From the NCBI GenBank assembly GCA_016207275.1, contig JACQPY010000013.1, positions 90,583 to 154,582 on the forward strand: a stretch of DNA of 64,000 nucleotides, written 5' to 3'. Position 1 is the stretch's first letter. The number at the start of each line of letters is the position of its first letter. The translations under genes and the position numbers were made by a program. Shown in pieces: positions 1-64,000 of the stretch. The notes beneath the pieces were generated by a model. That model was not told the origin of the DNA. It was given only the letters and a program-made list of their open reading frames with translations, and did no database searches. The stretch comes from Candidatus Kerfeldbacteria bacterium (GTDB lineage: Bacteria > Patescibacteriota > Patescibacteriia > SBBC01).

Positions 1-2
1 TT

Positions 3-245
3 TTTTACCACCATGAAGCTCAGCAGGCCGCCGCCGAAGCGGTTAAACAGAAAATCGAAGCCGAAGGCATCTACGATCGACCGCTGGTAACGGAGATCGT
101 GCCTTTTGACCAGTTCTATCCGGCGGAGAACTACCACCAGAACTACTTTGCCAACAACCCGGACCAGCCGTACTGTCAGACGGTCATTAGCCCGAAGGTC
201 GCGAAGTTTCGAAAAAAGTTTATAAGCATCTTGAAGAGTCCCTGA
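3..245 (+). CDS. msrA: Peptide methionine sulfoxide reductase MsrA, C-terminal fragment (N-terminus lies outside the window)
   Basis: Frame-3 translation from the window edge reads ...HHEAQQAAAEAVKQKIEAEGIYDRPLVTEIVPFDQFYPAENYHQNYFANNPDQPYCQTVISPKVAKFRKKFISILKSP*, matching the conserved MsrA C-terminal signature (E-x-YHQ-x-Y...P..YC). It is absent from the ORF track because it has no start codon in the window. Confidence 0.8.
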   Translation, partial: FYHHEAQQAAAEAVKQKIEAEGIYDRPLVTEIVPFDQFYPAENYHQNYFANNPDQPYCQTVISPKVAKFRKKFISILKSP

Positions 246-246
246 A

Positions 247-293
247 CGAAAAAAAGTTCGAGGCTCGTGCTGCATCATGCAAGACGAGCCTCG
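247..293 (-). terminator. Rho-independent terminator (possibly bidirectional) between the convergent msrA and the minus-strand genes
   Basis: A 10-bp perfect stem cgaggctcgt (259-268) / acgagcctcg (284-293) with an internal palindromic loop. On the minus strand the stem is followed directly by TTTTTTT (the A-run at 249-255 on plus). On the plus strand no T-tract follows. Confidence 0.55.
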
Positions 294-481
294 GTGGTGA
301 CGAATGAGCTATCCCTGCGGCCACGACGGCGTCGGCGGCGACGGCGGATCTGGCGGACTCGGCAGATCGGGTCCGCTCGGGCCCGGCGGTCGCTGGGTGC
401 AGCGCGGCATACCTCCCTCCTTTCTTGGTTGCTGATGGTGCTAAAGCTGTAGTTCCTTCGGCTTGATCGTTTGAACTTGAT

Positions 482-1204
482 CTAGCCGAGGTACGCCCTG
501 AGCATGGACTCAGGTGTCCACTTGCCACAGATCTGGGCCGCGTCCGGAGTGGATTTCGGAAGAATCGGCGAAGTCAGCAGCTCGAATGTCACGGTGGTGA
601 TGGGCGGACCAATAGGGAAGATGACCGGCATCTCGAGACGGTTACTCAACTCGAGGACCGGGCGGTTCGTCGTGTTCACACGGACTTCGTTTGAGCAGGC
701 GACCGTCTGACCGCCTTGGCGCGCGGGACAGCTCTTGGTGACGAAGTAACCGACCATGATGCCATAGACGCCGAGCACGACGTCGGTGCACGCGAGGATC
801 TGCTCGTGCGGCTTGACGTAGATGAACTTCGTACTCTCCGGCCAAGGCTTGGTGACAATGCGCTCTTTGGGATAGCGCTCCATCATCTCATCGTACGTCA
901 ATGCGCGGTCGAGCTTCCAGAGCAGCTTGATTTGATCCAGGTTCCCCGGATTGAGCGTGGAGTACTCCTTGCGGAAGCCTCCGGGGTCCTGACGCCAGAA
1001 TACCTCGTGGAGTTGCAGGGCGATGCAGTTGTCCTCCAGGACGTACTTCTCGGGGTAAACCACGATCCACCCCTCACGCATCGCCTTCGTGATCTCCGGT
1101 TTAGCGAGGACGCTGCCGTGCCGCGTCCACTTCCTGGCCTGGCTCATCCACGTATCTGGCTGGGTGGGTGGCTTGCCGATGATGCCGCTGTGCCTGCCGA
1201 TCAT
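482..1204 (-). CDS. Hypothetical protein (240 aa ORF; true start may be the internal Met near 1147)
   Basis: A long ORF on the dominant coding strand with coding-like composition. I recognised no family. It overlaps the upstream 93-aa ORF by about 100 nt in another frame. Confidence 0.5.
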   Translation of the reverse strand: MIGRHSGIIGKPPTQPDTWMSQARKWTRHGSVLAKPEITKAMREGWIVVYPEKYVLEDNCIALQLHEVFWRQDPGGFRKEYSTLNPGNLDQIKLLWKLDRALTYDEMMERYPKERIVTKPWPESTKFIYVKPHEQILACTDVVLGVYGIMVGYFVTKSCPARQGGQTVACSNEVRVNTTNRPVLELSNRLEMPVIFPIGPPITTVTFELLTSPILPKSTPDAAQICGKWTPESMLRAYLG

Positions 1205-1382
1205 GATGATGTTCCCCCACTGAGTTGAAGGTGAAGATGGCGAAAGTATTCTTTGCCATCCAAACGAGGTCGGCCCGCCCGGCCTTGACGAGCCACCACA
1301 TTTCCAGATTCTGGTTAATGCGTTTCAGTGTGATGGCTCGACGATCAAGTCGACTTAGGTTCATCAGCTCGTACCGAGTCAT
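1101..1382 (-). CDS. Hypothetical small protein (93 aa); may be the frameshifted N-terminus of the downstream 240-aa ORF
   Basis: An ORF on the dominant strand. Its 3' 104 nt overlaps ORF 482..1204 in a different frame. No family recognised. Confidence 0.3.
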   Translation of the reverse strand: MTRYELMNLSRLDRRAITLKRINQNLEMWWLVKAGRADLVWMAKNTFAIFTFNSVGEHHHDRQAQRHHRQATHPARYVDEPGQEVDAARQRPR

Positions 1383-1597
1383 CGCGTCCGCCGTTTCTGA
1401 CGAACCTGCCAGAGCTTCGCGAGTTTGGCCCGGGACAGCTCTTTTGCTTCGGCAGCCGAATCCTTCGAGCGCAGATCATCGAGCCGGAACGACTCGTCCA
1501 CGCCTTCGATCTCAGCGCAGACGTCGCAGATCGGCGCACTGCAATAGCATCCGCACTCGCTACACTGGTTGTCCGTTTCTACCGGTCGGTGAGTCAT
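1379..1597 (-). CDS. Small Cys-rich zinc-ribbon protein (72 aa)
   Basis: The motif CSECGCYCSAPICDVC has six Cys arranged as CxxC...CxxC, followed by a basic C-terminal tail (KRRTR). It sits downstream of an AT-rich intergenic region (1598-1762) and has a 4-nt overlap with the next ORF. Confidence 0.45.
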   Translation of the reverse strand: MTHRPVETDNQCSECGCYCSAPICDVCAEIEGVDESFRLDDLRSKDSAAEAKELSRAKLAKLWQVRQKRRTR

Positions 1598-1704
1598 AGC
1601 CGCTCCTTTCGCGGTTGTTCGGTCTTGACCATGTCAATGTGCACGTTGCTTTTGAGCAACAGTGCCAAATGTAGGTTTTCGGAAATCGGAAAAATAGTGA
1701 AAAA

Positions 1705-1739
1705 ATTATGAAAAACAAAAAAGGGCTTGGATAAGCCCT
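1705..1739 (-). terminator. Rho-independent terminator downstream of the GHMP kinase gene
   Basis: Stem agggctt (1722-1728), loop ggat, stem aagccct (1733-1739). On the minus strand it is followed by TTTTTTGTTTTT. It lies 24 nt after the GHMP kinase stop codon (1763). Confidence 0.6.
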
Positions 1740-1762
1740 GATTCAGGCAGCAAACCGCGATT

Positions 1763-3574
1763 TTAAAGCCTTTTTTCCAACAGACCGATGGTTAGGCCGT
1801 TAACTTCAAGTTTTAAGCTGAAGTTTTTTCTCAATCCGCCGCTGATCGTGAGCGGAAGTTTCTTACCGGTTTTTTCTTTAATGATGTGCACCAGCGGCCC
1901 AATGATTTTTCCTTGCATGGTGGTGCGATCGACATAGGTGGACGGCGCAAGTTTTTGGCTGCCGACGCTTTTACCGAGATTCGCCAGCAACACTTGAAGC
2001 ACGGCCGTCGTCACTTTGCGCGAGTGCAGCTGTTTCGAATTTAGCGGCTCGCCGCGAATAAAAATTTTTCGTTCGAGCGGATCAAAGAAAAGGTCATAGT
2101 TTTTTCGTACTTTTTCCAGACGGTCAACGCTTACGGCCTGAGCGGAGACGTTTCCTCGCGACCAGGTTTTAATCAGCGCCGTGCCCGCTGAAATGAGCGG
2201 CGAGGTTTGCCCGGCTGCGAGGTATTGTTCAACCACCAATCCGCGCTCTTCAATCCCGTCGAGCCACGAGGCGTAATCGAGGTTGGTTCGAGTCCCAACT
2301 TTTTCGCGAAGAGTGGACATGATGCTGTCAATTGAGTGCTCGAGGGCGTACCGCGGAATGACGAACAACACGTCGCCGCCGCGGCCCGCGCCGGTAACCT
2401 TGCTGGCTAGAATGGTTTCCTCTTTCGTCGCCGCACGGCTTAAATAATGTCTCGTTAGTTCGACTGAGCGCGACGAAACGTGAAAAATTTCCAAACCGCC
2501 GTTGAAGACATCAATGGCGTGGGCCAGTTCGGAGAGGGCCCGCTCGGTGTAACCCTCGTCGAAAAGCTGTCGAAAGGCGGCTAAGCCCTGGAGCGTGGTC
2601 GCCTCCAAGGCGGACAGGTAGGCCTCCCACAGCGCCTCCGGCTGTTGGCGTGTTCGTTTCGTCAGTACCAGCTGTCCGAGCAGCGATGGCGGGACGTGCT
2701 GGCGGAGCGTGGCCGTAGTTGATTTAAGAACTTGATTGAGGGCATGCTTGACGTCACGGCCAGCTTGGACCGCCAGATCGGTCGTCAGATTGCTGCCGGT
2801 GTAGACCAGGCCGAAGTCGACTGGCCAGCGCTCGTCGAGCGGCAGGTCGAACAGTTCATGGAGACGACCGCCCCAATAGCGGTAGCGGTCGAACACGCCG
2901 AGATCAATGCGTCGGAGGTAGCCTTCGCGCTGCTCAGTGGCGAAGACGATCGGCGACGGCGAGCTGACCATGGCTGTGAACAGGCCGCAACCCGGTGAAA
3001 CCTCGCCTTCGAGGAGCGTTTCCATTTTCCAGGATAGCCGGAGGAGTCGGTCAAAAACCGGATCGGCGGCGAGTTGCACACTCGACCGGCCACCCCAGGC
3101 GGTCAGCGTCTCCGGTCGGAGTTCGTTAGTGCGCAGCAGCAATACCGCGCCGAGAGCAGTGGCCAGCGGCGCCCACGCGCCTAAGCCGCTACCCACCGGC
3201 AGTTCCTGAAGACTATGGATTCGCCAGCCGGGTGTCAGCCGATGATGGCCGCAGAATCCCTCGAGAAAACGCGCTAAGGAGTTGAGTTGCGGCGCGCGAA
3301 ACGTGGAGGTGCGGAATTCACCGTCGCTGGGTATGAAGGAACGTTGCGGCGCGAATGAGACGTGACCGTCGTTGGTCAGCTCCAACCCGACGTAGGCTCG
3401 TAGCGGAAGTTTTTGCCGCACCCCGAGCTCGCCATAACGCGTTACGTTGTCGCCGAACCAAAAGAACGACCGCGGCGCAGAAACGACGATTTCGCATTTC
3501 GAAAAAAACTCCCGGTAAACTTCTGGGAAGTTTTCTTGCAATGCCCCCGAATTCATAGTGATCCGTTGGGACAT
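1763..3574 (-). CDS. GHMP-family kinase-like protein with a ~200-aa C-terminal extension of unknown function
   Basis: GHMP motif 2-like ELPVGSGLGAWAPLATALGAVLL and motif 3-like TGAGRGGDVLFV. At 603 aa it is far longer than ordinary GHMP kinases (300-400 aa). The 3' (C-terminal) part is visibly lower in GC than the rest. Confidence 0.65.
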   Translation of the reverse strand: MSQRITMNSGALQENFPEVYREFFSKCEIVVSAPRSFFWFGDNVTRYGELGVRQKLPLRAYVGLELTNDGHVSFAPQRSFIPSDGEFRTSTFRAPQLNSLARFLEGFCGHHRLTPGWRIHSLQELPVGSGLGAWAPLATALGAVLLLRTNELRPETLTAWGGRSSVQLAADPVFDRLLRLSWKMETLLEGEVSPGCGLFTAMVSSPSPIVFATEQREGYLRRIDLGVFDRYRYWGGRLHELFDLPLDERWPVDFGLVYTGSNLTTDLAVQAGRDVKHALNQVLKSTTATLRQHVPPSLLGQLVLTKRTRQQPEALWEAYLSALEATTLQGLAAFRQLFDEGYTERALSELAHAIDVFNGGLEIFHVSSRSVELTRHYLSRAATKEETILASKVTGAGRGGDVLFVIPRYALEHSIDSIMSTLREKVGTRTNLDYASWLDGIEERGLVVEQYLAAGQTSPLISAGTALIKTWSRGNVSAQAVSVDRLEKVRKNYDLFFDPLERKIFIRGEPLNSKQLHSRKVTTAVLQVLLANLGKSVGSQKLAPSTYVDRTTMQGKIIGPLVHIIKEKTGKKLPLTISGGLRKNFSLKLEVNGLTIGLLEKRL

Positions 3575-3597
3575 AGGTGTATTCAGCTTTGTTCCGA

Positions 3598-3626
3598 AGC
3601 CTACACCACTTGTATCGCCTTGTCAA
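3598..3626 (-). promoter_or_regulatory. Putative sigma-70-type promoter for the GHMP kinase gene: TTGACA-17-TAGGCT
   Basis: On the minus strand: cacTTGACAaggcgatacaagtggtgTAGGCTtcgg. The -35 is perfect, the spacer is 17 nt, and the -10 keeps T1 A2 T6. It lies 24 nt upstream of the ATG at 3574. Confidence 0.35.
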
Positions 3627-3666
3627 GTGCCTCATAGCAGATAAAGTCATGCGCTTAGAGTCAGCA

Positions 3667-4464
3667 TCACGAGCTGGCCGAACTGTAGGCTTTAAGGCCG
3701 CGTTGCCAGGCGACCTTGGCTAGCCAGGCGAAGACCACCACCGGTACGGTAACGCCGAGCAGCACGTTTGGCGTCAGTAGTCCGTTGAGGGCTTGGGCCG
3801 GCACGCTGCCGACGACGGCAAACGGGATGACGTAGGTCAGCAACTGACTCTGCTGCGTGCCCAGGCTGTCAGTTGGGTAGCGGCCGGTTAGAAACAGGTA
3901 CTCGTAGATACGGCCGAGGCCGGTCGACACCAGCGAGTGAAATGAAATTGAAGCGACGATAGTACTCAGGCTAAAGGTGAAGGCCAAGCCCAAGACCACG
4001 GCGTAAGCAAAGACGGCCACGTCAGTCAGGCTGGGGCGCACAATGCCTTGACTGATGAGGTAAACCCACAAGGCCAGGATCGGGGTGCTTGAGATTAAAT
4101 CCATCGTATCAATGATGCGAAAGCCGACGTGCGGCAAGACCGGTACCGGTTTGGTGACAAACCCATCGAACGTGCCTTTTCGAAGGTGATCAGGCAGGTA
4201 GTACGCTAAGTTGCGGTGGAAGGTAATAATGATCAGGGATTCGAACGTCAGGTAGGTGGCGATTAAGGTCAGTACGGCGGGGCGGTCCCAGGAACCGAGA
4301 CGGTCAACGTGCAAAAAAACGGCTTCAAAGAAAATCAAGACAATGGCCATCCGCAACACTTTGCTGATGATCGCCAACCAGAAGCTCTTTCGGTAGGCCA
4401 GCTGCTGCATGAAGCTGAGGCGGAAAAACAGACTGGTCAGTTTGGCGATTCGGTGAAACCTCAT
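3667..4464 (-). CDS. ABC-2 family transporter permease (265 aa)
   Basis: A multi-TM protein. It is a paralogue of the adjacent ORF (same length, ATGA overlap) and shows ABC-2 type membrane protein features. Confidence 0.65.
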   Translation of the reverse strand: MRFHRIAKLTSLFFRLSFMQQLAYRKSFWLAIISKVLRMAIVLIFFEAVFLHVDRLGSWDRPAVLTLIATYLTFESLIIITFHRNLAYYLPDHLRKGTFDGFVTKPVPVLPHVGFRIIDTMDLISSTPILALWVYLISQGIVRPSLTDVAVFAYAVVLGLAFTFSLSTIVASISFHSLVSTGLGRIYEYLFLTGRYPTDSLGTQQSQLLTYVIPFAVVGSVPAQALNGLLTPNVLLGVTVPVVVFAWLAKVAWQRGLKAYSSASS

Positions 4465-5258
4465 ATCCCCTCTCCGGCGTAGGCGCGCAAACCTCGACGC
4501 CAGGTGATCCAGACCGCGCTTCCCAGAACGATAATCCAGGCGACGAGCTGGAGCAGCTCGTTGGTAACGGTCACGGCTGAAAGTTTGCCGAGGTAGAGCT
4601 GCATCGGGATATAGGCAAAAAATTTAAAAGGTAACCACAAAACGACCTGGTAGAGCACGTTCGGGAGCAAGCTAAGTGGAATGATCACGCCAGCCGCCAG
4701 TTCGCCGATGATGCGCAGCAAGAATCGCTCGCCCCACGTTTGCTCGGACCAGAAGGCGAACATGGCAAATAAGCCAAACAGTAGAAAGTGAAGAACTGAA
4801 CCGAGCAAGACGAAGACAATGAACACTACAACTGCGGACAGGCTGGTTGGCGGCAGCAGCAGTTCACGGTAGTAGACGGCGACCAGCAGGAGGCCAGTTC
4901 CGCCGACCGTTAAGGTCAGGAGTTTTCGCGCCTGGTCGCGAACAAACCAAGTGAGCAGCGGGCTGAGCGGTCGAACCAGGATGACCGACAGAAAGCCGCG
5001 GTTGATTTCATCGTTAATTTCATCGCCTTGAGCCGCGATGAAGTAGTAGCTGGCGATGAAGCTGGTACCGATTAAGTAGGTTATTAGTTCGGCGTGCGAA
5101 AAACCGCCAATCGTGTCACGGCCGGCGGCAATCCCCTGCCACAGCCAAATCGTTACCAGCGTAAACAGCACACCGCCGATGACTTCCAGGCCGAGGTTAA
5201 GGCGGTAGGCGAAGTATTCCTGCCAGCTGACGCCGGCGATGTGCCAGTACTTACGCAC
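4461..5258 (-). CDS. ABC-2 family transporter permease (265 aa)
   Basis: Six predicted TM helices and a typical ABC-2 membrane-6-like N-terminus (MRKYWHIAGVSWQEYFAYR...). It forms a tandem pair with 3667..4464. Confidence 0.65.
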   Translation of the reverse strand: MRKYWHIAGVSWQEYFAYRLNLGLEVIGGVLFTLVTIWLWQGIAAGRDTIGGFSHAELITYLIGTSFIASYYFIAAQGDEINDEINRGFLSVILVRPLSPLLTWFVRDQARKLLTLTVGGTGLLLVAVYYRELLLPPTSLSAVVVFIVFVLLGSVLHFLLFGLFAMFAFWSEQTWGERFLLRIIGELAAGVIIPLSLLPNVLYQVVLWLPFKFFAYIPMQLYLGKLSAVTVTNELLQLVAWIIVLGSAVWITWRRGLRAYAGEGI

Positions 5259-5284
5259 CGTGGTAGTATGCCACGCCAGTTCAG

Positions 5285-7081
5285 TCAGGCCAACCCGTGT
5301 TTGCGCTTAACCCGCGCCACAGCGGCGGCTGGCGGGGCGGTGATTCGCCGGCTGATCCCGCGACCAGCGGTCGACGTACTGAACAGGCGGGCCGGTACCC
5401 AAACACCGCGGTGACCGTGTTCGAGCATGGTCAGCCACAGGTCCCAGTCCTGCAAGCGGACGAGCGATTCGTCAAAACCGGGAAAAGCTTCGCGCCGAAT
5501 CAGCGACATCGTGCTGATGTAGTTTGTCTCCTTGAGACGGTCTGCATCGAAGTCAAACAGATCGAACGTTCGCCAGCCGAAACGGAAACTGCAGTAGGCG
5601 TAGGCGGCCTCAGGTTTGAGTGACAAGGTCGTGACCATTCGCTCGATCATCCGAGGGTGAAGCGTCACGTCAGCATCGCAAAAGAGGACCAGCGATCCGC
5701 GACTCTCGCGGAAACCGTGGTTGCGCGCAGCCGCGGCACCGGCATGCGGTTGACTGACGTAGCGGACACTGGGAAATCGTCGGCCGACGACGTCAGGATG
5801 GTCAGCCGAGCCATCATCGACGACCAAAACCTCAAGGTCTTTCCAGGTCTGAACGGCCAAACTGTGGAGCGTCCGCGGCAAGGTGATGGCGCTGTTGTAG
5901 GTCGGAATGACGACGCTGACGGTCGGCGGTTGCGACGGTTTGGTTGGCGGCTGTTCGAGCATGGCCTCGAAAACCTTCACCTGCTGGCGAATGGAGAAGT
6001 GATTGGCGATCAGCTGCCGGCCCTGCTGACCGAGCCGGCGAGCCAGCGCTTGATCAGTCAGCAATCGAGTGATGGCCTGGCTGATGGCTGATGCATCAGC
6101 TTGTTCGTCAAGGGCCAGACCGTTCACCTCGTGACGAATGATGTCATTCACCCCGCCGCTCCGGGTGGCAATAATCGGTACGCCGGCCGATAGGGCCTCA
6201 AGGTAGACGATGCCAAATCCTTCAGCCTCGACGTTGGACGTTACCGGCAGCATGATGAAGGCGTCAGCCAGGCGGTAGGCTAGGATTCGCTGGTCGTTCG
6301 GAATAGCGCCTAGGAATTGAACGACGTCTTGGAGCGAACATTCGCGGACTAACCGTTCGAGTAACGGTCGTTCCGGACCGTCACCGACAATCAGGTACCT
6401 TAGCTCCGGAACGCTGGCCAGAATCGTTGGTAAAGCCCGGATAATTCGAGCGTGCCCTTTTCGTTTAATCAGTCGACCAACGGTCAACAGAATCTTTTTT
6501 CCATCGAGGCCGAGTCGCTGTCGGAACTGATTAACGTCGGTTGAGGGTGTGGTCGGCGGTTGATTAACGCCGGGAAAGCTGACCACCACTTTGCCCGATG
6601 GTACGCCGAAGTTAGTCACCAGCCGGGCAGTGAAGGTGCTGTTCGTTACTACCCACTCGGCGCCTCGCAGCGCCAATCGAAGCAGCACCCGTCGAACGAT
6701 GGTCGTGCGGTAGGCGTAAAAGTCTAAACCAAAAATGCCGACGACGTACGGCCGACCCAGGAGCCAACGAGCGACCATCCCTAAACCGACTGAACCGGCG
6801 TAGTGGCCGAAGACCAGCCGGGTAATCCGATGGCGTTGGATAACTCGAATGAGCCAGGGCAGGTGGGCTAACCAGGTCGGCGTGAGCCAACCGCGGTGGA
6901 GGTCGCGCCGGATAACGATGGCCGGTACGGTGCGGTCAAAATCTTCATCGCCCGGCGACGGTGGGGCGACCACGATCAGCTGTTCGCCCGGTAGACCGCG
7001 TACCAGTTGTTCGAGGTACTGCTCCACCCCCCCGATCGGCGGCGGAAAGAGGTGGGTGATGACGAGGGTGCGGTGGATCAC
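5285..7081 (-). CDS. Bifunctional glycosyltransferase: GT4 (group 1) N-terminal domain fused to a GT2 (family 2) C-terminal domain
   Basis: The N-terminal half carries the GT4 EX7E region (EGFGIVYLEALSAGVPIIATRSGGVNDII). The C-terminal half has the GT2 signature VSVVIPTYNSAITLPRTLHSLAVQTWKDLEVLVVDDGSAD. Confidence 0.8.
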   Translation of the reverse strand: MIHRTLVITHLFPPPIGGVEQYLEQLVRGLPGEQLIVVAPPSPGDEDFDRTVPAIVIRRDLHRGWLTPTWLAHLPWLIRVIQRHRITRLVFGHYAGSVGLGMVARWLLGRPYVVGIFGLDFYAYRTTIVRRVLLRLALRGAEWVVTNSTFTARLVTNFGVPSGKVVVSFPGVNQPPTTPSTDVNQFRQRLGLDGKKILLTVGRLIKRKGHARIIRALPTILASVPELRYLIVGDGPERPLLERLVRECSLQDVVQFLGAIPNDQRILAYRLADAFIMLPVTSNVEAEGFGIVYLEALSAGVPIIATRSGGVNDIIRHEVNGLALDEQADASAISQAITRLLTDQALARRLGQQGRQLIANHFSIRQQVKVFEAMLEQPPTKPSQPPTVSVVIPTYNSAITLPRTLHSLAVQTWKDLEVLVVDDGSADHPDVVGRRFPSVRYVSQPHAGAAAARNHGFRESRGSLVLFCDADVTLHPRMIERMVTTLSLKPEAAYAYCSFRFGWRTFDLFDFDADRLKETNYISTMSLIRREAFPGFDESLVRLQDWDLWLTMLEHGHRGVWVPARLFSTSTAGRGISRRITAPPAAAVARVKRKHGLA

Positions 7082-8547
7082 GTACCCCGTCGAGTTACCA
7101 CCCGAAGCGCCAGCGCGAGATCAGTCAGGCGCAAGGTACCGAACAAGAAGAGGGTGGCGATATACAGGCCGACCGCCGGGATGATCAGAAAGTACGGCGA
7201 GAAAATTTCCTGTAGAAATATGAGCGGCAGACCCATGATCGCGGCGGCGGCCACAGTTTGGACGAAGATGGTCAGCAGCGTCCGCAGCTTAAACGGCGCC
7301 ACGCGCCAGACTTGAATCAGGCCGAGCGAAAGCAGCAGGACGTAACTGACCAGGATAGCAATGGCCGCACCATTCGCTCCGAGCTTCGGTTGCAACACCA
7401 GGTTGAGACCGATGTTGATCGTTACCGCCACGCCGAGATTGACCGTGTTCCAGATTTGACGGTTGGTGGCAATCAGGAAACTGCCGACCGGAAAGTTCAA
7501 GAAAATGAAGGGTAGGGCGAGGATCATAATCCGCAACGGCTCGACCGCGCCGAGGTAGACACGGTTGAAAAGCTTGGTGATGAAAGGCTCAGCCAGGATG
7601 AAGACGCCGACGACGATCGGAATACTGAAAATAATCAGGTAACGTAGGGCTCGTTCAAACACCTGGGTCAGATGTTCGCGGGCGTGGACAAAGTAGTAGC
7701 TCATCGCCGGCAGTAAACTGGCGGCAAATGCCGCTGGCACGAACTCCAGGGCAAAAGGAATTTTGTGGGCGGCCCGGTAGATGCCGACTGCCGTTTGACC
7801 GGCGCTGCCGAGTAAGAAGTAGAGATCGGCGTACGTGAATAACTTAGCCAACAACGCCGCGCCGAGAATGGGCAGGGCAATAATCATAAACCGGCGAATG
7901 ACAGCGCCATCCCAGCTTAATTTAGGAAAGGCCCCAAGTTTACGGCGAAACATTGTTAGCATGTAGCTGAAGTTGACGATACTGCCGCCTAAAATCGCCA
8001 CCATTAGGCCGTACAAGCCAAAGCCAAGCGTTAGGCCGATGATGCCGAGAACGGCAGTGGTCAGCTGCGTGGCGACAATGCCAAATGCTTCGTAACGGAA
8101 AATTTGGACACCGCGCAAACCCGCCGTCAGCGTCATCGTGAACATGTCAAAGGCGACGACGCAACCGGCTAAAAACAGTAAGGTTCGGGTGACCTGCGAA
8201 AACGGAAAAAAAGCATTGATCGCTAAGCCGGCCAACAAGGCGACGATCGCGAGCAGTATTTTGACGGACATGACGTTGTTGACGTATGATATCACCCGCT
8301 CCGGAGCCTTGGCCACCTCACGGGTCAAAACAACCGAGAACGAAAAATCGATGAGGATGAGGGCGATGGGAATAGCCGTTCGAATCGGTTCGAAGTGGCC
8401 AAAATCTTTGGGGCCGATTGTCCGGACGAAGTAGACAAAATAGCCCAACGAGACCAGCTTCTGGATAACCGTGGCGGCCAATAAGTACGATGTATTGGAG
8501 AGGATTCGTGCCTGCCCGTGGGCGAGTTCTTCAGCTGATCGCGCCAT
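7078..8547 (-). CDS. Polysaccharide biosynthesis protein / Wzx-like oligosaccharide flippase (MOP superfamily)
   Basis: 489 aa with about 12-14 TM helices. The N-terminus ILSNTSYLLAATVIQKLVSLGYFVYFVRTIGPKDFG is typical of Wzx/PF01943. It overlaps the glycosyltransferase gene by 4 nt. Confidence 0.8.
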   Translation of the reverse strand: MARSAEELAHGQARILSNTSYLLAATVIQKLVSLGYFVYFVRTIGPKDFGHFEPIRTAIPIALILIDFSFSVVLTREVAKAPERVISYVNNVMSVKILLAIVALLAGLAINAFFPFSQVTRTLLFLAGCVVAFDMFTMTLTAGLRGVQIFRYEAFGIVATQLTTAVLGIIGLTLGFGLYGLMVAILGGSIVNFSYMLTMFRRKLGAFPKLSWDGAVIRRFMIIALPILGAALLAKLFTYADLYFLLGSAGQTAVGIYRAAHKIPFALEFVPAAFAASLLPAMSYYFVHAREHLTQVFERALRYLIIFSIPIVVGVFILAEPFITKLFNRVYLGAVEPLRIMILALPFIFLNFPVGSFLIATNRQIWNTVNLGVAVTINIGLNLVLQPKLGANGAAIAILVSYVLLLSLGLIQVWRVAPFKLRTLLTIFVQTVAAAAIMGLPLIFLQEIFSPYFLIIPAVGLYIATLFLFGTLRLTDLALALRVVTRRGT

Positions 8548-8555
8548 GAACCTTT

Positions 8556-8590
8556 AGTATACCACGTGACGCTCGATCGATCAGGACCGC
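8556..8590 (-). promoter_or_regulatory. Extended -10 promoter (TGgTATACT) for the Wzx/glycosyltransferase/ABC-2 operon; the resulting transcript is near-leaderless
   Basis: On the minus strand: gtcacgTGgTATACTaaaggttcATG. The -10 hexamer ends 8 nt before the Wzx ATG (8547). Confidence 0.4.
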
Positions 8591-8595
8591 GGGTT

Positions 8596-9126
8596 TTAAC
8601 GTTTTTGCCACTGCGGGGCGCGGCGAGCTCGTTTGAGGCCGTACTTTTTTCGTTCCTTAACCCGCGGGTCGCGCGTCAGAAACCCCAGTTTTTTCAGGCT
8701 GCTGCGGAGGTCAGGTTGCCGTTGGACGAGGACCCGACTCAAGCCCAGACGAATGGCTTCAGCCTGTCCACGTTTACCGCCGCCGTGAACTTTAACGCTA
8801 ACGTCACCGACGGAGGCGACGTGCCCTTGCTCAATCGGATCGCGTACGGTTTTTTGCAGCTCGAAGGTTGGGAAGTAGTGGCTGACGTCCTGACCGTTAA
8901 CCAGGAACGAGCCACTCCCCTTTTCCGTGTAGCGAACACGGGCAATGGCCGACTTGCGTCGACCAACGGCCATGCGGTAGGTTCGAGCGGAGACGATTCG
9001 TGGCGCGGCCTTTGCCGGCGTCCTGATTACTTTTTTGGACGCAGCGGCACGACGCCGACCCTTAGCGGCCGATACTCGTGTCGTCCGTTTACGTTTTACT
9101 GATAACGGTGCAGAGGCGGTTGGCAT
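8596..9126 (-). CDS. rpsI: 30S ribosomal protein S9 with a ~45-aa basic N-terminal extension
   Basis: The C-terminus reads GGGKRGQAEAIRLGLSRVL...RDPRVKERKKYGLKRARRAPQWQKR. The core matches S9 from RTYRMAVGRRKSAIARV onward. Confidence 0.9.
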   Translation of the reverse strand: MPTASAPLSVKRKRTTRVSAAKGRRRAAASKKVIRTPAKAAPRIVSARTYRMAVGRRKSAIARVRYTEKGSGSFLVNGQDVSHYFPTFELQKTVRDPIEQGHVASVGDVSVKVHGGGKRGQAEAIRLGLSRVLVQRQPDLRSSLKKLGFLTRDPRVKERKKYGLKRARRAPQWQKR

Positions 9127-9128
9127 AG

Positions 9129-9479
9129 TTACGGCGTTACGTTTAGGTGAGCCAGGAATCGTCGGCGAAGTTTGTTGCGCGGGAGCATTCGTGCCACTGC
9201 CAGTCGGACAATACGTTCCGGAGAGCGGGCAAAAAGTTCGCCCAAACTCGTCTGTTTTAACCCACCGGGGTAGCCAGAAAACTTGGCGTAGAATTGGTTG
9301 GTTGTTTTTTTACCGCTGAAGTGCAGCTGACGAGCGTGGGTTATCGAAACCGTAACCCGCGGGGCCGCGGCCGGGTCGAAATCTGGCAGGTGTTTGCCAC
9401 GAAGCAAGCGAGCGGCGCGACTGGCTACTCGGCCGAGGCTCTGGTTAGTGGCGTCAATAGTCTCGTGGGACGACGGCAC
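9129..9479 (-). CDS. rplM: 50S ribosomal protein L13 (start taken at the GTG 1 nt after the rplQ stop; the ORF-track Met at 9557 would overlap rplQ by 77 nt)
   Basis: The L13 core is present: TIDATNQSLGRVASRAARLLRGKH...FSGYPGGLKQ...SPERIVRLAVARMLP. Confidence 0.85.
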   Translation of the reverse strand: MPSSHETIDATNQSLGRVASRAARLLRGKHLPDFDPAAAPRVTVSITHARQLHFSGKKTTNQFYAKFSGYPGGLKQTSLGELFARSPERIVRLAVARMLPRNKLRRRFLAHLNVTP

Positions 9480-9480
9480 G

Positions 9481-9831
9481 TTAGACGAACTCAATGAGAG
9501 CCTGTTGACTGGCGTCGCCGGCCCGCCGGCCGAGCCGCGTAATTCTGGTATAGCCACCCGGACGTCGCGCGTAGCGCGGGCCTAGCTGAGTTAAAATTTT
9601 CTGTACGGCCTGCTCATTACCGAGGGTAGCCAGGAGGTGTCGTCGGTTAGCTAACGAGGCCGCTCGGCCGCGCGTGACCACCCGCTCAACGAACGGCCGG
9701 AGCGCCTTGGCTTTTGCTTCAGACGTAGTCATTCGACCGTAGGTAATCAGACTGATGGCTAAACTGCGCAGCAACTGACGTCGCGGTGCACTGGTCCGGC
9801 CAAGAATATTTTTTTTACTCCGGTGGCGCAT
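9481..9831 (-). CDS. rplQ: 50S ribosomal protein L17
   Basis: N-terminus MRHRSKKNILGRTSAPRRQLLRSLAISLI; the L17 family is conserved throughout. Confidence 0.9.
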   Translation of the reverse strand: MRHRSKKNILGRTSAPRRQLLRSLAISLITYGRMTTSEAKAKALRPFVERVVTRGRAASLANRRHLLATLGNEQAVQKILTQLGPRYARRPGGYTRITRLGRRAGDASQQALIEFV

Positions 9832-10627
9832 CCTCGGTTGGTCCGTTAGGGGCTGGTTCGGCGCTGGGCAGCGGCTGGTCCGAAGGTTCCGGTTCAGTCG
9901 TTTCTTTTTTTGATCGGCCGCGTTTCTTTTTCGGAGCGATCTCGGAAACCTTGGCGAATTCGGTGAAGTGGCCGACCAGTATCTGGGCCGCTTCGGTCAA
10001 GGCTTGCGGCGGTGAGATTGTGCCGTCGGTTTCGACTTCCAAAACAAGCCGGTCAAAATTCGTAATCTGTCCAACCCGAACGTTCTCCACCGTGAAGTTA
10101 ACCACTTTGATTGGGGTATAGACGGCGTCGACCGCGATCCAGCCGATCTCTAATTTTTCTTTTTCCCGGTTCTCGACCGGCACGTAACCGCGACCGGGGG
10201 CAACCATGATCTCCATCGTTAAGGCTGCCGCCTTGTCGGTCAGCGTCGCAATAGTTTGTTTGCCGTTGATGATTTCAACCGTGCTGGGTGCTTCAAAGTC
10301 AGCCGCGGTGACGGTGCTCGCGCCTTTGACGTTGAGCTTCAAGGTAACTGGTTCGTCAGCATGGAGTTTGAATCGAACAAGCTTCAGATTGAGCAGGATG
10401 CTGACCGCGTCTTCCTTGATGTACGGTACGGTTGAAAATTCATGGTTGACGTTTTCTATCTTAACTGCGGTGATGGCAGCGCCGGGCAGCGATGAGAGCA
10501 AGACGCGACGAAGGGCGTTACCGAGCGTCGTGCCATAGCCGGGGTAGCACGGCTCAATCACAAAACGTGCCCAGTCTTTACGGCTTTCAACGGTTTCGAT
10601 TTTTGACGGCAGGGGGATAGATTCCAT
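9815..10627 (-). CDS. rpoA: DNA-directed RNA polymerase subunit alpha, N-terminal domain only; the alpha-CTD is absent
   Basis: The alpha-NTD is present (GYGTTLGNALRRVLLSSLPGAAITAVKIENVNHEF...). After about residue 225 there is only a low-complexity K/E/P-rich tail and then a stop, with no helix-hairpin-helix CTD. Confidence 0.85.
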   Translation of the reverse strand: MESIPLPSKIETVESRKDWARFVIEPCYPGYGTTLGNALRRVLLSSLPGAAITAVKIENVNHEFSTVPYIKEDAVSILLNLKLVRFKLHADEPVTLKLNVKGASTVTAADFEAPSTVEIINGKQTIATLTDKAAALTMEIMVAPGRGYVPVENREKEKLEIGWIAVDAVYTPIKVVNFTVENVRVGQITNFDRLVLEVETDGTISPPQALTEAAQILVGHFTEFAKVSEIAPKKKRGRSKKETTEPEPSDQPLPSAEPAPNGPTEDAPPE

Positions 10628-10645
10628 AGCCTTCTCCGCGTGATG

Positions 10646-11257
10646 CTAACGTGAGTAAAATTCGACGATTAATTGGGTGTTGATAGGTGTGGCAACGTCA
10701 GTAGCGGCTGGCTTGGATTGAACAATCGCCGACGCGGCCGTCGCGTCGACCGATAGCCAGACAGGCGCTTGGTAGTTTTCCAGCTGTTTCTGAATCGTCT
10801 GGAAATGAGTTCGTTGCCGGCTCCGTTCGTCAATGGCAACGGTTTGGCCGACCCGAACCTGGTACGACGGGATGTTAACCCGACGACCATTGACGGTGAG
10901 GTGACCGTGCCGGACCAGCTGTCGGGCCGCCTCGCGGGAAGGCGCTAGCCCCGCCCGAAAGACAACGTTATCAAGCCGCAGTTCAAGCGTTTGCAGCAGC
11001 AGCTCTCCGGTATTGCCGACTTGTCGACGAGCCGCCACGACATAGCGGCGAAACTGCCGTTCAAGAAGACCGTAAACGAGTTGGGCTTTCTGTTTTTCCC
11101 GAAGGCGAATACCGTACTCGGATATTTTGCCACCACCGCGTGGGCCGTGCTGGCCCGGAGGATACGGCCGCCGTGAAAAAGCTTTTTCGCCGTGGGTGAC
11201 GAGTTTCTCGCCGATTCGGCGAACGCGCTTGGTTCGGGGCTGTAGGTTTCGTCCCAC
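10646..11257 (-). CDS. rpsD: 30S ribosomal protein S4
   Basis: MGRNLQPRTKRVRRIGEKL...YGIRLREKQKAQLVYGLLERQFRRY... is the conserved S4 signature, followed by the S4 RNA-binding domain. Confidence 0.9.
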   Translation of the reverse strand: MGRNLQPRTKRVRRIGEKLVTHGEKAFSRRPYPPGQHGPRGGGKISEYGIRLREKQKAQLVYGLLERQFRRYVVAARRQVGNTGELLLQTLELRLDNVVFRAGLAPSREAARQLVRHGHLTVNGRRVNIPSYQVRVGQTVAIDERSRQRTHFQTIQKQLENYQAPVWLSVDATAASAIVQSKPAATDVATPINTQLIVEFYSR

Positions 11258-11258
11258 G

Positions 11259-11717
11259 TTACACCCGTCGGACTTTCGGCGGCCGGCACCCGTTGTGCGG
11301 AATCGGCGTAATGTCTTTGATCGAAGTAATGTTTAAACCTTGGGCGCCAAGGGCGCGAACCGCCGCTTCGCGGCCAGAGCCGACGCCGCGGACGAAAACT
11401 TCAACGTTCTTTAGGCCGACGTCGCGAACCCGGTCGACTAAGTCACGGACGGTGCTGCCAGCCGCATAGGGAGTCGATTTTTTCGGGCCTTTAAAGCCCA
11501 TTTTGCCCGCGGAAGACCAGGCAATGACGGCGCCCGTTTGATCGGTGATGGTAATAATGGTGTTGTTATAGGTCGCCTGAACGTAAACTCGTCCGGCGGT
11601 GACGAATTTTCTTTTACCGCCTTTTTTCTTCGATGCTGACGGAGTGGCCGACGACGCCGTTGACCCCGGAGCAGACGTGGTTGCGGGTGACGTCGGAAGT
11701 TCTGGTGGTGTGTCCAT
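11259..11717 (-). CDS. rpsK: 30S ribosomal protein S11 (start placed at the internal Met 5 nt after the rpsM stop; the ORF extends to 11837 but that part overlaps rpsM)
   Basis: ...KFVTAGRVYVQATYNNTIITITDQTGAVIAWSSAGKMGFKGPKKSTPYAAG...GVGSGREAAVRALGAQGLNITSIKDITPIPHNGCRPPKVRRV. There is a low-complexity N-terminal extension. Confidence 0.9.
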   Translation of the reverse strand: MDTPPELPTSPATTSAPGSTASSATPSASKKKGGKRKFVTAGRVYVQATYNNTIITITDQTGAVIAWSSAGKMGFKGPKKSTPYAAGSTVRDLVDRVRDVGLKNVEVFVRGVGSGREAAVRALGAQGLNITSIKDITPIPHNGCRPPKVRRV

Positions 11718-11721
11718 CAGC

Positions 11722-12117
11722 TTAGGTCTTTTCCGCCGCGGTCCGACGGCCTGATCCCATGGTGCGGCGGACGTTCCCACGGACGGTCCGTGAGTTGGTT
11801 CGTGTTCGTTGGCCCCGAACTGGCAGCTGACGCGCATGTCGCGCGCCGCGATAGGCGCCGATGTCTTTGAGGCGCTTGACGTTCATAAAAACTTCGCGTC
11901 GGAGGTCACCCTCAACACGAAATTGTTTTTCGATCAACGCGCGGATTCGCCCGACCTCCTGTTCCGTCAACTGCTCGGTTTTTTTTTGCGGGTCAACGTG
12001 GGCGTCAGTCAGAATCTGACGACTCATGCTCAAACCAACTCCGTAGATGTAGGGTAAGGCGTAGGCCACACGCTTGCGGCCCGGCAACAGTACGCCGGCG
12101 ATGCGGACAGACGGCAT
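11722..12117 (-). CDS. rpsM: 30S ribosomal protein S13
   Basis: MPSVRIAGVLLPGRKRVAYALPYIYGVGL...KRLKDIGAYRGARHARQLPVRGQRTRTN. Confidence 0.9.
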   Translation of the reverse strand: MPSVRIAGVLLPGRKRVAYALPYIYGVGLSMSRQILTDAHVDPQKKTEQLTEQEVGRIRALIEKQFRVEGDLRREVFMNVKRLKDIGAYRGARHARQLPVRGQRTRTNSRTVRGNVRRTMGSGRRTAAEKT

Positions 12118-12119
12118 GG

Positions 12120-12236
12120 TTATCCTTGACGTTGCTTATGTTTCGGATTAGTCGGGCAAATGACGACCAGCCGACCTTTCCGTCGGATGACCCGGCAGTT
12201 TTTACACATCGGTTTGACGCTGGCGCGGACTTTCAC
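12120..12236 (-). CDS. rpmJ: 50S ribosomal protein L36 (not in the ORF track; GTG start overlapping the infA TGA stop as GTGA)
   Basis: Manual reverse-complement translation gives (M)[37 protein letters not shown], 38 aa. This is a canonical zinc-ribbon L36. Its stop lies 2 nt before the rpsM ATG. Confidence 0.85.
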
Positions 12237-12532
12237 GTGCTATGACGGTAAATAATGCGTCCCTTGGTTAAGTCGTAGGGGGTCATTTCGATGGTGACCC
12301 GATCGCCGGGCAAGATGCTGATTTTGTTCATCCTCATCCGGCCCGATAAGTGGGCTAAGATGGCGTGTCCGTTTTCGAGGTGGACACGAAACGAGGCGTT
12401 TGGCAGCAATTCATCGACCACGCCGACTAGTTCGAGGAAGCCTTTATTCTTCGGGGCTGGCGGTGGCGGCAGGTCGCGACGCTGCTTGCGCAGCTTTTTT
12501 GACCGGAAAAATGGTCGTTTACGCATCGTCAA
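12233..12532 (-). CDS. infA: Translation initiation factor IF-1 with a ~25-aa basic N-terminal extension
   Basis: Core: [65 protein letters not shown]. No alternative start codon exists near the core, so the extension is probably real. Confidence 0.85.
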
Positions 12533-12638
12533 TAACGGCTTGGCGTACGCAAGCCGTGGACGCTCCGGTTAGCGGAGACGTAGCTGAGTTCGTTAGCTTC
12601 ACGAAGCTCTAACACGGAGTCTTGCAGTACAGAACCAT

Positions 12639-12667
12639 AACCTACCAAACCGACTAAAATCTGTCAA
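12639..12667 (-). promoter_or_regulatory. Putative promoter for the infA-rpmJ-rpsM-rpsK-rpsD-rpoA-rplQ operon: TTGACA-17-TAGGTT
   Basis: On the minus strand: cggTTGACAgattttagtcggtttggTAGGTTatgg. It lies about 107 nt upstream of the infA ATG, in the 147-nt gap after alaS. Confidence 0.3.
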
Positions 12668-12679
12668 CCGCCGAGAGGC

Positions 12680-14497
12680 CTACGGCTCAACCGTAGCCTT
12701 GATTCGGCGAATCCCGGCGGCACTCGACTTTTCGGAGATAATCTTAACGCGACCAACTTCACTCGAGCGTTTGACGTGGGGGCCGCCGCAAATTTCCTTA
12801 GAAAAATCGCCAATCGAGTAAACTTTGACGCGCGCCGGGTAACGCTCGCGAAAAAACGACAAGGCGCCAGCCTGAAGCGCTTCTTCCGGCGAAAGCTCTT
12901 GCCACGAGACGGGTAGATCGCGTCGGACCTGCTGATTGATGAGGTTTTCAACCGCGGCCAGCTGTTCCGCGGTCAGTTTCGTCGGATGGGTAAAGTCGAA
13001 GCGGAGTCGTTCCGGCGTTATATCCGAGCCGTTTTGCCGAACGTGTGAGCCGAGGACCGTCCGCAATGCTTGCTGTAACAAGTGGGTGGCAGTATGTAAG
13101 CGGGTTAGACGGGCAACGGCATCCGGCTTGAAGCGTGAAGCATCGAGGGCGTAGCCGCCCAAACCGTGACCGCCGAATTTTTTGGCCGCACCGGCTCGCG
13201 ACCGGCGCCGGTGCTCCTCAATTTTCAATTTGACTGCTTTTTCGTCAAAATTAAACCCGGCGCGACGAAGGCGCGCTGGCGAAGTGCCGTGGGTGGTAAA
13301 CAACGTAAAGGCTTGCTCCGGGGTAAGCCGTTTGGTCTGGCCGCTGCCGTTGGATAATCGGGAATCCTTGGCAGTCACTCGTTTGAGCGTCGTGTCGATG
13401 TGCCGGAGGAAACCTTCGGCTTCTTCGGTTAGCGCACTAGTAATCATTGAGCGCTGCTCGGCGAGGAACGGGTAAGCCTGCTGATAACGGTCAATAACGG
13501 CGGCGGCGATCGGTGGCCAAGCGGCTAAAGGGTAGGTCAGTTGATCGAGCGCGCGACGGAAAACGCGACGTAAGATGTATCCTCGATCTTTGTTTGAAAA
13601 GCGAACGCCGTCAGCCACCAGGAAGACCGCCGCTTTGAGATGGTCAGTGACGATTCGCAAGTGCGTCGTCCGTTCGAGGTGGCTCTCCCCTGCTGGTACC
13701 GCTCCAGATTGAGCAGCGACACGGATGATTGGAGCAAACAGGTCGGTTTCGAAAACGGTGGGAACGTCTTGCAGAATCAAGGCTAATCGCTCTAAGCCCA
13801 TGCCGGTATCAACGTTTTTAGTTGGTAGATCGCTGAACGCACCGGCCTCGTCTTGGAAGTACTCCATGAATACTAAGTTCCACAACTCAAGAAACCGGCC
13901 ACAGGGGCAGTTTGGACGACAATTCGACTGCCGTTCGCAGGGCTGACCGGTTCGGTCGACGTGAATCTCTGAACTCGGTCCGCACGGGCCCGAGGTACCG
14001 GGTGGTCCCCACCAGTTTTCGGAACGGCCAAACGACGTAATTCGATCGGTCGCTACGTACTCCTGCCAAAACTTAAAGGCTTCAAAGTCCTTGACCGTCC
14101 GAGTATCACCCTCGAAGATGGTCACCCACAGACGTTTTTTCGGCACGTTGAAGGTTTTGGTCAGGCACTCCCAGGCAAATCGGATCGTTCCCGCTTTCGA
14201 GTAGTCGCCGATCGAAAAGTTTCCCAGCATTTCAAAAAACGTCAGGTGCGAAGCATCTCCGACCGCATCAATATCTGAAGTCCGGAAGCATCGCTGCACG
14301 CTGGTGAGCCGCCGGGCCCGAAATCGAGTCGTGGGGTCAAGGTGACCGAGCAGGTACGGTTTAAACTGCTGCATGCCAGCCGTCGTCAAGAGAACCGATG
14401 GGTCATTATCAGGCACCAGCGAGGATGACGGCACGACCACGTGCTCCTGCTTCTTAAAGTAGGCGATAAATTTTTGTCGGATTTCTGGCGCTTTCAT
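12680..14497 (-). CDS. alaS: Alanine--tRNA ligase, short form (605 aa, lacks the C-terminal C-Ala domain)
   Basis: N-terminal catalytic core (FIAYFKKQEHVVVPSSSLVPDNDPSVLLTTAGMQQFKPYLLG), the editing-domain HxxxH (HTATHLLQQAL) and the CGGxH motif (CGGPHV) are all present. Confidence 0.9.
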   Translation of the reverse strand: MKAPEIRQKFIAYFKKQEHVVVPSSSLVPDNDPSVLLTTAGMQQFKPYLLGHLDPTTRFRARRLTSVQRCFRTSDIDAVGDASHLTFFEMLGNFSIGDYSKAGTIRFAWECLTKTFNVPKKRLWVTIFEGDTRTVKDFEAFKFWQEYVATDRITSFGRSENWWGPPGTSGPCGPSSEIHVDRTGQPCERQSNCRPNCPCGRFLELWNLVFMEYFQDEAGAFSDLPTKNVDTGMGLERLALILQDVPTVFETDLFAPIIRVAAQSGAVPAGESHLERTTHLRIVTDHLKAAVFLVADGVRFSNKDRGYILRRVFRRALDQLTYPLAAWPPIAAAVIDRYQQAYPFLAEQRSMITSALTEEAEGFLRHIDTTLKRVTAKDSRLSNGSGQTKRLTPEQAFTLFTTHGTSPARLRRAGFNFDEKAVKLKIEEHRRRSRAGAAKKFGGHGLGGYALDASRFKPDAVARLTRLHTATHLLQQALRTVLGSHVRQNGSDITPERLRFDFTHPTKLTAEQLAAVENLINQQVRRDLPVSWQELSPEEALQAGALSFFRERYPARVKVYSIGDFSKEICGGPHVKRSSEVGRVKIISEKSSAAGIRRIKATVEP

Positions 14498-15606
14498 GGG
14501 GCGGCTTCCACTGAAAACTGGCTGGCGGGAACGACGGATTTAATGGCCGCTCCACCGAGTACGGTCTGGCCATGGTAGAGTACGGCGTATTGGCCAGGAG
14601 CGACGGCTCGCTGCGGGCGGTTGAAGGTGATCAACAGACGACGGTCGGGCTGGATCTCGATCCGAGCACGTTCGAGCGGTTGGTGATAACGAATTCGGAC
14701 ATCAGCCCAGAACCGCAACCTCACCGGACGGTTAACCAGCCAGTTAGGCGAAGTCGTGGTCATCGTTTGGCTCAACAGCACCGGATCGTCTGGTCCACGC
14801 GCAACGACCACCGCGTTGAGTGCCGGAAGCTTGGCGGCGACGTAGTACGGCGTCCCGCCGCCGAAACCCAAACCATGGCGTTGCCCGACGGTGAAGAGCG
14901 GCAGCCCCGCATGCTGACCCAGCCGTTGCCCGTCACTTGTCAAGATTGGCCCGGCCGACGGTTGCAGCGTGGCCCGAAGAAAATCACGAACCTGGAGCGG
15001 GCCGAGGAAGCAAATCCCTTGGCTGTCCGGTCGATGAGCATTGGGTAAGCCGAAGCTTTGGGCCATGGCGCGGACCGCGATTTTGTCGTAGGTACCAATC
15101 GGAAAGAGGACGTGGTTGAGGACGCGGCGCGGCAACCGACAGAGGAAATACGATTGATCTTTTAGCGGGTCGAGGCCGGTCAGCAGCTGCGGTCCGGCAG
15201 CGCTGCGGCGAATTCGGGCGTAGTGACCGGTGGCTAAGGCGGCGTGTCGGGCCAATACCCAACGAGCCAGCAGGCCAAACTTGATGTGCTGGTTACACAG
15301 GACGTCAGGGTTTGGCGTCCGGCCCTGCGCGTAGGTGGTCAGAAAATTCGAAATGACAAAATTGTTGTAGGCGCGTTCGACATTGATAGTCCGGACCGGA
15401 ATTCCAAGGTGACGACCGACGGCCGTGACGGCGGCAAGGTCATCGCGCCACGAGCAGTCGCCGACCGCAAGGTGGCCGCGGACGACTTCCGAAGCATACT
15501 TCAAATAGACGCCTTCGACCTGGTAGCCGCGCCGCTGGAGCAGCGCGGCGGCCACGGCCGAGTCGACGCCGCCCGAAAGAGCGACGATTACCTTTCCTCG
15601 CTTCAT
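14494..15606 (-). CDS. mnmA: tRNA-specific 2-thiouridylase MnmA
   Basis: PP-loop VIVALSGGVDSAVAAALL and the MnmA family pattern over the full length. A 4-nt overlap with alaS. Confidence 0.9.
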   Translation of the reverse strand: MKRGKVIVALSGGVDSAVAAALLQRRGYQVEGVYLKYASEVVRGHLAVGDCSWRDDLAAVTAVGRHLGIPVRTINVERAYNNFVISNFLTTYAQGRTPNPDVLCNQHIKFGLLARWVLARHAALATGHYARIRRSAAGPQLLTGLDPLKDQSYFLCRLPRRVLNHVLFPIGTYDKIAVRAMAQSFGLPNAHRPDSQGICFLGPLQVRDFLRATLQPSAGPILTSDGQRLGQHAGLPLFTVGQRHGLGFGGGTPYYVAAKLPALNAVVVARGPDDPVLLSQTMTTTSPNWLVNRPVRLRFWADVRIRYHQPLERARIEIQPDRRLLITFNRPQRAVAPGQYAVLYHGQTVLGGAAIKSVVPASQFSVEAAP

Positions 15607-15639
15607 GAGACTGACTGTAGCACAGCGGTCAAAGATTTT

Positions 15640-16407
15640 TCAAGCTTCCCGCACACCCTCAATCAGACGGCGCAGTATCTGTAAGCCTTCGAGCAAACGT
15701 GGCCCCGGGCGATTGAGTACTGAATCGTCAAGGGCGTAGACACGGTTTAATCGAACGGCCCGCAGGGTACTCCATCCCGGTCGGTCAAGCAGGGCGCGGA
15801 GGTTTGGGTGCGCCTTGGTGTTGCACCATGAGACTACCATGAGATCAGGGTCGAACGTCTGGACTTCAGCCAGACTGACGGGGCGGCTCGGAAGGTCCGC
15901 GGCAGCCAGACTCTGCCCACCGGCGCGGGCCACGAGTTCCGGTACCCAGTTACCGGAGACGGCTGGCGGGTGCATCCACTCTTCAACGTAGACGCGGGTC
16001 GGTTGCGGCGATTGAATCGTGAACTGCTGAAGCTTCATGGTAAACAGCTTCGTTAATTGACGACCGGCCGCCGGCCGGTGCAGGGCTCCGGCGATGCGCT
16101 GAAACGAGGCCATGACGTCAGCGAGCGATCGAACGTTGAGGTGTAAAACGGTTAGTCCGCGTTGCCGCAGCTGATTGGTGATTGCTGTTTGGAGAAAGGT
16201 CGAGGTGAGGACCAGATCGGGACGTAAACGGATAACCGCGACGACATCGCTGTCAGTCCAACCACCGACGATCGTCCTCCCCTGTCGAACGGCCGGCGGG
16301 AAATCACAGAGGCTGGTAACGCCAACTAAGAGATCAAGGGCGCCGAGGCCGGAGACGATTTCGGTATTTGACGGGGCCAGGCTGACCACCCGTGGTGCGG
16401 CTCGCAT
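15640..16407 (-). CDS. BtuF-like (cobalamin / Fe-siderophore family) ABC substrate-binding protein, orphan
   Basis: PRVVSLAPSNTEIVSGLGALDLLVGVTSLCDFPP...IRLRPDLVLTS matches the BtuF/PF01497 helical-backbone binding-protein fold. No permease or ATPase gene is adjacent. Confidence 0.6.
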   Translation of the reverse strand: MRAAPRVVSLAPSNTEIVSGLGALDLLVGVTSLCDFPPAVRQGRTIVGGWTDSDVVAVIRLRPDLVLTSTFLQTAITNQLRQRGLTVLHLNVRSLADVMASFQRIAGALHRPAAGRQLTKLFTMKLQQFTIQSPQPTRVYVEEWMHPPAVSGNWVPELVARAGGQSLAAADLPSRPVSLAEVQTFDPDLMVVSWCNTKAHPNLRALLDRPGWSTLRAVRLNRVYALDDSVLNRPGPRLLEGLQILRRLIEGVREA

Positions 16408-16448
16408 GCGGATACCATAGCAGCCCCCGGTTCGGTTGGCGAGAATGC

Positions 16449-18122
16449 TTAGGGACGAACTACTTGACCTGGTTCAAGGTGGCGCGTGTGCGGTGAACCC
16501 GGTGGCACGGGAACGTGCGGTACCGATGGCCGCGGTGAGGATTGACGTGTTTCTTTGGGCGGTGTTGACTTTGCTGGTTTACCGCCAAAGGTTACGGGCG
16601 CTTGCTTAAGCGCTTCAGTTAAGGAAATTGGCGGTGGTGTGCTGATCACGTTCGGTTCCTCGACGACGCGCTCGCTGGTTAGATCAATGACCGGTTGGTT
16701 TGATCGCTGACCGCTCGGCGATCGTCGATCAGCGGCGACGTTCTCGCTCTCCGCCGTGCCCTTGAAAATTTCTTCCACCCCGCTCCAGCGTAAGATTTTG
16801 TCTTCGACGACATCACGCTGTGTGGCATAGCGTTCCCGCGAGACGCGAATAATCTTGTCCCGGTTACCAGCCCGCGGGAATACCTGATCAACCGGCGGTA
16901 ACCCGGTCGCCGAAAACGGATCCGAGGCCACACCGTCAATCATCAGCTTTAAGTAAATATCATACTTCGTCAGGTTGACGAGGTCGGTCTCGGTAAAAAC
17001 GGGGGCGAATTCTTTTTCTAAAAACTCGGCGTCGGCGGCGCCGATACGAAAACAGACGATCGTTCCAACGTTACCAAAGACGGCGGCGCTGACTGTTTCC
17101 GAAAGTTGTTCGATGTACTGATGGGCGATAATTAAGTTGAGATGGTACTTCCGGGCTTCCGAGAGAATGGTGGCAAATGACTCCGTGGCAAAATTTTGAA
17201 ACTCGTCGACGTACATATAGAAGTCGCGACGCTGCGGTTCGGGTTTATCAATCCGACTCATTGCCGCGAGTTGCAACTTCGTAATCATCATCGCCCCGAG
17301 GAGCGAACTATTATCTTCGCCAATCCGGCCTTTGGCTAGATTCATCAACAGAATTTTACCTTCGTCCATTAACCAGCGCAGGTCGAATGACGATTTTGGC
17401 TGCCCGACAATATTGCGGATAACCGAGGAGGACAAAAATTGTCCGACTTTGTTTTGAATTGGACTAATCGCTTCGGTGCGGAACTGGTTGGAGTAGGCGG
17501 AGAACTCTTCAATCCAGAAGGCTTTGACGATTGGATCAGTTACCTTGGTGATTATCTTGGCCCGGTACTTTTTATCGACTAACAGCCGGGTGACGCCGAG
17601 CAGCGTGGAGCCCGGGTACTCCAGGAGCGACAGAATGCAGTTACGGAGCACGTACTCCAGTCGCGGCCCCCAGGAATCGACCCAGATTTTTTTGAAGACG
17701 GCAATTAGCCCCGACGATACCAGGTGCCGGTGATTGGGGTCGACCGCTTCCAAGACGTTGAATGAAATGGGGTGATCAAAGTCGGCCGGATTGAAATAGA
17801 TGATGTCGTTAACTCGCGGCGACGGAATGAAATCGATTATTTTCTCAACGAGATCACCAAGCGGGTCAATCACGACCAAGCCGTGGCCGGTGTTGATGTC
17901 CGACATGATCATGTTCTCGAGCATGGTTGACTTACCCATGCCGGTTTTGCCAATGAGGTAGACGTGCCGACGTCGATCGTCAGTTTTAATACCGAACTTA
18001 CGCCGGACATTGTGGTAGTTTGTTTCGGCAAAATACGTCACCTCATCTTCAAGCAGTTGGTGGTCCGGCGGTGGCGGCGTGATAATCGGCGCGGGTTCGA
18101 GTTGCGGTTGCGGTTGATGCAT
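16449..18122 (-). CDS. VirD4/TraG/TrwB-like (type IV coupling-protein-like) P-loop ATPase, soluble, with a Pro/Ser-rich C-terminal tail
   Basis: Walker A LIGKTGMGKST, Walker B FYMYVDEFQNF, and a motif near the C-terminus of the ATPase core (LIIAHQYIEQL) of the AHQ/QxxQL type seen in T4CP/VirB4-class ATPases. There is no N-terminal TM segment. Confidence 0.55.
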   Translation of the reverse strand: MHQPQPQLEPAPIITPPPPDHQLLEDEVTYFAETNYHNVRRKFGIKTDDRRRHVYLIGKTGMGKSTMLENMIMSDINTGHGLVVIDPLGDLVEKIIDFIPSPRVNDIIYFNPADFDHPISFNVLEAVDPNHRHLVSSGLIAVFKKIWVDSWGPRLEYVLRNCILSLLEYPGSTLLGVTRLLVDKKYRAKIITKVTDPIVKAFWIEEFSAYSNQFRTEAISPIQNKVGQFLSSSVIRNIVGQPKSSFDLRWLMDEGKILLMNLAKGRIGEDNSSLLGAMMITKLQLAAMSRIDKPEPQRRDFYMYVDEFQNFATESFATILSEARKYHLNLIIAHQYIEQLSETVSAAVFGNVGTIVCFRIGAADAEFLEKEFAPVFTETDLVNLTKYDIYLKLMIDGVASDPFSATGLPPVDQVFPRAGNRDKIIRVSRERYATQRDVVEDKILRWSGVEEIFKGTAESENVAADRRSPSGQRSNQPVIDLTSERVVEEPNVISTPPPISLTEALKQAPVTFGGKPAKSTPPKETRQSSPRPSVPHVPVPPGSPHTRHLEPGQVVRP

Positions 18123-18125
18123 ACG

Positions 18126-19607
18126 CTAGAGCGGTAGGTTGTCCGGCGCTGATCCTCGTTTGGTTGAGATCGTTGGGTGGAGCGGCGGCGGCGCCTCCAC
18201 GGCGGGCAGAGGAATTGACGATGGCGGCCTGGCTGACGGCGCGATCGAAGCAACCGACGCGGCTTGCCCCGGGGAAAACGGCGTACCCCGTAAGAATTCG
18301 GCTTCAACCGGAAGCGTCGCCGGCGGCTCACCGCGCTTACTCTCGGTTTTTTGCACCCGCGGGGCTTTGACCACCGTGGTGACGGGGAAGTGGTAGAGGC
18401 TGGCGAGCTCTTCGATGTTGAGAATGAACTTATTGCGCCCGCGTTTTAGGCTACGGTACTTGTATCCGTACAGCCGGCGCCATTTTCTCCAGTTGCCGCG
18501 CAGGGTGACGAACCATAATTCGGCGTTCGTTTTTGTTTTTTTGTCAATCATAAACCCGTTTAGATCAAGCGTATTAAACTGCCGCATCGCTCCAACCATG
18601 GCCGGACGACGGGTTCGGTTAAAAACGTCGTGTTTAGCTAGGTACATCAGCCGTATTTTTGATAGGTAGGCTGGTTTAGAGAGTTTAATGCCGACTTGTT
18701 CGACGGCCGTCCGCTCATGCGGCGGCAAGTGGAGCATCAGGCTCGGCGGCGTCCGGTCCTGACCAGTTTCGCTCGCCAGCGGCGACGGCGGGATGACACT
18801 GGCCACCGCCGATTCGTAGAGCCCTTGGGAAACCCAGGCCGGCAGCCAGCCCAAGTTTGATTTTTTTTCGATCACCTTGGAACCGATAAGTTTTTTCACC
18901 AGCCGAACGCCTTCGTCGCGCCAGCGGTCACTAGCCGGTTCAATAACGATCTGCATCCAATATTGTTCACCGCGGCCGAGACGCGAAAAAGTTTCTAAAA
19001 TGTTAGCCATCGGGTCAAAGAACGTTTGGGATAAGCTATGCTCAAACGACGGATAGGTTTTAATGGGGTAATATTGCTTGTTGGTCAGCTTGAGTTCCGT
19101 TCCCCACAGGTCGAATTCCTCGTTTGGAAACTTAGGTTGAAAGGCGGCGGTATAATCATTAACCTCAGCGATCTCGGCGTTCGGATACTGGGCGTAAAAA
19201 GCCGCCTCGACCAGGTCGCGAAACTTCTCCGGAGTCCGGATTAAAAACTGAACGCAGCCCTCGATGCTGATCAGCTCGAGCGAAAAGCCCAGCTGGGTAT
19301 AGCCATCAATAAAACGCTCCTTGATGTTGCCGAGCTTTTGGACGCCGAGCAGGTGCGCGAAAATTTGCTCGACCGCCTTAGGGCTCTGTTCATTCTCCTT
19401 CGGGACGTCAATCGCCAAGAGGACGTACTTTTGCGCCCCGGAAAACCTATTTCGAATGTACTCAAGCCAACCCTGCCAGCCACCATAGATAAAGACCGGA
19501 ATCAACACCAGCCAGGCACCGTGGGCAAACAAAAACCACATGGTGGCAAAGGGGTTGGTCACCCCACCAGCACCCGTGACGGTACTCAGGTCGATGACGA
19601 TTTCCAT
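18126..19607 (-). CDS. Large single-pass membrane protein of unknown function (493 aa), co-operonic with the T4CP-like ATPase
   Basis: One N-terminal TM helix (FATMWFLFAHGAWLVLIPVFIYGGW), then a roughly 400-aa soluble domain and a Pro/Ser-rich tail. It sits 3 nt upstream of the ATPase gene and 12 nt downstream of the regulator-like gene. Confidence 0.5.
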   Translation of the reverse strand: MEIVIDLSTVTGAGGVTNPFATMWFLFAHGAWLVLIPVFIYGGWQGWLEYIRNRFSGAQKYVLLAIDVPKENEQSPKAVEQIFAHLLGVQKLGNIKERFIDGYTQLGFSLELISIEGCVQFLIRTPEKFRDLVEAAFYAQYPNAEIAEVNDYTAAFQPKFPNEEFDLWGTELKLTNKQYYPIKTYPSFEHSLSQTFFDPMANILETFSRLGRGEQYWMQIVIEPASDRWRDEGVRLVKKLIGSKVIEKKSNLGWLPAWVSQGLYESAVASVIPPSPLASETGQDRTPPSLMLHLPPHERTAVEQVGIKLSKPAYLSKIRLMYLAKHDVFNRTRRPAMVGAMRQFNTLDLNGFMIDKKTKTNAELWFVTLRGNWRKWRRLYGYKYRSLKRGRNKFILNIEELASLYHFPVTTVVKAPRVQKTESKRGEPPATLPVEAEFLRGTPFSPGQAASVASIAPSARPPSSIPLPAVEAPPPLHPTISTKRGSAPDNLPL

Positions 19608-19619
19608 GTCACTGTTTAT

Positions 19620-20765
19620 TTAACTCTTGATCACGAGTCCGTACGCACCGGTTGGCAACCGCTGAAACAGCTTTTTATTGGTCAGCGCAAGGAGCACCGT
19701 ATTTCGTTTGACCAGTCGTTGCCGCAGCACCGCTGCAACCAGTTCATCCCGGGGCAGCGGTCGGTTAGCTCGCTGGAGGATGTCAACGAGCACATCAGCG
19801 ACGACGCCCGGTTTGTATCCCCACTCTTTCAGCGCGTAGATACCGCGGCCCACCAAAACATACTCCGGGTTGAGGATTAGTTCATTGTGGACTGTCGGCG
19901 GGTAGGCTCGTCGCCGGTCAAACCCGGCTTCGTTGATGCGCTGGGCAATTTCGGTAAAATGCATCGGCTTCCCGTGCTTGCGCATGATTAAGATAATTTT
20001 GTCGTTCATCCGTTTGGGCACGATGGTCCCCCACGTCGCTAGCCCAAACTCACCAAAGGGGTTGCGCGCGAGCTGGTTAGCGAGCGTGACGTACGCCAGC
20101 ACGGTTTCATCGGTAAACCAATTCTCATGTTGGCGATAGAGCGGTCGCTGGCGGAAGACGTCGAGCAGCTGATCGCGAGTCATCGGTGCACCGTGCTCAC
20201 GGGTGACGGTGGTTAGGGTATCAACCGCTTGGCGAACCAACTCGAGCGATTGCGCCTTCAGTTTCCAGCTGGCCCGAAAGACCTCGTCGCTTGGCCGTGA
20301 CTCGAAGCGATGGTTCAAGAGTTGCTCGAGGATAAACAGTAGGGCCCGACGTTGTTCAGGAGTATTCCCCGCGTGGCTTAAGGCTTCAGCAAAAAACGCT
20401 TGCTCTTCCATCATGCCGCCGTGGCCGTTCAGCACGATCAGGAGCAAACGCTCGATCGGTCCGAGTTGGTCGCGAAACTGTCGGGAACGCCGGATCTTTT
20501 GCACGGCTCCGCTTTCGATCTGCCGAATACGTTCACGGGTAACGTGGTACAGTTTGCCGATTTCCTCCAACGTTTGTGGCGCGTTGCCGTGTAATCCAAA
20601 CCGCCGACGAAGCACTTCCTGTTCTTTGTCGGTCAGCGATTTAATCAACCCGCCAAACGTTTCAGTCGGAACGAAACCCTCGATCGCTTGCGCATGCTGG
20701 CTCGATAGAACGCGATCAAGGATTGATCCGGACGGGCTCCTGCTGGGACTCTGATCGTCGGGCAT
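19620..20765 (-). CDS. Sigma-70 region-4-like domain protein with two C-terminal HARE-HTH-like domains. The start is placed at the second Met, because the first ATG (20786) abuts the -10 element
   Basis: N-terminal region-4-like HTH: LTDKEQEVLRRRFGLHGNAPQTLEEIGKLYHVTRERIRQIESGAVQKIRR. C-terminal HARE-HTH-like segments: KIILIMRKHGKPMHFTEIAQRINEAGFD...VGRGIYALKEW and VADVLVDILQRANRPLPRDELVAAVL...GAYGLV. No sigma region 2 is present. Confidence 0.55.
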   Translation of the reverse strand: MPDDQSPSRSPSGSILDRVLSSQHAQAIEGFVPTETFGGLIKSLTDKEQEVLRRRFGLHGNAPQTLEEIGKLYHVTRERIRQIESGAVQKIRRSRQFRDQLGPIERLLLIVLNGHGGMMEEQAFFAEALSHAGNTPEQRRALLFILEQLLNHRFESRPSDEVFRASWKLKAQSLELVRQAVDTLTTVTREHGAPMTRDQLLDVFRQRPLYRQHENWFTDETVLAYVTLANQLARNPFGEFGLATWGTIVPKRMNDKIILIMRKHGKPMHFTEIAQRINEAGFDRRRAYPPTVHNELILNPEYVLVGRGIYALKEWGYKPGVVADVLVDILQRANRPLPRDELVAAVLRQRLVKRNTVLLALTNKKLFQRLPTGAYGLVIKS

Positions 20766-20787
20766 ACTGATATTTAAAAACAACATT

Positions 20788-20816
20788 AGTATAGCATACT
20801 AGCAATTATCTGTCAA
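20788..20816 (-). promoter_or_regulatory. Strong sigma-70-type promoter TTGACA-17-TATACT for the three-gene operon (regulator-like / membrane / ATPase)
   Basis: On the minus strand: ccTTGACAgataattgctagtatgcTATACTaATG. The -35 is perfect, the spacer is 17 nt, and the -10 matches 5 of 6. It sits in a locally AT-rich patch. Confidence 0.55.
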
Positions 20817-20831
20817 GGAATGGGTTGACAG
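20810..20831 (-). promoter_or_regulatory. Perfect 7-bp inverted repeat CTGTCAA-N8-TTGACAG overlapping the -35 element; operator-like
   Basis: The minus strand reads ctgtcaa cccattcc ttgacag. The right half-site is the -35 hexamer itself. Confidence 0.4.
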
Positions 20832-20850
20832 GGAGGTCTTGGATTACTGC

Positions 20851-20880
20851 GGTAAATAAAAAACCTGGCCGGCGACCAGG
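20851..20880 (-). terminator. Putative rho-independent terminator after secF
   Basis: A GC stem cctgg...ccagg (20864-20868 / 20876-20880) followed on the minus strand by TTTTTTATTT. The stem is short. Confidence 0.35.
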
Positions 20881-20898
20881 AAATTTGTCCCTCACTCC

Positions 20899-21795
20899 TT
20901 ATCGGCGCCGAGCCTTCCAGCGTTCGTAGACGACTAACAACGGCGAAGCAACGAAGATCGACGAGTATGTTCCTGAGGTAATCCCGATAATCAAGGCTAA
21001 AACAAAGTACTTGACTGTTTGGCCACCAAACAGATAGAGGGCCACCAGCACCAAGACCGTCGTGAACGAGGTGTTAATAGATCGTATGAGCGTCTGGTTA
21101 AGACTTTCATTAACGATCGCCTCGAATGTTTGGGCCGCGCTCGTTCGTAGCCGTTCACGCACCCGGTCGAAAACCACAATCGTATCGTGAACGGAAAATC
21201 CGAGAACCGTTAACAGCGCGGTGACGAAGAGGGCGTTAATTTCGACGTTAAAGAAATGGCCGAGGACCGCGAATGCGCCGATGACCATCAACACATCATG
21301 GACCAGGGCGAGGAGCGCTGACAGGCCGTAGACCCATGACGGCACCGGACCAACTGAGACTTTCCGAAAGGCCCAGGTGATGTAGATGATGATTGCCAGC
21401 AAGACCAGGGCGAGGGCGGTGATGGCCCGCTGCTTAAGTTCACCCCCGATGGTTGGACCAACCGTCTCAAAAGAAAGTTCGTCCGCGGCGGGGAACGTTT
21501 TCTTGAGTTTGTCCAACAGCGCTTGGTGCTGCTCACTGGTGATAAACGGCAGACGAATGATAGCGCTGGCTTCGCCGGCGGATTGAACGTTGATTTCGCC
21601 TGGGGAAACACCGGCCAGACTGGTGGCGATCTGATCGACCGTTACCGCCGACGGAAGACGAATGGTCAGGACCGAGCCGCCGGTAAAGTCGATGCCGAGA
21701 CGCAGCCCCCACACGACCAAGCCGATCACGCCAGGGATGAGCAGCGCCAAGGACAGCGCAAACAAGTAGTTTCGTTTTTCGATAATCCGGTACAT
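20899..21795 (-). CDS. secF: Protein-export membrane protein SecF
   Basis: MYRIIEKRNYLFALSLALLIPGVIGLVVWGLRLGIDFTGGSVLTIRL... with six TM helices. Confidence 0.9.
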   Translation of the reverse strand: MYRIIEKRNYLFALSLALLIPGVIGLVVWGLRLGIDFTGGSVLTIRLPSAVTVDQIATSLAGVSPGEINVQSAGEASAIIRLPFITSEQHQALLDKLKKTFPAADELSFETVGPTIGGELKQRAITALALVLLAIIIYITWAFRKVSVGPVPSWVYGLSALLALVHDVLMVIGAFAVLGHFFNVEINALFVTALLTVLGFSVHDTIVVFDRVRERLRTSAAQTFEAIVNESLNQTLIRSINTSFTTVLVLVALYLFGGQTVKYFVLALIIGITSGTYSSIFVASPLLVVYERWKARRR

Positions 21796-21798
21796 CGG

Positions 21799-23448
21799 TT
21801 AGGCGATCGGCGGGCCCGCGCTTAGCCGCGGCCCAATTAATCCTCGATGTCGATCGAGCCAGGCAGTAATGGTCAAACGAAGAAAGGTTCGGCTGATCGT
21901 AATCGCGGAAAACATACTGACGATAATGCCGATGGCCAAGGTGATGGCGAAGCCTTTGATGATACTGGTGCCGAACCAGGCGAGAATAAAAGCGGTAATC
22001 AGGGAAGAAACGTTCGAGTCGCGAATGGACAGCCAGGCTCGTCGAAAGCCTTCCCCGAGTGCACTCTGAAGCGGTCGGCCAGCCCGCAGCTCTTCACGAA
22101 AACGCTCGAAAATCAGAATGTTGGCGTCCACGGCCATACCGATAGAGAGAATGAAACCGGCGACGCCGGCCAGGGTCAGCGTCACTGGCCACAGCTTAAA
22201 GATTGCTAAGACCATGACGGCGTAGGCAATCAGGGCGATCGACGCCAGCAGGCCAGGTACACGGTAGAAGCCGATCATGAACAGCATGACGACGGCAATG
22301 CCCACCAAGCCAGCGAACAAGCTGCGGGTGACCGAATCCTGACCGAGCGTCGGGCCGACGGTTTGCTGACTGATTAACGTGATCGGCACGGGCAAGGCAC
22401 CGGCATTCAAACGACGAGCCAGCGTTTTAGCCTCGTCAATCGTAAAGTCGCCGGTAATCACTGCCGTGCCGCCGGTAATTTCTTGCTGGACTACGGGAAC
22501 TGAAATCGGGGCGTTGTCGAGGTAGATGGCCACCTGCTTGCCAACGTTGCGTTTGGTTATTTCAGCGAATAGTTTGGTGCCCTCATCGTCGAACTGGAGA
22601 CTGACTTCTGGCTCACCGGTGTTGGGATTAAACTGAACGGCGGCGGAACGAAGCTGCTTACCGGATAACCCCGTGAGCGCATAACCCTCGGGATTCGATA
22701 GATCATTAATGGCGACCAAGATATGCTGACCATGGACTTCGAGGATAGTTTGATCGCCTTCTTGAACCTGTCGCGACTCAATTCGTTTAACGAGGTGGTA
22801 ACCAAATTCGGTTTTAACCGGCGGGGACGAAACCTGTCCGTCGCTTAAGGTATCAAAAAGAGTTTGTTCGAACGCGGGGACAAATTGGCCGCGGCGAGCA
22901 AAGCCCAAGTCACCGCCTGAGTTTTTTGAACCGGGGTCGTCAGAGTACTCTTTGGCGACCGTCGCAAAGTCCACCGTCGCCTGGCGCACCTTGGCCGCAA
23001 CTTCATCAGCACGGGCTTTAGCCTCGGTTTCGGAACGGAGTTGTTTCGCCGCTGCCGTCTCGCGAAAATCAAGTAGCGGCGTTTCACCAATTTGTCGGAT
23101 GGCCTCCTGGACGTCTTTAACCCCGGCCAGTTCAACGGAAACCCGCCACCGGTCCCCGACTCGACTGGTTTGGACAACCGGCTCAGATACGCCAAAGGCG
23201 TTGACCCGCCGTTCAATCACGTCGCGGACGCCCTGCAGGGCGTCTTCCCGATCGCTGGTTTTAACCCGAGTGGTGTCGGCGTCGTAGACTAACCGCGTGC
23301 CGCCTTGTAAATCAAGACCAAGATGAACTTTCAGTTCCTTGCGGTACGAGCCAACCGCCACGTCAGGAGCGCTGGGATAGACGACGTACCCACCGGCCAG
23401 GACCACCAGGACAATGAGGATAAACGTAATCCAGACGTTCCGTCGCAT
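21799..23448 (-). CDS. secD: Protein-export membrane protein SecD
   Basis: An N-terminal TM helix, a periplasmic domain, and the C-terminal six-TM bundle (GPTLGQDSVTRSLFAGLVGIAVVMLFM...). It sits 3 nt upstream of secF. Confidence 0.9.
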   Translation of the reverse strand: MRRNVWITFILIVLVVLAGGYVVYPSAPDVAVGSYRKELKVHLGLDLQGGTRLVYDADTTRVKTSDREDALQGVRDVIERRVNAFGVSEPVVQTSRVGDRWRVSVELAGVKDVQEAIRQIGETPLLDFRETAAAKQLRSETEAKARADEVAAKVRQATVDFATVAKEYSDDPGSKNSGGDLGFARRGQFVPAFEQTLFDTLSDGQVSSPPVKTEFGYHLVKRIESRQVQEGDQTILEVHGQHILVAINDLSNPEGYALTGLSGKQLRSAAVQFNPNTGEPEVSLQFDDEGTKLFAEITKRNVGKQVAIYLDNAPISVPVVQQEITGGTAVITGDFTIDEAKTLARRLNAGALPVPITLISQQTVGPTLGQDSVTRSLFAGLVGIAVVMLFMIGFYRVPGLLASIALIAYAVMVLAIFKLWPVTLTLAGVAGFILSIGMAVDANILIFERFREELRAGRPLQSALGEGFRRAWLSIRDSNVSSLITAFILAWFGTSIIKGFAITLAIGIIVSMFSAITISRTFLRLTITAWLDRHRGLIGPRLSAGPPIA

Positions 23449-23484
23449 GGGACGTTAGTATGGTAGCGGAAACGAGTCAGCCGG

Positions 23485-24888
23485 TCAACGCTCAACAATC
23501 ACGGGCGTGGCCACGGTCGCCCAGTGGTAGAGCTTCTTCGCTTCCGCTAAGGTTTGACGGATGCAACCATGTGAGACTGCCGTCCCCAGGTGGCCAACGC
23601 CTTCGTACCGTTTTCCCCCGCCGTTCGTTTTCCAGAATGGCAAGGCATGCATGCCGTAGGAACCATCGGGCGTAAAGGCCATCCACCATTCCATGTACAG
23701 GTCGTAGGGCTTAGCGTACGCGACCGTAATTTTGTTTTTAACGGCAAACGTGCCGATTGGTGTTGGCGTCGTCCACTTGCCAGTCGAGACTTGATGGGTG
23801 CCGAGCAGCAGCCCATTCTGGTAGTAGCGGAGCTTTTGTTCTGATAGATCAATGGCGATGTAGCGGTATAAATCCAAACGGCCATCGGTGCCAACCGCGC
23901 CGGGACCGACCAGCACGCCGCTGCTTCCTGCGGCAACAAAGACGCCACCGCGGAATTGCTGTTCGTACGCCAGGAACGAATGTTTTTGCCTGCCGTTGAG
24001 CGAAAAGATGCGGACGTGCGGTTTGCTACCTGGACCCTGGGCGGCGACGATTTCGGCGATACCGTCGCCGTCCAGGTCGCCGGCGGCGATCTGGACGCCA
24101 CCGGTAAACGAGGCGGCAAATGCGTAAAACGTTTGTTCGTACTGCTGACGATTAGGATCAAAAACGCGGACGCGGGTCGAAGCCGATCGTTCCTGGGCCA
24201 TGACGAGCCGACTGCGCTGGCCAGTGACTGCGGCGACGGCCACAACTACCCCCGCGGTTGAGCCGGGAAACGGCCGCAAGCTTAGACCAGCGTACTGACC
24301 GTCAGGAGTGAACGAGCGAACGTGGCTTGTCCCGTAGCCGGAACCGGTCACGATTCGCGTTTCACCGTTCGACCCCAGCGGTCCAGCGGCGACGCTGACG
24401 CCGCCGCGAAAACGTTTGTCATAGACGAAAAAGGCGGTTTGACGCGAGCCGTCGGCGTTAAAGACACGCACCTCAGGGCCGCCACCACTCCCCGGCGCGG
24501 TCACGATTTCTGCTCGACCGTCACCAGTCAAGTCGTAGGCCGCGACCCGAATCCCGCCCCGAAAACCGCGGTCGTAGGCAAAAAAGCGGCGAACGAGCCG
24601 GCCGTCGCGAGCGTAAATACGTACCTCTGGTCCGCCGCCAGGGCCCGCGCCGGTAATGATCTCGTCCGCGCCATCACCGTCGATGTCGCTCAGCGCCACG
24701 GTTACACCACCACGAAAAGTTTTACGGTAGGCGGTGATTGATTGCTGTCGGTTCCCGTTTGGCGAAAATAAATGGACCTCAGGTTCCATTCGGCCAGTTA
24801 CCGCCGCCTCGACTCGGTCAGCACGTAGCGCAAAAAACAGGCTCACGACTATGGCGATACTGGCGAGCGCTTCAACCGATGTTCGCAT
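23485..24888 (-). CDS. Secreted L,D-transpeptidase (YkuD domain) with four N-terminal FG-GAP-like repeats
   Basis: A signal-peptide-like N-terminus, then four repeats of the form FRGG.x.VAxxDxDGDGxxEIVTGxGPGGGPEVRVF. The C-terminal YkuD catalytic domain has GTHQVSTGKW...TPTPIGTFAV...HGCIRQ. Confidence 0.75.
   Translation of the reverse strand: MRTSVEALASIAIVVSLFFALRADRVEAAVTGRMEPEVHLFSPNGNRQQSITAYRKTFRGGVTVALSDIDGDGADEIITGAGPGGGPEVRIYARDGRLVRRFFAYDRGFRGGIRVAAYDLTGDGRAEIVTAPGSGGGPEVRVFNADGSRQTAFFVYDKRFRGGVSVAAGPLGSNGETRIVTGSGYGTSHVRSFTPDGQYAGLSLRPFPGSTAGVVVAVAAVTGQRSRLVMAQERSASTRVRVFDPNRQQYEQTFYAFAASFTGGVQIAAGDLDGDGIAEIVAAQGPGSKPHVRIFSLNGRQKHSFLAYEQQFRGGVFVAAGSSGVLVGPGAVGTDGRLDLYRYIAIDLSEQKLRYYQNGLLLGTHQVSTGKWTTPTPIGTFAVKNKITVAYAKPYDLYMEWWMAFTPDGSYGMHALPFWKTNGGGKRYEGVGHLGTAVSHGCIRQTLAEAKKLYHWATVATPVIVER
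23991..24726 (-). repeat. Intragenic tandem array of FG-GAP-like repeat units (about 55-60 aa each) inside the L,D-transpeptidase gene
   Basis: The DxDGDG...EIVT...PEVRVF unit recurs four times at the protein level and visibly at the DNA level (gccggcggcgat / gtcgatgtcgct ... gtcgcc motifs). Confidence 0.6.
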
Positions 24889-24932
24889 AGTTTCTTCCGA
24901 CTTCTACCCTGAAGCAGAGTTCACCAGGGAGA

Positions 24933-25000
24933 AGGGCCAGAGGCCCACTACCTGCAGGCGTTTTATCGCCCGCTCGTAGATGAAGGCCTCTGGCCTTCAT
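24933..25000 (-). promoter_or_regulatory. Structured 5'-leader / intergenic element upstream of the L,D-transpeptidase gene
   Basis: Two inverted copies of GGCCAGAGGCC / GGCCTCTGGCC lie about 40 nt apart. In addition there is a perfect 10-bp stem gatgaaggcc-aga-ggccttcatc, inside the 190-nt gap between secA and the transpeptidase gene. Confidence 0.3.
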
Positions 25001-25077
25001 CGAACGCACCTTTGTTTTGTTTTTTATTTGAAAACAACGAACGACGCTCTTAAGCTTAGCACGAAATTGATCCTCCG

Positions 25078-27852
25078 TCAAGCCGCTTGGCCAGCCTGCG
25101 CACGTAGTTTGCAGCTTGGGTCATTGGCCAAGTAGCACTTTTTAAACTTCTTGCCTGAACCGCATGGGCACGGATCATTCCGGCCGACATCGCGCAGACT
25201 GGTCGGGCGGTCAGCTGACGTAGGCGTGGTCGCCAGACCACGTGCGTCGGCCATGGTTTTGGCCGGACCAGCGGTAGTTAACGTTTGACTTCGCGGCGTG
25301 GCAGTGGTTTCGGCCTGGGCCAAGCCCAAAGTAAAGATTGATTGCGCGGCATGACTGTTGATCGCCGCGATTAGTTCGGTGAACAAACGGTAGGCCTCAC
25401 GTTTGTATTCAACGAGTGGCTCGCGCTGACCATAACCGCGGAGGCCGATGCCCTCACGTAAGTGCTCCATCAAATCAAGATGCTCGATCCAGAGCGAATC
25501 GATGCTGCGGAGCATGACCGCGCGGAGAAACTGCGCCAGACGCTCCGGACTGCCGACTGACGATTCCAAGTGGGCAAACTGTTGCCGGAGCAGCGTGGTC
25601 GCAAATTCGGTCAGGCCGGAGCGGACGGAGGCCTCGCCAGGACGACTGTCGACCACCGGTCCCAGCTCGCTCAGGCGACGACGGTCAGGCCACGGTTGTT
25701 GCATCAAGTTGCTGAGCGAGTCGTAGAGCTGGTCAAGATTCCACTGGGCCGGGTCGTCGCCACTCGTGTGCAGTGTCACCGCTGTTTCGACCGCCTCTTC
25801 GAGTACGTCTCGAGCCAGTTGTTGCAGCTGGTTGAGCGGGGCAAACAAAACCTCAAGACGTTTTCGATAGATGACATCCCGATGTTTGTTCATGACATCA
25901 TCGTACTCAACGAGATGCTTGCGAATATCGAAGTTATGACCCTCAACTTTCTTTTGAGCCGATTCGATCGAACGGCTGATCATCCGATTGGCAATCGGCA
26001 TATCGTCGGGAATACCGAGACGGTCCATTAAGTTTTTCATCCGCTCGCTACCGAAGATACGCATCAGGTCGTCTTCCATCGACAAGTAAAACTGGGATGA
26101 GCCAGGGTCGCCCTGACGGCCAGCGCGCCCGCGCAGCTGCAAGTCAATGCGGCGGGATTCGTGGCGTTCCGTACCGATGACGTGCAAACCGCCAAGCGTC
26201 TTAACCTGTCTCTGCAGATCTGGCTGCGGCGGGTTGCCGCCGAGGATGATGTCGACGCCGCGACCAGCCATGTTGGTGGCAATGGTGACCGCGCCGGGGC
26301 GGCCAGCTTGAGCAATGATTTGTGCTTCGCGCTCGTGATTCTTGGCGTTGAGGACCTGGTGCGGGACGCCTTCGCGTTCGAGCAACCCTGACAGCAGCTC
26401 GTTCTTAGCAATCGAGACCGTGCCAACTAAAACTGGCTGCCCCGCTTCATGTCGATGACGGATTTCCCGAACCGCGGCGGTAAACTTTCCGGTCTCAGTT
26501 TTGTAGACGCTGTCCTCGCGGTCGGTCCGGATCATCGGCCGATGGGTTGGGATGATGACCACGTCAAGGTTGTAGATTTTGTGAAATTCCTCGGCTTCGG
26601 TCGCGGCCGTACCGGTCATGCCCGCTAGTTTACGGTACAGGCGAAAGAGGTTTTGGAAGGTGATGGTCGCCAGGGTTTGGCTTTCCTGTTTAATCGCCAC
26701 GCCTTCCTTCGCCTCAATTGCCTGGTGCAAGCCCTCGGCGTACCGTCGGCCGAACATTAAACGACCAGTGAACTCGTCGACAATGACAATTTCCCCTTCC
26801 CGCACGACGTATTGTGTATCGCGTTCAAACAGTCGAGAGTGAGCTCGCAAGGCCTGGTTGATGACGTTCAGTTGCTCACTGTCAGCGCTGGCGTACAGGT
26901 TTGGTACCCCCAGCATCCGCTCCAAGGCGCTAATCCCCTCCTCAGTCAAAAATGAGCTTCGCTGTTTCTCGTCAACCTGGTAGTGTCGGTTTTCCTCAAG
27001 TTGCTTGACGAAACCATCGATCCGGCGGTAATCGTCAGCTGATCGTTCGACCGGCGCGGAAATAATCAGGGGCGTCCGGGCCTCATCAATGAGAATTGAA
27101 TCAACCTCATCAACGATAGCGTAGTGGAGCTGACGTTGAACCAGGAACCGTGGATCCGGCGCCATGTGGTCGCGTAGGTAGTCAAAGCCGAACTCATTAT
27201 TGGTTCCGTAGGTTATATCCGCTCGGTACGCGTCGGCCCGGCTGATCGGACGTAAATGTTCAAGCAGCGGATCGGTGGCCTGATCGTTATGAAAATCGGG
27301 ATCGAACTGCCAAGCGGCTTCGTGAACAATCGCGGCGCAACTCAAGCCGAGACGATGGTAAATGCTACCCATCCAACCGGTGTCGCGCTTCGCCAGATAG
27401 TCGTTGACGGTGACGACATGGACCCCGCGACCAACGAGGGCGTTGAGCGAAACGGGTAACGTCGCCACCAACGTTTTGCCTTCACCAGTTTTCATTTCGG
27501 CGATCTTCCCTTGGTGCAGAACAATTCCGCCGACGAGCTGGACATCGTAATGCCGCTGGCCGATTGCCCGTTGGGCGGCCTCACGGACCAACGCAAAAAC
27601 CTCGGCGAGGACGCCGTCAAGCTTGCGGCGGTGACCATTGACGGTCTGGCGAAGCTCATGCGCTCGCTGCCGCAACTGATCATCGGTCAAGACGCTGACC
27701 GAGCGCTCCCGCTGATTAATATCGAAAACAAACGGTTCGAGTTGTTTGAGGTACCGTTGGTTAGCGTCACCGAAAAGTTTGGTCAGTAAAGGCATACGAC
27801 CGACGGAAAAATGCGGCAGCGGAAGCATGCCATACCGACGACCGGCATGCAA
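25078..27852 (-). CDS. secA: Protein translocase ATPase SecA (the true start is probably the internal Met of MPLLTKLFG)
   Basis: DEAD-like motor (DEVDSILIDEARTPLIISAP), the full SecA architecture, and a C-terminal zinc finger CPCGSGKKFKKC. Confidence 0.95.
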   Translation of the reverse strand: MHAGRRYGMLPLPHFSVGRMPLLTKLFGDANQRYLKQLEPFVFDINQRERSVSVLTDDQLRQRAHELRQTVNGHRRKLDGVLAEVFALVREAAQRAIGQRHYDVQLVGGIVLHQGKIAEMKTGEGKTLVATLPVSLNALVGRGVHVVTVNDYLAKRDTGWMGSIYHRLGLSCAAIVHEAAWQFDPDFHNDQATDPLLEHLRPISRADAYRADITYGTNNEFGFDYLRDHMAPDPRFLVQRQLHYAIVDEVDSILIDEARTPLIISAPVERSADDYRRIDGFVKQLEENRHYQVDEKQRSSFLTEEGISALERMLGVPNLYASADSEQLNVINQALRAHSRLFERDTQYVVREGEIVIVDEFTGRLMFGRRYAEGLHQAIEAKEGVAIKQESQTLATITFQNLFRLYRKLAGMTGTAATEAEEFHKIYNLDVVIIPTHRPMIRTDREDSVYKTETGKFTAAVREIRHRHEAGQPVLVGTVSIAKNELLSGLLEREGVPHQVLNAKNHEREAQIIAQAGRPGAVTIATNMAGRGVDIILGGNPPQPDLQRQVKTLGGLHVIGTERHESRRIDLQLRGRAGRQGDPGSSQFYLSMEDDLMRIFGSERMKNLMDRLGIPDDMPIANRMISRSIESAQKKVEGHNFDIRKHLVEYDDVMNKHRDVIYRKRLEVLFAPLNQLQQLARDVLEEAVETAVTLHTSGDDPAQWNLDQLYDSLSNLMQQPWPDRRRLSELGPVVDSRPGEASVRSGLTEFATTLLRQQFAHLESSVGSPERLAQFLRAVMLRSIDSLWIEHLDLMEHLREGIGLRGYGQREPLVEYKREAYRLFTELIAAINSHAAQSIFTLGLAQAETTATPRSQTLTTAGPAKTMADARGLATTPTSADRPTSLRDVGRNDPCPCGSGKKFKKCYLANDPSCKLRAQAGQAA

Positions 27853-27855
27853 GCG

Positions 27856-28158
27856 TTAGATTCGAACCGACCGCTCTTTGGCTTTGACCACCAACCGTTC
27901 GAGTTTCGCGTAGAGCACGTCAACGGCGGCGGCGAACGACTCGCCTTCCGCCGAGGCCCGCAGGTCATCGCCCGGGGACTCAACCCAGCCGTAGGCGACG
28001 AAGACGTCGCCGCGTCGGTGGTGACGGTTGATGCTGATCTCAACGTGCATTCGAATGAGCCGCTGCCAAAATCGTTCGAGTCGTCCGAGTTTACGCTCGA
28101 TCACTGCTCGCATGCTCGGCGTCATGACAAGGTTTTTCCCGGAAATAATGATGTCCAT
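27856..28158 (-). CDS. hpf: Ribosome hibernation promoting factor (short HPF/RaiA form)
   Basis: MDIIISGKNLVMTPSMRAVIERKLGRLERF..., 100 aa, 3 nt upstream of secA. Confidence 0.8.
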   Translation of the reverse strand: MDIIISGKNLVMTPSMRAVIERKLGRLERFWQRLIRMHVEISINRHHRRGDVFVAYGWVESPGDDLRASAEGESFAAAVDVLYAKLERLVVKAKERSVRI

Positions 28159-28166
28159 AGACCTCC

Positions 28167-30185
28167 TTAAAAACCGATAAATTGAACCTCTTCCTCGAGT
28201 TGAACGCCAAACTGGTCTCGGACCTGCTGCTTGACCAGACTCGCCAGCATGACCACGTGCTCCGCGGTGCCGCCGCCGAGGTTGACGAAGAAATTCGCGT
28301 GCTGTTTGTTGACCTCGATCTGACCGATCCGTCTGCCAGCCAGCCCGGCTTCGGCAATTAAGGCCCAGGCTGGCAACCGACCATGCTTAATGACCGCGGC
28401 AAATCGCGTACGCAAACGCTCGTGGTCTTGTTTCAAGACGATATTCTTGAACATGCAACCCGCACTCGGCCAGGTCAGCGGCTGGTGTGCTCGTTTATAG
28501 GCGGTGAATTCGGCGATCTGTTGGCGAGCTTCAGCCACGGCACCGGTAGTCAGGGTACATCGGACCGTGATCACCGCCGCTGGCGTGTGCTTGAGCCGGC
28601 TGTCACGGTAGCCGAACCTAAGCTGCTCGTTCGTCCATGTTTCGACGGTTCCCCGTCCGGTAATAACCTGGCACGAGCGGACAATGTCTCGCATTTCGCG
28701 GCCAAAGGAACCGGCGTTACCGCGAACTGCCCCGCCGACGGTACCATAGATGCCGACCATAAACTCCATGCCGACGAGGCCAGCGTTGAGGCACTGACTG
28801 GCAAATAGACCCGTATTCATCCCCGCACCAACGGTAACCGCTGTACCGTCAGCGGTAAATTCAGCGTTACGCGCCTGGATGACGACGCCACGAAATCCCG
28901 GGTCGGAAAAAACACTATTGGCGCCGCCGCCGAGGATGAAGGACGGCAGTCGAGCCTGGTGCACGGCTCGAACAGTCGCCACTAATTCGGCTGACGTTCG
29001 CGCCACCACAAACATGTCAGCAGGGCCACCGATCTTAAAGTTACTGTGTTTAGCCAGCAATTCACTAAAACGAATATCACTGACCCGGGATGCCAGCTGG
29101 CGCACTACGTGACGGTACGGCGGTGGCTGGGCAAGTCGTTCAACCTGGCGAACGATCGTTTGGGCGGCATCTAACTTAGCCAGCGCTCGGACGTTAGCAG
29201 CCAACTGGCCGCGGCGCAGCTTATTTTCATGTAGCTCAAGTATGGTTTGCTCGAGTCGCTGGTGGTTTAAGGTCCGCTCGTTGAGCACCACGGCCGCTTG
29301 ATGACGAGCGAAGTACGCCGCATTAGCTTCTTGATGGGTGGCCGGAATTGGGATAACAATGGCGGGTTTACCGAGGGCGGCGATTTCCGCCAGACTCGAT
29401 AGACCGGCTCGGCAAATTACCAAATCGGCTACGGCATACGCGTCAGCCATCTCGTTTATCAAGAAATCGAATGTATGGTAGTTGGGGTGCGTCACTCGAA
29501 ACTGATTTTGTCGGCCGCCGGTCAGGTGGACGATCTGAAAATTTTTGACCAGGTTGAGACCCGCTTCGGCCACCAATTGGTTGAGGCGGAGCGCGCCCGT
29601 GCCGCCGCCAAACGCCAGCAGGACTGGTAAGGTCTTGTGCAGGCCAAAGCGTTCGTACGCCCGCTGGGCCTGGCCGTGGAGTATTTCCGGGCGAATTGGG
29701 TTGCCAACCCAACTTGTTTTTCGTCGGGAGAAATGCTGTTCAGACTCAGGAAAGGCCACGGTAATCGCCGCGGCCACCGGCGCACACAGTCGGTTGGCAA
29801 GGCCGGGTTTGATATCTTGCTGATGGATCAAGCTGGGAATACCAAAGAGTCGACCGACGTAGACGATCGGTACGCTGACATAGCTGCCGACGCTGACGAT
29901 CGCATCAGGACGAAATTGGCGGAGGAGACGCCACGCTTCGGCCACACCGATAAGCAGTCGAACAATGTCAACCACGTTAAGTAACGAAACGTAGCGGCGC
30001 AGCTTACCGGCGGTAATACCGACGAACGGTAAATCCGCCGCTTGGGCGAGTTGTCGTTCTGCGCCGTGACGGGTACCAACCAAGAGCAGCTCAACCTGAG
30101 GGTGACTTCGCCGCAGCTCGTTGGCAATCGCCAACAGCGGCACCGTGGCTCCGCCGGTACTGCCGCCGACTAAAATAACCCGCAT
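28167..30185 (-). CDS. murG-murB: MurG–MurB fusion protein: N-terminal undecaprenyl-PP-MurNAc-pentapeptide GlcNAc transferase fused to a C-terminal UDP-N-acetylenolpyruvoylglucosamine reductase
   Basis: Residues 1 to about 360 are MurG (MRVILVGGSTGGATVPLLAIANEL...). Residues from about 375 to 672 are MurB, with the FAD-binding FKIGGPADMFVVARTSAELV and LGGGANSVFSD. Confidence 0.85.
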   Translation of the reverse strand: MRVILVGGSTGGATVPLLAIANELRRSHPQVELLLVGTRHGAERQLAQAADLPFVGITAGKLRRYVSLLNVVDIVRLLIGVAEAWRLLRQFRPDAIVSVGSYVSVPIVYVGRLFGIPSLIHQQDIKPGLANRLCAPVAAAITVAFPESEQHFSRRKTSWVGNPIRPEILHGQAQRAYERFGLHKTLPVLLAFGGGTGALRLNQLVAEAGLNLVKNFQIVHLTGGRQNQFRVTHPNYHTFDFLINEMADAYAVADLVICRAGLSSLAEIAALGKPAIVIPIPATHQEANAAYFARHQAAVVLNERTLNHQRLEQTILELHENKLRRGQLAANVRALAKLDAAQTIVRQVERLAQPPPYRHVVRQLASRVSDIRFSELLAKHSNFKIGGPADMFVVARTSAELVATVRAVHQARLPSFILGGGANSVFSDPGFRGVVIQARNAEFTADGTAVTVGAGMNTGLFASQCLNAGLVGMEFMVGIYGTVGGAVRGNAGSFGREMRDIVRSCQVITGRGTVETWTNEQLRFGYRDSRLKHTPAAVITVRCTLTTGAVAEARQQIAEFTAYKRAHQPLTWPSAGCMFKNIVLKQDHERLRTRFAAVIKHGRLPAWALIAEAGLAGRRIGQIEVNKQHANFFVNLGGGTAEHVVMLASLVKQQVRDQFGVQLEEEVQFIGF

Positions 30186-30194
30186 CGGATCAGG

Positions 30195-31295
30195 TTACGA
30201 TCGAGCATAGCGAGAAATATTGGCCAATATTCCAATGGCCGCGCACGAGGTGATGAGCGCGGTACCGCCATAGCTGACGAACGGTAACGGAATGCCGGTC
30301 AACGGCAAGACGCCGGTCAACGCCCCGATGTTGATCAAGGCTTGAAAACCAAACCAGGTCGTAATCCCGGCGGCCAGGATGCGGCCGAATTCATCGGGTG
30401 CCTGGCGAGCAATGCGGTAGCCTTTAAAAATAAACGCGACAAACAGCGCCAGCAAGCCAAGCACGATAATGAAACCGAGCTCTTCAGCGATGATGGCAAA
30501 AATTGAATCGCTGGTGGCCTCCGGTAAGTAGTCGAATTTCTGGCGCGAGTGCCCGAGACCGAGGCCGAAGAGGCCGCCTGAACCGATTGCCAAAAGCGCT
30601 TGGTTAATGTGGTAGCCAATGCCCTGCGGGTCGAGCTGCGGGTTAAGGAAGACCAAAAAACGTTCGACGCGATACGACGCGGTCTTGATGAGCACGGCAA
30701 AAGCGGTAACGGCAAAACCACCAATCAAGACTAAATCGCGCACCGGCGCACCGGCGACAAAGTAGCTCGATAAAGCAATCAGGGTGATAATGGTCATCGT
30801 GCCGATGTCGGGTTGTCTGATGATGAGAAGCGTAATCGTACCGAGAATCGCCAGGAACGGCCAGAGGCCGTAAGCACGATCTTGAATTCGGTGTTCGCGT
30901 TCACTCAGCCAGCCGGCTAAGTAAATCAAAAACATGATTTTTACCAACTCGGCAGGTTGAAAAAAAATAGGACCGATCGAGATCCACCGTCGTGCGCCGA
31001 GCAACTCGCGGCCAATTCCTGGAATGAAAACAGCGACTAGCAGGGCGATTGACAAAACCAGAAGCGGAAAAGCAACGGCCCGCCACTGGCGATAGTCAAT
31101 CCTAACGGTGACGCTAAAAATAATAACGCCGATGAGGATACTTAATAGTTGCCGCTTTAAAAAGTACGTACTGTCACCGTACTGCTGGTAGGCGACGACC
31201 GTACTGGCGCTCGATAAGACCACGAGCCCGAAAACCACGATGGCGCCGACGATGAGGAGCAGGGCGGGATCGAGGCGGCGTGAGGAACGGGTCAT
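30195..31295 (-). CDS. ftsW: SEDS-family peptidoglycan polymerase FtsW/RodA
   Basis: A 10-TM SEDS protein with LLLIVGAIVVFGLVVLSSAS... and the conserved C-terminal GGTALITSCAAIGIL. A 4-nt overlap with the upstream gene. Confidence 0.85.
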   Translation of the reverse strand: MTRSSRRLDPALLLIVGAIVVFGLVVLSSASTVVAYQQYGDSTYFLKRQLLSILIGVIIFSVTVRIDYRQWRAVAFPLLVLSIALLVAVFIPGIGRELLGARRWISIGPIFFQPAELVKIMFLIYLAGWLSEREHRIQDRAYGLWPFLAILGTITLLIIRQPDIGTMTIITLIALSSYFVAGAPVRDLVLIGGFAVTAFAVLIKTASYRVERFLVFLNPQLDPQGIGYHINQALLAIGSGGLFGLGLGHSRQKFDYLPEATSDSIFAIIAEELGFIIVLGLLALFVAFIFKGYRIARQAPDEFGRILAAGITTWFGFQALINIGALTGVLPLTGIPLPFVSYGGTALITSCAAIGILANISRYARS

Positions 31296-33436
31296 GAGCG
31301 TAGTTTTATCACGGCCGTTCGAAACTGATCGCCGCGGTCGAACTCATGCTGAAACAGACCGAAGCTGGCAGCGCCAGGACTCAAGATGATCGATTGGCCG
31401 ACCTGAGCCGTTTTGATTGCCTGTCGGACCGCGACGGGCATTGAAGCAACTTGACGCAGACGACCGTGGTAACCAAAGCGACGCAATGCTCGGATCAGTT
31501 TACGCGTCGCCGTTCCTGGTAACAATACCAGTGGGGTTGTCCGACGGGCAAATGTTTTGGCGAGGGCCCTAAAATTTAGTCGTTTGTCGGTTCCGCCAAC
31601 GATGAACAAACCGTCAGGAAAAGCTTCTACCGCTGCCAGCGTTGCATCTGGCGTCGTGGCGGAGGAATCGTTAACAAAACTATGTCCGCGCCATCGCCGG
31701 ACAAGTTCTTGACGGTGCGGTAGAAGACGAAACCCGCGGAGCGCCCGCCGAATTGTCGCGATGGGGATGCGTACAGCTCGGGCGGCACTAACCGCGGCGA
31801 TGACATTTGCCTGTAAGGCCGTGGTTGAGAACGTTTCCGATAGTTTGGGAATAATCGTCGTTGATTTCGTTCCGTGACGCTCAACTAACTTTCCCTTTTG
31901 CAGATAAATACTCCAGCCGGGCGGTCGCTCCCGCTGCGACCACCACAGGATTTTAGCCCCGGTTACGTGACGAGCTAAACGAGCTGGCCGAGAATCGTAG
32001 TTGAGAACCGCAATGTCTCGCGGGTTTTGGTACTGAAACATACGGTATTTGGCGGCGGCGTAAGCTGACATGTTCTGGTATCGATCAAGATGATCGACCA
32101 AGAGGTTCGTCATAACGGCCACCTGCGGACTGCGCGCGACCGCATCCGAAAATTCAAGCTGAAATGATGACAGTTCGAGGATAACGTAATCTTGTTTCGA
32201 CAATCGGTCGAGAACACTGAGCATCGGCTTTTGTGCAATGTTACCCGACAATACCACCCGGGATAGCTGCGGCCGCATGATCTGGTACAAGAGCCAAGCG
32301 ACCGTCGACTTTCCCCGCGTTCCCGTGATGCCAATAATTCTCGCTGGACAGAAGCGAAGAAAAAGCGACCACTCGTTGACGATTGGTTTTCTCAGTTTTC
32401 GGGCTAAACGTAATTCGGGAATTGATGAAGGTACGCTTTGATTTTGGTAGACAAGATCAGCCCAGTGAATATCTTCTCGATGGTGACCGCCCAAACGATA
32501 CCTGACCGGTAATTCACGAAGCTGACGAAGTGTCGGCGCGAGCTGACGAGCGTTTTTGCGATCGGTGACGCAAACGTGCGCGCCGTGTTTAACAAACCAT
32601 TCGACTGCGCTGGCCGCTCCCCCATGCAAACCCAGACCGACCACTAACACACGCTTACCCTTAAGCGATTCGAGCGGATCGCGCAATCCAGCGATGACCA
32701 CGAACGAATGCCGGCGATCGGATTTTTGCCGACGGGCTGAGGGCAACAGCCAGCGACTATGAATCGTACAGTGTCGACTAACCTCAAGCTGTGCGGTGAG
32801 CACACCGGCGCTTACCAACTCGAGTGTGGCCGCTCGACGCAGGTCAAGGAACACTCGACCGGCTCGGTGAACCACCGTCGAATTTCCGAACCGCTTCATA
32901 AATTGATGTACGCGGCGGTCACGTTTTTCGGTCACGTCATAACAGCACGGGCCGGCTGATGGCCCGAGCCAAACCAACAGGGCTCTCGGCGCGGCACCGC
33001 ACGCGACCATTGTTTGAATCAGGTTTTGCACCACCCCGCGAACAAGCCCACGCCAGCCAGCATGAGCGACACCAACGATGCGGTGCACTGGATCGTAGGC
33101 CACAACCGGAATGCAATCAGCCGAGTAGAGGCCCAACGATTGGCCGAGTTTCTTGGTGACTAAGCCGTCGGTACTAGCTACGAACGTTCGCGGTTTGGCT
33201 GAATTGCCGGAGACCAATGCCACGCGTCGACCGTGGACCTGTTGACCGAAAACAATCCCGCTTGATCGGGCGCCTAACGTTTGATAGAAAACGATACGAT
33301 TGTTCACCGCGCGTCGTCCAGTCGCATGAGCAAACCGTCGTTGACCCTGCCACACGATTCCACCGCCCACAATCAATTCAGGAAAACGACCAAACAGGCG
33401 CGGCCGGATGATAACCGGTCGAGTAGGCACGCTCAT
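31292..33436 (-). CDS. pgeF-murD: PgeF/YfiH (DUF152, peptidoglycan editing factor / laccase-domain) fused to MurD (UDP-MurNAc-L-Ala--D-Glu ligase)
   Basis: The N-terminal roughly 245 aa carry the YfiH signature HRIVGVAHAGWRGLVRGV. The C-terminal part is MurD (KGKRVLVVGLGLHGGAASAVEWF, P-loop IGITGTRGKSTVAWLL, DHLDRY). Confidence 0.8.
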   Translation of the reverse strand: MSVPTRPVIIRPRLFGRFPELIVGGGIVWQGQRRFAHATGRRAVNNRIVFYQTLGARSSGIVFGQQVHGRRVALVSGNSAKPRTFVASTDGLVTKKLGQSLGLYSADCIPVVAYDPVHRIVGVAHAGWRGLVRGVVQNLIQTMVACGAAPRALLVWLGPSAGPCCYDVTEKRDRRVHQFMKRFGNSTVVHRAGRVFLDLRRAATLELVSAGVLTAQLEVSRHCTIHSRWLLPSARRQKSDRRHSFVVIAGLRDPLESLKGKRVLVVGLGLHGGAASAVEWFVKHGAHVCVTDRKNARQLAPTLRQLRELPVRYRLGGHHREDIHWADLVYQNQSVPSSIPELRLARKLRKPIVNEWSLFLRFCPARIIGITGTRGKSTVAWLLYQIMRPQLSRVVLSGNIAQKPMLSVLDRLSKQDYVILELSSFQLEFSDAVARSPQVAVMTNLLVDHLDRYQNMSAYAAAKYRMFQYQNPRDIAVLNYDSRPARLARHVTGAKILWWSQRERPPGWSIYLQKGKLVERHGTKSTTIIPKLSETFSTTALQANVIAAVSAARAVRIPIATIRRALRGFRLLPHRQELVRRWRGHSFVNDSSATTPDATLAAVEAFPDGLFIVGGTDKRLNFRALAKTFARRTTPLVLLPGTATRKLIRALRRFGYHGRLRQVASMPVAVRQAIKTAQVGQSIILSPGAASFGLFQHEFDRGDQFRTAVIKLRS

Positions 33437-33471
33437 AACAGCGCTAGCATACCACGAACTGACTGCTACGA

Positions 33472-34524
33472 CTAGGTCACCCCGCGGTCAATCAGGACAA
33501 GAATGAAGCCGATCACCGCGGTGACTGCCGATATGATCCAAAAACGCATGACTACTTTTGGTTCCGGCCAACCGCGGGCTTCAAAGTGGTGGTGGATCGG
33601 TGCCGAACGGAACAACTTGCGTCCGGTCAGGCGACGCCAGGCGATTTGAAGAATCACGGAAGTCGACTCAAGCACCAGGACAAAACTGATGATCGGGAGA
33701 AATAGAGCGGCGTTCGTCAGCATCGCCACGACGCCGAGGGTGGTGCCCAGCCCCATGGCACCGGTATCGCCCATGAAAAAGCGCGCCGGATGAATGTTGA
33801 ACCACAAAAAGGCAAGCAGACTACCAACAATCACGCCGCAGAAGGTGGCGAGAAAAAAATGTCCTTGGATAAAGGCAATGGCCCCAAAGGTGGCAAACGC
33901 GGCCAGCAGAACACCACCCGCGAGTCCGTCGAGCCCATCGGTTATGTTGACGGAATGAGACGTGGCGACGATGATAAAAATAAAAATCGGGACATACCAT
34001 AAGCCAATGTCAAAATTTCCAACAAACGGTATGTGGATCGTGGTCCAGTCAAGCTTGACCACGAACCACCACGCGCCAACGGCGGCAATCAACGCGTAGA
34101 GGACCAGTCGGTGTCGGACCCGCAGGCCGCTGGCCGTTCCGATTCGACGAACGTTAAAAACGTCATCAATCAAGCCGACGAGAGACGCCGCGACGAGCGC
34201 CCCGAGCGGCAACAGCGTTTCTGCCCGGGTCAAGAAGTTGAACCGGTGCCAGGTCGAAAACCCAAGCACCCGATCGAGCAACCACGGCAGCCCGGCGAAG
34301 ACGAGCGTCGTCACCCAGACTAACACGCCGCCCATCGTCGGCGTACCTTGTTTTGCCTGGTGTAATCCGGTGAACACCGGCGTCTGACCGGCATCCCTAA
34401 TTTGCTTACCGATTCGGTAGCGGAACAAAAAATTCGTCAGGAGCGGGGTCCAGGCAACGGTCACCGTAAAGGCGGCCGCGGTCAAGACGAACAACGCGAT
34501 AATAGCTGCATCAACGCTACTCAT
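33472..34524 (-). CDS. mraY: Phospho-N-acetylmuramoyl-pentapeptide transferase MraY (start at the Met forming an ATGA overlap with the upstream small ORF; the track ORF extends to 34701)
   Basis: SVNITDGLDGLAGGVLL and HHHFE motifs, 10 TM helices. Confidence 0.9.
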   Translation of the reverse strand: MSSVDAAIIALFVLTAAAFTVTVAWTPLLTNFLFRYRIGKQIRDAGQTPVFTGLHQAKQGTPTMGGVLVWVTTLVFAGLPWLLDRVLGFSTWHRFNFLTRAETLLPLGALVAASLVGLIDDVFNVRRIGTASGLRVRHRLVLYALIAAVGAWWFVVKLDWTTIHIPFVGNFDIGLWYVPIFIFIIVATSHSVNITDGLDGLAGGVLLAAFATFGAIAFIQGHFFLATFCGVIVGSLLAFLWFNIHPARFFMGDTGAMGLGTTLGVVAMLTNAALFLPIISFVLVLESTSVILQIAWRRLTGRKLFRSAPIHHHFEARGWPEPKVVMRFWIISAVTAVIGFILVLIDRGVT

Positions 34525-34889
34525 GCCAGTAACCGAAAAGTCAGGACGGCGGCCGCCAACAACATCAATTCGAGGAACGTCGTTAAAACCGTAATCAGAA
34601 CCGCCGACGCCCGCTGGTGTTCCACGACGCTGGCGTACAACATGGTGTTGATGAGCAGCATCACGGTTCCGGATAAGGGCAAGAGGTAGGCCAGGTACCA
34701 CGGCCCGATTCGGTCAATTCCAAAAGTGGTGGTATAGTGCAGTGGTATGGGATCTGGTTGCGGCCGAACTCGCCACGCCGTGAAAACCCATTGGCCGAGG
34801 TTGAGTGTCGTGGCGAGGGCAATGATGAAGGGAATCCCACGCTGGAGCCTGATTTTTGCTAATCCGCGGAGCGGAGAGGTTAAGCGCAT
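34521..34889 (-). CDS. Hypothetical small membrane protein (122 aa) immediately upstream of mraY
   Basis: Three to four predicted TM helices, an ATGA overlap with mraY, same strand and coding-like composition. No family recognised. Confidence 0.4.
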   Translation of the reverse strand: MRLTSPLRGLAKIRLQRGIPFIIALATTLNLGQWVFTAWRVRPQPDPIPLHYTTTFGIDRIGPWYLAYLLPLSGTVMLLINTMLYASVVEHQRASAVLITVLTTFLELMLLAAAVLTFRLLA

Positions 34890-34892
34890 AAC

Positions 34893-36668
34893 GTGAAGCT
34901 GTCAGATCTTCGTCCCCCCATCATCGCGGCGATCGTACTAGTAATTATGTTTGTCGTGGAAGTACGTTCGGCCGCCGTCGAATCACCGATTATTGACGAG
35001 GGCGTTCACCTCGCCGCCGGTTTGAGTTATTGGCGGACCGGTGATTTTCGTCTGAATCCGGAACACCCGCCACTGATCAAGTTGTTCAGTACGTGGCCGC
35101 TACTGTTCACGACGATGACGATCCCGACCAATCACCCAACCTGGATCGCCTGGAACGAGTGGGAGTTAGCTGACTATCTGCTGCATAACAGTCCCGTGTC
35201 GATTGAAATTGTGCTCCGGCTGGCTCGTGTACCAATCATGCTGTTAAGCATTGCCTTGGGCTGGCTGATCTACCGAGCGAGTAGCGAACTATTTGGTCGC
35301 TGGGCCGGGGTATTCAGCCTGGTACTGTACGCGTTTGACCCGAATATTATCGCCCACAGCCGCTACGTCACCACTGACCTCGGCTTCACCGCCTTTACGT
35401 TTCTGAGTATATACTGCTTGGCCCGGTTGCTGCAACAGCCAACGATTCTCCGCGCGGCGATTTTTGGTTTAGCCTTAATCGCCGCCGGCTTGAGCAAATT
35501 TTCGGGCATCGCGTTGGCCGTCTGCATCGGCCTGGCGATCGGCCTGCTTAAACGCCTGAAACCAGGCTTGCCCGCACTGCGCGGCCGGATGGTTGGCCGA
35601 TGGTTGTTGGTTTGGGTTCCAATGGCCGCCCTGCTTACCTGGGCGATCTACGGTTTCGACGTCCGACGGCCGGCTGAAGATCCGCGTATCAGCCAACTGT
35701 ACTCACAACGCGAGCAGCTCTTAAAAGTCACCAATCCATCAACCCTGCCACCCCTCGAACGATTTGCCGTTGCGCAGCTGGGTGATCGCGCCCGGACAAT
35801 CGGTGCCTGGCTTGAACGGGGCAGTCAGTACCCCCTTCCCGGCTACGCCTTCTGGCGAGGTTTTTTCGCCGTTCTGGGTCACAGCTTCGGCGGTCAGGAG
35901 TCGTATCTACTGGGCTCGTACGCTGATCGCGGCTGGTGGTATTACTTCCCCGTGGCGCTGATCGTCAAAACGCCGTTACCGACGTTGATTGGCCTGACCG
36001 CCATACTCATGCTTGCGGTCGCCACCTGCTGGGCCCGGCACCGAGCCGGCGACGCTTGGCGAACGATCGGTGCGGCGATCGATATCAGAATTATGCTCTA
36101 CACGAGTATACCGACGATGTTCTTTCTCCTCAGCCTCGGCAGCAACCTTAACTTAGGCTGGCGACACATCATGCCGATCTACCCCTTCCTGTTTGTCCTG
36201 CTCGGCGGGCTTACCCGCTTACCGACGCCGCGAACAACCGTCCGCTGGCTCATTCCAAGCCTCTTAGCTAGTAATCTCGTCTTGATCCAAATCGCCGCCT
36301 ACCCCAATGAACTCGGTTACTTCAGCGAGTTGATTGGCGGGACGAGATTTGGCCCGCGGTACCTCCTCGATTCAAACCTGGATTGGGGGCAAGACTTGCC
36401 GAAGTTGGCCGCCTATGTTCGCCAGCACGGCTTAACCCAACTGCCCCTCGCCTATTACGGTCGGGCGAACCTAGCACACTATCTACCGGTGGCCACGACG
36501 CTGCCGAGCACCGACGAAATCCGCCAACAGGGACGACCTTCCGGAGCGGTTGCCATCAGCGTCGGCGAACTCTTCCGCCGTGATGGTCGCTACCGCTGGT
36601 TGTGGTCAGAACACCCAAATGAAATCGTTGGGTCAAGTATTTATGTCTATCATCTGCCATCAACGTAG
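34893..36668 (+). CDS. GT-C fold glycosyltransferase, family 39/83 (PMT / ArnT-like, polyprenyl-phosphate-sugar dependent)
   Basis: An N-terminal TM helix, then the loop-1 DE motif (IIDEGVHLAAGLSYWRTGDFRLNPEHPPLIKL), about 11 TM helices, and a C-terminal soluble domain. Confidence 0.75.
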   Translation: MKLSDLRPPIIAAIVLVIMFVVEVRSAAVESPIIDEGVHLAAGLSYWRTGDFRLNPEHPPLIKLFSTWPLLFTTMTIPTNHPTWIAWNEWELADYLLHNSPVSIEIVLRLARVPIMLLSIALGWLIYRASSELFGRWAGVFSLVLYAFDPNIIAHSRYVTTDLGFTAFTFLSIYCLARLLQQPTILRAAIFGLALIAAGLSKFSGIALAVCIGLAIGLLKRLKPGLPALRGRMVGRWLLVWVPMAALLTWAIYGFDVRRPAEDPRISQLYSQREQLLKVTNPSTLPPLERFAVAQLGDRARTIGAWLERGSQYPLPGYAFWRGFFAVLGHSFGGQESYLLGSYADRGWWYYFPVALIVKTPLPTLIGLTAILMLAVATCWARHRAGDAWRTIGAAIDIRIMLYTSIPTMFFLLSLGSNLNLGWRHIMPIYPFLFVLLGGLTRLPTPRTTVRWLIPSLLASNLVLIQIAAYPNELGYFSELIGGTRFGPRYLLDSNLDWGQDLPKLAAYVRQHGLTQLPLAYYGRANLAHYLPVATTLPSTDEIRQQGRPSGAVAISVGELFRRDGRYRWLWSEHPNEIVGSSIYVYHLPST

Positions 36669-36669
36669 G

Positions 36670-36698
36670 TTGACGTAAGGCATTTCCCGTGCTATAAT
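36670..36698 (+). promoter_or_regulatory. Near-consensus sigma-70 promoter TTGACG-17-TATAAT for the type IV pilus operon
   Basis: ggTTGACGtaaggcatttcccgtgcTATAATaatg, 27 nt upstream of the pilB GTG start at 36726. Confidence 0.6.
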
Positions 36699-36725
36699 AA
36701 TGACAGCAAAATTTGCCCGAAGCGA

Positions 36726-38450
36726 GTGATCAATCAAACAAAACTCTACAACATCCTGACTAAAAGTAGTGTCATTGCGTCTGACGCACTGGATGGCGCA
36801 GTCCAGGAGTCGAAAGAGCAACACGCTGATTTGGCGCAGTTTTTGGTGGCTAAAAATTTAGCCTCGGAAACGATCTTATACGAAACAATCGCGACCGGTT
36901 TAAAAATCCCTTTTGTCGATCTTTCCGCGATCAAAGTCCGACGCGACATCCTGACGATTGTGCCCGAACCAATCGCCCAGCTACATCATCTCGTCGCCTT
37001 CGATAAAACCGACCAGGGACTAAAAGTCGCAACGCTCGACCCGGATGACATCCAATCCTTTGAATTTTTGGAAAAGAAGGTTGGCCTGCCAATCGAAGTC
37101 CATCTCGCTACCCCCGCGGGAATTAAATCGATTCTCAAGCAGTACCGCAAAGGCCTGCGGGCTGAGTTCCGGGAAATCACCGCCGAGCAAGTCGAAGGCG
37201 CCGGTCCAGAAAATCTGAAACAACTTGCCGAAGACGTCCCGGTTGTCAGAATCGTTGACACCCTCCTCGAACACGCCATTTTTGAAAGCGCCTCCGACAT
37301 CCATATTGAACCGACGGAGAAAGACACGGTGGTCCGGTACCGCATCGACGGCATCCTGCGCGACGTCATGACCTTACCCAAAAAGATCCAGTCGGGCGTC
37401 GTGGCGAGAATTAAAATCCTGTCAAACTTAAAAATCGACGAGCACCGTCTACCGCAAGACGGCCGGTTTAAAATTGAAACCGATGCTCAGCGCGTCGCCT
37501 TCCGCGTTTCCATCCTGCCGGTTTACGACGGCGAAAAAGTCGTTTTACGCGTCCTCAATGAATCGGCCCAAGCGCTCTCGCTCGAGCAACTCGGTCTTCA
37601 GTCACGACCGCTGGAACTGCTGCAACGCAACATCAGTAAACCCCACGGCATCATCTACGTCACGGGGCCGACGGGATCGGGAAAAACCACCACCCTCTAC
37701 ACCGTCATTACTAAACTCAATACGGCCTCGGTCAACATTTCAACTATCGAGGACCCCATCGAGTACCGGATGATTCGCGTCAACCAAACTCAAGTCAATC
37801 CCAAAATCGGCCTGACCTTTGCGGCCGGCCTACGCGCCCTCCTCCGCCAGGATCCGAACATCATTATGGTCGGCGAAATTCGTGATATGGAAACAGCGGA
37901 AATAGCCACGCACGCCGCGATGACCGGTCACCTCGTGTTGACCACCCTGCACACAAACGATGCCGTCACCACGCTCCCTCGCCTGACTGAAATGGGCGTA
38001 CCGAGTTTCCTCGTTGCTTCAACGACTAACCTCGTTATGGCGCAGCGCTTAGTCCGAAAAATTTGCACCCACTGCATCGAAAGCTACACCCTCTCGCGGA
38101 CGGCGATCACCAACCTAGCCAAGCAAATAAACATCCAAAATATTCTCGAGATCCTCGAACACGAAGGCGCCATCGCCTCGGCCAAACAGGCGCCGGAGAC
38201 GTTGCTGTTCTATCGTGGCCGAGGCTGTCGTCAATGCAATGACACTGGCTACAAAGGCCGTATTGGCATTTACGAACTCCTCGAAGTCACCGCCGAAGTC
38301 AGCGAAGTCATTCTTCATCGCGCGACGGCCGACGAACTACAATCCCTGGCGGTCAAGCAAGGCATGTTGACCATGCTCCACGACGGCTTTCTCAAGGCCA
38401 AAGCGGGAATCACCACCGTCGAAGAAATCCTCCGCGTGACTAAGGAGTAG
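36726..38450 (+). CDS. pilB: Type IV pilus assembly ATPase PilB (GspE family), GTG start
   Basis: Walker A VTGPTGSGKTTTLY, Asp and His boxes, and the tetra-Cys motif CTHCIESY...CRQCNDTGYKGR. Confidence 0.9.
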   Translation: MINQTKLYNILTKSSVIASDALDGAVQESKEQHADLAQFLVAKNLASETILYETIATGLKIPFVDLSAIKVRRDILTIVPEPIAQLHHLVAFDKTDQGLKVATLDPDDIQSFEFLEKKVGLPIEVHLATPAGIKSILKQYRKGLRAEFREITAEQVEGAGPENLKQLAEDVPVVRIVDTLLEHAIFESASDIHIEPTEKDTVVRYRIDGILRDVMTLPKKIQSGVVARIKILSNLKIDEHRLPQDGRFKIETDAQRVAFRVSILPVYDGEKVVLRVLNESAQALSLEQLGLQSRPLELLQRNISKPHGIIYVTGPTGSGKTTTLYTVITKLNTASVNISTIEDPIEYRMIRVNQTQVNPKIGLTFAAGLRALLRQDPNIIMVGEIRDMETAEIATHAAMTGHLVLTTLHTNDAVTTLPRLTEMGVPSFLVASTTNLVMAQRLVRKICTHCIESYTLSRTAITNLAKQINIQNILEILEHEGAIASAKQAPETLLFYRGRGCRQCNDTGYKGRIGIYELLEVTAEVSEVILHRATADELQSLAVKQGMLTMLHDGFLKAKAGITTVEEILRVTKE

Positions 38451-38451
38451 A

Positions 38452-39666
38452 ATGCCTGAATTTGAGTACACCGCCCGCTCTGCCTCTGGTCAACTTAAAC
38501 GTGGGACGTTGGTGACCCGCGACGAAGTCGACTTAGAACGCAAGTTGCAAGAGCGAAATCTCGTTCTGACCAGCTCCGCCGTCAGACGAAAAAAGTTGAA
38601 AGCTGGCGGCTGGTTGACTAAGTTCCAGTCGGTGCCGATGGTCCAGCGGATGTTCTTCACCCAGTACTTGCACGTGATGATTCGCGCTGGCTTCTCGATT
38701 GCCCGCGCGCTTGACACGCTGGCCCAACAGACAAACAGCAAGTACTTTCGCACCGTCATCCATGAAATTCGCTCCGACGTCGAGGCCGGGATATCTTTCT
38801 CGAAAAGTTTAGCGAAGCATCCGCGGGTATTCAGTGAGCTGTACGTCAACATGGTGGCGGCCGGCGAAGCCAGCGGTAAGCTTGATGAAGTCCTCGAACG
38901 CCTGGCCGAAAAAATGAAAAAAGATCACGGCTTAATCGCCAAGGTCAAAGGCGCCCTGACCTACCCAATAATTATCATTATCGTCATGATCGCGGTCGCC
39001 ATTTTGATGACCGTCGTGGTCATCCCGAAACTTAGTGAGATTTTCGCCGAGAGCGGCTCGGCTTTGCCGCTGGCCACGCGAATCCTCATTGGGTTTTCAA
39101 ATTTTCTGGTTCACCATGGTTGGCTGGCGGTCATCGCGGTCATCGTATTGCTGGCCGGCTTGTTACGGTTAGTTCACACTGCCCGAGGGCGATCAAGCGT
39201 TGACGGCTTACTCTTGCGAACGCCAATCATCGGTCCGATCATCCAAAAAATCAGCCTCGCCCGCTTCAGTCGCTCCTTATCCTCGCTGTTACAGACCAGC
39301 ATTCCAATCATCGACGCCTTTTCGATCATCAGCCGAACGATGGGCAACACCCGGTACCGCCAAGCCCTCGAGCAAACTGGCAACAGTCTTAAAACCGGCA
39401 GCAGCATCGCCAAAAATATGGGCCAGTTCCCCCGACTCTTCCCGCCGCTGGCCACCCAGATGATTTCGATCGGCGAGGAAAGCGGTTCACTCGACACGAT
39501 CGCTGGCGAACTGGCGACGTTCTATGAGGATGAAGTCGACCAAACGATGTCTAATTTGTCATCAATCATCGAGCCGATTCTGATGCTCCTTTTGGGGCTC
39601 GGCGTGGCCGGCATGGCTATTTCAGTCATCCTGCCGATTTACTCACTGGCGCAACAAATTGGTTAG
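38452..39666 (+). CDS. pilC: Type IV pilus platform protein PilC (GspF family)
   Basis: Two GspF repeats (AGFSIARALDTLAQQ... and SLSSLLQTSIPIIDAFSIISRTMGN...) and three TM helices. Confidence 0.9.
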   Translation: MPEFEYTARSASGQLKRGTLVTRDEVDLERKLQERNLVLTSSAVRRKKLKAGGWLTKFQSVPMVQRMFFTQYLHVMIRAGFSIARALDTLAQQTNSKYFRTVIHEIRSDVEAGISFSKSLAKHPRVFSELYVNMVAAGEASGKLDEVLERLAEKMKKDHGLIAKVKGALTYPIIIIIVMIAVAILMTVVVIPKLSEIFAESGSALPLATRILIGFSNFLVHHGWLAVIAVIVLLAGLLRLVHTARGRSSVDGLLLRTPIIGPIIQKISLARFSRSLSSLLQTSIPIIDAFSIISRTMGNTRYRQALEQTGNSLKTGSSIAKNMGQFPRLFPPLATQMISIGEESGSLDTIAGELATFYEDEVDQTMSNLSSIIEPILMLLLGLGVAGMAISVILPIYSLAQQIG

Positions 39667-40741
39667 GGAACAACTCAATTCATTGCTGCGTGACCCGGCG
39701 CGCCAAGCGATTGGTCTTGACTTCAGCGGCCGCCAGCTGCGTTTTGTCCGAATCCGCCGGCGCCGGCGTCCGGAAGTTGTTCGGTTCGGTTACGTTCCGC
39801 TACCCGATGGAACGATCCAGCACGGCGAGGTGACTAACCCGACGGCACTCCAGCAGCAACTGCTCGTCCTGCAAGATACAAAAGTAAGCGGCAAACCGCG
39901 CCCGCGGGGTGCGGTCGCCGCCATTTCTGAACACCATACTTTCCTCAAGTACCTCGAGGTGCCAATGGGTCCGGCGGGCGATGTTGACGAAGCCATCCGC
40001 TGGGAAGCCACCCAACATATTCCCTATGACCTCAAGGATTTGAATCTCGACTGGGTGGTGCTTCCGACCCCGACCGGCAGGACCGCCGGCGCTTTGGTCG
40101 TGGCTGCTCCCCGAGACCTAGTCGAATCGTACGCGTCCGCCATCGAGCGCGTCGGCCTGGAACCCTTGGCCCTTGAACCCGCTTCACTGGTAGTCGTGCG
40201 CGCTTTTGCCGCGCAGCTACCAACCGATGATCCCGCGCTCCTCCTATTACTGGGGGAACTTGAGAGCACCGTAGTCTTGGTCCAGCGGCGGATCCCGCTC
40301 TTTACGTCGACGGTCCACCTGACCACCACGGAGCTTGAACAACGGATTACTAAGCAATTCACCTTACCAGCCGACGATGCCCAACGGGCGTTGTACGCGC
40401 TCGGCCTATATAAATTTCGGGCGCGGGGAATTGTCCGCGACCTGCTCCGCGAGTCGTTCGACTCGCTCGTCAATCGTCTTCAAGAGATACTCGATTTTTA
40501 CCGCAACCACTTTCCGGCTCCCGGTACCGTGGCCACGCTGCTCATCTGCGGTCCCGGGGCGCGAATTGCGGGACTAACCGAGGAACTGACCGGACGGTTG
40601 AAGTTAACGGTTAGCCTGGCTCGTCTGCCAACGGCACTGCACCCGGTCAAGCGTGCTTCAGGATTCGCTGCTAACCTGCTTGAATATAGCGTCGCCCTTG
40701 GCTCGGCCCTCCGGCGGCTACACGTTTCCCCCCATGCTTAA
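39659..40741 (+). CDS. pilM: Type IV pilus assembly protein PilM (actin-like ATPase fold)
   Basis: IGLDFSGRQLRFVRIRR... and the PilM/FtsA-like fold. Overlaps pilC by 8 nt. Confidence 0.85.
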   Translation: MVREQLNSLLRDPARQAIGLDFSGRQLRFVRIRRRRRPEVVRFGYVPLPDGTIQHGEVTNPTALQQQLLVLQDTKVSGKPRPRGAVAAISEHHTFLKYLEVPMGPAGDVDEAIRWEATQHIPYDLKDLNLDWVVLPTPTGRTAGALVVAAPRDLVESYASAIERVGLEPLALEPASLVVVRAFAAQLPTDDPALLLLLGELESTVVLVQRRIPLFTSTVHLTTTELEQRITKQFTLPADDAQRALYALGLYKFRARGIVRDLLRESFDSLVNRLQEILDFYRNHFPAPGTVATLLICGPGARIAGLTEELTGRLKLTVSLARLPTALHPVKRASGFAANLLEYSVALGSALRRLHVSPHA

Positions 40742-41282
40742 TCTCAATCTTCTCGATCACGACCGTCGCGCCCGCCTGACTGAGCTAGCGCGAGTTCGGG
40801 CAATGATCGGTCTGGTCAGCATCCTCTTTGGAATTCTGTTAGTCGTCAGCGGCGGCCTGATCGGCATTAATTTCTTACTCCAAAACCACTACCGTGGGCA
40901 ACAAACTGAACTACTGACAGTCAAAACGACCACCCGCGGCGGCGCTTTGTCCCTGACTGAAACCACGCTGCGTTTCAACCAAGAGCTTGCGACGCTCAAA
41001 CCGATCGTCGTCGATCCGATGCTCGATCAGCTGCTCATCGCCCTGGCCGAAGCAATTCCAAGTAGCGTCCACCTAACCTCGCTCTCGATCGCCACTAGTA
41101 AAACCGAACTAACTTTTACCGGCATAGCCCAAACCCGAAACGACATCCCGGCACTAGAAAAAAACCTTAAAGCTCTTCTCGCCTTGAACTCGGTCACGCT
41201 CGACTCAAACCTGAATGAGCGGACCAACGTCACGGTCGCCGGCCACGCGACGTTCGACCCGACTAAACTACATAACCAATGA
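40734..41282 (+). CDS. pilN: Type IV pilus assembly protein PilN (start at the internal Met overlapping the pilM stop)
   Basis: MLNLNLLDHDRRARL, a single TM helix, a coiled-coil region and a periplasmic domain. Operon position matches PilN. Confidence 0.7.
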   Translation: MLNLNLLDHDRRARLTELARVRAMIGLVSILFGILLVVSGGLIGINFLLQNHYRGQQTELLTVKTTTRGGALSLTETTLRFNQELATLKPIVVDPMLDQLLIALAEAIPSSVHLTSLSIATSKTELTFTGIAQTRNDIPALEKNLKALLALNSVTLDSNLNERTNVTVAGHATFDPTKLHNQ

Positions 41283-41800
41283 AATCGTTCCCCCTAGGCC
41301 TGACGGTCGCGCTTGTCGGGCTAATCGTCCTCTCAACTGGCGTGGTCTTCACCGTCCTGCCGCAGCTCGTAACCATCAATCAAGTACGGGGCGACATCGA
41401 CAGTACCCGGCTAACCATTGCTTCACTTCGACTGCAGCAAACAAACATCGAAAACGTCCGTCAGCAATTTGCTTCGCTGCAAGCCCAGGAACAGAAGGTG
41501 CTTAAGCAGTACGTTCTTGATGCTGCTTCAATTGATTTCTTCAACCTGATCGACGACCTCTACGCGCGGGCCGGCGTCACCAACGGTCAGCTCCGAATTG
41601 ATACCCCAACCACTAACGCTGACTACCAACTGCTCGGTGCGCACCTGACATTCTCCGCGTCATATCAACAGCTGGTAAGCTTTATCCGATCCCTGAATAC
41701 CATTGAGCCGCTGGTTCGCATACAAACGTTGACGGTTAATTCGGGGACCGACGCCCTGCCGGTGACGATTGACGCGTTCGTGTCGTGGAGAAAAAAATAA
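41279..41800 (+). CDS. pilO: Type IV pilus assembly protein PilO-like
   Basis: An N-terminal TM helix, a coiled-coil region (TRLTIASLRLQQTNIENVRQQFASLQAQEQKV) and a C-terminal domain. ATGA overlap with pilN. Confidence 0.6.
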   Translation: MKSFPLGLTVALVGLIVLSTGVVFTVLPQLVTINQVRGDIDSTRLTIASLRLQQTNIENVRQQFASLQAQEQKVLKQYVLDAASIDFFNLIDDLYARAGVTNGQLRIDTPTTNADYQLLGAHLTFSASYQQLVSFIRSLNTIEPLVRIQTLTVNSGTDALPVTIDAFVSWRKK

Positions 41801-41801
41801 T

Positions 41802-42083
41802 ATGCTCCGCTTACCAAAAAATACACTGGTGACCATTCAGCCCTGGCTGGCTCGTCGGGGTCAGACGATCATCCTCGTCCTGGCCGCGACCGCCGCGCTC
41901 TTCATCCTCGCCCGAGCCTGGCTACTAACGTTCGACCAACCCCTTTCATCTGAGCTGATCACGGCACACGAACAACAACCAGACCGGACCACCTTCGAAA
42001 CGATCGAGCAGTCGGTTGACGGTGCCCGAAAAAGGGCTGAGCAGGCGATCCCGAGACTGTCCGACCCCTTCGCTCGTCCTTGA
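41802..42083 (+). CDS. Small membrane protein (about 93 aa) following pilO; possible PilP-like or accessory component
   Basis: An ATG 1 nt after the pilO stop and one TM helix (TIILVLAATAALFILARAWLL). Unknown family. Confidence 0.35.
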   Translation: MLRLPKNTLVTIQPWLARRGQTIILVLAATAALFILARAWLLTFDQPLSSELITAHEQQPDRTTFETIEQSVDGARKRAEQAIPRLSDPFARP

Positions 42084-42085
42084 GC

Positions 42086-42114
42086 TTGACGTCCGGCGGG
42101 ATATTAGGTACGAT
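42086..42114 (+). promoter_or_regulatory. Putative promoter TTGACG-17-TACGAT for rpmA
   Basis: gcTTGACGtccggcgggatattaggTACGATgcc, 28 nt upstream of the rpmA ATG. Confidence 0.3.
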
Positions 42115-42142
42115 GCCGCCGTTAGAAACGTAATCACCACGC

Positions 42143-42421
42143 ATGGCCCATACCAAATCTGGCGGCTCAACCGCACTCGGTCGCGACTCGGCCGCCAAAC
42201 GACTCGGCGTCAAGCGCGCTGACGGCGCCACCATTCGTCGCGGCATGATCATCATCCGTCAACGCGGCAGCGTCATTCACCACGGCCAGAACGTCAAGCG
42301 CGGCAGCGACGATACGCTGTTCGCCCTCCGCGACGGCATCGTCCACTTCCGAACGAAAAAAACAAAAAACTTCCACGGCCGGTTGGTGCCACGGACGTTT
42401 GTCGACGTCGTCCCGCGCTAA
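42143..42421 (+). CDS. rpmA: 50S ribosomal protein L27
   Basis: [69 protein letters not shown]. Confidence 0.9.
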
Positions 42422-44062
42422 CTAGCGTCGGCGCTGCCGATGGAGCGCGGCCGTGATGAAGCTGGCAAACAACGGATGCGGTGCGAGCGGGTAAGATTTA
42501 AACTCAGGATGGAACTGCACCCCGAGGAAGAACGGGTGATTCTGTAGTTCCATGATTTCGACCAGATCGCGCTCCGGGTTAAACCCGGCGACCCGGAGAC
42601 CCTTGCGTTCGAGCGCTGTCCGATAACGATTGTTAACCTCATACCGGTGGCGGTGACGCTCACGGATGTCGCGACGACCGTAGGCGTCTAAGGCTCGCGT
42701 GCCCGCGCGCAGGCGACACCGGAACTCGCCTAAGCGCATCGTCCCGCCAAAATCTCGAGCCACCAGCTTAGCCCGCTGCTCCGGAAGCATGTCAATAACG
42801 GGGTACGGCGTTTTGGCATCGATTTCTGTCGTGTGCGCCCGGGAAAGTTTTAACACGTGCCGGGCAAATTCAACCACGGCCAGCTGCAACCCATAGCACA
42901 AACCGAAATACGGGATGCGCTGTCGACGAACGTACTCAATCGCTGCGATTTTACCGTTGACGCCGCGAACGCCGAATCCCCCGGGGACAATGATACCATC
43001 GAACCGCTCTAACGTTCGGAGCAAGCGGCGGTCGCGTTCAAACGATTCGGCATCGATCCAGCTGATGTTTGGTGTACATCCAGCCTGCCACGAGGCGTGT
43101 TTAATGGACTCGATCACCGACAGGTACGAATCGCTTAACGTAAATTCACCGGTCGTGAAGTACTTTCCGACCATCCCAATCCGGACGCTTCGACGGAGTC
43201 GCTGCACCCGCTGCAGCAGCCTCCGCCAGTCCCGCAGGTCACGACGACGCGGTTTGAGGAAAAACTTTCCTAAAATCTTCTGGCCCAACTGCTCGCGCTC
43301 GAAGTTAATCGGGACCTGGTAGACTGAGTCAACATCCGGAGCCGAGATGACATCATCCGGATGAACGTTGCAAAAAACCGAGATACGCTCACGACGAGGC
43401 TGGTCAATTGATCGCTCACCTCGGCAAAGGACAAAATCTGGATGAATACCAGCGGCGTTGAGGGCTCGAACAGCGTGCTGCGTTGGCTTGGTTTTCATTT
43501 CGCCCAATTTTGATGGAATCGGGAGATAACTCACCAGAATGAATTGTACGGCCGTTGAGTCCTGGAGGTGCATCATCCGCGCCGCCTCCAGAAACAGTAA
43601 ATTTTCATACTCGCCGACCGTGCCGCCAATTTCAATGATCATCAATTCAGCCTTGGTGACCTGGGCCGCCCGTTTGATCCGTCGGATGACCTCCGCGGGG
43701 ATGTCCGGCACTGGCCGGACGGTCTTACCATGGTACTCGAGGTTACGCTCCCGACGAATGACCGAAAGGTAAACTTGGCCGGTGGTCATGTAACTGTCGC
43801 GCGTCAACTCGACCTGGAGAAATCGTTCATAGTTACCAATGTCTTGATCAGTTTCTAACCCGTCCTTGGTGACGAACACCTCACCATGCTCGGTCGGATT
43901 CATCGTCCCGGCGTCGACGTTAACGTAGGGGTCGATCTTCATGGCCGAAACGCGGTAACCCAAGCCTTGCAGCTCCCGCGCAATGGAGGAGACGGCAATT
44001 CCCTTTCCCAGACCAGACAAAACGCCGCCCATCACAAAAATGTACCGTGTCGGCTTAGGCAT
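42422..44062 (-). CDS. pyrG: CTP synthase
   Basis: YIFVMGGVLSGLGKGIAVSSIARELQ..., the glutamine amidotransferase domain, and GLCYGLQLAVVEFARH. Confidence 0.95.
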   Translation of the reverse strand: MPKPTRYIFVMGGVLSGLGKGIAVSSIARELQGLGYRVSAMKIDPYVNVDAGTMNPTEHGEVFVTKDGLETDQDIGNYERFLQVELTRDSYMTTGQVYLSVIRRERNLEYHGKTVRPVPDIPAEVIRRIKRAAQVTKAELMIIEIGGTVGEYENLLFLEAARMMHLQDSTAVQFILVSYLPIPSKLGEMKTKPTQHAVRALNAAGIHPDFVLCRGERSIDQPRRERISVFCNVHPDDVISAPDVDSVYQVPINFEREQLGQKILGKFFLKPRRRDLRDWRRLLQRVQRLRRSVRIGMVGKYFTTGEFTLSDSYLSVIESIKHASWQAGCTPNISWIDAESFERDRRLLRTLERFDGIIVPGGFGVRGVNGKIAAIEYVRRQRIPYFGLCYGLQLAVVEFARHVLKLSRAHTTEIDAKTPYPVIDMLPEQRAKLVARDFGGTMRLGEFRCRLRAGTRALDAYGRRDIRERHRHRYEVNNRYRTALERKGLRVAGFNPERDLVEIMELQNHPFFLGVQFHPEFKSYPLAPHPLFASFITAALHRQRRR

Positions 44063-44510
44063 GGTCGAGCGCTGTTACCACGGTTACGGGGACGGTGACA
44101 CTGAGGTGGCGGCCAAGGTTGATCACGGCGGTCGCCGAGCCCAGCTGGTCAATCGGCTTTGGGAACGAAACCCAATCGGGCTCAACGGCTAACCCCTGAC
44201 GGCTGAGGGCGGTCATCACCTGTTGGGCGGTGACCGCTCCATAAAGTCTTCCGCGTTGATTGGCGGCGGCAGTGACGGTAATCGGCGTGTGGCTTAATTT
44301 CTCGGCCAGCCGCTGCCGATCGGCTAACTGCTTGGCCTGGGCTAGAACCTGTTGTTTTTGACGCCTGGCCTGTCGTGCCACGACGGCTGGCGTGGCCAGC
44401 TGGGCGAGACCGCCGGGAATGAGGTAATTACGGGCAAATCCGTCAGGTACGGCAAGGACATCCCCGCGACGTCCGGTACCAGGTACGTCGGAGGTGAGGA
44501 TAACTCGCAT
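44055..44510 (-). CDS. rplI: 50S ribosomal protein L9
   Basis: MRVILTSDVPGTGRRGDVLAVPDGFARNYLIPGGLA... Confidence 0.85.
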   Translation of the reverse strand: MRVILTSDVPGTGRRGDVLAVPDGFARNYLIPGGLAQLATPAVVARQARRQKQQVLAQAKQLADRQRLAEKLSHTPITVTAAANQRGRLYGAVTAQQVMTALSRQGLAVEPDWVSFPKPIDQLGSATAVINLGRHLSVTVPVTVVTALDHA

Positions 44511-44521
44511 ACCTTAGTAGT

Positions 44522-44797
44522 TTACCATTGAACCGTGAAGTCCGTGAAGTCATGGCGGGACGACGACCACTTGAGCTTGACCTCGTGAACGTCCCAGGCA
44601 TGCTTAGGGCGAGCCAGCCAATCAAGGAGCGCTTGGAGGTCGCGTTCCGGGCCCTCGGCCACTAAGCGGACGGAACCGTCGGGCTCGTTCCGAATAAAGC
44701 CTCGAAGACCGAGTGACTGCGCTTGCCGAGTCACGCGCCAGCGCAGCGAGACGCCCTGAACGATGCCGCGAATGACAGCGGTCAGTCGCCGCTCCAT
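44522..44797 (-). CDS. acyP: Acylphosphatase (start at the internal Met; the track ORF to 44854 overlaps ctpA)
   Basis: AVIRGIVQGVSLRWRVTRQAQSLGLRGFIRNEPDGSVRLVAEG. Confidence 0.7.
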   Translation of the reverse strand: MERRLTAVIRGIVQGVSLRWRVTRQAQSLGLRGFIRNEPDGSVRLVAEGPERDLQALLDWLARPKHAWDVHEVKLKWSSSRHDFTDFTVQW

Positions 44798-44807
44798 AGC
44801 ACTCCCA

Positions 44808-46022
44808 CTACGATCCGGCGGCCAGCTCGAGCGCTCGTTCGAGCTGAGGGTCATGGTCGGCAGTTATCCCCGCCTCAGGTGCGGGCACCGGTTCAGACGG
44901 ATCAATCCCAACCCCGTCAATTGATTGACCGTTGGGCGTCAACCAGTGCGCGACCGTCAACTTTAGCGTTGAACCATCCGATAGATCCTGGATCTCCTGG
45001 ACCGAGCCTTTACCAAACGAGCGCTCACCGACCAGCGGGGTGTGAAGACGGTCGTGAAGGGCGCCGGCTAAAATTTCTGCAGCCGAGGCTGTGCCTCCAT
45101 TGATCAACACGACTAAACGGTATGAACCGAGTGGTGCATCCGGGGTCGCCATGGTATCGTCGCGCTGGCCGTTGCCAAAGTCTTCGATCACGATCGGGCC
45201 ATCACGCAGCCAGGCGTCGGCGACTGACACCGCCGCATCCAGGTACCCGCCGGTGTTGTTACGCAAATCGACCACGATTCCCGCTGGCTGTCGAACAAGA
45301 ATGTCTTGGACCGCTTGGGAAAACTCTTTGGTACTCGACTGCGTAAAACTCGAAATGGTGACCACCGCTACCTGGCGCTCGCGAGGTGAGCGGTAGGCGA
45401 GCGTCACGCTCTTGATTTGAATGCGCTCACGACGTATTGATACGGTCAGCGGTTGGCGCTCTCGTTCAAGCATCAGCGTCACCGTCGTTCCCTCCTGACC
45501 ACGAATCCGCGACACGGCTTCTTCTAATGACATCGCTTCAGTCGCGGAGCTGTCGATGCGTACGATACTGTCGCGTGGCCGCAGGCCAGCCCGCTCGGCC
45601 GGCGACTGGGGCAAGGGCGCAATCACCACAAGCTGATTATCTTTGAGTCCTAATTCAGCGCCAATTCCCTCGAATTTACCATTGATTTCATCTTCGAAGT
45701 CAGCCGCCTCTTCGGGGTTGAGGTAAAACGAGTAGGGATCATTGAGGCTTCGGACCATTCCCTCAATTGCGCCCCGAATCAGTTCCGTCGAATCAACTGG
45801 TCGTTTGACGTAACGGCTCTGAATCAGCTCCCAGGTCCGACCGAGAGCGCTGACATCGGCGCCGGGCGCCAGTTTGGTTAGACGCTCGACGACCGCCGCA
45901 AAGCGCTGCTCCGGCGTTCCGCCGGCTGGCCACAAACGGCCAACAAAAACTCCAATCGCAAACGATACTAACAACCCCAGGACGACGATCGCTCGACGAT
46001 TAGAGCGGAACGTAGTTGCCAC
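44808..46022 (-). CDS. ctpA: Carboxyl-terminal processing protease (S41 family) with a PDZ domain
   Basis: An N-terminal TM helix, a PDZ domain (GIGAELGLKDNQLVVIAPLPQSPAERAGLRPRDSIVRID), and the S41 core VVLINGGTASAAEILAGAL. Confidence 0.85.
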   Translation of the reverse strand: MATTFRSNRRAIVVLGLLVSFAIGVFVGRLWPAGGTPEQRFAAVVERLTKLAPGADVSALGRTWELIQSRYVKRPVDSTELIRGAIEGMVRSLNDPYSFYLNPEEAADFEDEINGKFEGIGAELGLKDNQLVVIAPLPQSPAERAGLRPRDSIVRIDSSATEAMSLEEAVSRIRGQEGTTVTLMLERERQPLTVSIRRERIQIKSVTLAYRSPRERQVAVVTISSFTQSSTKEFSQAVQDILVRQPAGIVVDLRNNTGGYLDAAVSVADAWLRDGPIVIEDFGNGQRDDTMATPDAPLGSYRLVVLINGGTASAAEILAGALHDRLHTPLVGERSFGKGSVQEIQDLSDGSTLKLTVAHWLTPNGQSIDGVGIDPSEPVPAPEAGITADHDPQLERALELAAGS

Positions 46023-47330
46023 CTAATCCGCCTCCTCAACTCGTTGGATGTTGGCTCCGAGCGCGGCCAAGCGTTGATCCAGTTGCTCGTAGCCTCGATC
46101 GACCTGGTATGCCGGACCGATGACCGAGGTGCCCTGAGCAATTAAGGCGGCGACAAACAGCGCGGCGCCAGCGCGAATGTCGTAGCTGGCAATCTCGGCG
46201 CCGAATAAATTCGTTGGTCCCGTAACCAGCAGGCGATGGGGGTCGGCGACAAAAATTTGTCCGCCCATTTTACGTAATTCCTCGGCGTACTTTTGTCGCC
46301 CCTCATACATCCAATCATGAACCAGGCTGGTGCCGTGGGCTTGCGTCAGCATGACGGTAAAGGCGGGCAGCAGGTCCGCCGCGATCCCAGGGTACGGCAT
46401 ATTATGGACGTTCCGCAGGGCCGTCAGTTCCGTTGAACGACGAACCCGAACATCAGCCACGAGGTACGCTTGATTAATCGATGGGTGAAGCTTGGTAATC
46501 TCGAAATGAACGTTGGCTTCAGAAAACTTTTGCAGTGCAGCCGCCATAAAGGTCGTGGGCACATCAGTCAGAACAAGTTCCGCTCGAGCGGCCGCGGCCA
46601 GGGCGATGAAGGTGCCTGATTCGACCGGGTCGGGCATGACCGCGTACGATTTCAGCGGCGTTAACTGACTGACGCCATCGATCGTTAGGGTATGGGTGCC
46701 GATGCCAGCGACTTTGGCCCCGCGCTGCTGAAGCAACCAACAAAGTTCTTGCACCGATGGCTCAGCCGCCGCACAGTTGATGACGGTGCGCTTACCTTCG
46801 GCCAAAACGGCTGCTAACACAACATTTTCCGTCGCGGTCACGCTAAACTCAGACATGGCCAAAACAACATCACCGCGATCGTGCTGGACGAGCTCGTAGG
46901 TATCGCCTGTTTGCGTAACCTCAACCCCGAGCAGGCGAAAAGCGTCAACGTGGGCCGCCAGCGGACGAGCACCGATTTGGTCACCGCCGGGACCGGGCAT
47001 CCGAACCCGCCGACAGCGTCCGAGCAACGCACCCATTAGGAGCACCGACGACCGCAAGCGACGAACGACTGGCCAGGCCAGCTTCGCCGGGTCAACTGAT
47101 CGCGCTTCGATGGTGAGGGTGTGTAAGTCGTCGCGTGTGACGGTCGCACCAACGCTGCTAAGCAGCTCAATAATCCGCTGGACGTCTTCGATGTTCGGTA
47201 CGTTGGTCAGCGTGCATGGGTGCGGCGAAAGTAACGACGCAACCAGCAGCGGCGTGGCTGCGTTCTTGGAACCTTGAATGCCAATTGTTCCGCTCAACGG
47301 CTGCTGCCCCTGAATTCGGAAGTGAGTCAT
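46023..47330 (-). CDS. murA: UDP-N-acetylglucosamine 1-carboxyvinyltransferase MurA (start at the Met of MTHFRIQG; the track ORF extends to 47414)
   Basis: FRIQGQQPLSGTIGIQGSKNAATPLLVASLL... and the active-site loop region are conserved. Confidence 0.9.
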   Translation of the reverse strand: MTHFRIQGQQPLSGTIGIQGSKNAATPLLVASLLSPHPCTLTNVPNIEDVQRIIELLSSVGATVTRDDLHTLTIEARSVDPAKLAWPVVRRLRSSVLLMGALLGRCRRVRMPGPGGDQIGARPLAAHVDAFRLLGVEVTQTGDTYELVQHDRGDVVLAMSEFSVTATENVVLAAVLAEGKRTVINCAAAEPSVQELCWLLQQRGAKVAGIGTHTLTIDGVSQLTPLKSYAVMPDPVESGTFIALAAAARAELVLTDVPTTFMAAALQKFSEANVHFEITKLHPSINQAYLVADVRVRRSTELTALRNVHNMPYPGIAADLLPAFTVMLTQAHGTSLVHDWMYEGRQKYAEELRKMGGQIFVADPHRLLVTGPTNLFGAEIASYDIRAGAALFVAALIAQGTSVIGPAYQVDRGYEQLDQRLAALGANIQRVEEAD

Positions 47331-47423
47331 GAACCAACCGGTAGCCTTGTCAGCATGCGCCTGATACAATGGTGAGTACGTTGAGCATTCTACCATAATG
47401 AACCAACCCGTCAACGAAAGCCA

Positions 47424-48740
47424 ATGACTGTTCGCGCCCGCCGCTGGTTGTACGTTTTTGCCATCAGCATCTTTGGTTTGATGAGTCCCCTCCTCTTACT
47501 GTATGCCAACGGCTACCGGTTCGACTGGCGGCGAATCCGCCTGCTGCGGACTGGTGGCGTGGTGGTTACTTCCGTGCCGACCGACGCACGCGTTTTCCTG
47601 GACGGGCAGTCGTTCGCTCGGACCACGCCGATGAACATTACGGCCGAATTCCCCGGTACCTACCGCCTGACGCTCGAGCGACCGGCGTTTCAATCCTGGT
47701 CATCGACGGTCAACATCCAAGCCAGCCAAACTAGAAAAATTGACGCGACCCTGCTCCCGTCCACCCCTCGCCGAACCGAATTTACCTTTGACCGCGTCTT
47801 GACGGCCGCCAGTGGTTCGAGTGGACGATTGGCGGTGCTGAGCCAATCGAACGGCCAAGCCTGGCTCGGCGTAGCGCACCCGAGCGCCGTCGAGTATCGT
47901 CCACTTGCTCGGCTGGTCCTACCGCCCGCCGCGGCACCAGTCCTCGCTTGGTCGGCGCGTGGCAGCTTCATCGCCGTACTGCTTCCCAACGCCGCCCTGC
48001 GGATCATTGACGCCACGGATGGACACGATGTTACGCCGCGGTCGGCCCAGCAACCATTCGACCGAATAACCTGGGATCCTGGTAACGATCGGCTACTCTA
48101 CGCCGTCGGCGGCGGATCGCTCTGGCGGGTGGATCTGATCAGTTCGTCGGCTCAGGTGGTGGCCAGTCCGGGGGTGCGTGACGTGGCCATTGCTAATGGC
48201 GAGACGTGGGTGCTGCGAGCCGGCGATCATCAGCTGTCCGTACAGCGACTCGATCCCCTCGCGATCAATACTATTCAGTACCAAACGCGATTACATGCGG
48301 CACTCGACATAACCCGAATCTACGCGATTCACCGTCACGTGGTGGTGACAGCCGGGCCGACTGGCGTCGCGGTGCTCGACCGGCGGACCGGTGAAACCGA
48401 CGTCCTTCCGATTACCGACTTGCAGGAGGCCGTCATCGACACCACCGACTCCTTTGTATTGTTGCGGACCCCGACGGAACTTTGGTCAGTCGACATCGGC
48501 CATTCGACGGAGAGCCTGGTCGTCAGCCAATCATCCTTGCGCGCGGCGCGTTGGTACCCGAAACGGCCCGTCGCCTTGGTCTTAACCGACGACGGCCTTC
48601 GCCTCGAAGATATCTTCCTCCGTAGTGGAGTGGCCGGTACCCTGGGCCCGTTTCCGGACGCCCGACAGCTTCACCTTATTGACGACCGAACGGTGATCGT
48701 CGAAACCGACCATACCCTGGTGGCCTTTCAGCTCCACTAA
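47424..48740 (+). CDS. PEGA-domain membrane-anchored protein with a C-terminal beta-rich domain
   Basis: An N-terminal TM helix and a PEGA domain (VVVTSVPTDARVFLDGQSFARTTPMNITAEFPGTYRLTLERPAFQSW). Unknown function. Confidence 0.55.
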   Translation: MTVRARRWLYVFAISIFGLMSPLLLLYANGYRFDWRRIRLLRTGGVVVTSVPTDARVFLDGQSFARTTPMNITAEFPGTYRLTLERPAFQSWSSTVNIQASQTRKIDATLLPSTPRRTEFTFDRVLTAASGSSGRLAVLSQSNGQAWLGVAHPSAVEYRPLARLVLPPAAAPVLAWSARGSFIAVLLPNAALRIIDATDGHDVTPRSAQQPFDRITWDPGNDRLLYAVGGGSLWRVDLISSSAQVVASPGVRDVAIANGETWVLRAGDHQLSVQRLDPLAINTIQYQTRLHAALDITRIYAIHRHVVVTAGPTGVAVLDRRTGETDVLPITDLQEAVIDTTDSFVLLRTPTELWSVDIGHSTESLVVSQSSLRAARWYPKRPVALVLTDDGLRLEDIFLRSGVAGTLGPFPDARQLHLIDDRTVIVETDHTLVAFQLH

Positions 48741-49465
48741 GCCCGACGACGAGCCCGCTCAGCAGTGATCACATTGGCCTGCAGCAGCGCGTCAAAGGTA
48801 CCGGTATCGAGCCAGTCCCCAGTAAACAGCTGGACCTCAAGCTGACCGCGCTCGAGGTATCGATTATTGAGGTCAGTTATTTCCAGCTCACCACGAGCTG
48901 AAGGCTTGAGCGATTTCGCAAAACCAACCGCCTGGCTATCGTAGATGTACAAGCCGGTAACCGCGTACGAGCTTCGGGGGGCGGTCGGCTTCTCGGTAAT
49001 CGCGGTCGCCACCATTTGTTCATTAAACTCAACCACGCCGTAACGTTGGGGGTCAACCACCTGTTTCGCAAAGACTTGTCCGCCCGACGTAAACGACTTA
49101 ACCGCCGTCCGAATCTGACCCTGTTCGTCAAAAAAGAGGTTATCACCGAGGATCATCGTAACCGAGTCCTGACCAATGAATGTTTCACCAATAATAAAGG
49201 CCTGAGCCAAACCCTCCGGTCGTTCCTGAATTTCATAGGTAAATTTGACGCCAAACTCCTTGCCCGAACCGAGCACGCGGAGGTAATCACCGGCTCGATC
49301 TGGTGCAACGATGATCAAAATGTTCCTTATTCCGGCGCTGACCAGTGTTTGCAGCGGGTAAAAAATCATCGGGCGATCGTAGACGGGTAGCAGCTGCTTG
49401 CTCGTCACCAGCGTCAACGGCCGGAGCCGAGTACCGTTGCCACCGGCCAAAATAATTCCTTTCAT
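48737..49465 (-). CDS. rmlA: Glucose-1-phosphate thymidylyltransferase (short RmlA-type)
   Basis: MKGIILAGGNGTRLRPLT...KQLLPVYDRPMIFYPL... Confidence 0.9.
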   Translation of the reverse strand: MKGIILAGGNGTRLRPLTLVTSKQLLPVYDRPMIFYPLQTLVSAGIRNILIIVAPDRAGDYLRVLGSGKEFGVKFTYEIQERPEGLAQAFIIGETFIGQDSVTMILGDNLFFDEQGQIRTAVKSFTSGGQVFAKQVVDPQRYGVVEFNEQMVATAITEKPTAPRSSYAVTGLYIYDSQAVGFAKSLKPSARGELEITDLNNRYLERGQLEVQLFTGDWLDTGTFDALLQANVITAERARRRA

Positions 49466-50310
49466 ATTTGCCGTTCGCCGAAGGTTAGCAGGTAATCGTG
49501 CAGGGCCGCTGGCCAGGGCCGCAGCGGTGGCAGCTTGGTCGATCGAAGCACAGAATATCTTGGCCGGGCGGCCGGTCGTGGAAAAGCCGATCCTGACACA
49601 GGATTCAGTCTAACAGAAACGTTGACCAGCGCAAATATTTCCTTGGCCAAGCCGAACCAGGTGCAGCTTCCGTCGTTCGTTCGGTGGAAAACCCCCGTCG
49701 CTCCCGATTGGATCAGCGCCACGGTCGCCTGGGCGAGGTCGTTAGCGTACGTGGGGCTAGCGGTTTCATCATTGACCACTGAAACAACTGGTTTAGTTTT
49801 CGCCAGCTCCAGCATCCGCCGAACAAAGTCAAGCTTGCTGCTTGATCCGTTGGCCTGGCCAAAGAGTCGCGAGGTGCGAATCAGTAACCAGTCGCGACCC
49901 CGTTGTTGCAGAAGCTGCTCGCCTCGGTACTTGCTTCGCCCATAGGCGCTGATCGGTGTGGGCGTGGCCTGCTCATCGTAGCCGCTGCTACGGCGCCCAT
50001 CGAACACGTAGTCGGTCGAGAACTGGACGAATCGAGAGCCGAACGAAGCACAGGCTGCCGCCAATTCGCCAACCGCTAGGCCGTTGATGATGGTCGCCCG
50101 ACGCTCGTCCTGTTCAGCCTGATCAACGTCGGTAAAAGCGGCTGCGTTGATGACGATTTCCGGCCGAATCGAATTGATTTTCGGCGCAATTGAATTAAGA
50201 TCGGACAAATCAAGATCAGCCGATGTCCAGGCGATCACGGATTCGCTTACCAAAACACGTCGCAGCGCCGTACCGAGCGTGCCGTCAGCGCCAATGATTA
50301 AGACCTTCAT
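49462..50310 (-). CDS. rmlD: dTDP-4-dehydrorhamnose reductase
   Basis: MKVLIIGADGTLGTAL...STDYVFDG...YGRSKYRGE. A 4-nt overlap with rmlA. Confidence 0.85.
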   Translation of the reverse strand: MKVLIIGADGTLGTALRRVLVSESVIAWTSADLDLSDLNSIAPKINSIRPEIVINAAAFTDVDQAEQDERRATIINGLAVGELAAACASFGSRFVQFSTDYVFDGRRSSGYDEQATPTPISAYGRSKYRGEQLLQQRGRDWLLIRTSRLFGQANGSSSKLDFVRRMLELAKTKPVVSVVNDETASPTYANDLAQATVALIQSGATGVFHRTNDGSCTWFGLAKEIFALVNVSVRLNPVSGSAFPRPAARPRYSVLRSTKLPPLRPWPAALHDYLLTFGERQI

Positions 50311-51317
50311 GCGGACGCATCATCCGGGCGCTCGTCGTGGGCGCCAAAGCTGCCGTCTTTAAGCTTCTTCCACCACCATTCGTTTTCGCGGTACCAGCGA
50401 ACGGTTGAAATCAACCCCTGATCGAATGTCCGCGTCGGGGCCCAGCCTAACTCAGTCTTGATTTTAGTGCTGTCGAGGGCGTAGCGACGATCGTGGCCTG
50501 GCCGATCCTTAACGAACTCGATCACGTTCTCGCGCAGGCCCAGTAGGGGCAAAATTTTTCTCGTTACCTCAATATTCGTTAGTCGCTCCCCGGTGCCAAT
50601 ATTGTAAACCTCTCCCGGTCGTCCTGTGGTTATGATCGAATCAATGGCGGCGCAGTGATCGGGCACGTAAATCCACTCCCGTACGTGCTGACCGTCACCG
50701 TAGACCGATACCTTCTTACCCTCCAGCAGGTTTGTAATGAACAAGGGGATCAGCTTTTCCGGGTACTGATAGGGACCAAAGAAGTTACAGCTGTTGGTAA
50801 CGATAGTTGGCAATCCATAGGTACGCCAGTAGGACCGGACGAGGTGGTCAGCGCCAGCTTTCGAAGCCGAGTATGGACTCGACGGGTCAAACGGCGATTG
50901 TTCGGTGAACAAACCGTCCTGGGTTGAACCAAAAACCTCATCAGTGGAAATCTGAACGTACTTCTTAACGCCGTGTCGCCTCGCCGTTTCGAGAAGCGTG
51001 TAGGTACCGACAACGTCAGTGATGATGAATGGTTTAGGGTCGTGAATCGAACGGTCAACGAATGTTTCCGCTGCATAGTTGAGTACGATCTCGGGTCGGT
51101 TCTGTTTAAAAACCCTCTCGACGACGCCTTCGTCAGCAATATCGCCTTTAACGAAAACGTACCGAGGGTGCCCGACGATATCTTTGAGGTTATCGAGATT
51201 GCCGGCGTAGGTCAGCTTATCGAGGTTGACGACCATGGCGTCAGCGTACTTATTGAGGAGGAATCGAACCATGTTCGATCCCATGAAGCCAGCGCCGCCG
51301 GTCAACAAGATGCGCAT
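50307..51317 (-). CDS. rmlB: dTDP-glucose 4,6-dehydratase
   Basis: MRILLTGGAGFMGSNMVRFLL..., SDR-extended YxxxK (YSASKAGADHLVRSY). Confidence 0.9.
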   Translation of the reverse strand: MRILLTGGAGFMGSNMVRFLLNKYADAMVVNLDKLTYAGNLDNLKDIVGHPRYVFVKGDIADEGVVERVFKQNRPEIVLNYAAETFVDRSIHDPKPFIITDVVGTYTLLETARRHGVKKYVQISTDEVFGSTQDGLFTEQSPFDPSSPYSASKAGADHLVRSYWRTYGLPTIVTNSCNFFGPYQYPEKLIPLFITNLLEGKKVSVYGDGQHVREWIYVPDHCAAIDSIITTGRPGEVYNIGTGERLTNIEVTRKILPLLGLRENVIEFVKDRPGHDRRYALDSTKIKTELGWAPTRTFDQGLISTVRWYRENEWWWKKLKDGSFGAHDERPDDASA

Positions 51318-51326
51318 GCCGCGCTC

Positions 51327-52583
51327 CTAGGTCCCCTGTTGCCAGCCCGCGAGGTAGCGACGCTGGGCTAGGGTCAGCGTATCGATGGTCAGACCGAGTA
51401 CCCGGAGCTTGAGACGGGCAATGGTCTGGTCAAGCGCCTCCGGGAGGGTGTAGACCCGATGCTCGAGCGTTCGGTGATGCTTGACGACGTACTCAGCGGC
51501 CAAGGCTTGGTTAGCAAAGCTCATGTCCATAACCGCCGCCGGATGGCCCTCCGCCGCGACCAGGTTCAGGAGCCGGCCTTCAGCGATGAGGTAGATCGTT
51601 CGTCCGCCAGCAAACTCATAGGCGCGGACGAATGGCCGGACGACAAAGCTCCGTCGGGCGCGACGGGTAATGGCCGGCATGTCAATTTCGACGTCAAAGT
51701 GGCCGCTGTTGCCGATGATTGCTCCGCGCTTCATCCGCGCCACGTGTTCCGGGCGGATGACTGAAGCGTTGCCGGTGACCGTCACGAAGATGTCACCGTG
51801 GGAAGCAGCTTGCGCCATTGACATTACCTGAAAACCATCGAGGTTCGCTTCGAGTGCTCGAACCGGGTCAACCTCAGTGACGATGACGTGGGCTCCCATA
51901 CCGCGCGCGCGGGTGGCGACGCCCTTGCCGCAAAACCCATAACCAGCGACCACGAACGTTTTTCCGGCCAGCAGGACGTTAGTGGCTCGAAGAAGACCGT
52001 CAATCGTGCTCTGGCCCGTCCCGTACCGATTATCAAAAAAGTGTTTGGTCTTGGAGTCATTGACGGCGATCACTGGAAAACGCAGCACGCCGTGGCGCTC
52101 CATGCTGCGCAATCGAACGACCCCAGTGGTGGTTTCCTCGGTTGAGCCCCAGACCGAAACGGCCTGCGCCGGCCGCTTGGCATGAAGCAGACTGACCAAA
52201 TCAGCTCCATCGTCCATCGTCAGGTGCGGCTTGGTGTCAAGCGCAGTGTTGAGATGACGATAGTAAACCGCCCGGTTTTCACCTTTGCGGGCGAAGACCG
52301 GAATCCGGTGGTAGGTGACGAGTGCGGCGGCCGTGTCGTCCTGCGTCGACAGTGGATTAGAGGCGCAGACGACCACCTGTGCTCCGCCAGCTTTCAACGT
52401 CGACGCCAGCACGGCTGTCTCGGTGGTGACATGCAGGCAGCAAGCTACCCGGACACCCTGGAGCGGACGCTGCCGGGCGAAACGTTGATGGATCAGACGG
52501 AGCACGTCCATCTGCCGCTCGGCCCAATCGATTCGTTTCTGCCCAGCCGCGGCCAACTTGAGATTCGTCACATCGTGCTTCAT
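51327..52583 (-). CDS. ahcY: Adenosylhomocysteinase (SAH hydrolase)
   Basis: [21 protein letters not shown]..., NAD-binding [27 protein letters not shown]. Confidence 0.9.
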
Positions 52584-53572
52584 GAGAAACCCTTTGATCC
52601 TAACGTTAGTGGTTGGCGAAAGTTAGCGCGAAAACGTTTGCTGAACTCGGATCGCGAGAACCGATGTGTCTGTGTGCCGCGTCGTTCAACCGTGTAGACG
52701 CTGGCAACGGCTCCCATTTTAGCAGCAGTAATGAGGGACTGTCCACTGACTAAGCCGGCGATCAGTCCGGCCCGATACGCGTCGCCGGCGCCAGTCGGAT
52801 CAACTATCGCGCGCGGTCGGGCAATCGGAATGTGAATCTGATGTGACCCGTGCCGGACGACCGAACCTTTGGCGCCAAACGTGGTTACCAGGTAACGAAC
52901 CAATTTCTCCAACCTGGATCGAGGCCAGCCTGACCGCTTGATCATCAAATCTAACTCGTAATCGTTGGAAATGAAACCATCAGCCTGGCGAACTAGTGCC
53001 CGCAGTTGGGCAGCTGAAAGTACGGGCAGGGTTTGTCCGGGATCAAACAGGTACGGCACGCGAAATCGAACCAGCTGCTGAGCCGCCAAGACCATATCTT
53101 TGGGATTGCCCGGCGAAAGGACGGCGTAGGCGGCCCGACGCAAGCGATGTCTGGCCGCGGCTTGAGCCACGGCCGGCACGGCTAAGGCGCCGAGTTGGAA
53201 GGCCGAAATCTGGTTATCGTCGCGGTCAGTAATCATGTACGCGGCGGCCGTGGCTCGACCAGACACCGTCTGTACGGCGCCGAGATCAACACGCTGGCGC
53301 GATAGCTTCACGCGGTAGGCCGCAAAGTCATGACCGACCGAGCCGACCAGCGCCGTCGGGACGCCGAACAATCGTAAAGTATAGGCGATGTTGCCAGCGG
53401 TCCCGCCAAAGCTCTCTTGTATCTGGTCAACCGTGAAGCTAACGTTCAGCAGATGAACTTTTTCGGGCAGAATAACCTCAGCAAATCGACCGGGAAAATC
53501 AAAAATGCGGTCGTAGGCAATTGAACCGACCACGACGATCGGTCGGCGGATCATCGATGCTGGGTGGCCCAA
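52580..53572 (-). CDS. PfkB-family carbohydrate/nucleoside kinase (possibly an adenosine kinase given the adjacent ahcY)
   Basis: [15 protein letters not shown] and the PfkB C-terminal motif [18 protein letters not shown] 4-nt overlap with ahcY. Confidence 0.7.
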
Positions 53573-54006
53573 TCAAAGCCGATCGTCGGATCGTCGAACG
53601 GAATCCGCTGCTCGTCAGGTTGCGTTGGTTGATACGAAGCGGTCGTGACGTAGACTAAGACCACTGATTGTTGGCCGAGCACGCGGTAGCCATGCGCCAC
53701 GCCCTTGGGAATTTTAATTAAGACTGGCTGCTGCTCGCCAGCATAGATCACGTCAGTCTGCCCCTTGGTCGGCGAATCTGGCCGACGATCGTACAAGACA
53801 ACCTGGGCCATCCCCGAGGCCACGTACCACAGATCATCCTGACGCTCGTGCCAGTGGAAAGCCTTGATCACGCCGGGGTAGGTCTCGGTAATCGAAACTT
53901 GACCGAATCGTTCAAGCAACCGATCGTCGTCGCGAACGATTTCCCGAAAGTACCCTCGATCATCGGGGTGGGTGGTTAAGGCTTGGACGATCACGCCATC
54001 AATCAT
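53551..54006 (-). CDS. Small cupin-fold dTDP-sugar epimerase/isomerase (RmlC-like or FdtA-like)
   Basis: At 151 aa, DDRGYFREI...KAFHWHERQDDLWYVASGMAQVVLYD...IPKGVAHGY has the cupin HxH...H pattern. It cannot be told from sequence alone whether this is a 3,5-epimerase or a 3,4-ketoisomerase. Confidence 0.6.
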   Translation of the reverse strand: MIDGVIVQALTTHPDDRGYFREIVRDDDRLLERFGQVSITETYPGVIKAFHWHERQDDLWYVASGMAQVVLYDRRPDSPTKGQTDVIYAGEQQPVLIKIPKGVAHGYRVLGQQSVVLVYVTTASYQPTQPDEQRIPFDDPTIGFDWATQHR

Positions 54007-54008
54007 CG

Positions 54009-55328
54009 CTACCTCCCGATCCCCCGATACACAATGCCGGCCTTGGAAATCGCCGCTTTGTCGAGTGCGTTTTTGCCGTCGACCACCGCCAGGATTTTGT
54101 GACGTTTAAGGGTCCTGGCTTGAAGCTGCTCGACGAACTGACGATGGTCGGTCATCAGAATCAGCGCGTCTGATCGGGTCAGCAGTTGTTCGAGCGATTG
54201 GACCGACGACCCGCCGGGGACGTGCGGGTCGAAGACTTCGTAGCGCGCGCGATACTCGTCTTTGAGCAGCTTCAAAACCTGGTAGGTCGGGCTCTCGCGC
54301 GTGTCGGACACGTTGGCTTTATACGAAACGCCGAGGACGCCGACCCGCACATCGCTGATGGCGCGACGGCGTTCGTTGAGCGCGCGCACCAGTTGGTCAA
54401 CCGTGTACGCCGGCATACTGTTGTTGATTTCCCGGGCTAACTTGAGAAACTCGTGATTGAACCCGCCCCTCTTGGCGCGTTCAATCAGGTAATAGGGGTC
54501 AACCGGAATGCAGTGCCCGCCAACGCCGGCCGAAGGATAGTGCGCCAGGAAGGCAAACGGCTTGGTTTTCGCGCCCTCGATCACCTCGACCGTATCAATG
54601 CCTAACCGGGCGAAGGACTTGGCAATCTCATTAATGAAGGCGATGTTAACATCGCGAAATGAATTTTCCAGGATTTTTACCGCTTCGGCTTCGCGAATCG
54701 ACGGCATCGGCCGAATCGGCCCGTCAATGATACTGGCGTAAAATGCCACGGCGCGGCGGAGTCCGACCGCGTCGGTCGCCCCGACCACGCGGGCGATGTT
54801 ACGGACGGTCCAGCGGCGGTTGCCCGGATCAATTCGTTCGGGGCAGTGGGCTAACCAGAAATCCTTGCCCGCTCGCAGCCCACGCTGTTCAAGAATCGGC
54901 TGGACGACCTCCTGGCAGACGCCGGGGTTGACCGTCGATTCCAGCACCACCAGCTGCCCGCGCCGCAGGAAGCGTTTAACCTTGTGGCTGACGTCAATAA
55001 TCGGGCCAAGGTCAGGGTTGTACTGTTCGTCAACGGGCGTCGGTACACAGATGACCACCACCGCGGCCTGACGAATAACCGCAAAGTCAGTGGTCGCCTC
55101 AACGTTCACGCGTTTCAACCACCGATCGAGTCCAGGCTCTCGAACCGGGCTGCGCTGGGCATTGACGAGAGCAATCTTGGTGGGATTTTTAGCCACCCCG
55201 AACACTCGCCAGCCTTTTTCCGCAGCCAGACAGGCCAACGGCAAACCGACGTACCCGAGCCCAATGATGGCCACGGTTCGTTTTGACCGCTTTGAGAATT
55301 GAATTTTTCGACGACTCATCGGCAACAT
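54009..55328 (-). CDS. ugd: Nucleotide-sugar (UDP-glucose / UDP-ManNAc family) 6-dehydrogenase
   Basis: Rossmann GxGxxG (VAIIGLGYVGLPLACL), the catalytic Cys region GGHCIPVDPYYL, and the C-terminal UDPG_MGDP_dh domain. Confidence 0.8.
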   Translation of the reverse strand: MLPMSRRKIQFSKRSKRTVAIIGLGYVGLPLACLAAEKGWRVFGVAKNPTKIALVNAQRSPVREPGLDRWLKRVNVEATTDFAVIRQAAVVVICVPTPVDEQYNPDLGPIIDVSHKVKRFLRRGQLVVLESTVNPGVCQEVVQPILEQRGLRAGKDFWLAHCPERIDPGNRRWTVRNIARVVGATDAVGLRRAVAFYASIIDGPIRPMPSIREAEAVKILENSFRDVNIAFINEIAKSFARLGIDTVEVIEGAKTKPFAFLAHYPSAGVGGHCIPVDPYYLIERAKRGGFNHEFLKLAREINNSMPAYTVDQLVRALNERRRAISDVRVGVLGVSYKANVSDTRESPTYQVLKLLKDEYRARYEVFDPHVPGGSSVQSLEQLLTRSDALILMTDHRQFVEQLQARTLKRHKILAVVDGKNALDKAAISKAGIVYRGIGR

Positions 55329-55332
55329 CCTC

Positions 55333-56508
55333 CTAGAATTTTCGGGCGGCCCGACGAAGTTCCGCGGCCTTATCAGTCAGCTCCCAGGTAAAGCCCCGTT
55401 CATTCCGACCAAAATGACCGTAGGCCGCGGTTTGCTCGTAGATCGGGCGCCGCAGCTTGAGATGACGGATAATGGCGGCCGGTCGAAGGTCAAAGTGGTC
55501 GCGGACCAAACGCTCAAGTTGGGCCACCGACCATCGGCTGGTACCAAACGTTTCAACCATGACGCTGATCGGCTCGGCGACCCCAATCACGTAAGCAACC
55601 TGGACCTCACACCGTTCGGCCAGCCCGGCGGCCACAATGTTCTTGGCCACGTAACGAGCAGCGTACGCTCCGGAGCGGTCGACCTTCGTCGGGTCCTTGC
55701 CGGAAAAGCATCCGCCGCCGTGGCGGCTGAAACCGCCGTAGGTATCGACGATAATCTTTCGTCCGGTCAGACCGGTATCAGCTGGCGGACCACCTTTGAT
55801 GAAACGACCGGTGGCGTTAATGTAGGACCTCGTCTTAGCGTCCATCCACGGCCGGCAGACCGGTTTAACGACGTAACGCATCAAATCTTTCCGGACTTGC
55901 TCTTCGGTCGCCTCAGGATCGTGCTGGGCGGCAATCACGATGGTCTTCAGCCGCTTCGGTTTGCCGTTGAGGTACTCGACCGCGACCTCGGTTTTACCGT
56001 CGGGACGTAAATACGGAAGCTTCTTCGTCTTGCGGACCTCGGCCAACCGGCGGGCCAGACGGTGGCTGAGCATAATCGGTAACGGCATCAACTCCTTAGT
56101 CTCGTTGGTGGCGTAGCCAAACATGATTCCCTGGTCACCGGCGCCCTGCTCGCGGGACTTCGTTTCATCAACCCCGAGGGCAATGTCCGGACTCTGCTCA
56201 TCAATCGAGACCATCACCCCGCAGTCTTCCCAATGAAAACCATAGTGGTGGTTGTCATAGCCAATGTCACGGATGGTCCGACGGATGACCTTGGGGATGT
56301 CGACGTAGGTCGTGGTCGTCAGCTGACCGGCGACCACGACCAAGCCGGTGGCGACCAGCGTCTCGATGGCCACCCGGCCACCGGGGTCCTTTTCCAACAC
56401 GGCGTCGAGGATGGCATCGGAGATGCGATCACAGATTTTATCCGGGTGTCCCTCAGTTACGGACTCTGAGGTGATTACGAAGCGCGGTGGCAAAGCGTTC
56501 TTACGCAT
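55333..56508 (-). CDS. metK: S-adenosylmethionine synthase
   Basis: [27 protein letters not shown]..., [19 protein letters not shown]. Confidence 0.95.
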
Positions 56509-56540
56509 ACAGTCAAAACTCCGGTCGTTGTAATTAATTG

Positions 56541-57566
56541 CTACGTTTGTGCTTGGATCGTTTCCAAAGTCAAGGCGCGCGAGCCGCGCATGTAGTCGAC
56601 GGTGCGCTGCAGGCCGTCAGCCAGCGGCACCACCGGAAACCAACCGAGCTTTTCTTTGGCCAGCCGAATGTTGGGTATGCCTTGTTTAGCGGTGTAGGGA
56701 AGGTGCGGTTCGTACCGGACCGTCGCGCGGGAATTGGTCAACTTGATAATCGCTTGGGCGACGTCGACGATGCGATGCGGTTCGGGATTGCCGAGGTTGA
56801 GCGGGCCGGCTTCGGACGACTGCATCATCCGCAGCAGCCCCTCGATCATATCTGAGATATAGCAGTACGTGCTGCGATCGTCAGGGGTACCGTACATGAC
56901 CAGCGGCTCATTTGCCAGGGCGCTCTTGACGAAATCAGGAATCATCCGGCCGTCGGTCAACCGCATCCGCGGTCCGTAGGTGTTGAACATCCGGACAATT
57001 TTCCCATCGAGGTGATATTTTTTTCGGTAGTTGACCACTAAGCTTTCGGCGAAGCGCTTGCCCTCGTAGTACGCCGACCGTGGTCCAATCGGGTCGACGT
57101 AGCCCCAGTAGTTCTCCGGAAACGGCGTGTCCTCGAGTGGCTCGCCGTACATCGCCGAGGTGGAGACGTGTAAAAACTTGGCGCGGTACTTCACGGCCAG
57201 ATCGAGTACGTGCTTCGTGCCGAAGCTGTTGGCCAAAAGGGTTTCGATCGGAGCGGCATTGTAATCCTTCGGCGAGGTCGGACAAGCTAAATTGTAGACT
57301 TCTTGGAGGCCCTGGAAGGCGACTTTAAACGGCCGGAGTTCCGGCAAGGCCTCGAGGTCGAGCGGTGTAGCGATGTCGTGGCGAATAAACTCGAAATCGG
57401 GGTGCTTCAGGAGATGGTTGATGTTCTCCTCGGCACCGGTGATGAAGTTGTCGACGCAAATGACTTTGTGGTGCTTAATCAGCTCATCACACAGGTGCGA
57501 TCCGACGAACCCGGCGCCGCCGGTAATCAGGATATTTTTTCGTTCAAAGATGGGTTTCTCTTTCAT
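56541..57566 (-). CDS. UDP-glucuronate decarboxylase (UDP-xylose synthase, UXS family; extended SDR)
   Basis: [18 protein letters not shown], YxxxK (YYEGKRFAE). Overall UXS-like. Could alternatively be another NDP-sugar epimerase/dehydratase. Confidence 0.75.
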
Positions 57567-58330
57567 CGGAGGTGCTCACGTCGGGTCAGTCGGGCCAGAC
57601 GAATGAGTGATTTAAGGATGCGCAGGCTGGTGACCGCCAGCTTGATGGGGGCCGATGGAACCGTCGAACTCGATTGGTCGGTCCAGATGGTCGGTACCTC
57701 TTGCACCACGAAGCCGGCGGCGCGGGCCCGGATCAAGAGTTCAAGGTCGAAAGCCATGTCGCGGGTTACCAGCTTCGAGGCGACCGCATCAATCACCGCG
57801 CGCTTGAACACTTTAGCTCCACACTGCGTGTCCCGGTACGGCAGGTGGAAGAAAAGCTTGGCGATGGCCATATATCCTAGGCTAGTCATTTTCCGAAGCG
57901 GCGAGGTTCGATTATAGACCCGTGAGGTCGGCAGCCAACGCGAGGCAATGACACCATCAGCGTTGCCGATCGAGCGCACGAGCCGTTCGAACTCTTCCGC
58001 CGTCGTCGCGCCATCAGCGTCGACGAAGCCAACCATGGTTCCGCGGGCCGCCAGCAGACCCCGTCGGACCGCCCCGCCTTTACCGATCGCTTCGGCCACA
58101 TCGATAACCGAGACGGTTCGGTGGAGGCGGCGCTGAACGTCAGTCACCACCTCGGCGGTTCGATCAGTACAGCCATTAAGCACAACAATAAACTCAGTTC
58201 GTTGATCGTTGAAGTACGCCAGGTAGTCGCGCAACGTCGGCCCGATCCGATGCTCTTCGTTGTGTGCCGGCAGCACGACCGTCAGCTCCGGACGCTCCGC
58301 CGGAATCACCCTCGTCCGGTGACGGACCAT
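57563..58330 (-). CDS. GT2 polyprenyl-phosphate sugar synthase (Dpm1/GtrB-like)
   Basis: LTVVLPAHNEEHRIGPTLRDYL...FVDADGATTAEEFERL..., with a C-terminal amphipathic/TM tail. A 4-nt overlap with the upstream gene. Confidence 0.8.
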   Translation of the reverse strand: MVRHRTRVIPAERPELTVVLPAHNEEHRIGPTLRDYLAYFNDQRTEFIVVLNGCTDRTAEVVTDVQRRLHRTVSVIDVAEAIGKGGAVRRGLLAARGTMVGFVDADGATTAEEFERLVRSIGNADGVIASRWLPTSRVYNRTSPLRKMTSLGYMAIAKLFFHLPYRDTQCGAKVFKRAVIDAVASKLVTRDMAFDLELLIRARAAGFVVQEVPTIWTDQSSSTVPSAPIKLAVTSLRILKSLIRLARLTRREHLR

Positions 58331-58342
58331 GTCGGGAGTATA

Positions 58343-58813
58343 CTAACTTTCGTGCCGTTTGGCAACGACACGGCGGTCAGCAAAGGTCCAAGCACGGTTG
58401 GCACTAAAGTTCCAGAACATAACGGTGATCACTGCCGCGGCGAACGCCGCCAGGTCATGCAGGCCAAGCAGCTTGTGGAGGACGAAAATAATCGTCTCGG
58501 AGCTGACGAAACCGACCCCGCTGATGACGAAGAAGAGGGCATACTGGCGATGGTAGTCGGGCGATCGATCGCGAAACGTCCACAGCTTATTAAGCGTAAA
58601 ACTTACGGTCACGGCCACCGCGAAGGCGATCGCGTTACCAACCAATGGATCGAGCCCAACTGGTCGCGTCATGAGGAGGTAAACGGCTGAACTGGTCAAG
58701 GTGTTGACGACGCCGACGATCGAGAACTTGATAAACTGCCGAACAACCGTCAACCGCCAACCACGACGAGGCGAGCGGGCCATGGTGAACAAACCCGCCA
58801 ACAGTTCTTTCAT
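58343..58813 (-). CDS. gtrA: GtrA-family small membrane protein
   Basis: Four TM helices and a GtrA-like pattern (FIKFSIVGVVNTLTSSAVYLLM...NFSANRAWTF). Confidence 0.8.
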   Translation of the reverse strand: MKELLAGLFTMARSPRRGWRLTVVRQFIKFSIVGVVNTLTSSAVYLLMTRPVGLDPLVGNAIAFAVAVTVSFTLNKLWTFRDRSPDYHRQYALFFVISGVGFVSSETIIFVLHKLLGLHDLAAFAAAVITVMFWNFSANRAWTFADRRVVAKRHES

Positions 58814-61524
58814 TGAACGCTGGCCAGTGATGCGCCACCGCGGAAGCTCTTCGGCAAGGCAAAAAAACGCTTAATCAGCCTTCCCTCGGACGAGTGGATG
58901 TGTACCTGGGCGGCTCCGCTGGCCGGGACCGTCAGTATTTCATGCCGGCCATCGCCGTCGAAGTCGCCGGTAGCCACATCCAAGCCGCGATCGTACTTCT
59001 TGGAAAAGACCAAAAACCGTTTGCGTAATTTTTTTTGCAGGGTGTAGACCCGAACCTCAGATGAGCCCGACGGTTTGGTCGCAACGATTTCGTCGTGGCC
59101 ATCGCCGTTGAGATCGCCGGCGGCGACGTTAACGCCATGCGTCGCCCCTTTAGAAAAGGCCGAGAACTGACGCTTAAATGCACCGCGCTGACTCAATATC
59201 CGCACGGTCGGTTTTCCGCTTAGTCGGCCAACAACGATCTGTGGTTCACCGCCGTCATCGGCGACGGCGACCGACATCCCGTCGCGGTAATTCCGTCCAA
59301 ACGGGTTGATTTCCCGAATCAGCTTGCCGTTCGCGGAAAAAATCCGCAACGGCAACCGGTCGGAACGAGGAGCGACGAGCAGCTCTGATCGACCATCGCC
59401 ATCGAGGTCGGCACTGGCCAGGTTCAGGCCGCCATCGACTGTTTGGTTATACGGAGAAAACGAGGCTAGCGCTTTACCGGTGGGAGTAATGATCTTAATC
59501 GTTCGAACGCGCCGGCGCGGCGCGACCGCCAGTTGATCGGGCTCACCAGGGCTATAGGTCAACGACGCAACGCTTAAGCCGTTAGTTCGCTGCAAACCGA
59601 ACGGGGTGACTCGGGTATCGACTTTTCCGCTCGTCTGAACCACGGCCGCGGTTCCACCATTTGTCGCCGTGCCCGCTGCTATTCGCAGCTGCTGGTAGAC
59701 GTAGACGAAGGTGACGACCTCCGAATCGTTACCCGCCTGGTCGTAGGCAGCCACGCGTAAGTAGAGTGTCCGGGAGGAATCGAGTGGGAGCGAGGTGTAC
59801 GCGGTCGTTTCCGACAGCACGGCTTCACCGGGATCGACATCGTCCTTGGGCGACAGCACCGCACGGTACCCGGCCAACCCGCTGAGCGCGTCGGTTGACG
59901 CTGTCCAGGTGGCGACGAATGATTTCGTTGAAGTCGAGACCCCGGAAATCAGGTGGACCTGCTCGTAGGGCGCCGGGGCGTGAGCTGACAGTAACGGTTT
60001 TGAGGGCTTGGTGTAGTCAAGCGTAATGTCGTCTGAACTGACCACGGAAATGTTACCGGCGGCATCACGAAAACGGGCAGAAACGCGGTGGAGACCTTCA
60101 GCGTTTGATCCCCCGGTGGCCGTTAGATCCCAGGCTAACCGGCTGGTGGCATACGGCTCCCAGTCGGAAAAGGCGGTACCGTCGTTAGAAAAAGACATGG
60201 CGACCACGTTCGACTGCTGGTCAGCGGCGCTAAGCGTCAAAGCCACGCTCGTTGCTTTAGTATAGCTGACGCCGCCGGCGACCGAGACCGATCCATTCGG
60301 GGCGGTCGTATCATTGAGGCCGACCGACAGGGCCCGGTTAACATTCAACAGGCCCCACCCGTAGGTTGTTTCATAGCCAGTCGTTCCCAGATCAGTGGCC
60401 GAGCCCTCGAGTAGGGCGCGGACGTTGGCCGGCTGAATGCCCGCCGCCAGCAGTAACGCGGCCGCCGCCGAGACGTGCGGGGCCGCTTGCGACGTGCCTT
60501 CGTAGTAGTAGTCGTTAAAGCTGGTGCAGGCGGCTGACGAACAGGTTTGCTGCAAAATGCCATCAGGCTGACCATCGTTATTCTGATCAAGGTCGAGGTC
60601 GCCGCCCGGGGCGACCAGGTCGAGGCCCGCACCGTAGTTGGAGTACGGGGCTAGCGTGTTGTCGTAACGGGTCGCCCCGACGCTGATCACGGTGTCGTAG
60701 CGAGCCGGATAGGACAGACTCGTCGCACCATCATTGCCCGTCGCCGCGACGACGATGATGCCGGCGTTGACGGCATTCTGAATCGCCGTCTTGAGGGCCG
60801 GGTCATCGCTGCTGCCGCCAAGGCTGAGGTTGATGATATCAGCGCCGTTGGTCCGGGCAAAATCAACGCCGGCGGCAATGTCGGCCGTCGTACCAAGGCC
60901 TGATGAATCCAGGACCTTGACCGGCATAATCGAGGAGGCAAAGGCTAAGCCCGCTGCCGCGACCCCATTGTTGGTCGTCTCGCCGATGGTCCCGGCCACG
61001 TGCGTGCCGTGCCCGTGGTCGTCGTTAGGATGATCATCGTCGTTGACAAGATCGGTGCCAGTCACAAAGGTCGTGCCGGCTAAGTCCGGCGCTTTGACGA
61101 AGCTTTGGTAATTCTCGAAGGCCACCCCGGTGTCGAGCACGGCCACGACGACGCTGGGGTCACCGCCGTAGAGTGGCGCCGTACCATCGAAATCCCAGGC
61201 GGCGGCCGCCTCGACTTTAATAAAATTCCATTGGTACACCAACGACGGGTCGTTGGGCGTAAACAACAGTCGGTACACGTAATTAGGCTGCACGCTGGCG
61301 ACGCGACGATCGGCGGCAAGTCGCGCCATGACTTCACTGGTCCGGCGCGGATCAACTTCAACCACGACTAAATCGGTTCGACCGACTCGCCGAACCGTCT
61401 GAGCCAAACCGAAGCGTGGGAGCGAATGCTGAGCGACATGGCGTGCGGCGGGTTTGAGTCGGACTAACAGCTGCCCCGGAACGGTTTCCGCCCAAACCCC
61501 GACCGCCCAGACCGCTGCGACCAT
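58810..61524 (-). CDS. Secreted subtilisin-like (S8) serine protease with Ig/FN3-like domains and a C-terminal FG-GAP-like repeat array. The start is placed at an internal Met so as not to overlap the upstream gene; the track ORF runs to 61824
   Basis: Catalytic triad motifs VAVLDTGV, HGTHVAGTIG, GTSQAAPHVSAAAALL. The C-terminus has at least three repeats of F...GDxDGDGxxEI...VRVY, the same family as in the L,D-transpeptidase. Confidence 0.8.
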   Translation of the reverse strand: MVAAVWAVGVWAETVPGQLLVRLKPAARHVAQHSLPRFGLAQTVRRVGRTDLVVVEVDPRRTSEVMARLAADRRVASVQPNYVYRLLFTPNDPSLVYQWNFIKVEAAAAWDFDGTAPLYGGDPSVVVAVLDTGVAFENYQSFVKAPDLAGTTFVTGTDLVNDDDHPNDDHGHGTHVAGTIGETTNNGVAAAGLAFASSIMPVKVLDSSGLGTTADIAAGVDFARTNGADIINLSLGGSSDDPALKTAIQNAVNAGIIVVAATGNDGATSLSYPARYDTVISVGATRYDNTLAPYSNYGAGLDLVAPGGDLDLDQNNDGQPDGILQQTCSSAACTSFNDYYYEGTSQAAPHVSAAAALLLAAGIQPANVRALLEGSATDLGTTGYETTYGWGLLNVNRALSVGLNDTTAPNGSVSVAGGVSYTKATSVALTLSAADQQSNVVAMSFSNDGTAFSDWEPYATSRLAWDLTATGGSNAEGLHRVSARFRDAAGNISVVSSDDITLDYTKPSKPLLSAHAPAPYEQVHLISGVSTSTKSFVATWTASTDALSGLAGYRAVLSPKDDVDPGEAVLSETTAYTSLPLDSSRTLYLRVAAYDQAGNDSEVVTFVYVYQQLRIAAGTATNGGTAAVVQTSGKVDTRVTPFGLQRTNGLSVASLTYSPGEPDQLAVAPRRRVRTIKIITPTGKALASFSPYNQTVDGGLNLASADLDGDGRSELLVAPRSDRLPLRIFSANGKLIREINPFGRNYRDGMSVAVADDGGEPQIVVGRLSGKPTVRILSQRGAFKRQFSAFSKGATHGVNVAAGDLNGDGHDEIVATKPSGSSEVRVYTLQKKLRKRFLVFSKKYDRGLDVATGDFDGDGRHEILTVPASGAAQVHIHSSEGRLIKRFFALPKSFRGGASLASVQ
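58813..59487 (-). repeat. FG-GAP-like repeat array at the C-terminus of the S8 protease (paralogous to the array at 23991-24726)
   Basis: Repeats: NLASADLDGDGRSELLVAP...LRIF, NVAAGDLNGDGHDEIVATKPSGSSEVRVY, DVATGDFDGDGRHEILTVPASGAAQVHIH. Confidence 0.6.
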
Positions 61525-61558
61525 CCCGACCAGGAGGCCGAGGGCGGGCGCGCCGACG

Positions 61559-62782
61559 CTACTGACGCGACGAATCACCAAGGCGAACCTTAACACTAAT
61601 CTCTCGTCCATCACGGAGCACGGCAAAGGTAGCCTCGGTGCCAGGCTCGTAGCCAGCGAGCACCTCGGCCAGGCCACGAAGCTCATTGAGCGGCAGCGCG
61701 TCAATACCAGTGACAATGTCACGCGAGCGCAGCCCGCCCAAGGCGGCCGGTGAACGAGCGACAACCGCGGCGGGCTTGGTAATTTCCGTGCCGTAGAGAT
61801 ACGCCCCCTTCGAGGGTAGCTCACGGTGACTTACCACAAACGACAGATCAAGGTAGTTAACACCGAGAACCGGTCGGGCCAGGCCATCGTCGCGACCAAA
61901 ACGAGCTAATTGATTTTTGAGATACGCCGCTGACATGACGAGGGCACCAGCTGACTGACCACCGTCCACGACCACCCCAACGAGTTGGCCGTCGTGATCA
62001 ACGAGCGCGGCACCCAGCCAGTCAGCCGCCAATTGACGGTCGAGACGAATCCGACGGCCGACGACCTCAGATGATTCAAGTAACGCCTCCAATCCTGTTC
62101 CGCTGATCGCTCGATCACGGAGCGACACCAAGCGAACCCTGAGCGTACTGACGCCAACCGCCGGATCGAACTTGACGACGTAGTGATCAGCCCAGGGGTC
62201 AATCCGATCAGTCTCGGTTGCGGCCAGCGGTGTCGAGGACCCCGTTCCTTTCACCAGAATCAGGCCGGTAGCCCGATCCGCCTCCTGACGGGAAATATCG
62301 AGGGTCCCGGCCGAGGACGTGCGCGCCATAAGCTGAACATTTTCCGGTACGGCCGACTTGACCGTTACCCCCACACCATCGGAAGTCAGGAATGTTACGG
62401 GGCCGGTTTGATCTGACGGTGGGTGTAGGCCGCTCGAACGGCGGCGCAGCAGGGAACCAAGCGAGGGTACGACCTTAGCGGCGATAACATCTTCCGGCAG
62501 CGCTCGCGTGGTTGACGATTCGCGGATGACGACACGTTCGGCCGGCCCAGACGGCCGCCGAAATACCTGAAGCCAAGCGACGTTAGGGAATCGTTCGGCC
62601 GCGTAGGCGAGTGCGACCACGGCCGCCACCGACACGACGACTGCGGCTAGACCGACTAGCCAGACTATCCCGGTCGAACGCGACGGTGGTCGGGTAATGG
62701 TTGACTCGGCCCGGTAGAGTTGCTCGAGGGTTGCACTAGCGCTGTGGGCTTTCGTCGAAGTTGGGACGTCGCGAGGTTTCAT
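61559..62782 (-). CDS. Membrane-anchored trypsin-like serine protease with a C-terminal PDZ domain (HtrA/DegP-like, divergent)
   Basis: An N-terminal TM helix, a His region (WADHYVV), a Ser region (GGQSAGALV, i.e. GxSxG), and a PDZ domain (PVLGVNYLDLS...SRDIVTGIDALPLNELRGLAEVLAGYEPGTEATFAVLRDGREISVKVRL). Confidence 0.55.
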   Translation of the reverse strand: MKPRDVPTSTKAHSASATLEQLYRAESTITRPPSRSTGIVWLVGLAAVVVSVAAVVALAYAAERFPNVAWLQVFRRPSGPAERVVIRESSTTRALPEDVIAAKVVPSLGSLLRRRSSGLHPPSDQTGPVTFLTSDGVGVTVKSAVPENVQLMARTSSAGTLDISRQEADRATGLILVKGTGSSTPLAATETDRIDPWADHYVVKFDPAVGVSTLRVRLVSLRDRAISGTGLEALLESSEVVGRRIRLDRQLAADWLGAALVDHDGQLVGVVVDGGQSAGALVMSAAYLKNQLARFGRDDGLARPVLGVNYLDLSFVVSHRELPSKGAYLYGTEITKPAAVVARSPAALGGLRSRDIVTGIDALPLNELRGLAEVLAGYEPGTEATFAVLRDGREISVKVRLGDSSRQ

Positions 62783-62789
62783 CGTCGCC

Positions 62790-63554
62790 TCAGATTATCC
62801 ACTGGGCGGTAACGACGACCGCCGCCAAAGCCAGTGCGCCGACGGTGGCGTAGCGTCGGATGATCTGACGGTTAAGCGTCCGATTCAGTTCGTGTCGGAC
62901 CAGGTGGAGAACCACGTAAAAAGGGATGGTCACGAGTAAGCTGTCCACCCAATACGTGGCTGGCAGGTAGTGTGCCGCCCACGTCAACTCGGTCAGCAAA
63001 ACACCACAAACGGCCACGGTTGACCACAGCGATTGGCGCGACAGCGGATGTACGGCGAAGGCCGAGGCGCTGACCATGATGGCAAAGGCGAAGGCCGCCG
63101 GTAACAGCACCATCAGTCGCACGTCGAGAAAAATTCGCAGGGCAAAAATAGCGGCCATACCCCCGGCCAGGGACAGGATGTTGAGGTAACCGGCCAAGTG
63201 CTCAAGGGCGTGGGGCTGGTAGGTAATCGGATCGTAGCTGTACCGGTAGACCTCTTCGGCATAAATCCAGACGCTCAAACCAGCGACGCCGACGACGAAC
63301 GCTCGGATCCACCACGGCGACAAGAAGAAGAGCATCGCGCCGGCGCCGACGGTCAGCACCACGGGCGGCGTCAACAATGTCAAACGCTCGTCAGGCGAAC
63401 TCCGACGGAGCAGCAGGATCATCCCGACGGATTCTAACAGCGCCACGAGACTGACCATGGAGACGAAATTTTGACCGTGCCCTAAGGCGTACCAAAAACC
63501 GGCGACCATCACGATTAACAGAATGACGGGAATGAGACGGATGATGAGATACAT
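62790..63554 (-). CDS. Hypothetical polytopic membrane protein (254 aa)
   Basis: Seven to eight predicted TM helices. No family recognised. Confidence 0.45.
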   Translation of the reverse strand: MYLIIRLIPVILLIVMVAGFWYALGHGQNFVSMVSLVALLESVGMILLLRRSSPDERLTLLTPPVVLTVGAGAMLFFLSPWWIRAFVVGVAGLSVWIYAEEVYRYSYDPITYQPHALEHLAGYLNILSLAGGMAAIFALRIFLDVRLMVLLPAAFAFAIMVSASAFAVHPLSRQSLWSTVAVCGVLLTELTWAAHYLPATYWVDSLLVTIPFYVVLHLVRHELNRTLNRQIIRRYATVGALALAAVVVTAQWII

Positions 63555-63608
63555 TACAATAGCCCTGGTATTGGTTTACGACCGACGATTGCGTAGCGGG
63601 GCATCTAT

Positions 63609-63682
63609 TGGCTCGGGGATAGGGATTCGAACCCCAATTACCAGGGCCAGAACCTGGTGTCCTACCATTAGACGATCCCCGA
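63609..63682 (-). tRNA. tRNA-Gln (anticodon CUG), 74 nt including the encoded CCA
   Basis: Folded by hand into a cloverleaf. Acceptor stem UCGGGGA/UCCCCGA with a U1-A72 pair and G73, both typical of bacterial tRNA-Gln. D-stem GUCU/GGAC with loop AAUGGUA. Anticodon stem CCAGG/CCUGG, loop UUCUGGC. T-stem UGGGG/CCCUA, T-loop UUCGAAU. Confidence 0.8.
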
Positions 63683-63691
63683 ATAGTAGTC

Positions 63692-64000
63692 TTACGAAGC
63701 GGCCTCTTCGCGGCCGAGGGCGCGGCCGCCGAACGACTGGAGGGCCTGATCCCACGCGCCATCGCCTGCTGCCGTCGCCGGAGTGGCATCACTGGAGGGC
63801 AAGGCTGCTGCTGGTTTGACCGCGGCCTCAATGCCCAACGATCGGCCAAGAACGCCGGACAAAGCAGCTTCGATGATTGCCCGATTCTTTGTTTCCATCA
63901 CCCGTTCGCAATGGAAAGCGAACGCAAAGGTCAGCTGCACGTGTCCATTAACTATGCCACGCGGCGTCGCCGTTTTCAAGAGGACCGCGACCGAGGGATT
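63692..64000 (-). CDS. Partial CDS (C-terminal about 100 aa; N-terminus beyond the window), unknown function
   Basis: The ORF is open to the window edge on the minus strand (...NPSVAVLLKTATPRGIVNGHVQLTFAFAFHCERVMETKNRAIIEAALSGVLGRSLGIEAAV...). Confidence 0.35.
   Translation of the reverse strand, partial: NPSVAVLLKTATPRGIVNGHVQLTFAFAFHCERVMETKNRAIIEAALSGVLGRSLGIEAAVKPAAALPSSDATPATAAGDGAWDQALQSFGGRALGREEAAS

Follow-up and report, generated by a model that had tools for sequence, protein, structure and literature searches.

A protein whose N-terminal part is a complete sigma-70 domain 4, followed by four tandem and related winged helices of the HARE type, is encoded in a stretch of Candidatus Kerfeldbacteria DNA (the window; 64,000 nt, the whole of the sequence analysed). 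Its family occurs across the Patescibacteria (CPR), and its gene heads a three-gene unit with an orphan T4CP-like ATPase that is conserved across the phylum. The protein, referred to below as sigma4-WH, is read here as a DNA-binding, promoter-associated factor that would recognize TTGACA-like DNA, a reading that we favor but hold tentatively. The ORF is 100% identical to the NCBI entry 'hypothetical protein HY567_02705, Candidatus Kerfeldbacteria', and is divided as follows (positions are those of the window; aa are counted from the first ATG).

19620..20786, minus strand: complete ORF, sigma domain 4 plus four winged helices, 388 aa
20463..20726, minus strand: complete sigma-70 domain 4 (regions 4.1-4.2 and C-terminal tail), aa 21-108
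20253..20462, minus strand: WH1, acidic, aa 109-178, with its first helix from aa 102 (secondary structure of the model)
20031..20252, minus strand: WH2, acidic, aa 179-252 (from the model)
19803..20030, minus strand: WH3, basic, the Pfam HARE-HTH domain (PF05066), aa 253-328
19623..19802, minus strand: WH4, HARE-like and basic, aa 329-388, the fold itself spanning aa 329-386 (from the model)

The N-terminal domain had been assigned to sigma-70 region 4 in an earlier note made from the sequence, and this assignment was confirmed by profile and structure searches. Pfam Sigma70_r4 (PF04545) covered aa 48-99 with an E-value of 5.3e-17 and 61.5 bits (cut-off 24.1), aa 42-108 were aligned by phmmer with region 4 of SigA/RpoD proteins in the PDB, and the NCBIfam RpoD models matched sigma4-WH by their C-terminal ends alone. 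In the AlphaFold model of the protein (pLDDT 91) the domain is made of five helices, which were superposed on sigma domain 4 by Foldseek with an rmsd of 0.9-2 A; the structure-based alignment gave 52% identity to region 4 of S. aureus SigA, and the segment TRERIRQIE was identical. The domain is basic (net charge +4) with conserved K/R residues. Residues T83, R84, E85, R86, R88, and Q89 were invariant among 40 homologs of 46-73% overall identity, and a Saccharibacteria ortholog of 34% identity retained them as TRERVRQ. Five of these (R84, E85, R86, R88, and Q89) correspond to the -35 contacts R584, E585, R586, R588, and Q589 of E. coli sigma-70. The domain is derived from the primary sigma factor and has retained every residue with which sigma-70 reads the -35 hexamer TTGACA. 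That contact residues should be invariant at such divergence suggests a target fixed either by many sites, as the promoter -35 is, or by a universal partner, and a private operator is disfavored because its recognition residues would be expected to drift.

The phylogenetic distribution of the architecture, a check that the earlier note had proposed, was found to span the CPR in at least 597 species genomes. More than 4,500 search hits were obtained for the family, with 439 clusters at 50% identity (E<1e-30); the 80 loci that were examined bore labels of CPR or unclassified organisms, save for some probably mislabelled titles. The ortholog in Southlakia epibionticum, SEML1_0294, agrees with sigma4-WH in its architecture and in its neighbor (Wang et al. 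2023, PMC10633639, Tables S1 and S2). It belongs to a core, Patescibacteria-enriched family and was essential from T0 by Tn-seq in co-culture with the host (24 input insertions, 1-2 after selection), whereas the neighboring ATPase, SEML1_0293, was dispensable (PMC10633639). The family is not discussed in the main texts of Wang 2023, Meheust 2019, the 2024 PNAS perspective, or the 2025 T4SS paper, and the protein is functionally uncharacterized within the literature searched.

Sigma4-WH is not a sigma factor, since it is without the core-binding, -10-melting domain 2 and coexists with a normal RpoD. The earlier statement that region 2 is absent, and that the protein cannot therefore serve as a sigma factor alone, was borne out: neither Sigma70_r2 nor Sigma70_r3 (PF04542, PF04539) matched the ORF in Pfam even at E<=1, PF04542 was absent from all 120 best homologs, and in the AlphaFold model the places of sigma regions 2 and 3 are occupied by winged helices. 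Of the marks of the sigma-70 family, domain 4 with its -35 helix was present and domain 2 was not. The likeness to domain 4 of RpoD/SigA consists of 42-52% identity (Foldseek alignments), the TRERIRQIE recognition helix, and the C-terminal tail; here, however, the domain is N-terminal, lacks regions 1.2, 2, and 3, and is followed by winged helices, so the protein can neither engage the core clamp helices nor open the -10 element. The window itself encodes no RpoD, and the coexistence is consequently taken from the S. epibionticum tables, where SEML1_0294 occurs together with a normal four-region RpoD, SEML1_0063 (PMC10633639); sigma4-WH is thus not the housekeeping sigma factor of its lineage. 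An anti-sigma-like role, which had also been suggested, received no support from any analysis run, and no anti-sigma family was found among the Pfam, NCBIfam, and PADLOC matches of the ORF. A link to promoters or to RNAP, the latter being the other suggestion, stays the most reasonable reading.

The two C-terminal HARE-HTH units noted before are both real, and the total is four, not two. PF05066 gave a partial match to WH3 (aa 264-291, E=2e-8, 35 bits, cut-off 25.9) and a full-length match in the Saccharibacteria ortholog at locus L070 (E=3.4e-15, 56.6 bits), so that the HARE-HTH and Sigma70_r4 assignments both stand above the Pfam cut-offs. WH3 combines a score above the gathering cut-off with the helix-helix-helix-hairpin topology of the HARE-HTH superfamily in the model. 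WH4, with which the protein ends, was undetected by Pfam; hhalign related it to WH3 (94%, P=1.6e-7), WH2 (96%, P=1.5e-9), and WH1 (90.5%). The four units stem from internal duplication. An invariant motif, NPFGEYGL..WG, closes WH2, and conservation, extreme in both WH3 and WH4, is highest in WH3, whose many invariant residues include T298, H300, N301, and E302 of helix 3, the usual recognition helix of winged helices, and G313, R314, and G315 of the wing. A sequence search of the winged-helix part against the PDB returned nothing meaningful (best match CadC, E=1.1). The best whole-chain structural match (Foldseek) was 1lva, SelB, with E=1.2e-4. The C-terminal half of SelB is likewise a string of four winged helices, but there is no sequence relationship, and those of SelB are attached to a GTPase and have SECIS RNA as their ligand.

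Whether aa 110-121 (PIERLLLIVL) form an internal mimic of the beta flap-tip helix was also considered. For this purpose aa 20-178 were modelled (pLDDT 90) and searched against the PDB; sigma4/flap chimeras were superposed with an rmsd of 4.5-6.4 A, no better than holoenzyme sigma (~3 A), the extra aligned columns were due to the first helix of domain 4, and the mimic was unsupported.

Kinship with the delta subunit (RpoE) of Firmicutes raises the possibility, which we consider real though unlikely, that sigma4-WH is an accessory subunit of RNAP, with sigma domain 4 on the beta-flap tip helix and at least one HARE winged helix docking as delta does. Such a subunit, specific to the CPR, would be a general factor that resembles delta or competes with sigma, with a part in recycling, sigma exchange, or hibernation. 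The entire sigma domain 4 has been kept, including region 4.1 and the C-terminal tail, beyond the HTH, and the family conserves E55, R62, F63, and L65, which we take to be the equivalents of E555, R562, F563, and I565 on the surface of sigma-70 that contacts the flap and AsiA. The HARE-HTH domain (PF05066) is shared with delta, and by profile the N-terminal domain of B. subtilis delta aligns with WH2 (hhalign 86%) and with WH3 (71% over 53 columns), the latter being taken as its nearest kin. For domain 3 of SEML1_0294 the DPAM template is B. subtilis delta (7f75 chain L), and S. epibionticum has no listed RNAP delta. Essentiality and extreme conservation would suit a partner as conserved as RNAP. 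In delta, however, a single acidic N-terminal domain (net charge -10), which binds RNAP, not DNA, precedes a long polyanionic tail, and the subunit attaches to the beta' shelf/jaw, whereas sigma4-WH has four units, the C-terminal two of them basic, a fused sigma domain 4, and no acidic tail; the delta architecture, a single N-terminal HARE domain with a long acidic C-terminal region, was not found. WH1 has a median net charge of -3, and WH3 and WH4 have net charges of +5 and +3, with conserved R346, R357, K360, and R376 in WH4. Because they are basic, against -10 for the delta domain, WH3 and WH4 look more like nucleic-acid binders than like the RNAP-docking domain of delta. The RNAP site of delta also lies far from the flap tip, the flap site is required by region 4 of the cell's own RpoD, and flap binding alone would not demand invariant DNA-reading residues.

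Upstream of the gene the following elements were identified.

20788..20816, minus strand: sigma-70-type promoter TTGACA-17-TATACT with a TG extension, near-consensus (11/12 matches)
20810..20831, no strand assigned: inverted repeat CTGTCAA-N8-TTGACAG, of which the arm 20810-20816 is the minus-strand -35 hexamer
20864..20880, minus strand: terminator-like hairpin and T-run after secF, delimiting a new transcription unit

With its -10 hexamer ending at 20788, the promoter comes to within 2 nt of the first ATG (20786). Since that ATG precedes any plausible transcription start, translation probably begins at the next in-frame ATG, at 20765 (M8), which gives a protein of 381 aa. The CPR loci examined use TTGACA-17-TATAAT promoters with the TG extension, and the native -35 is therefore the motif that sigma domain 4 should read. 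A promoter-like TTGAC-N16-18 site was present in 63 of the 73 upstream regions examined, in many cases near consensus with an extended -10, which suggests that the gene is abundantly expressed.

The palindrome with its TTGACA arm had been reported correctly in the earlier note; the autoregulation suggested on that basis gained no support from conservation. An inverted copy of the -35 within 30 nt was found in 9/62 independent loci and in 13/188 other promoter-like sites (Fisher p=0.075), and its spacing and orientation varied between loci. Roughly 40 chance occurrences of a 7-nt inverted repeat alone are expected in 64 kb. The palindrome was accordingly rejected as a conserved operator, for although inverted -35 copies near the promoter were in weak excess (10/63 loci, observed/expected 3.7), this excess was not significant against the other promoter-like sites. 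These data bear on a further explanation, namely that sigma4-WH is a local repressor of its own operon, binding at -35-overlapping sites such as the palindrome of the window and essential only since the unrepressed membrane protein and ATPase would be toxic. The overlap with the -35 and the weak excess would agree with this, as would the combination of an essential regulator and a dispensable target, which is the pattern expected for a toxic target. We nevertheless regard it as very unlikely, given the p-value and variable geometry above, the different leader palindrome (GCTAA-N-TTAGC) of another clade, and the DNA-reading surfaces invariant throughout the phylum, which would be unusual for such a repressor.

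Downstream, the unit is completed by two genes.

18126..19607, minus strand: membrane protein related to DUF8128 (PF26449), starting 12 nt past the stop codon of sigma4-WH
16449..18122, minus strand: orphan VirD4/TraD/TrwB-like (T4CP-like) P-loop ATPase, with Pfam TrwB_AAD_bind, T4SS-DNA_transf, and TraG-D_C

The second intergenic gap is 3 nt, and homologs of the membrane protein carry PF26449. Among 80 related loci, tblastn placed the DUF8128 gene immediately downstream in 72 and the ATPase gene downstream in 74; all three were adjacent and on the same strand in ~74/76 loci with enough flank, across CPR classes. Some Saccharibacteria encode the DUF8128 protein and the ATPase as a single fused protein (L070, for example). 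Other neighbors in the window are secA, secD, secF, an mnmA-like gene, alaS, and others. NCBIfam TraD/VirD4 matches of the ATPase were weak, far below all equivalog cut-offs. No relaxase or VirB4 was found near the locus, and the set that makes up a type IV secretion or conjugation module (VirB4, relaxase, and channel components alongside the coupling protein) was not present. In CPR, only 148 of 5,713 T4CP homologs lie near virB4, and the orphan T4CP homologs of Patescibacteria, which number in the thousands, have been called 'possibly exapted' (PMC12102498). A split FtsK was ruled out, as the FtsK of S. epibionticum is complete, gamma domain included, and essential. A known anti-phage defense system was ruled out using PADLOC: MzaA models matched only the region 4 part of sigma4-WH (aa 42-102), the ATPase weakly matched mad8/HerA, and the DUF8128 protein was without any match.

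By analogy with the DNA-presenting pairs TraM-TraD and TrwA-TrwB, sigma4-WH could be an adaptor that recruits DNA and presents it to the DUF8128 protein and the ATPase, the three together forming a membrane DNA-translocation device. TraM, TrwA, and PcfF are likewise encoded with a VirD4/TraD-type ATPase and bind DNA, as is predicted here; the near-constant gene order, the short gaps, the fusion, the presence in the ATPase of TrwB_AAD_bind and of TraG-D_C, a 'TraM recognition' region, and the proposed exaptation of orphan homologs would all fit. The folds of those proteins differ, however (ribbon-helix-helix and others), no relaxase, oriT, or VirB4 is nearby, and a separate FtsK is present. Moreover, the ATPase is dispensable in S. 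epibionticum and sigma4-WH essential, so the essential job is not done through the ATPase, and we consider the adaptor decidedly unlikely.

The same neighborhood could be taken to indicate a secreted effector that enters a host bacterium and mimics domain 4 of host sigma-A to hijack transcription. CPR bacteria are epibionts, the gene adjoins a coupling-protein homolog, and its essentiality came from co-culture with a host. Conservation is nonetheless very high across lineages with differing hosts, some of which are archaea, fast evolution is not signalled, and the coupling-protein homolog is dispensable; this explanation is highly improbable.

Alongside the architecture, conservation, synteny, and promoter established here, we infer for sigma4-WH DNA binding, TTGACA specificity, and a regulatory action. 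In the favored reading as a promoter-associated DNA reader, sigma domain 4 would dock onto TTGACA-type DNA and the basic WH3-WH4 pair would touch a second stretch of nucleic acid, with WH1-WH2 serving as a spacer or protein-contact surface. At -35-like sites genome-wide the protein would either compete with the sigma-A holoenzyme or cooperate with it, and it may also control its own operon, that is, the DUF8128 membrane protein and the ATPase. Several observations count against a DNA reader. Domain 4 would have kept the same residues if it served to grip the RNAP beta-flap tip, and a purely global role in transcription leaves the near-universal linkage to the T4CP-like ATPase unexplained. The region upstream of the gene yielded no conserved operator, and the window has no excess of TTGACA (22 copies, counting both strands, against ~31 expected from length alone). 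A broader proposal, which we judge unlikely, is that sigma4-WH is a hitherto unrecognized general transcription factor of Patescibacteria, an essential reader of duplex promoters that gates the sigma-A holoenzyme and is operon-coupled to a membrane DNA-translocating ATPase. The sigma-A-derived domain 4 would then sit on the -35 with WH3-WH4 about one spacer length downstream or, alternatively, the protein would take the place of sigma domain 4 on the RNAP flap.

Separable sigma4-type modules, or replacements for them, are found in SigO-RsoA (a two-subunit sigma), phage T4 AsiA/MotA/gp33, and LuxR/GerE-type effector domains. To our knowledge, neither these nor MzaA join sigma domain 4 to HARE winged helices.

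Much of bacterial diversity belongs to the Patescibacteria, in which the regulation of transcription is almost unstudied. Sigma4-WH occurs throughout this lineage, was essential in the single species tested, and incorporates a fragment of the housekeeping sigma factor together with its promoter-reading residues. If binding to the -35 or to the RNAP flap is true, it would represent a new layer of bacterial promoter recognition, and its function would help to explain the block of 'Patescibacteria-enriched essential genes of unknown function', for which S. epibionticum is genetically tractable. The fixed pairing with an orphan coupling-protein ATPase is, in addition, a lead on the role of the thousands of orphan T4CP homologs.

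The minus-strand ORF at 19620..20786 of the window (388 aa) was found to be real in the ORF listing, and its product, here termed sigma4-WH, matched at 100% identity an entry that NCBI lists as a 'hypothetical protein' of a Candidatus Kerfeldbacteria metagenome-assembled genome. It is not a sigma factor; it consists of a complete domain 4 of the primary-sigma type and four HARE-type winged helices. Sigma70_r4 (PF04545) was detected by Pfam at aa 48-99 (E=5.3e-17), and phmmer against the PDB aligned aa 42-108 to region 4 of SigA/RpoD; the stretch 'TRERIRQIE' is shared without change, and the match extends into the sigma-A C-terminal tail (RSRQFRDQL versus RSxxLRDYL). The match to the NCBIfam RpoD/SigA models was limited to their final ~60 positions. 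Region 2 and region 3 gave no signal at E<=1 in Pfam, and the best 120 of more than 4,500 homologs (word-indexed search) were all 370-460 aa in length and all carried PF04545 and PF05066, with no region 2. Both the presence of region 4 and the lack of region 2 proposed in the earlier note were thus upheld.

Residues T83, R84, E85, R86, R88, and Q89 were invariant in 40 homologs that were 46-73% identical overall. The last five of these are the equivalents, at an offset of exactly 500, of sigma-70 R584, E585, R586, R588, and Q589, which read the -35 hexamer. The TLEE turn, E55, R62, and L65 were likewise conserved in the 40 homologs, the three residues corresponding to sigma-70 E555, R562, and I565, and F63 (the position of sigma-70 F563) was F, Y, or H. 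Positions matching sigma-70 K593, R596, and R599, the contact points of class II activators, varied among the homologs.

An AlphaFold2 model of sigma4-WH was built on 40 homologs (mean pLDDT 91, pTM 0.76). In this model, sigma domain 4 is followed by four winged-helix units, numbered WH1 to WH4 from the N-terminus.

Modelled domains of sigma4-WH and their median net charge
sigma4, aa 22-100, five helices: +4
WH1, aa 102-178: -3
WH2, aa 179-252: -2
WH3, aa 253-328: +5
WH4, aa 329-386: +3
B. subtilis delta N-terminal domain, for comparison: net charge -10

The top whole-chain match in Foldseek against the PDB was the C-terminal half of SelB (1lva), which also has four winged helices, followed by sigma-A region 4 structures; plain sigma4 superposed at 0.9-2 Å. 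A reading of aa 110-121 as a mimic of the beta flap-tip helix, filling the sigma4 pocket, was unsupported by a second model and a fold search. HARE-HTH (PF05066) was found at aa 264-291 (E=2e-8), exceeding the gathering score, so that the assignment to this fold in the earlier note stands; its count of two units does not, since profile-profile comparison (hhalign), together with the model, relates four: WH2 to WH4 (probability 96%, P=1.5e-9), WH3 to WH4 (94%, P=1.6e-7), and WH1 to WH4 (90.5%, P=1.4e-6). Judged by their sequence profiles, WH1-WH4 are therefore mutually related. The most conserved stretch of the protein spans the end of WH2 and WH3 (NPFGEYGL..WG..PKRMNDKI...GKPLHFTEI...YPPTVHNELILN..YVLVGRGIYALKEWGYKPGVV), and helix 3 of WH3 bears invariant polar residues. 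In profile-profile comparison, WH2 (86%) and WH3 (71%) aligned with the delta N-terminal domain of B. subtilis RNAP. The main rival to a DNA-binding role at promoters is an RNAP-bound accessory factor, whose sigma4 would contact the beta flap and which would also bind RNAP through a delta-like winged helix; it is considered unlikely, since WH3 and WH4 are positively charged (+5 and +3), delta binds at the beta' shelf/jaw, and RpoD requires that flap as well.

The family is distributed across the lineage and highly conserved. When only the winged-helix part served as query in an exhaustive search, 439 clusters (50% identity) reached E<1e-30 and 835 reached E<1e-10, mostly 340-410 aa in length among the matches listed, and at least 597 loci were confirmed across GTDB species, each represented by one genome. 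Eighty loci were retained, each from a separate assembly; those with named labels were Kerfeld-, Buchanan-, Doudna-, Uhr-, Falkow-, Yanofsky-, Wolfe-, and Staskawiczbacteria, Parcubacteria, and Saccharibacteria, and the remainder bore no label beyond 'Patescibacteria group bacterium' or 'bacterium'. Loci L010, L013, L014, L016, L017, L030, L046, and L055 have the GenBank title 'uncultured Gammaproteobacteria bacterium' and are probably mislabelled MAGs, because they show the CPR-type gene order sigma4-WH / DUF8128 / T4CP (with secDF upstream in most).

Neighbouring proteins of the window were compared with the 80 loci using tblastn, and two genes on the same strand follow that of sigma4-WH.

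18126..19607, minus strand: DUF8128-type membrane protein, directly 3' of the sigma4-WH gene
16449..18122, minus strand: VirD4/TraD/TrwB-like ATPase, after the DUF8128-type gene

The sigma4-WH gene is in operon linkage with this orphan coupling-protein-like ATPase: the intergenic gaps in the window are 12 nt and 3 nt, and the ATPase was present in 74 of the 80 loci; of the six without it, four are truncated contigs. Roughly half of the loci have SecD-SecF upstream. The membrane protein and ATPase form a single 896-aa ORF in the Saccharibacteria locus L070 from a gut genome (4826-7516), a fusion showing that they function as a single unit; the counterpart in Southlakia epibionticum is SEML1_0293 (921 aa), and elsewhere the genes are separate and overlapping (L022, 4842-6026 and 6023-7795). 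The ATPase scored far under every cut-off of the NCBIfam equivalogs, no PADLOC defence system contains sigma4-WH, the DUF8128-type protein, or the ATPase, and no VirB4 or relaxase was found near the sigma4-WH locus of the window. Among 2,918 Patescibacteria genomes, a 2025 survey counted 5,713 VirD4-like genes, with only 148 close to virB4, and suggested possible exaptation (PMC12102498).

Several other genes of the window were recorded. The ORFs at 1763-3574 (minus, 603 aa) and 18126-19607 (minus, 493 aa) are large and had no match in the Pfam version used, the latter being homologous to proteins with a precomputed PF26449 (DUF8128) label. SecD (21799-23448, minus) has a PpiC/parvulin-type peptidyl-prolyl isomerase insert at aa 135-224, between the first P1 segment and the P1 head, as in L001-L006 (the CPR loci with called genes listed). 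A YkuD L,D-transpeptidase domain preceded by FG-GAP repeats (23485-24888, minus) is encoded just upstream of secD in 16 of 86 related loci where upstream sequence suffices. Two cell-wall genes encode MurG (GT28) fused to MurB (28167-30185, minus) and a Cu-oxidase_4 (laccase-like, YfiH-type) domain fused to a MurD-like Mur ligase (31292-33436, minus).

The S. epibionticum counterpart, SEML1_0294, is a 349-aa protein with PF04545 at 27-72 and PF05066 at 225-283 (Wang et al. 2023, PMC10633639, Tables S1 and S2). Its DPAM domains are 'tri-helical, winged, winged, winged', the third templated on 7f75 chain L (PMC10633639), which was confirmed to be B. subtilis delta; RNAP delta itself was not listed for S. 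epibionticum. The L070 ortholog is 34% identical to the window protein and agrees with SEML1_0294 in length, Pfam coordinates, and fused neighbour, which supports orthology of SEML1_0294 with the window protein. SEML1_0294 was named 'RpoS' by PROKKA, was flagged 'core family' and 'Patescibacteria enriched', and is essential by Tn-seq (ES/ES/ES; 24 insertions in the input, 1-2 after selection), as is the normal RpoD with regions 1.2, 2, 3, and 4 (SEML1_0063); the adjacent T4CP-like SEML1_0293 is non-essential (PMC10633639). A split-FtsK reading was rejected, as a complete FtsK is present in this species (PMC10633639). An adaptor for the ATPase would account for the synteny, but such a role conflicts with the finding of a dispensable ATPase beside an essential sigma4-WH gene, and it appears rather improbable. 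The architecture is already auto-annotated in databases and the family appears in a published essential-gene table; it is absent from the main text of PMC10633639, PMC12102498, and Meheust 2019, and no discussion of its function and fixed genomic partnership was found in the searched literature.

Upstream of the sigma4-WH gene, the window contains the following features.

20816-20788, minus strand: near-consensus promoter TTGACA-17-TATACT with TG extension
20810-20831: inverted repeat CTGTCAA-N8-TTGACAG, one arm of which is the -35
20880-20864, minus strand: terminator-like hairpin that closes secF

The sequence suggests expression from a strong predicted promoter. Since the -10 hexamer ends 2 nt before the first ATG (20786) of the longest ORF (20763-20786 region), the probable start codon is the ATG at 20765, giving a leader of ~16 nt with no obvious Shine-Dalgarno sequence. 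Promoter-like TTGAC-N16-18 was found in 63 of 73 upstream regions, many near consensus and bearing an extended -10. In 10 of the 63 loci, the -35 core recurred in inverted form (GTCAA) within 30 nt, 3.7 times the base-composition expectation, and its count was the highest among 60 5-mers of equal composition. Autoregulation through the TTGACA palindrome had been suggested; the palindrome is present in the window, but a conserved operator is unsupported because the copy lies 3 to ~20 nt away on either side of the -35, the excess over other promoter-like sites of the same loci was not significant (9/62 independent loci versus 13/188; Fisher p=0.075), and a different palindrome occurs in another clade. 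A local repressor of a toxic operon would fit the pattern of an essential regulator with a dispensable ATPase; with no conserved operator, it is very doubtful.

The other palindrome, GCTAA-N2-4-TTAGC, was present in the 5' leader in 13 of 72 loci of a Buchanan-/Falkowbacteria-like clade within L012-L048 (e.g., L034 185-196 and L015 3678-3689), mostly at -28 to -68 from the ATG with four copies further upstream, to -139, and was ~22 times denser there than elsewhere in the loci. The sigma4-WH gene of the window lacks it upstream; one copy at 36849-36862 follows shortly after a promoter-like site (36670), close to where a PilB-type ATPase gene starts.

The observation of the earlier note is confirmed and extended, and its interpretation is partly supported. 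Sigma4-WH is built from known modules, and its counterpart is essential in one species; the most economical model, favoured tentatively in view of the invariant -35-reading residues, the basic character of sigma4, WH3, and WH4, and the use of TTGACA by native promoters, is that it may act as a promoter-associated DNA-binding factor.

Follow-up and report, generated by a model that had tools for sequence, protein, structure and literature searches.

The dcw locus

The window analysed here, a 64-kb stretch of DNA from a Candidatus Kerfeldbacteria contig, contains the compact cluster mraY-[pgeF-murD]-ftsW-[murG-murB] recognised in the original prediction (Table 1). The last of these genes, a fusion of murG and murB, directly follows ftsW in the dcw cluster, the position at which murG is found. 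The start of mraY was placed by reference to its length in four related loci (349-352 aa in L005, L006, L007 and L009). Genes of the cluster had been described as overlapping by 4 nt. This holds for pgeF-murD and ftsW (ATGA, 31292-31295) and probably for a 122-aa ORF and the start of mraY (34521-34524), but not for the fused gene, which is separated from its neighbours by gaps of 9 and 8 nt. A scan of the cluster for promoters gave no excess over shuffled controls, and one for terminators gave a modest excess that fell mostly within coding sequence. Further fusions are present elsewhere in the window, namely a GT4-GT2 protein and a SecD-parvulin insertion.

Table 1. The fused gene, its modules and functional residues, and neighbouring genes (positions are those of the window)
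Feature	Position	Strand	Basis or remark
murG-murB fused ORF, complete	28167..30185	-	672 aa + stop; ATG start
MurG module, residues 1-353 (GT28 N and C Rossmann domains)	29127..30185	-	Pfam, NCBIfam, phmmer
Connector PPPYR, residues 354-358	29112..29126	-	Ends of standalone MurG and MurB; junction alignment
MurB module, residues 359-672 (native N-terminal helix, FAD_binding_4, MurB_C)	28170..29111	-	Pfam, NCBIfam, model
MurG G-loop GGSTGGA, residues 7-13; Ala13 for canonical His (E. coli H19)	30147..30167	-	Alignments
MurG HQQD motif, residues 121-124, for canonical HEQN	29814..29825	-	Alignments
MurB catalytic Arg527 (YRDS)	28605..28607	-	Alignments
MurB proton-donor position Cys577 (AGCMF), Ser replaced	28455..28457	-	Type IIb-like, CPR-wide
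MurB catalytic Glu666 (EEEVQF)	28188..28190	-	Alignments
hpf (Ribosomal_S30AE)	27856..28158	-	8 nt downstream of fused gene; conserved neighbour
ftsW (FTSW_RODA_SPOVE)	30195..31295	-	Ends 9 nt upstream of murG-murB start
pgeF-murD fusion, 714 aa	31292..33436	-	4-nt overlap with ftsW
mraY	33472..34524	-	Probable start ATG 34524; listed ORF extends to 34701
murA, makes MurB substrate	46023..47414	-	TIGR01072 405.4 bits, cut-off 392.7; elsewhere in window

Two complete enzymes in one reading frame

MurG is the GlcNAc transferase that converts lipid I to lipid II, and MurB is the UDP-GlcNAc-enolpyruvate reductase. That the two are joined here in a single polypeptide, as originally proposed, is borne out by an ORF without internal stops in which both halves are full-length and score above the NCBIfam equivalog cut-offs. 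Within the 672-aa protein, Pfam identifies Glyco_transf_28 (residues 3-141, 87.9 bits) and Glyco_tran_28_C (189-343, 112.4 bits) in the MurG half, followed by FAD_binding_4 (390-516, 65.3 bits) and MurB_C (554-670, 97.2 bits) in the MurB half. The murG equivalog TIGR01133 is passed narrowly (256.3 bits against a cut-off of 250.25, residues 1-346), and the MurB models NF010480 and TIGR00179 score 261.5 bits (cut-off 259, residues 363-671) and 199.7 bits (cut-off 144.5), respectively. The MurG module also gives phmmer matches to 3S2U, 7D1I and 1F0K, and its predicted structure has the GT-B fold, with a TM score of 0.86 to 3S2U (P. aeruginosa MurG); that of the MurB module has the three-domain MurB fold (TM scores of 0.92 to 4PYT and 0.91 to 1HSK). 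Both motifs initially noted for the MurB half are present, GGPADMFVV at residues 386-394 and LGGGANSVFSD at 418-428. The protein is a natural Mur chimera in the established sense of two complete peptidoglycan-pathway enzymes in one ORF (PMC10214165).

Junction and predicted packing

A linker of about 15 residues had been suggested between the modules. Most of this stretch is in fact the native N-terminal helix of MurB (approximately residues 358-365; DSSP assigns helix to 355-365 of the model), and the real connector comprises about five residues, PPPYR, in a region where proline is common across the fused family. The junction, previously placed at 29080-29110, lies slightly upstream of that range, at approximately 29082-29132. 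Its sequence is poorly conserved (0.36-0.43), and its length is 41 residues in 22 of 22 full-length fused homologs, without a single indel. We also considered whether the junction might be a remnant of MurC, left by an in-frame deletion from a MurG-MurC-MurB ancestor, because YRHVV in the window protein is similar to YRHIY, with which the MurC module of P0027 begins. As the other 21 fused homologs lack this motif, we dismissed the resemblance as coincidence.

Structure prediction had been put forward as a means of deciding whether the modules pack, and the AlphaFold2 model of the fused protein (pLDDT 95.9, pTM 0.84) predicts with confidence that they do. The junction helix has a pLDDT of at least 90. 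The packing is deduced from the pTM, which suggests a defined head-to-tail arrangement of MurG and MurB in the model; by our own calculation from the TM-score formula (d0 ~9 Å at 672 residues), it corresponds to an inter-module error of ~5 Å. In a control without the fused-family rows (alignment A3, with a single anchor row; A2, with zero fused rows, was visibly misaligned and left out), the pTM was 0.80 and the drop in confidence was concentrated at the junction.

Distribution and origin of the fusion

A survey of relatives, proposed together with the original prediction, yielded 22 full-length homologs from other assemblies that carry the same fusion (51-73 % identity) and constitute a narrow, monophyletic family. 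Among the matches listed in an exhaustive search (at least 242 bits, so that more distant fusions could have escaped), this family is a single full-length 50 %-identity cluster out of 1.84 billion representatives. Its named members are Candidatus Kerfeldbacteria, which belong to the ultra-small CPR bacteria (Patescibacteria); its synteny is conserved (x-mraY-(pgeF-murD)-ftsW-murGB-hpf-secA), and it is monophyletic in neighbour-joining trees of the MurG half and of the MurB half. The fusion therefore recurs across the genomes of a lineage. A scan of species-level genomes with peptide patterns returned only four loci, all with a standalone MurG, and missed the fused clade.

One low-coverage contig, L006, from run SRR22387926, lies inside the fused clade in both trees, yet its murG and murB are read in different frames. 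Either the fusion is dispensable there or the contig has an indel. That nested position led us to reject L006 as a relic of the ancestral unfused state; it more likely reflects a secondary split or an erroneous indel.

The gene order in relatives provides an account of how the fusion arose. Two outgroups (L001 and L002) have ftsW-murG-murC-murB; a third (L009) shares the upstream synteny of the fused clade and has murG fused to murC, with murB overlapping by 4 nt. MurG-MurC fusions are also found in the close CPR relatives P0027, P0242 and P0315, and L010 encodes a MurG-MurC-MurB triple fusion. The fusion therefore came after murC had left its place between the two dcw genes that flanked it. 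A search for murC in the clade, with the closest outgroup MurC as query, returned no match attributable to Kerfeldbacteria. The gene is absent from the locus and may have been relocated or lost outright.

It had been stressed that the fusion joins non-adjacent steps. With respect to the pathway this is right, as five reactions (those of MurC, MurD, MurE, MurF and MraY) lie between MurB and MurG. With respect to the genome it is not, since the genes are near neighbours in the canonical dcw order, separated by murC as in L001, L002 and L009. In Bacillus subtilis, murB directly follows murG in an operon and the two are co-expressed, although as separate proteins (PMC10336097); adjacency of murG and murB is thus ordinary in a well-studied bacterium. 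The fusion tracks gene order rather than pathway logic.

A probable bifunctional enzyme and the alternatives

The reading that we prefer, and to which we assign a probability of roughly 80 %, is that of a genuine bifunctional enzyme consisting of MurG and a type-IIb-like MurB, with a single origin in a Patescibacteria clade. From an ancestral order ftsW-murG-murC-murB, murC would have left its position between murG and murB, and the adjacent reading frames would then have merged, once, in the ancestor of this narrow clade. Each module would run its own normal reaction independently. We infer that the fusion would have two consequences, from which any selective benefit might come: MurG and MurB would necessarily be co-expressed 1:1, and MurB, which is otherwise soluble, would be tethered in a fixed geometry to the membrane-peripheral MurG, at the place where MraY, MurG and FtsW act. 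Such a 1:1 ratio would fit the pathway, in which each lipid II requires one UDP-GlcNAc via MurA/MurB and one via MurG. Channelling between the modules is impossible because of the five enzymes that act between them.

Genome streamlining or a multi-enzyme complex had been offered as explanations. Both are plausible. The fixed-length junction together with the confident predicted packing favours a structurally constrained two-enzyme unit, and substrate channelling is excluded by the pathway. In its strictest form, streamlining would make the fusion a neutral by-product of genome compaction: in such tiny genomes neighbouring dcw genes overlap and could be welded by stop loss or a 1-nt shift, giving a string of two independently working enzymes for which neither tethering nor stoichiometry nor packing brings an advantage. 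This is possible, if rather unlikely. Relatives carry several fusions at the same locus (MurG-MurC, MurG-MurC-MurB and PgeF-MurD), sister lineages fusing whatever adjoins murG, and the GT4-GT2 and SecD-parvulin proteins show that fusion in this window is not confined to the cluster. L006 illustrates that a 1-nt frame difference suffices to switch between the fused and split forms, and the non-consecutive steps remove channelling as a possible reason for fusion. A free tether would, however, be expected to drift in length, which the junction has not done despite its low conservation. The helical, high-pLDDT junction and the module placement, which is confident in both the model and the control, likewise speak against it, as does retention of the fusion across divergence to ~51 % identity.

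At the other extreme, the rigid junction of fixed length may reflect a docking of MurB on MurG that has evolved to be specific. The fusion would then keep, in covalent form, a contact that is transient in the Mur metabolon proposed for ordinary bacteria, and would force UDP-GlcNAc to be shared 1:1 between the two branches, MurNAc and GlcNAc, of lipid II synthesis. We regard this as improbable. If it were true, the fused protein would be a ready structural template for the assembly of cytoplasmic Mur enzymes on a MurG scaffold; in a more radical version, these genomes would truly lack murC and have a rewired early pathway.

Whether both modules are active bears directly on the bifunctional reading. 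In the MurG half, the canonical G-loop GGTGGH, with its His, and the HEQN motif are both replaced (Table 1), and the murG equivalog score is barely over its cut-off. In E. coli MurG, H19 is located beside UDP-GlcNAc and the site proposed for lipid I, and is thought to be important in coupling the donor with lipid I (PMC5039524). These features might suggest that one module is catalytically degenerate, the MurG half, for example, doing no more than anchoring MurB to the membrane or scaffolding it, or else acting on a different acceptor. Such a loss is very unlikely. The same G-loop and HQQD variants occur in most standalone CPR MurGs, which are the sole MurG candidates at canonical ftsW-murG positions; they are a lineage trait and therefore no argument against the fusion specifically. 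The C-domain donor-binding residues aligned to E. coli E269 and Q288 are retained (LAEIAA, with Glu267, and HQEANA, against vsEiaa and rQQywna), and a second murG was not found within the window. The two halves are also similarly conserved, with identities for MurG and MurB of 59.7 and 60.6 % to L007 and of 51.9 and 56.0 % to L005, and majority-residue frequencies of 0.65 and 0.67.

The catalytic residues of MurB, Arg527, Cys577 and Glu666, are kept in all fused homologs. In type IIb MurB, exemplified by the Thermus caldophilus enzyme (PDB 2GQT), Cys replaces Ser and is known to donate the proton to the carbanion intermediate, and its Arg and Glu partners are conserved, as they are here (PMC3689657). 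Unlike type IIb MurB, the MurB module has ~25 inserted residues behind AGCMFKN, with a beta-alpha-beta-beta arrangement in the model, which resembles a type I feature missing in type II. The Ser-to-Cys exchange in MurB and the His-to-Ala exchange in MurG were considered as consequences of fusion and rejected, both being CPR-wide and the Cys a type IIb variant. The fused protein probably has both enzyme activities.

A fused ORF could nonetheless give rise to separate proteins in the cell, through internal initiation of MurB or proteolytic cleavage at the junction; in favour of this, an ATG for murB lies 14 nt upstream of the stop codon of murG in the split version in L006. In the fused ORF, however, there is no ATG between residues 246 and 391, and the sole GTG at the junction is not preceded by a purine-rich Shine-Dalgarno sequence. 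The unconserved sequence of the junction makes a conserved start or cleavage site unlikely, and structure prediction makes the region a well-ordered helix; separate products are accordingly a highly improbable outcome. Finally, the suspicion that a missed stop or frameshift in sequencing or assembly wrongly joined two separate genes, natural for a metagenome-assembled genome with a related contig (L006) in which murG and murB are out of frame, is effectively refuted by a Logan contig, assembled independently from run SRR12113385, that matches window positions 27167-31185 exactly over 4019 bp, junction included, by the 22 diverged homologs from NCBI, JGI, ENA and Logan assemblies, all in frame, and by a junction that has no homopolymer and contains stops in the other two frames.

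Relation to known Mur chimeras

Fused Mur enzymes are used as evidence for a complex of peptidoglycan-precursor enzymes that is organised on MurG, and they offer structural studies of this complex a stable point of departure. The chimera types described to date are MurE-MurF, MurC-Ddl, MurC-MurB, MurG-MurC, MurD-FtsW and MraY-MurG (PMC10214165); MurG-MurB is absent from this list, and a full-text literature search did not find a fused MurG-MurB protein. It is an undescribed pairing within a known phenomenon and, as such, modestly novel.

A close parallel is with the MurG-MurC chimeras, reported mainly in Actinobacteria (PMC10214165), in which MurG is likewise N-terminal and fused to the product of the next dcw gene, and the steps are likewise non-consecutive. 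Here, however, the partner is a flavoenzyme reductase rather than an ATP-dependent ligase, and murC is gone from the locus. The MurB/C protein of Verrucomicrobium spinosum and other Verrucomicrobia is also a lineage-specific, monophyletic fusion involving MurB, in an ftsW-murG-murB/C-ddl region, but it unites the consecutive steps of MurB and then MurC, MurB is C-terminal to MurC, and MurG is separate; MurB activity of the V. spinosum protein could not be shown in vitro (PMC4803751). The structure obtained by crystallography for the Bordetella pertussis MurE-MurF chimera, which is regarded as supporting a multi-enzyme complex of Mur proteins, shows a similar head-to-tail and essentially linker-less arrangement, in which the C terminus of the first enzyme adjoins the N-terminal region of the second (PMC10214165). 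Those are consecutive ligase steps with neighbouring active sites, between which hand-over of an intermediate is possible, whereas the steps united here are five reactions apart.

The MurG-MurB chimera adds to the catalogue an early flavoenzyme step unreported as a MurG fusion, and does so from the poorly studied CPR bacteria. Together with its relatives, it illustrates how dcw gene order can be converted stepwise into fusions, from murG-murC-murB to MurG-MurC, MurG-MurC-MurB or MurG-MurB. On account of its predicted rigid and near linker-less geometry, it may be suited to solving the interface between MurG and a partner. There is also a consequence for annotation: the deposited fused proteins are named just 'UDP-N-acetylmuramate dehydrogenase' or 'glycosyltransferase, partial', so that pathway reconstructions may wrongly call MurG or MurB missing.

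A continuous MurG-MurB polypeptide

The murG-murB gene is a single open reading frame of 672 codons that begins with ATG and contains no internal stop, bearing out the continuous fusion of the original prediction, and the sequence strings quoted there are found in the protein. Each half carries two Pfam domains (see table), and each enzyme is spanned end to end by its NCBIfam equivalog model(s) at scores above the curated cut-offs: TIGR01133 (murG) gives 256.3 bits against 250.25 over residues 1-346, and for MurB NF010480 gives 261.5 bits against 259 over residues 363-671 and TIGR00179 199.7 bits against 144.5. No second murG or murB is found within the 64-kb window.

The fusion is not an assembly artefact. 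A stretch of 4019 bp, junction included, matches exactly a contig assembled independently from SRR12113385; the junction DNA contains no homopolymer run, and both alternative frames across it are closed by stops. The survey of relatives suggested with the original prediction, run against 5.8 billion protein clusters, recovered the same fusion in 22 other full-length proteins (671-684 aa, 51-73% identity, same four-domain architecture) from NCBI, JGI, ENA and Logan assemblies.

Natural Mur chimeras are an established phenomenon; those on record are MurE-MurF, MurC-Ddl, MurC-MurB, MurG-MurC, MurD-FtsW, and MraY-MurG (PMC10214165; PMC6420597). MurG-MurB is not in this list, and no fused protein came up in full-text literature searches, where "murG-murB" occurs only as a B. 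subtilis operon or a gene-order string; it is therefore a new pair, real and tidy, and one that would not surprise a specialist. The survey in PMC10214165 left out sequences from unidentified species, whereby proteins from CPR MAGs would drop out, and deposited fused proteins are annotated merely as "UDP-N-acetylmuramate dehydrogenase" or "glycosyltransferase, partial".

Positions of features in the window, unless another locus is named, with residue numbers of the encoded proteins
Feature	Position	Strand	Residues or length
murG-murB ORF	28167-30185	-	672 aa
Glyco_transf_28 (first half)			3-141
Glyco_tran_28_C (first half)			189-343
FAD_binding_4 (second half)			390-516
MurB_C (second half)			554-670
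MurG G-loop	30147-30167	-	
MurG HQQD	29814-29825	-	
MurB insertion	28380-28463	-	~575-605
Exact match to SRR12113385 contig	27167-31185		
murA	46023-47414		
PgeF-MurD	31292-33436	-	714 aa
mraY region	33472-34889	-	
Hydrophobic ORF ahead of mraY	34521-34889		122 aa
SecD	21799-23448	-	Rotamase_3 at 135-224
FG-GAP/YkuD	23485-24888	-	
FG-GAP/Peptidase_S8	58810-61824	-	1004 aa
GT4-GT2	5285-7081	-	598 aa
Coupling protein and adjoining ORF	16449-19607	-	557 aa; 493 aa
Mur_ligase_C fragment; murG/murB frameshift	L006, 1386-1847 and 3967-4019		153 aa (fragment)
murC frameshift	L009, 9673-9773		

Catalytic residues of the two modules

In the MurB module Arg527 and Glu666 are conserved, and the proton-donor site is occupied by Cys577 in place of Ser, a cysteine that is invariant across the fused family and that 115 of 120 standalone MurBs from Patescibacteria also have. 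Type IIb enzymes are recognised as using Cys as their proton donor (PMC3689657). Yet AGCMFKN is followed in this module by ~25 inserted residues, modelled as beta-alpha-beta-beta, which resemble a type I feature absent from type II enzymes. This combination is frequent in Patescibacteria MurBs.

The MurG C-domain retains its donor-binding residues, the G-loop reads GGSTGGA rather than GGTGGH, and HQQD stands in place of HEQN. In E. coli the G-loop His (H19), which adjoins UDP-GlcNAc and a proposed site for lipid I (PMC5039524), is considered important for donor/lipid I coupling. Among 92 standalone MurG relatives (P0028-P0120, mostly CPR), 54 are without this His, having GGxTGG[S/A/P], and most have HQQD. 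Decay after fusion was rejected as an explanation because the substitutions are shared by the majority of canonically placed standalone CPR MurGs and are thus lineage traits; the lineage-wide variant may reflect a modified catalytic arrangement. The MurG/MurB halves diverge at equal pace among relatives (identity 59.7/60.6% and 51.9/56.0%).

Distribution and origin

When 1.84 billion representatives at 50% identity were searched exhaustively with HMMER, the fusion fell into one full-length cluster and one partial, with no further two-domain match among the best 150, all of at least 242 bits. Named members are MAGs assigned to Candidatus Kerfeldbacteria. Relatives keep the synteny PMT_2 / 121-aa ORF-mraY-(pgeF-murD)-ftsW-murGB-hpf-secA-ykuD-secD-secF-sigma factor, and more distant Patescibacteria (loci L001 and L002) have the order ftsW-murG-murC-murB. 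The closest outgroup MurG (P0027, 47-48% identity) lies at locus L009, where upstream synteny is as in the fused clade and a murG-murC fusion precedes murB, overlapping it by 4 nt; another lineage encodes a 1116-aa MurG-MurC-MurB protein. In neighbour-joining trees of both halves (no bootstrap), the MurG-MurB proteins form one clade, with L009 outside. The simplest history would be a departure of murC from between murG and murB, followed by a single fusion of these neighbours.

In the related locus L006, murG and murB are in different frames, the murB ATG lying 14 nt before the murG stop. Because L006 nests in the fused clade, the ancestral state is less likely here than a later split of the gene or an indel in an assembly of low coverage. 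At the murD site L006 has only a Mur_ligase_C fragment, and a frameshift splits murC in L009; these broken dcw genes represent either real decay in some CPR populations or low-coverage assembly errors.

Junction and predicted packing

When encoded alone, CPR MurG proteins stop a few residues past the last helix, and CPR MurBs have 10-20 residues ahead of the EPLAKH...IGGPA motif. The apparent 15-residue linker of the original prediction is therefore mostly the N-terminal segment of MurB itself, leaving a true connector of about five residues (PPPYR, 354-358). Residues 340-380 are exactly 41 long in 22 of 22 full-length family members and form the least conserved stretch: the majority-residue frequency is 0.36-0.43, compared with 0.65 in the MurG module, 0.67 in the MurB module, and 0.68 in the MurB core (369-672). 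An invariant length despite a free sequence indicates a constraint on geometry.

AlphaFold2 (123-row alignment) predicts confidently packed modules, with a mean pLDDT of 95.9 (every residue 70 or higher) and a pTM of 0.84; residues 355-365 are modelled as a helix. By calculation, with d0 at ~9 Å for 672 residues, a pTM near 0.55 is expected of halves placed independently, and the 0.84 obtained translates into an error of ~5 Å between the modules. A control alignment with only one other fused row gave a pTM of 0.80, its drops in confidence clustering at 351-390, 421-430, 571-580, and the C terminus. In Foldseek, the MurB half matches 4PYT (TM 0.92) and the MurG half 3S2U (TM 0.86), with no solved chain spanning both.

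Possible consequences of the fusion

Five reactions lie between MurB and MurG, those of MurC, D, E, F and MraY, and on this established pathway knowledge substrate channelling from one to the other is excluded. The main rival to a functional role is a neutral origin through gene compaction, a view supported by the variety of fusions at the locus and elsewhere in the window (PgeF-MurD, GT4-GT2, a parvulin domain inside SecD). Against it, a junction whose length never varies and modules that are confidently predicted to pack speak for a constraint that is at least structural. Functionally, the fusion would ensure equimolar synthesis and co-localisation of the two enzymes, and MurB, soluble as a rule, would be tethered to membrane-peripheral MurG, beside MraY and FtsW. 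Such tethering would fit the proposal that MurG is a scaffold for cytoplasmic Mur enzymes and the report that in Caulobacter MurB and MurG co-localise (PMC6420597). We infer that the 1:1 ratio parallels the consumption of UDP-GlcNAc, which the MurA/MurB branch and MurG use 1:1 for each lipid II.

Neighbouring genes and other architectures

The PgeF-MurD ORF joins an N-terminal PgeF (TIGR00726, 155 bits) to a full MurD (TIGR01087, 345 bits); the fusion recurs in the fused-clade locus L007 (712 aa) and, truncated where the contig stops, in L008, and murD is absent from the cluster of L005 and L009. The preferred substrates of PgeF, UDP-MurNAc-mono(Ser/Gly), are products that without it MurD would go on to extend, and pull-downs in a 2025 study found neither a PgeF-MurC nor a PgeF-MurD interaction (PMC12280929). 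This natural pairing, outside the known chimera list, is therefore functionally suggestive.

At 409 aa, with a GTG start at 34701, the listed mraY ORF is probably too long: starting from an ATG at 34524, it would have the ~350 aa seen in relatives and a 4-nt overlap (ATGA) with the stop of a conserved hydrophobic ORF that has no Pfam match and has counterparts ahead of mraY in L005, L007, and L009. SecD carries a PpiC/parvulin-type peptidyl-prolyl isomerase domain (86 bits) in its periplasmic P1 region, an architecture repeated in L005, L007, and L008. FG-GAP repeats are joined to an L,D-transpeptidase (YkuD) domain, kept beside secA in relatives, and to a subtilase, both unusual cell-envelope enzyme architectures. 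The GT4-GT2 ORF (Glycos_transf_1 with Glyco_trans_4_4, plus a GT2 domain) adjoins genes for a Wzx-like flippase and an ABC-2 transporter. A TrwB/TraG-like type IV coupling protein adjoins an ORF without a Pfam match in the window, whose homologs in L005 and L007 are recorded as DUF8128; the pair lies between housekeeping genes and in relatives is kept downstream of the sigma-factor gene.

Follow-up and report, generated by a model that had tools for sequence, protein, structure and literature searches.

PgeF was established as a peptidoglycan editing factor only between 2017 and 2025, and in most bacteria pgeF and murD are separate genes. The compounds concerned, i.e., UDP-MurNAc-Ser and UDP-MurNAc-Gly, are error products of MurC and rivals of MurD's own substrate; MurD extends the Ser monopeptide in vitro (PMC8844914). 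PgeF favours UDP-MurNAc-monopeptides (PMC8844914, PMC12280929): the Ser and Gly forms are cleaved at 5 nM, di- and tripeptides requiring 100-fold more enzyme (PMC12280929). Surplus PgeF cleaves the correct Ala form too (PMC12280929), thus its dosage matters. E. coli YfiH is defined by the catalytic residues Cys107, His124 and Asp89 together with His71 and the oxyanion turn Ala105-Asp106-Cys107 (PMC8844914). Pulldowns in E. coli revealed neither a PgeF-MurC nor a PgeF-MurD interaction (PMC12280929), thus physical coupling is no general requirement.

The closest described systems are: (i) stand-alone PgeF, YfiH or YlmD (E. coli YfiH 7F3V, 7W1G, 1Z9T; Geobacillus YlmD 6T0Y), a free protein of ~25 kDa; (ii) MurD (TIGR01087; 4UAG, 1UAG); (iii) the catalogued Mur chimeras, i.e., MurE-MurF, MurC-Ddl, MurC-MurB, MurG-MurC, MurD-FtsW and MraY-MurG (Shirakawa et al., PNAS 2023, PMC10214165); (iv) by analogy only, the cis-editing domains of aminoacyl-tRNA synthetases, AlaRS clearing Ser/Gly-tRNA(Ala), a parallel already drawn for free PgeF (PMC12280929); (v) vertebrate FAMIN/LACC1, a multidomain protein that also contains a DUF152 domain and is reported as a purine enzyme (PMC6978800).

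In the window, i.e., the whole 64-kb stretch of DNA analysed here, which belongs to an uncultured member of the Patescibacteria (CPR), one gene joins a PgeF domain to MurD. The PgeF domain has the same fold as the stand-alone proteins and has in common with them the Cys-His-Asp triad with His71, the ADC turn, Gln69, the UDP contacts and the link to cell-wall and division genes (Gram-positive ylmD lies in the dcw/ftsZ operon, PMC5943314); it differs in its covalent junction to MurD and in the replacement of Tyr227 by Ala. The MurD part shares the architecture, the catalytic and D-Glu-binding residues and the mraY/ftsW position of known MurD, but is preceded by 261 residues that form a putative enzyme in their own right. 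As in the Mur chimeras, two cytoplasmic peptidoglycan enzymes form one polypeptide, derived from dcw neighbours and with little or no linker and, as in MurE-MurF, the active sites would handle the same or consecutive intermediates. However, the partners in these chimeras are biosynthetic, whereas one partner is here a predicted hydrolytic quality-control enzyme. With AlaRS the protein shares the presence, in one chain, of a hydrolytic editor of Ser/Gly for Ala and a synthetic enzyme; fold and chemistry are unrelated, and the editor is joined to the next enzyme (MurD), not to the error-maker (MurC). We know of no translocation mechanism for PgeF-MurD. In FAMIN/LACC1, the DUF152 domain is C-terminal, the partner domain and the order are different, and LACC1 has no peptidoglycan-editing activity (PMC12280929).

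PgeF-MurD is not among the chimera types of PMC10214165, from which the words YfiH and laccase are absent; that survey excluded unidentified species, hence CPR metagenome genomes. Likewise, no mention of a PgeF/YfiH/DUF152-MurD fusion was found in the searchable literature, the 2023 survey included. The fusion adds a quality-control enzyme to natural Mur chimeras, until now biosynthetic only. Since both enzymes and the editing concept were already known, the finding is incremental and not paradigm-changing.

Sequence and conservation of the two halves

The fusion ORF covers positions 31292-33436 and runs uninterrupted from ATG to stop (714 aa plus stop codon), with no stop or frameshift inside and no homopolymer run in the junction DNA. 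It lies on the minus strand, as do all features cited below; the preliminary description gave no strand. Three parts are distinguished: the PgeF/YfiH (DUF152) editing-amidase domain (aa 1-251, 32684-33436), a ten-residue interdomain linker, RDPLESLKGK (aa 252-261, 32654-32683), and a full MurD (aa 262-714, 31295-32653). The linker follows the final strand of PgeF (aa 243-251) and precedes the initial one of MurD (aa 262-266). Inspection of the sequence at the junction revealed no obvious internal start or Shine-Dalgarno-like motif for a free MurD. AlphaFold predicts a compact protein (pLDDT 91.6, pTM 0.86) with a short, ordered linker (pLDDT 88-91); the values for a 32%-identical fused orthologue are 92.5 and 0.78, respectively.

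The gene is preceded directly, after a 35-nt gap, by mraY (33472-34524), whose product has 350 aa if counted from its probable true start; the ORF as called mechanically extends to 34701, and orthologues have 346-351 aa. It is followed directly by ftsW (30195-31295, profile matches), the fusion stop and the ftsW start overlapping in an ATGA (31292-31295) indicative of an operon with translational coupling. The neighbouring murG-murB fusion (28167-30185), already pointed out in the preliminary description, is real according to profile matches.

The assignment of roughly the first 245 residues to YfiH/PgeF, made initially from motifs, is borne out by the profiles: TIGR00726, the NCBIfam equivalog for PgeF, gives 155.4 bits (cut-off 141.15), and PF02578 (Cu-oxidase_4/DUF152, Pfam) matches aa 45-239 with E 1.7e-47 and 162.3 bits (cut-off 22.9). 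YfiH/YlmD sequences of the PDB match with E 3e-26, and the fold (Foldseek) matches 1T8H, 6DZD and 6T0Y with target TM of 0.77-0.79 and E of ~1e-19 to 1e-20.

In the alignment, Q69, H71, D89 and A105-D106-C107 of YfiH correspond to Q66, H68, D90 and A106-D107-C108, and H124, W127, R128 and R228 to H125, W128, R129 and R235. These residues are located as follows: Q66-V-H68, with the equivalents of His71 and of the Ser-specificity determinant Gln69 (roles in PMC8844914), at 33233-33241; Asp90, equivalent to Asp89 of the catalytic triad, at 33167-33169; A106-D107-C108, i.e., the oxyanion beta-turn and the catalytic Cys, at 33113-33121; the HAGWRG motif (aa 125-130), with the catalytic His125 and with W128/R129, which in YfiH contact the UDP diphosphate, at 33047-33064; Arg235, whose equivalent Arg228 contacts uracil, ribose and diphosphate, at 32732-32734. 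The catalytic Cys and His residues, whose absence would have refuted the first assignment, are thus intact (C108, H125, H68), and so is the catalytic Asp (D90). All fused proteins (13/13) retain the catalytic residues, while P0234 has Ser in place of Ala105; Gln69 is kept in 12/13, and in 54/60 stand-alone relatives. Since all catalytic residues are conserved, decay to a pseudogene is argued against. A dead or regulatory PgeF domain was considered and rejected.

Two contacts are less constant. Tyr227 of YfiH, which stacks on the MurNAc ring, corresponds to Ala234; family members vary at this site (Tyr in 28, His in 17 and Phe in 6 of 60 stand-alone relatives), therefore Tyr227 is not strictly defining. 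Arg235 of YfiH, which forms a salt bridge with the amino-acid carboxylate, aligns with R241 in a 6-sequence alignment and with Ser in a 74-sequence one, the C-terminal tail aligning unreliably; Arg is found there in 20/60 stand-alone relatives. In P0122, one of the fused orthologues, several residues that contact the substrate are no longer present.

That a complete MurD follows was likewise upheld. The NCBIfam equivalog TIGR01087 gives 345.2 bits (cut-off 211.95), while the MurC, MurE and MurF models reach 66-74 bits, far under their own cut-offs. The three domains are recognized by Pfam (PF21799 MurD-like_N, PF08245 Mur_ligase_M, PF02875 Mur_ligase_C); the PDB MurD match has E 9e-42 and the fold matches 4uag with a target TM of 0.91. 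By alignment, the ATP P-loop GITGTRGKST (aa 369-378) is at 32303-32332, and the segment from DHLDRY (aa 448-453, His449 being E. coli His183) to Lys463 (carbamylated Lys198) at 32048-32095. What we take, in E. coli literature numbering, to be the sites of MurD, i.e., P-loop Lys115, Glu157, His183, carbamylated Lys198, Asn271 and Arg302, and Thr321, Lys348 and Ser415 for D-Glu, all have equivalents in the window protein. The fused proteins all (13/13) have the P-loop Lys, E158, H184, K199, R303, T322, K349 and S416; Asn271 is Cys in two group C fused proteins and Asn in the rest. Lys319 of E. coli MurD is not conserved in the fusion, and it is absent from unfused relatives too, thus its loss is unrelated to the fusion.

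Distribution and history of the fusion

The fused set comprises 13 proteins (29-100% identity; sources NCBI, JGI, ENA and Logan), i.e., the window protein and 12 others from other Patescibacteria assemblies, 29-63% identical to it. An independent Logan assembly (L003) shows 100% identity across 9,611 bp including the fusion. With these divergent orthologues, it confirms the continuous frame assumed in the preliminary description and disposes of a frameshift artefact. The order mraY-[pgeF-murD]-ftsW is found in every fused locus fetched, and the position of the junction (in the 12 orthologues) and the length of the linker (~10 residues) are constant. The set divides into three well-supported groups, the fusion being kept down to 29-35% identity.

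Both arrangements exist among relatives. In L016/L017 the order is mraY-pgeF-murD with pgeF and murD separate: the stop TAA (3529-3531) and the ATG (3534) are separated by a 2-nt spacer, thus a small indel would yield the ~10-residue linker. The linker of the fusion is as long as the C-terminal tail of PgeF and the N-terminal tail of MurD together in L016, where the two genes are unfused. In L100 the order is mraY-[murI-pgeF]-murD, with a 4-nt overlap. Some 30 of the nearest MurD relatives likewise have separate genes. The stand-alone PgeFs P0136, P0125 and P0160, all close relatives, are encoded outside dcw clusters, thus the mraY-pgeF-murD adjacency is itself uncommon. The PgeF-MurD fusion is rare and patchily distributed, and repeated gain or loss is probable; a single clean origin is supported by neither the MurD tree nor the PgeF tree.

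The fusion stems from adjacent genes: most likely, pgeF first entered the dcw operon at a site immediately upstream of murD, and loss of the 2-nt spacer and of the stop codon then joined the two genes. In the window lineage, the MurD module was later swapped by recombination, the fusion junction being retained. The history of this module differs from that of the neighbouring genes; no clear sign of a foreign origin emerged when GC and GC3 of either half were set against those of the neighbours. The patchiness, the unfused adjacent-gene intermediate and the distinct history of the MurD module had not been foreseen in the preliminary description.

Proposed function and alternative explanations

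It is likely that the fusion is a real bifunctional protein of peptidoglycan-precursor synthesis, i.e., an editor tethered to MurD and formed from adjacent genes. The PgeF domain would be a Cys-His-Asp amidase converting mis-made UDP-MurNAc-L-Ser or UDP-MurNAc-Gly to UDP-MurNAc, and the MurD domain would ligate D-Glu onto the correct UDP-MurNAc-L-Ala with the use of ATP. Both active sites would bind the same class of compounds, since the substrates of PgeF and MurD are UDP-MurNAc-monopeptides. The fusion would set the editor:MurD stoichiometry at 1:1 and the linker would tether the editor beside the UDP-binding N-domain of MurD; wrong monopeptides could be destroyed before the addition of D-Glu turns them into poor PgeF substrates. 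As PgeF prefers MurC error products that compete with the MurD substrate, the fusion would place the editor at the last efficient editing step. Both activities and the Ser/Gly specificity of the window protein are presumed from its sequence. The initial proposal was that the fusion couples editing to the step that comes once L-Ala has been added: the step agrees with PMC8844914 and PMC12280929, while the coupling or channelling itself, whether as a kinetic benefit or as a direct transfer from one active site to the other, is what we infer. It speaks against such a coupling that surplus PgeF loses discrimination, so that an editor tethered at 1:1 might hydrolyse the correct substrate futilely.

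Read as a bifunctional protein, the conserved fusion is independent genomic evidence placing the role of PgeF at the UDP-MurNAc-monopeptide step. It indicates MurD, rather than MurC, as the partner of PgeF and is a natural construct for asking if proximity raises editing fidelity or cuts its cost.

A more demanding explanation, possible though held tentatively, is that PgeF-MurD is a true cis-proofreading ligase: with sites in fixed geometry, the tethered editor would sample the monopeptides reaching MurD, and the Ser/Gly forms would be hydrolysed without equilibration with the bulk pool. If so, the cis-editing domains of aminoacyl-tRNA synthetases would have in it their first cell-wall counterpart, and the MurI-PgeF-MurD layout of L100, with MurD separate, would point to a D-Glu-addition module around the monopeptide.

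It is rather unlikely that the fusion is selectively neutral, i.e., that coupled adjacent genes in a streamlined genome were joined by a small indel and that the domains act as if separate, with no kinetic or proofreading gain. The 2-nt spacer makes such a fusion mutationally easy, the distribution is patchy with many close relatives unfused, and the lack of a detected PgeF-MurD interaction in E. coli points the same way. Moreover, cell-wall fusions of non-consecutive steps are also present (MurG-MurB here, MurG-MurC in L016), and several surveyed chimeras pair non-consecutive enzymes (PMC10214165). However, the fusion persists to 29-35% identity in three well-supported groups with an ordered linker of constant length, it outlasted the replacement of the MurD module, and pgeF is placed beside murD specifically, and beside murI too in L100, all of which concern the D-Glu addition step.

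Much less probable is an N-terminal domain that is no Ser/Gly editor, i.e., a PNP/FAMIN-like purine enzyme, an amidase of other specificity or a brake hydrolysing UDP-MurNAc-L-Ala. PNP and adenosine-deaminase activities are reported for DUF152 proteins (PMC6978800), but the PNP activity is weak and without physiological role in E. coli (PMC12280929). NCBIfam NF007998 labels YfiH a PNP, yet this model gives only 69 bits with the PgeF half (cut-off 369), whereas the cut-off of the PgeF equivalog is exceeded. The non-conserved Tyr227, the uncertain Arg235 and the cleavage of the Ala form by surplus PgeF would fit such a domain; against it, the UDP contacts W127, R128 and R228 and the Ser-specificity Gln69 are conserved, and the gene lies within a dcw operon, fused to that of a UDP-MurNAc-monopeptide enzyme.

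Finally, a spurious merger of two genes into one ORF, be it by an assembly or sequencing artefact or in a pseudogene, as a metagenome-assembled source and the unfused adjacent pgeF and murD of a relative might suggest, is effectively refuted by the identical sequence from an independent assembler, the 12 fused orthologues from unrelated samples with the same junction position, the junction DNA lacking a homopolymer run and the conservation of all catalytic residues.

murC and other cell-wall fusions

In relatives, murC sits between murG and murB, and it is missing at the murG-murB fusion of the window. A tblastn search of the 64-kb window with the MurC of a relative picked up nothing beyond weak paralogy with the murD part. 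The murC of the window genome was not among the 120 MurC database matches listed, and neither were the existing group C MurCs. Three of the matches are labelled Kerfeldbacteria, with accessions far from those of the window protein (MBI4426471) and of P0002 (MBI4090104). That murC, whose errors PgeF edits, was not found for the window genome was counted against the bifunctional reading. That the fusion and the missing murC are causally tied was rejected, since group C genomes have the fusion and murC alike. It must be added that L016 contains a MurG-MurC fusion, and that CPR/Patescibacteria harbour undescribed pathway architectures, i.e., PgeF-MurD, MurG-MurB and MurI-PgeF.

PgeF and MurD in a single reading frame

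The feature is one open reading frame of 714 codons, from ATG to stop, at 31292-33436 (-). Four Pfam domains follow one another along the protein: Cu-oxidase_4/DUF152 at residues 45-239 (E 1.7e-47), MurD-like_N at 261-353, Mur_ligase_M at 370-495 and Mur_ligase_C at 574-687. Both NCBIfam equivalog cut-offs are exceeded, i.e., 155.4 bits vs. 141.15 for PgeF (TIGR00726, residues 46-247) and 345.2 bits vs. 211.95 for MurD (TIGR01087, residues 262-709); the MurC, MurE and MurF models score 66-74 bits only. The single PgeF-MurD frame proposed in the preliminary description is thus confirmed, the motifs it quoted (HAGWRG, GITGTRGKST and DHLDRY) are all found at verified coordinates, and its overall reading of the gene is supported. 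The DNA at the junction is ordinary in-frame sequence devoid of homopolymer runs, and window 26233-35843 is matched at 100% identity, with no gap, by an independent assembly (Logan, SRR12113385). An assembly or sequencing artefact is effectively excluded. The feature is a real, conserved and previously undescribed PgeF-MurD enzyme, predicted to be bifunctional.

The PgeF half was aligned to E. coli YfiH, for which the residues have been defined experimentally (PMC8844914). Gln69, His71, Asp89, Ala105-Asp106-Cys107, His124, Trp127, Arg128 and Arg228 of YfiH correspond to Q66, H68, D90, A106-D107-C108, H125, W128, R129 and R235 of the fusion, respectively. The contact residue Tyr227 is replaced by Ala234, at a position that varies family-wide, and the counterpart of the Arg235 clamp differs with the alignment used. 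The PgeF catalytic residues are kept in all 13 aligned fused proteins and Gln69 in 12 of them. On the MurD side, compared with E. coli MurD, the P-loop lysine, Glu157, His183, the carbamylated Lys198, Arg302, Thr321, Lys348 and Ser415 (literature numbering) are found in 13/13 fused proteins; Asn271 is present in the window protein and in 11/13 overall. Both halves look catalytically competent on the basis of these residues.

Taken singly, the two halves are ordinary representatives of their families, and the novelty lies in the combination. YfiH/YlmD and MurD chains of the PDB match the fusion by sequence (E 3e-26 and 9e-42, respectively). By fold, the MurD part matches ligand-bound E. coli MurD (4UAG) with a target TM of 0.91 and the N-terminal part matches YlmD/YfiH with TM of 0.77-0.79; no PDB chain spanning both halves was found in this comparison with solved structures. 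The AlphaFold2 model, built on an alignment of 46 sequences, has a mean pLDDT of 91.6 and a pTM of 0.86. A linker (residues 252-261) joins the last PgeF strand (243-251) to the first strand of the MurD Rossmann domain (262-266), and pLDDT is 88-91 for residues 241-260. The model of a group C orthologue (see below), 32% identical to the window protein, reaches a pLDDT of 92.5 and a pTM of 0.78. For a chain of four domains, a pTM this high suggests that the domains are held in a defined arrangement, i.e., not as beads on a string.

Distribution and origin of the fusion

A search of 5.8 billion proteins returns an NCBI entry of identical sequence, MBI4426471.1, which bears the label Candidatus Kerfeldbacteria and is annotated as MurD only, and seven further proteins with both domain sets (691-714 aa, 32-63% identity). 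Five more came from an exhaustive HMMER scan in which the PgeF domain alone was run against 1.84 billion representatives, giving 13 fused proteins among the matches listed (sources: NCBI, JGI, ENA and Logan). Public annotation calls them simply MurD, and all those with a named source belong to Patescibacteria. The architecture is rare: it is found in 7 of the best 150 PgeF-domain representatives out of 19,847 family matches. The same scan returned PgeF in two further architectures, a tandem PgeF-PgeF (P0137, 400 aa) and a PgeF joined to an HD/HDIG domain (P0247, 422 aa).

The closest stand-alone PgeF (P0123) is encoded by a separate gene between mraY and murD in two independent assemblies (loci L016 and L017). 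There, pgeF ends with TAA at 3529-3531 and the natural ATG start of murD is at 3534, giving MNKEYFQGKKITIMGLGLHGG; pgeF and murD are thus separated by 2 nt and differ in frame. When the unfused PgeF and MurD termini are joined, the resulting linker differs in length by no more than two or three residues from the linkers, of about 10 residues, of all fused proteins. Judged from these sequences, a small indel would be enough to make the fusion. Three other close stand-alone PgeFs lie outside dcw clusters. The genome of L016, with its separate adjacent pgeF and murD, also encodes a MurG-MurC fusion (7180-9531 and beyond, >784 aa), both halves of which are above the NCBIfam cut-offs.

Another arrangement is found in locus L100 (GCA_043815505.1, 567 kb contig), where the order is mraY-[murI-pgeF]-murD-ftsW-murG-murC-murB-secA. 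The N-terminus of PgeF is joined there to glutamate racemase in a protein of 503 aa (7001-8512) whose gene overlaps murD by 4 nt. Glutamate racemase (MurI) supplies D-Glu for MurD, and through this protein a second enzyme involved in adding D-Glu is linked to PgeF. The protein database contains a single MurI-PgeF, which therefore has less weight; the gene order remains informative.

Neighbour-joining (NJ) trees with bootstrap were calculated for each module. In the MurD-module tree, the fused proteins form three groups, each with a bootstrap of 100, namely group A (the window protein and P0002), group B (P0003 and P0122) and group C (eight members), plus a lone long branch (P0121). About 30 unfused MurDs fall between these groups, and the monophyly of A+B is at 0%. 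In the PgeF-module tree, A and B are joined at 51% (i.e., weakly) and C at 100%, with stand-alone PgeFs interleaved. Each of seven flanking genes (25078-38450) groups the window with L002, a group B locus, at 96-100% (100% for their concatenation), while the MurD module (31295-32653, -) groups with the unfused type of locus L001 at 96% and with L002 at 0%. A rate artefact is excluded as the source of this discordance by equal distances to the outgroup. Group A is nested deep in the unfused MurD clade, which is monophyletic without A in only 5/100 replicates. Along the sequence (sliding window), group B and the unfused clade are equally close over the first ~60 residues of the MurD part, while over the central ~300 residues the unfused clade is much the closer of the two. 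The linker motif GLRDPL is common to groups A and B. The most economical reading would be that, in lineage A, most of the MurD module of an ancestral fused gene was replaced in frame by recombination with a murD of unfused type, the PgeF module and the junction being kept. On the whole, the fusion appears to have arisen more than once or to have been lost repeatedly, and the NJ trees fit either.

Possible role in the editing of precursors

YfiH, an amidase of the cytoplasm, accommodates the UDP-MurNAc-monopeptide in an L-shaped groove, and the Ser monopeptide is converted to the dipeptide by MurD in vitro (PMC8844914). PgeF at 5 nM removes Ser and Gly monopeptides; 100-fold more enzyme is required for di- and tripeptides, and a 100-fold excess also cleaves the correct Ala monopeptide (PMC12280929). 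These amounts imply that editing works efficiently only after MurC and before MurD have acted, and that it responds to the dose of PgeF. The fusion fixes the PgeF:MurD ratio at 1:1 and sets the editor beside the domain through which MurD binds the UDP part of the same UDP-MurNAc-monopeptide. Wrong monopeptides may thereby be hydrolysed at the entry point of MurD, the correct one being captured by MurD. Both a true hand-off between the sites and mere co-expression with co-localisation would fit the fusion. In E. coli pulldowns, neither a PgeF-MurC nor a PgeF-MurD interaction was detected (PMC12280929).

Two alternatives are to be weighed against such coupled proofreading. A neutral merger of the two coupled genes, in a genome that is streamlined, is plausible, though rather improbable: the mutation needed is a trivial one, and enzymes of steps that do not follow one another are also fused in these genomes, i.e., MurG-MurB in the window and MurG-MurC in L016. 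That the DUF152 domain is a purine enzyme, or has an altered specificity, is very unlikely, since the residues for UDP contact and for Ser specificity are conserved and the gene lies in the dcw operon.

In Gram-positives, ylmD was already known to be associated with the dcw/ftsZ operon (PMC5943314). A survey of natural Mur chimeras in 2023 covered 5,914 UniProt Mur proteins >600 aa, unidentified species being excluded, and reported MurE-MurF, MurC-Ddl, MurC-MurB, MurG-MurC, MurD-FtsW and MraY-MurG (PMC10214165); YfiH and laccase domains are not mentioned in it. No description of a PgeF/YfiH/DUF152-MurD fusion was found in a full-text literature search. The fusion provides (i) independent evidence for the role of PgeF and (ii) a natural test bed for coupled proofreading.

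Gene neighbourhood and other fusions

The position of the fusion, between mraY and ftsW, is constant in every fetched locus. The order of the cluster is: type IV pilus genes, a PMT-family glycosyltransferase, a small ORF, mraY, [pgeF-murD], ftsW, murG, (murC), murB, hpf, secA and a YkuD transpeptidase. In the window, the stop codon of the fusion overlaps the ftsW start (ATGA), an overlap typical of operons.

The murC gene lies between murG and murB in the relatives L001, L004, L006, L008 and L100. It is gone from this interval in the window, L013 and L002, where murG and murB are fused (window 28167-30185, -, 672 aa; L002 11240-13261; L013 11175-13041). This chimera type is absent from the 2023 survey (PMC10214165). 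No murC is found anywhere within the 64-kb window, and none attributable to its genome, a MAG, was found by sequence searches that could have missed one. Since the PgeF-MurD fusion coexists with murC in group C genomes, it is independent of the joining of murG and murB and of the absence of murC.

In group C loci, the interval between murC and murB contains a conserved ORF of ~330 aa, oriented on the opposite strand and without Pfam match (L004 15637-16638; L006 12145-13146; L008 15599-16591). The mechanically called mraY ORF (33472-34701, -, 409 aa, GTG start) is probably over-extended, with a likely start at 34524; its orthologues have 346-351 aa. Just upstream lies a hydrophobic ORF of 122 aa (34521-34889, -) without Pfam match, and L002, L013, L004, L006 and L008 each have an ORF of 121-138 aa at this position. 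Elsewhere in the window, murA (46023-47414, -) is about 13 kb from the cluster (TIGR01072, 405 bits vs. a cut-off of 392.7). SecD (21799-23448, -) carries a PpiC-type peptidyl-prolyl isomerase (rotamase) domain between the first P1 segment and the P1 head, as does the SecD at the end of L002. A YkuD L,D-transpeptidase at 23485-24888 (-), whose gene is kept downstream of secA in L002, L006 and L008, carries fused FG-GAP repeats, as does a subtilase at 58810-61824 (-; 1,004 aa). The window also encodes a short-form AlaRS of 605 aa (12680-14497, -) and a protein of 388 aa (19620-20786, -) combining sigma-70 region 4 with a HARE-HTH domain.
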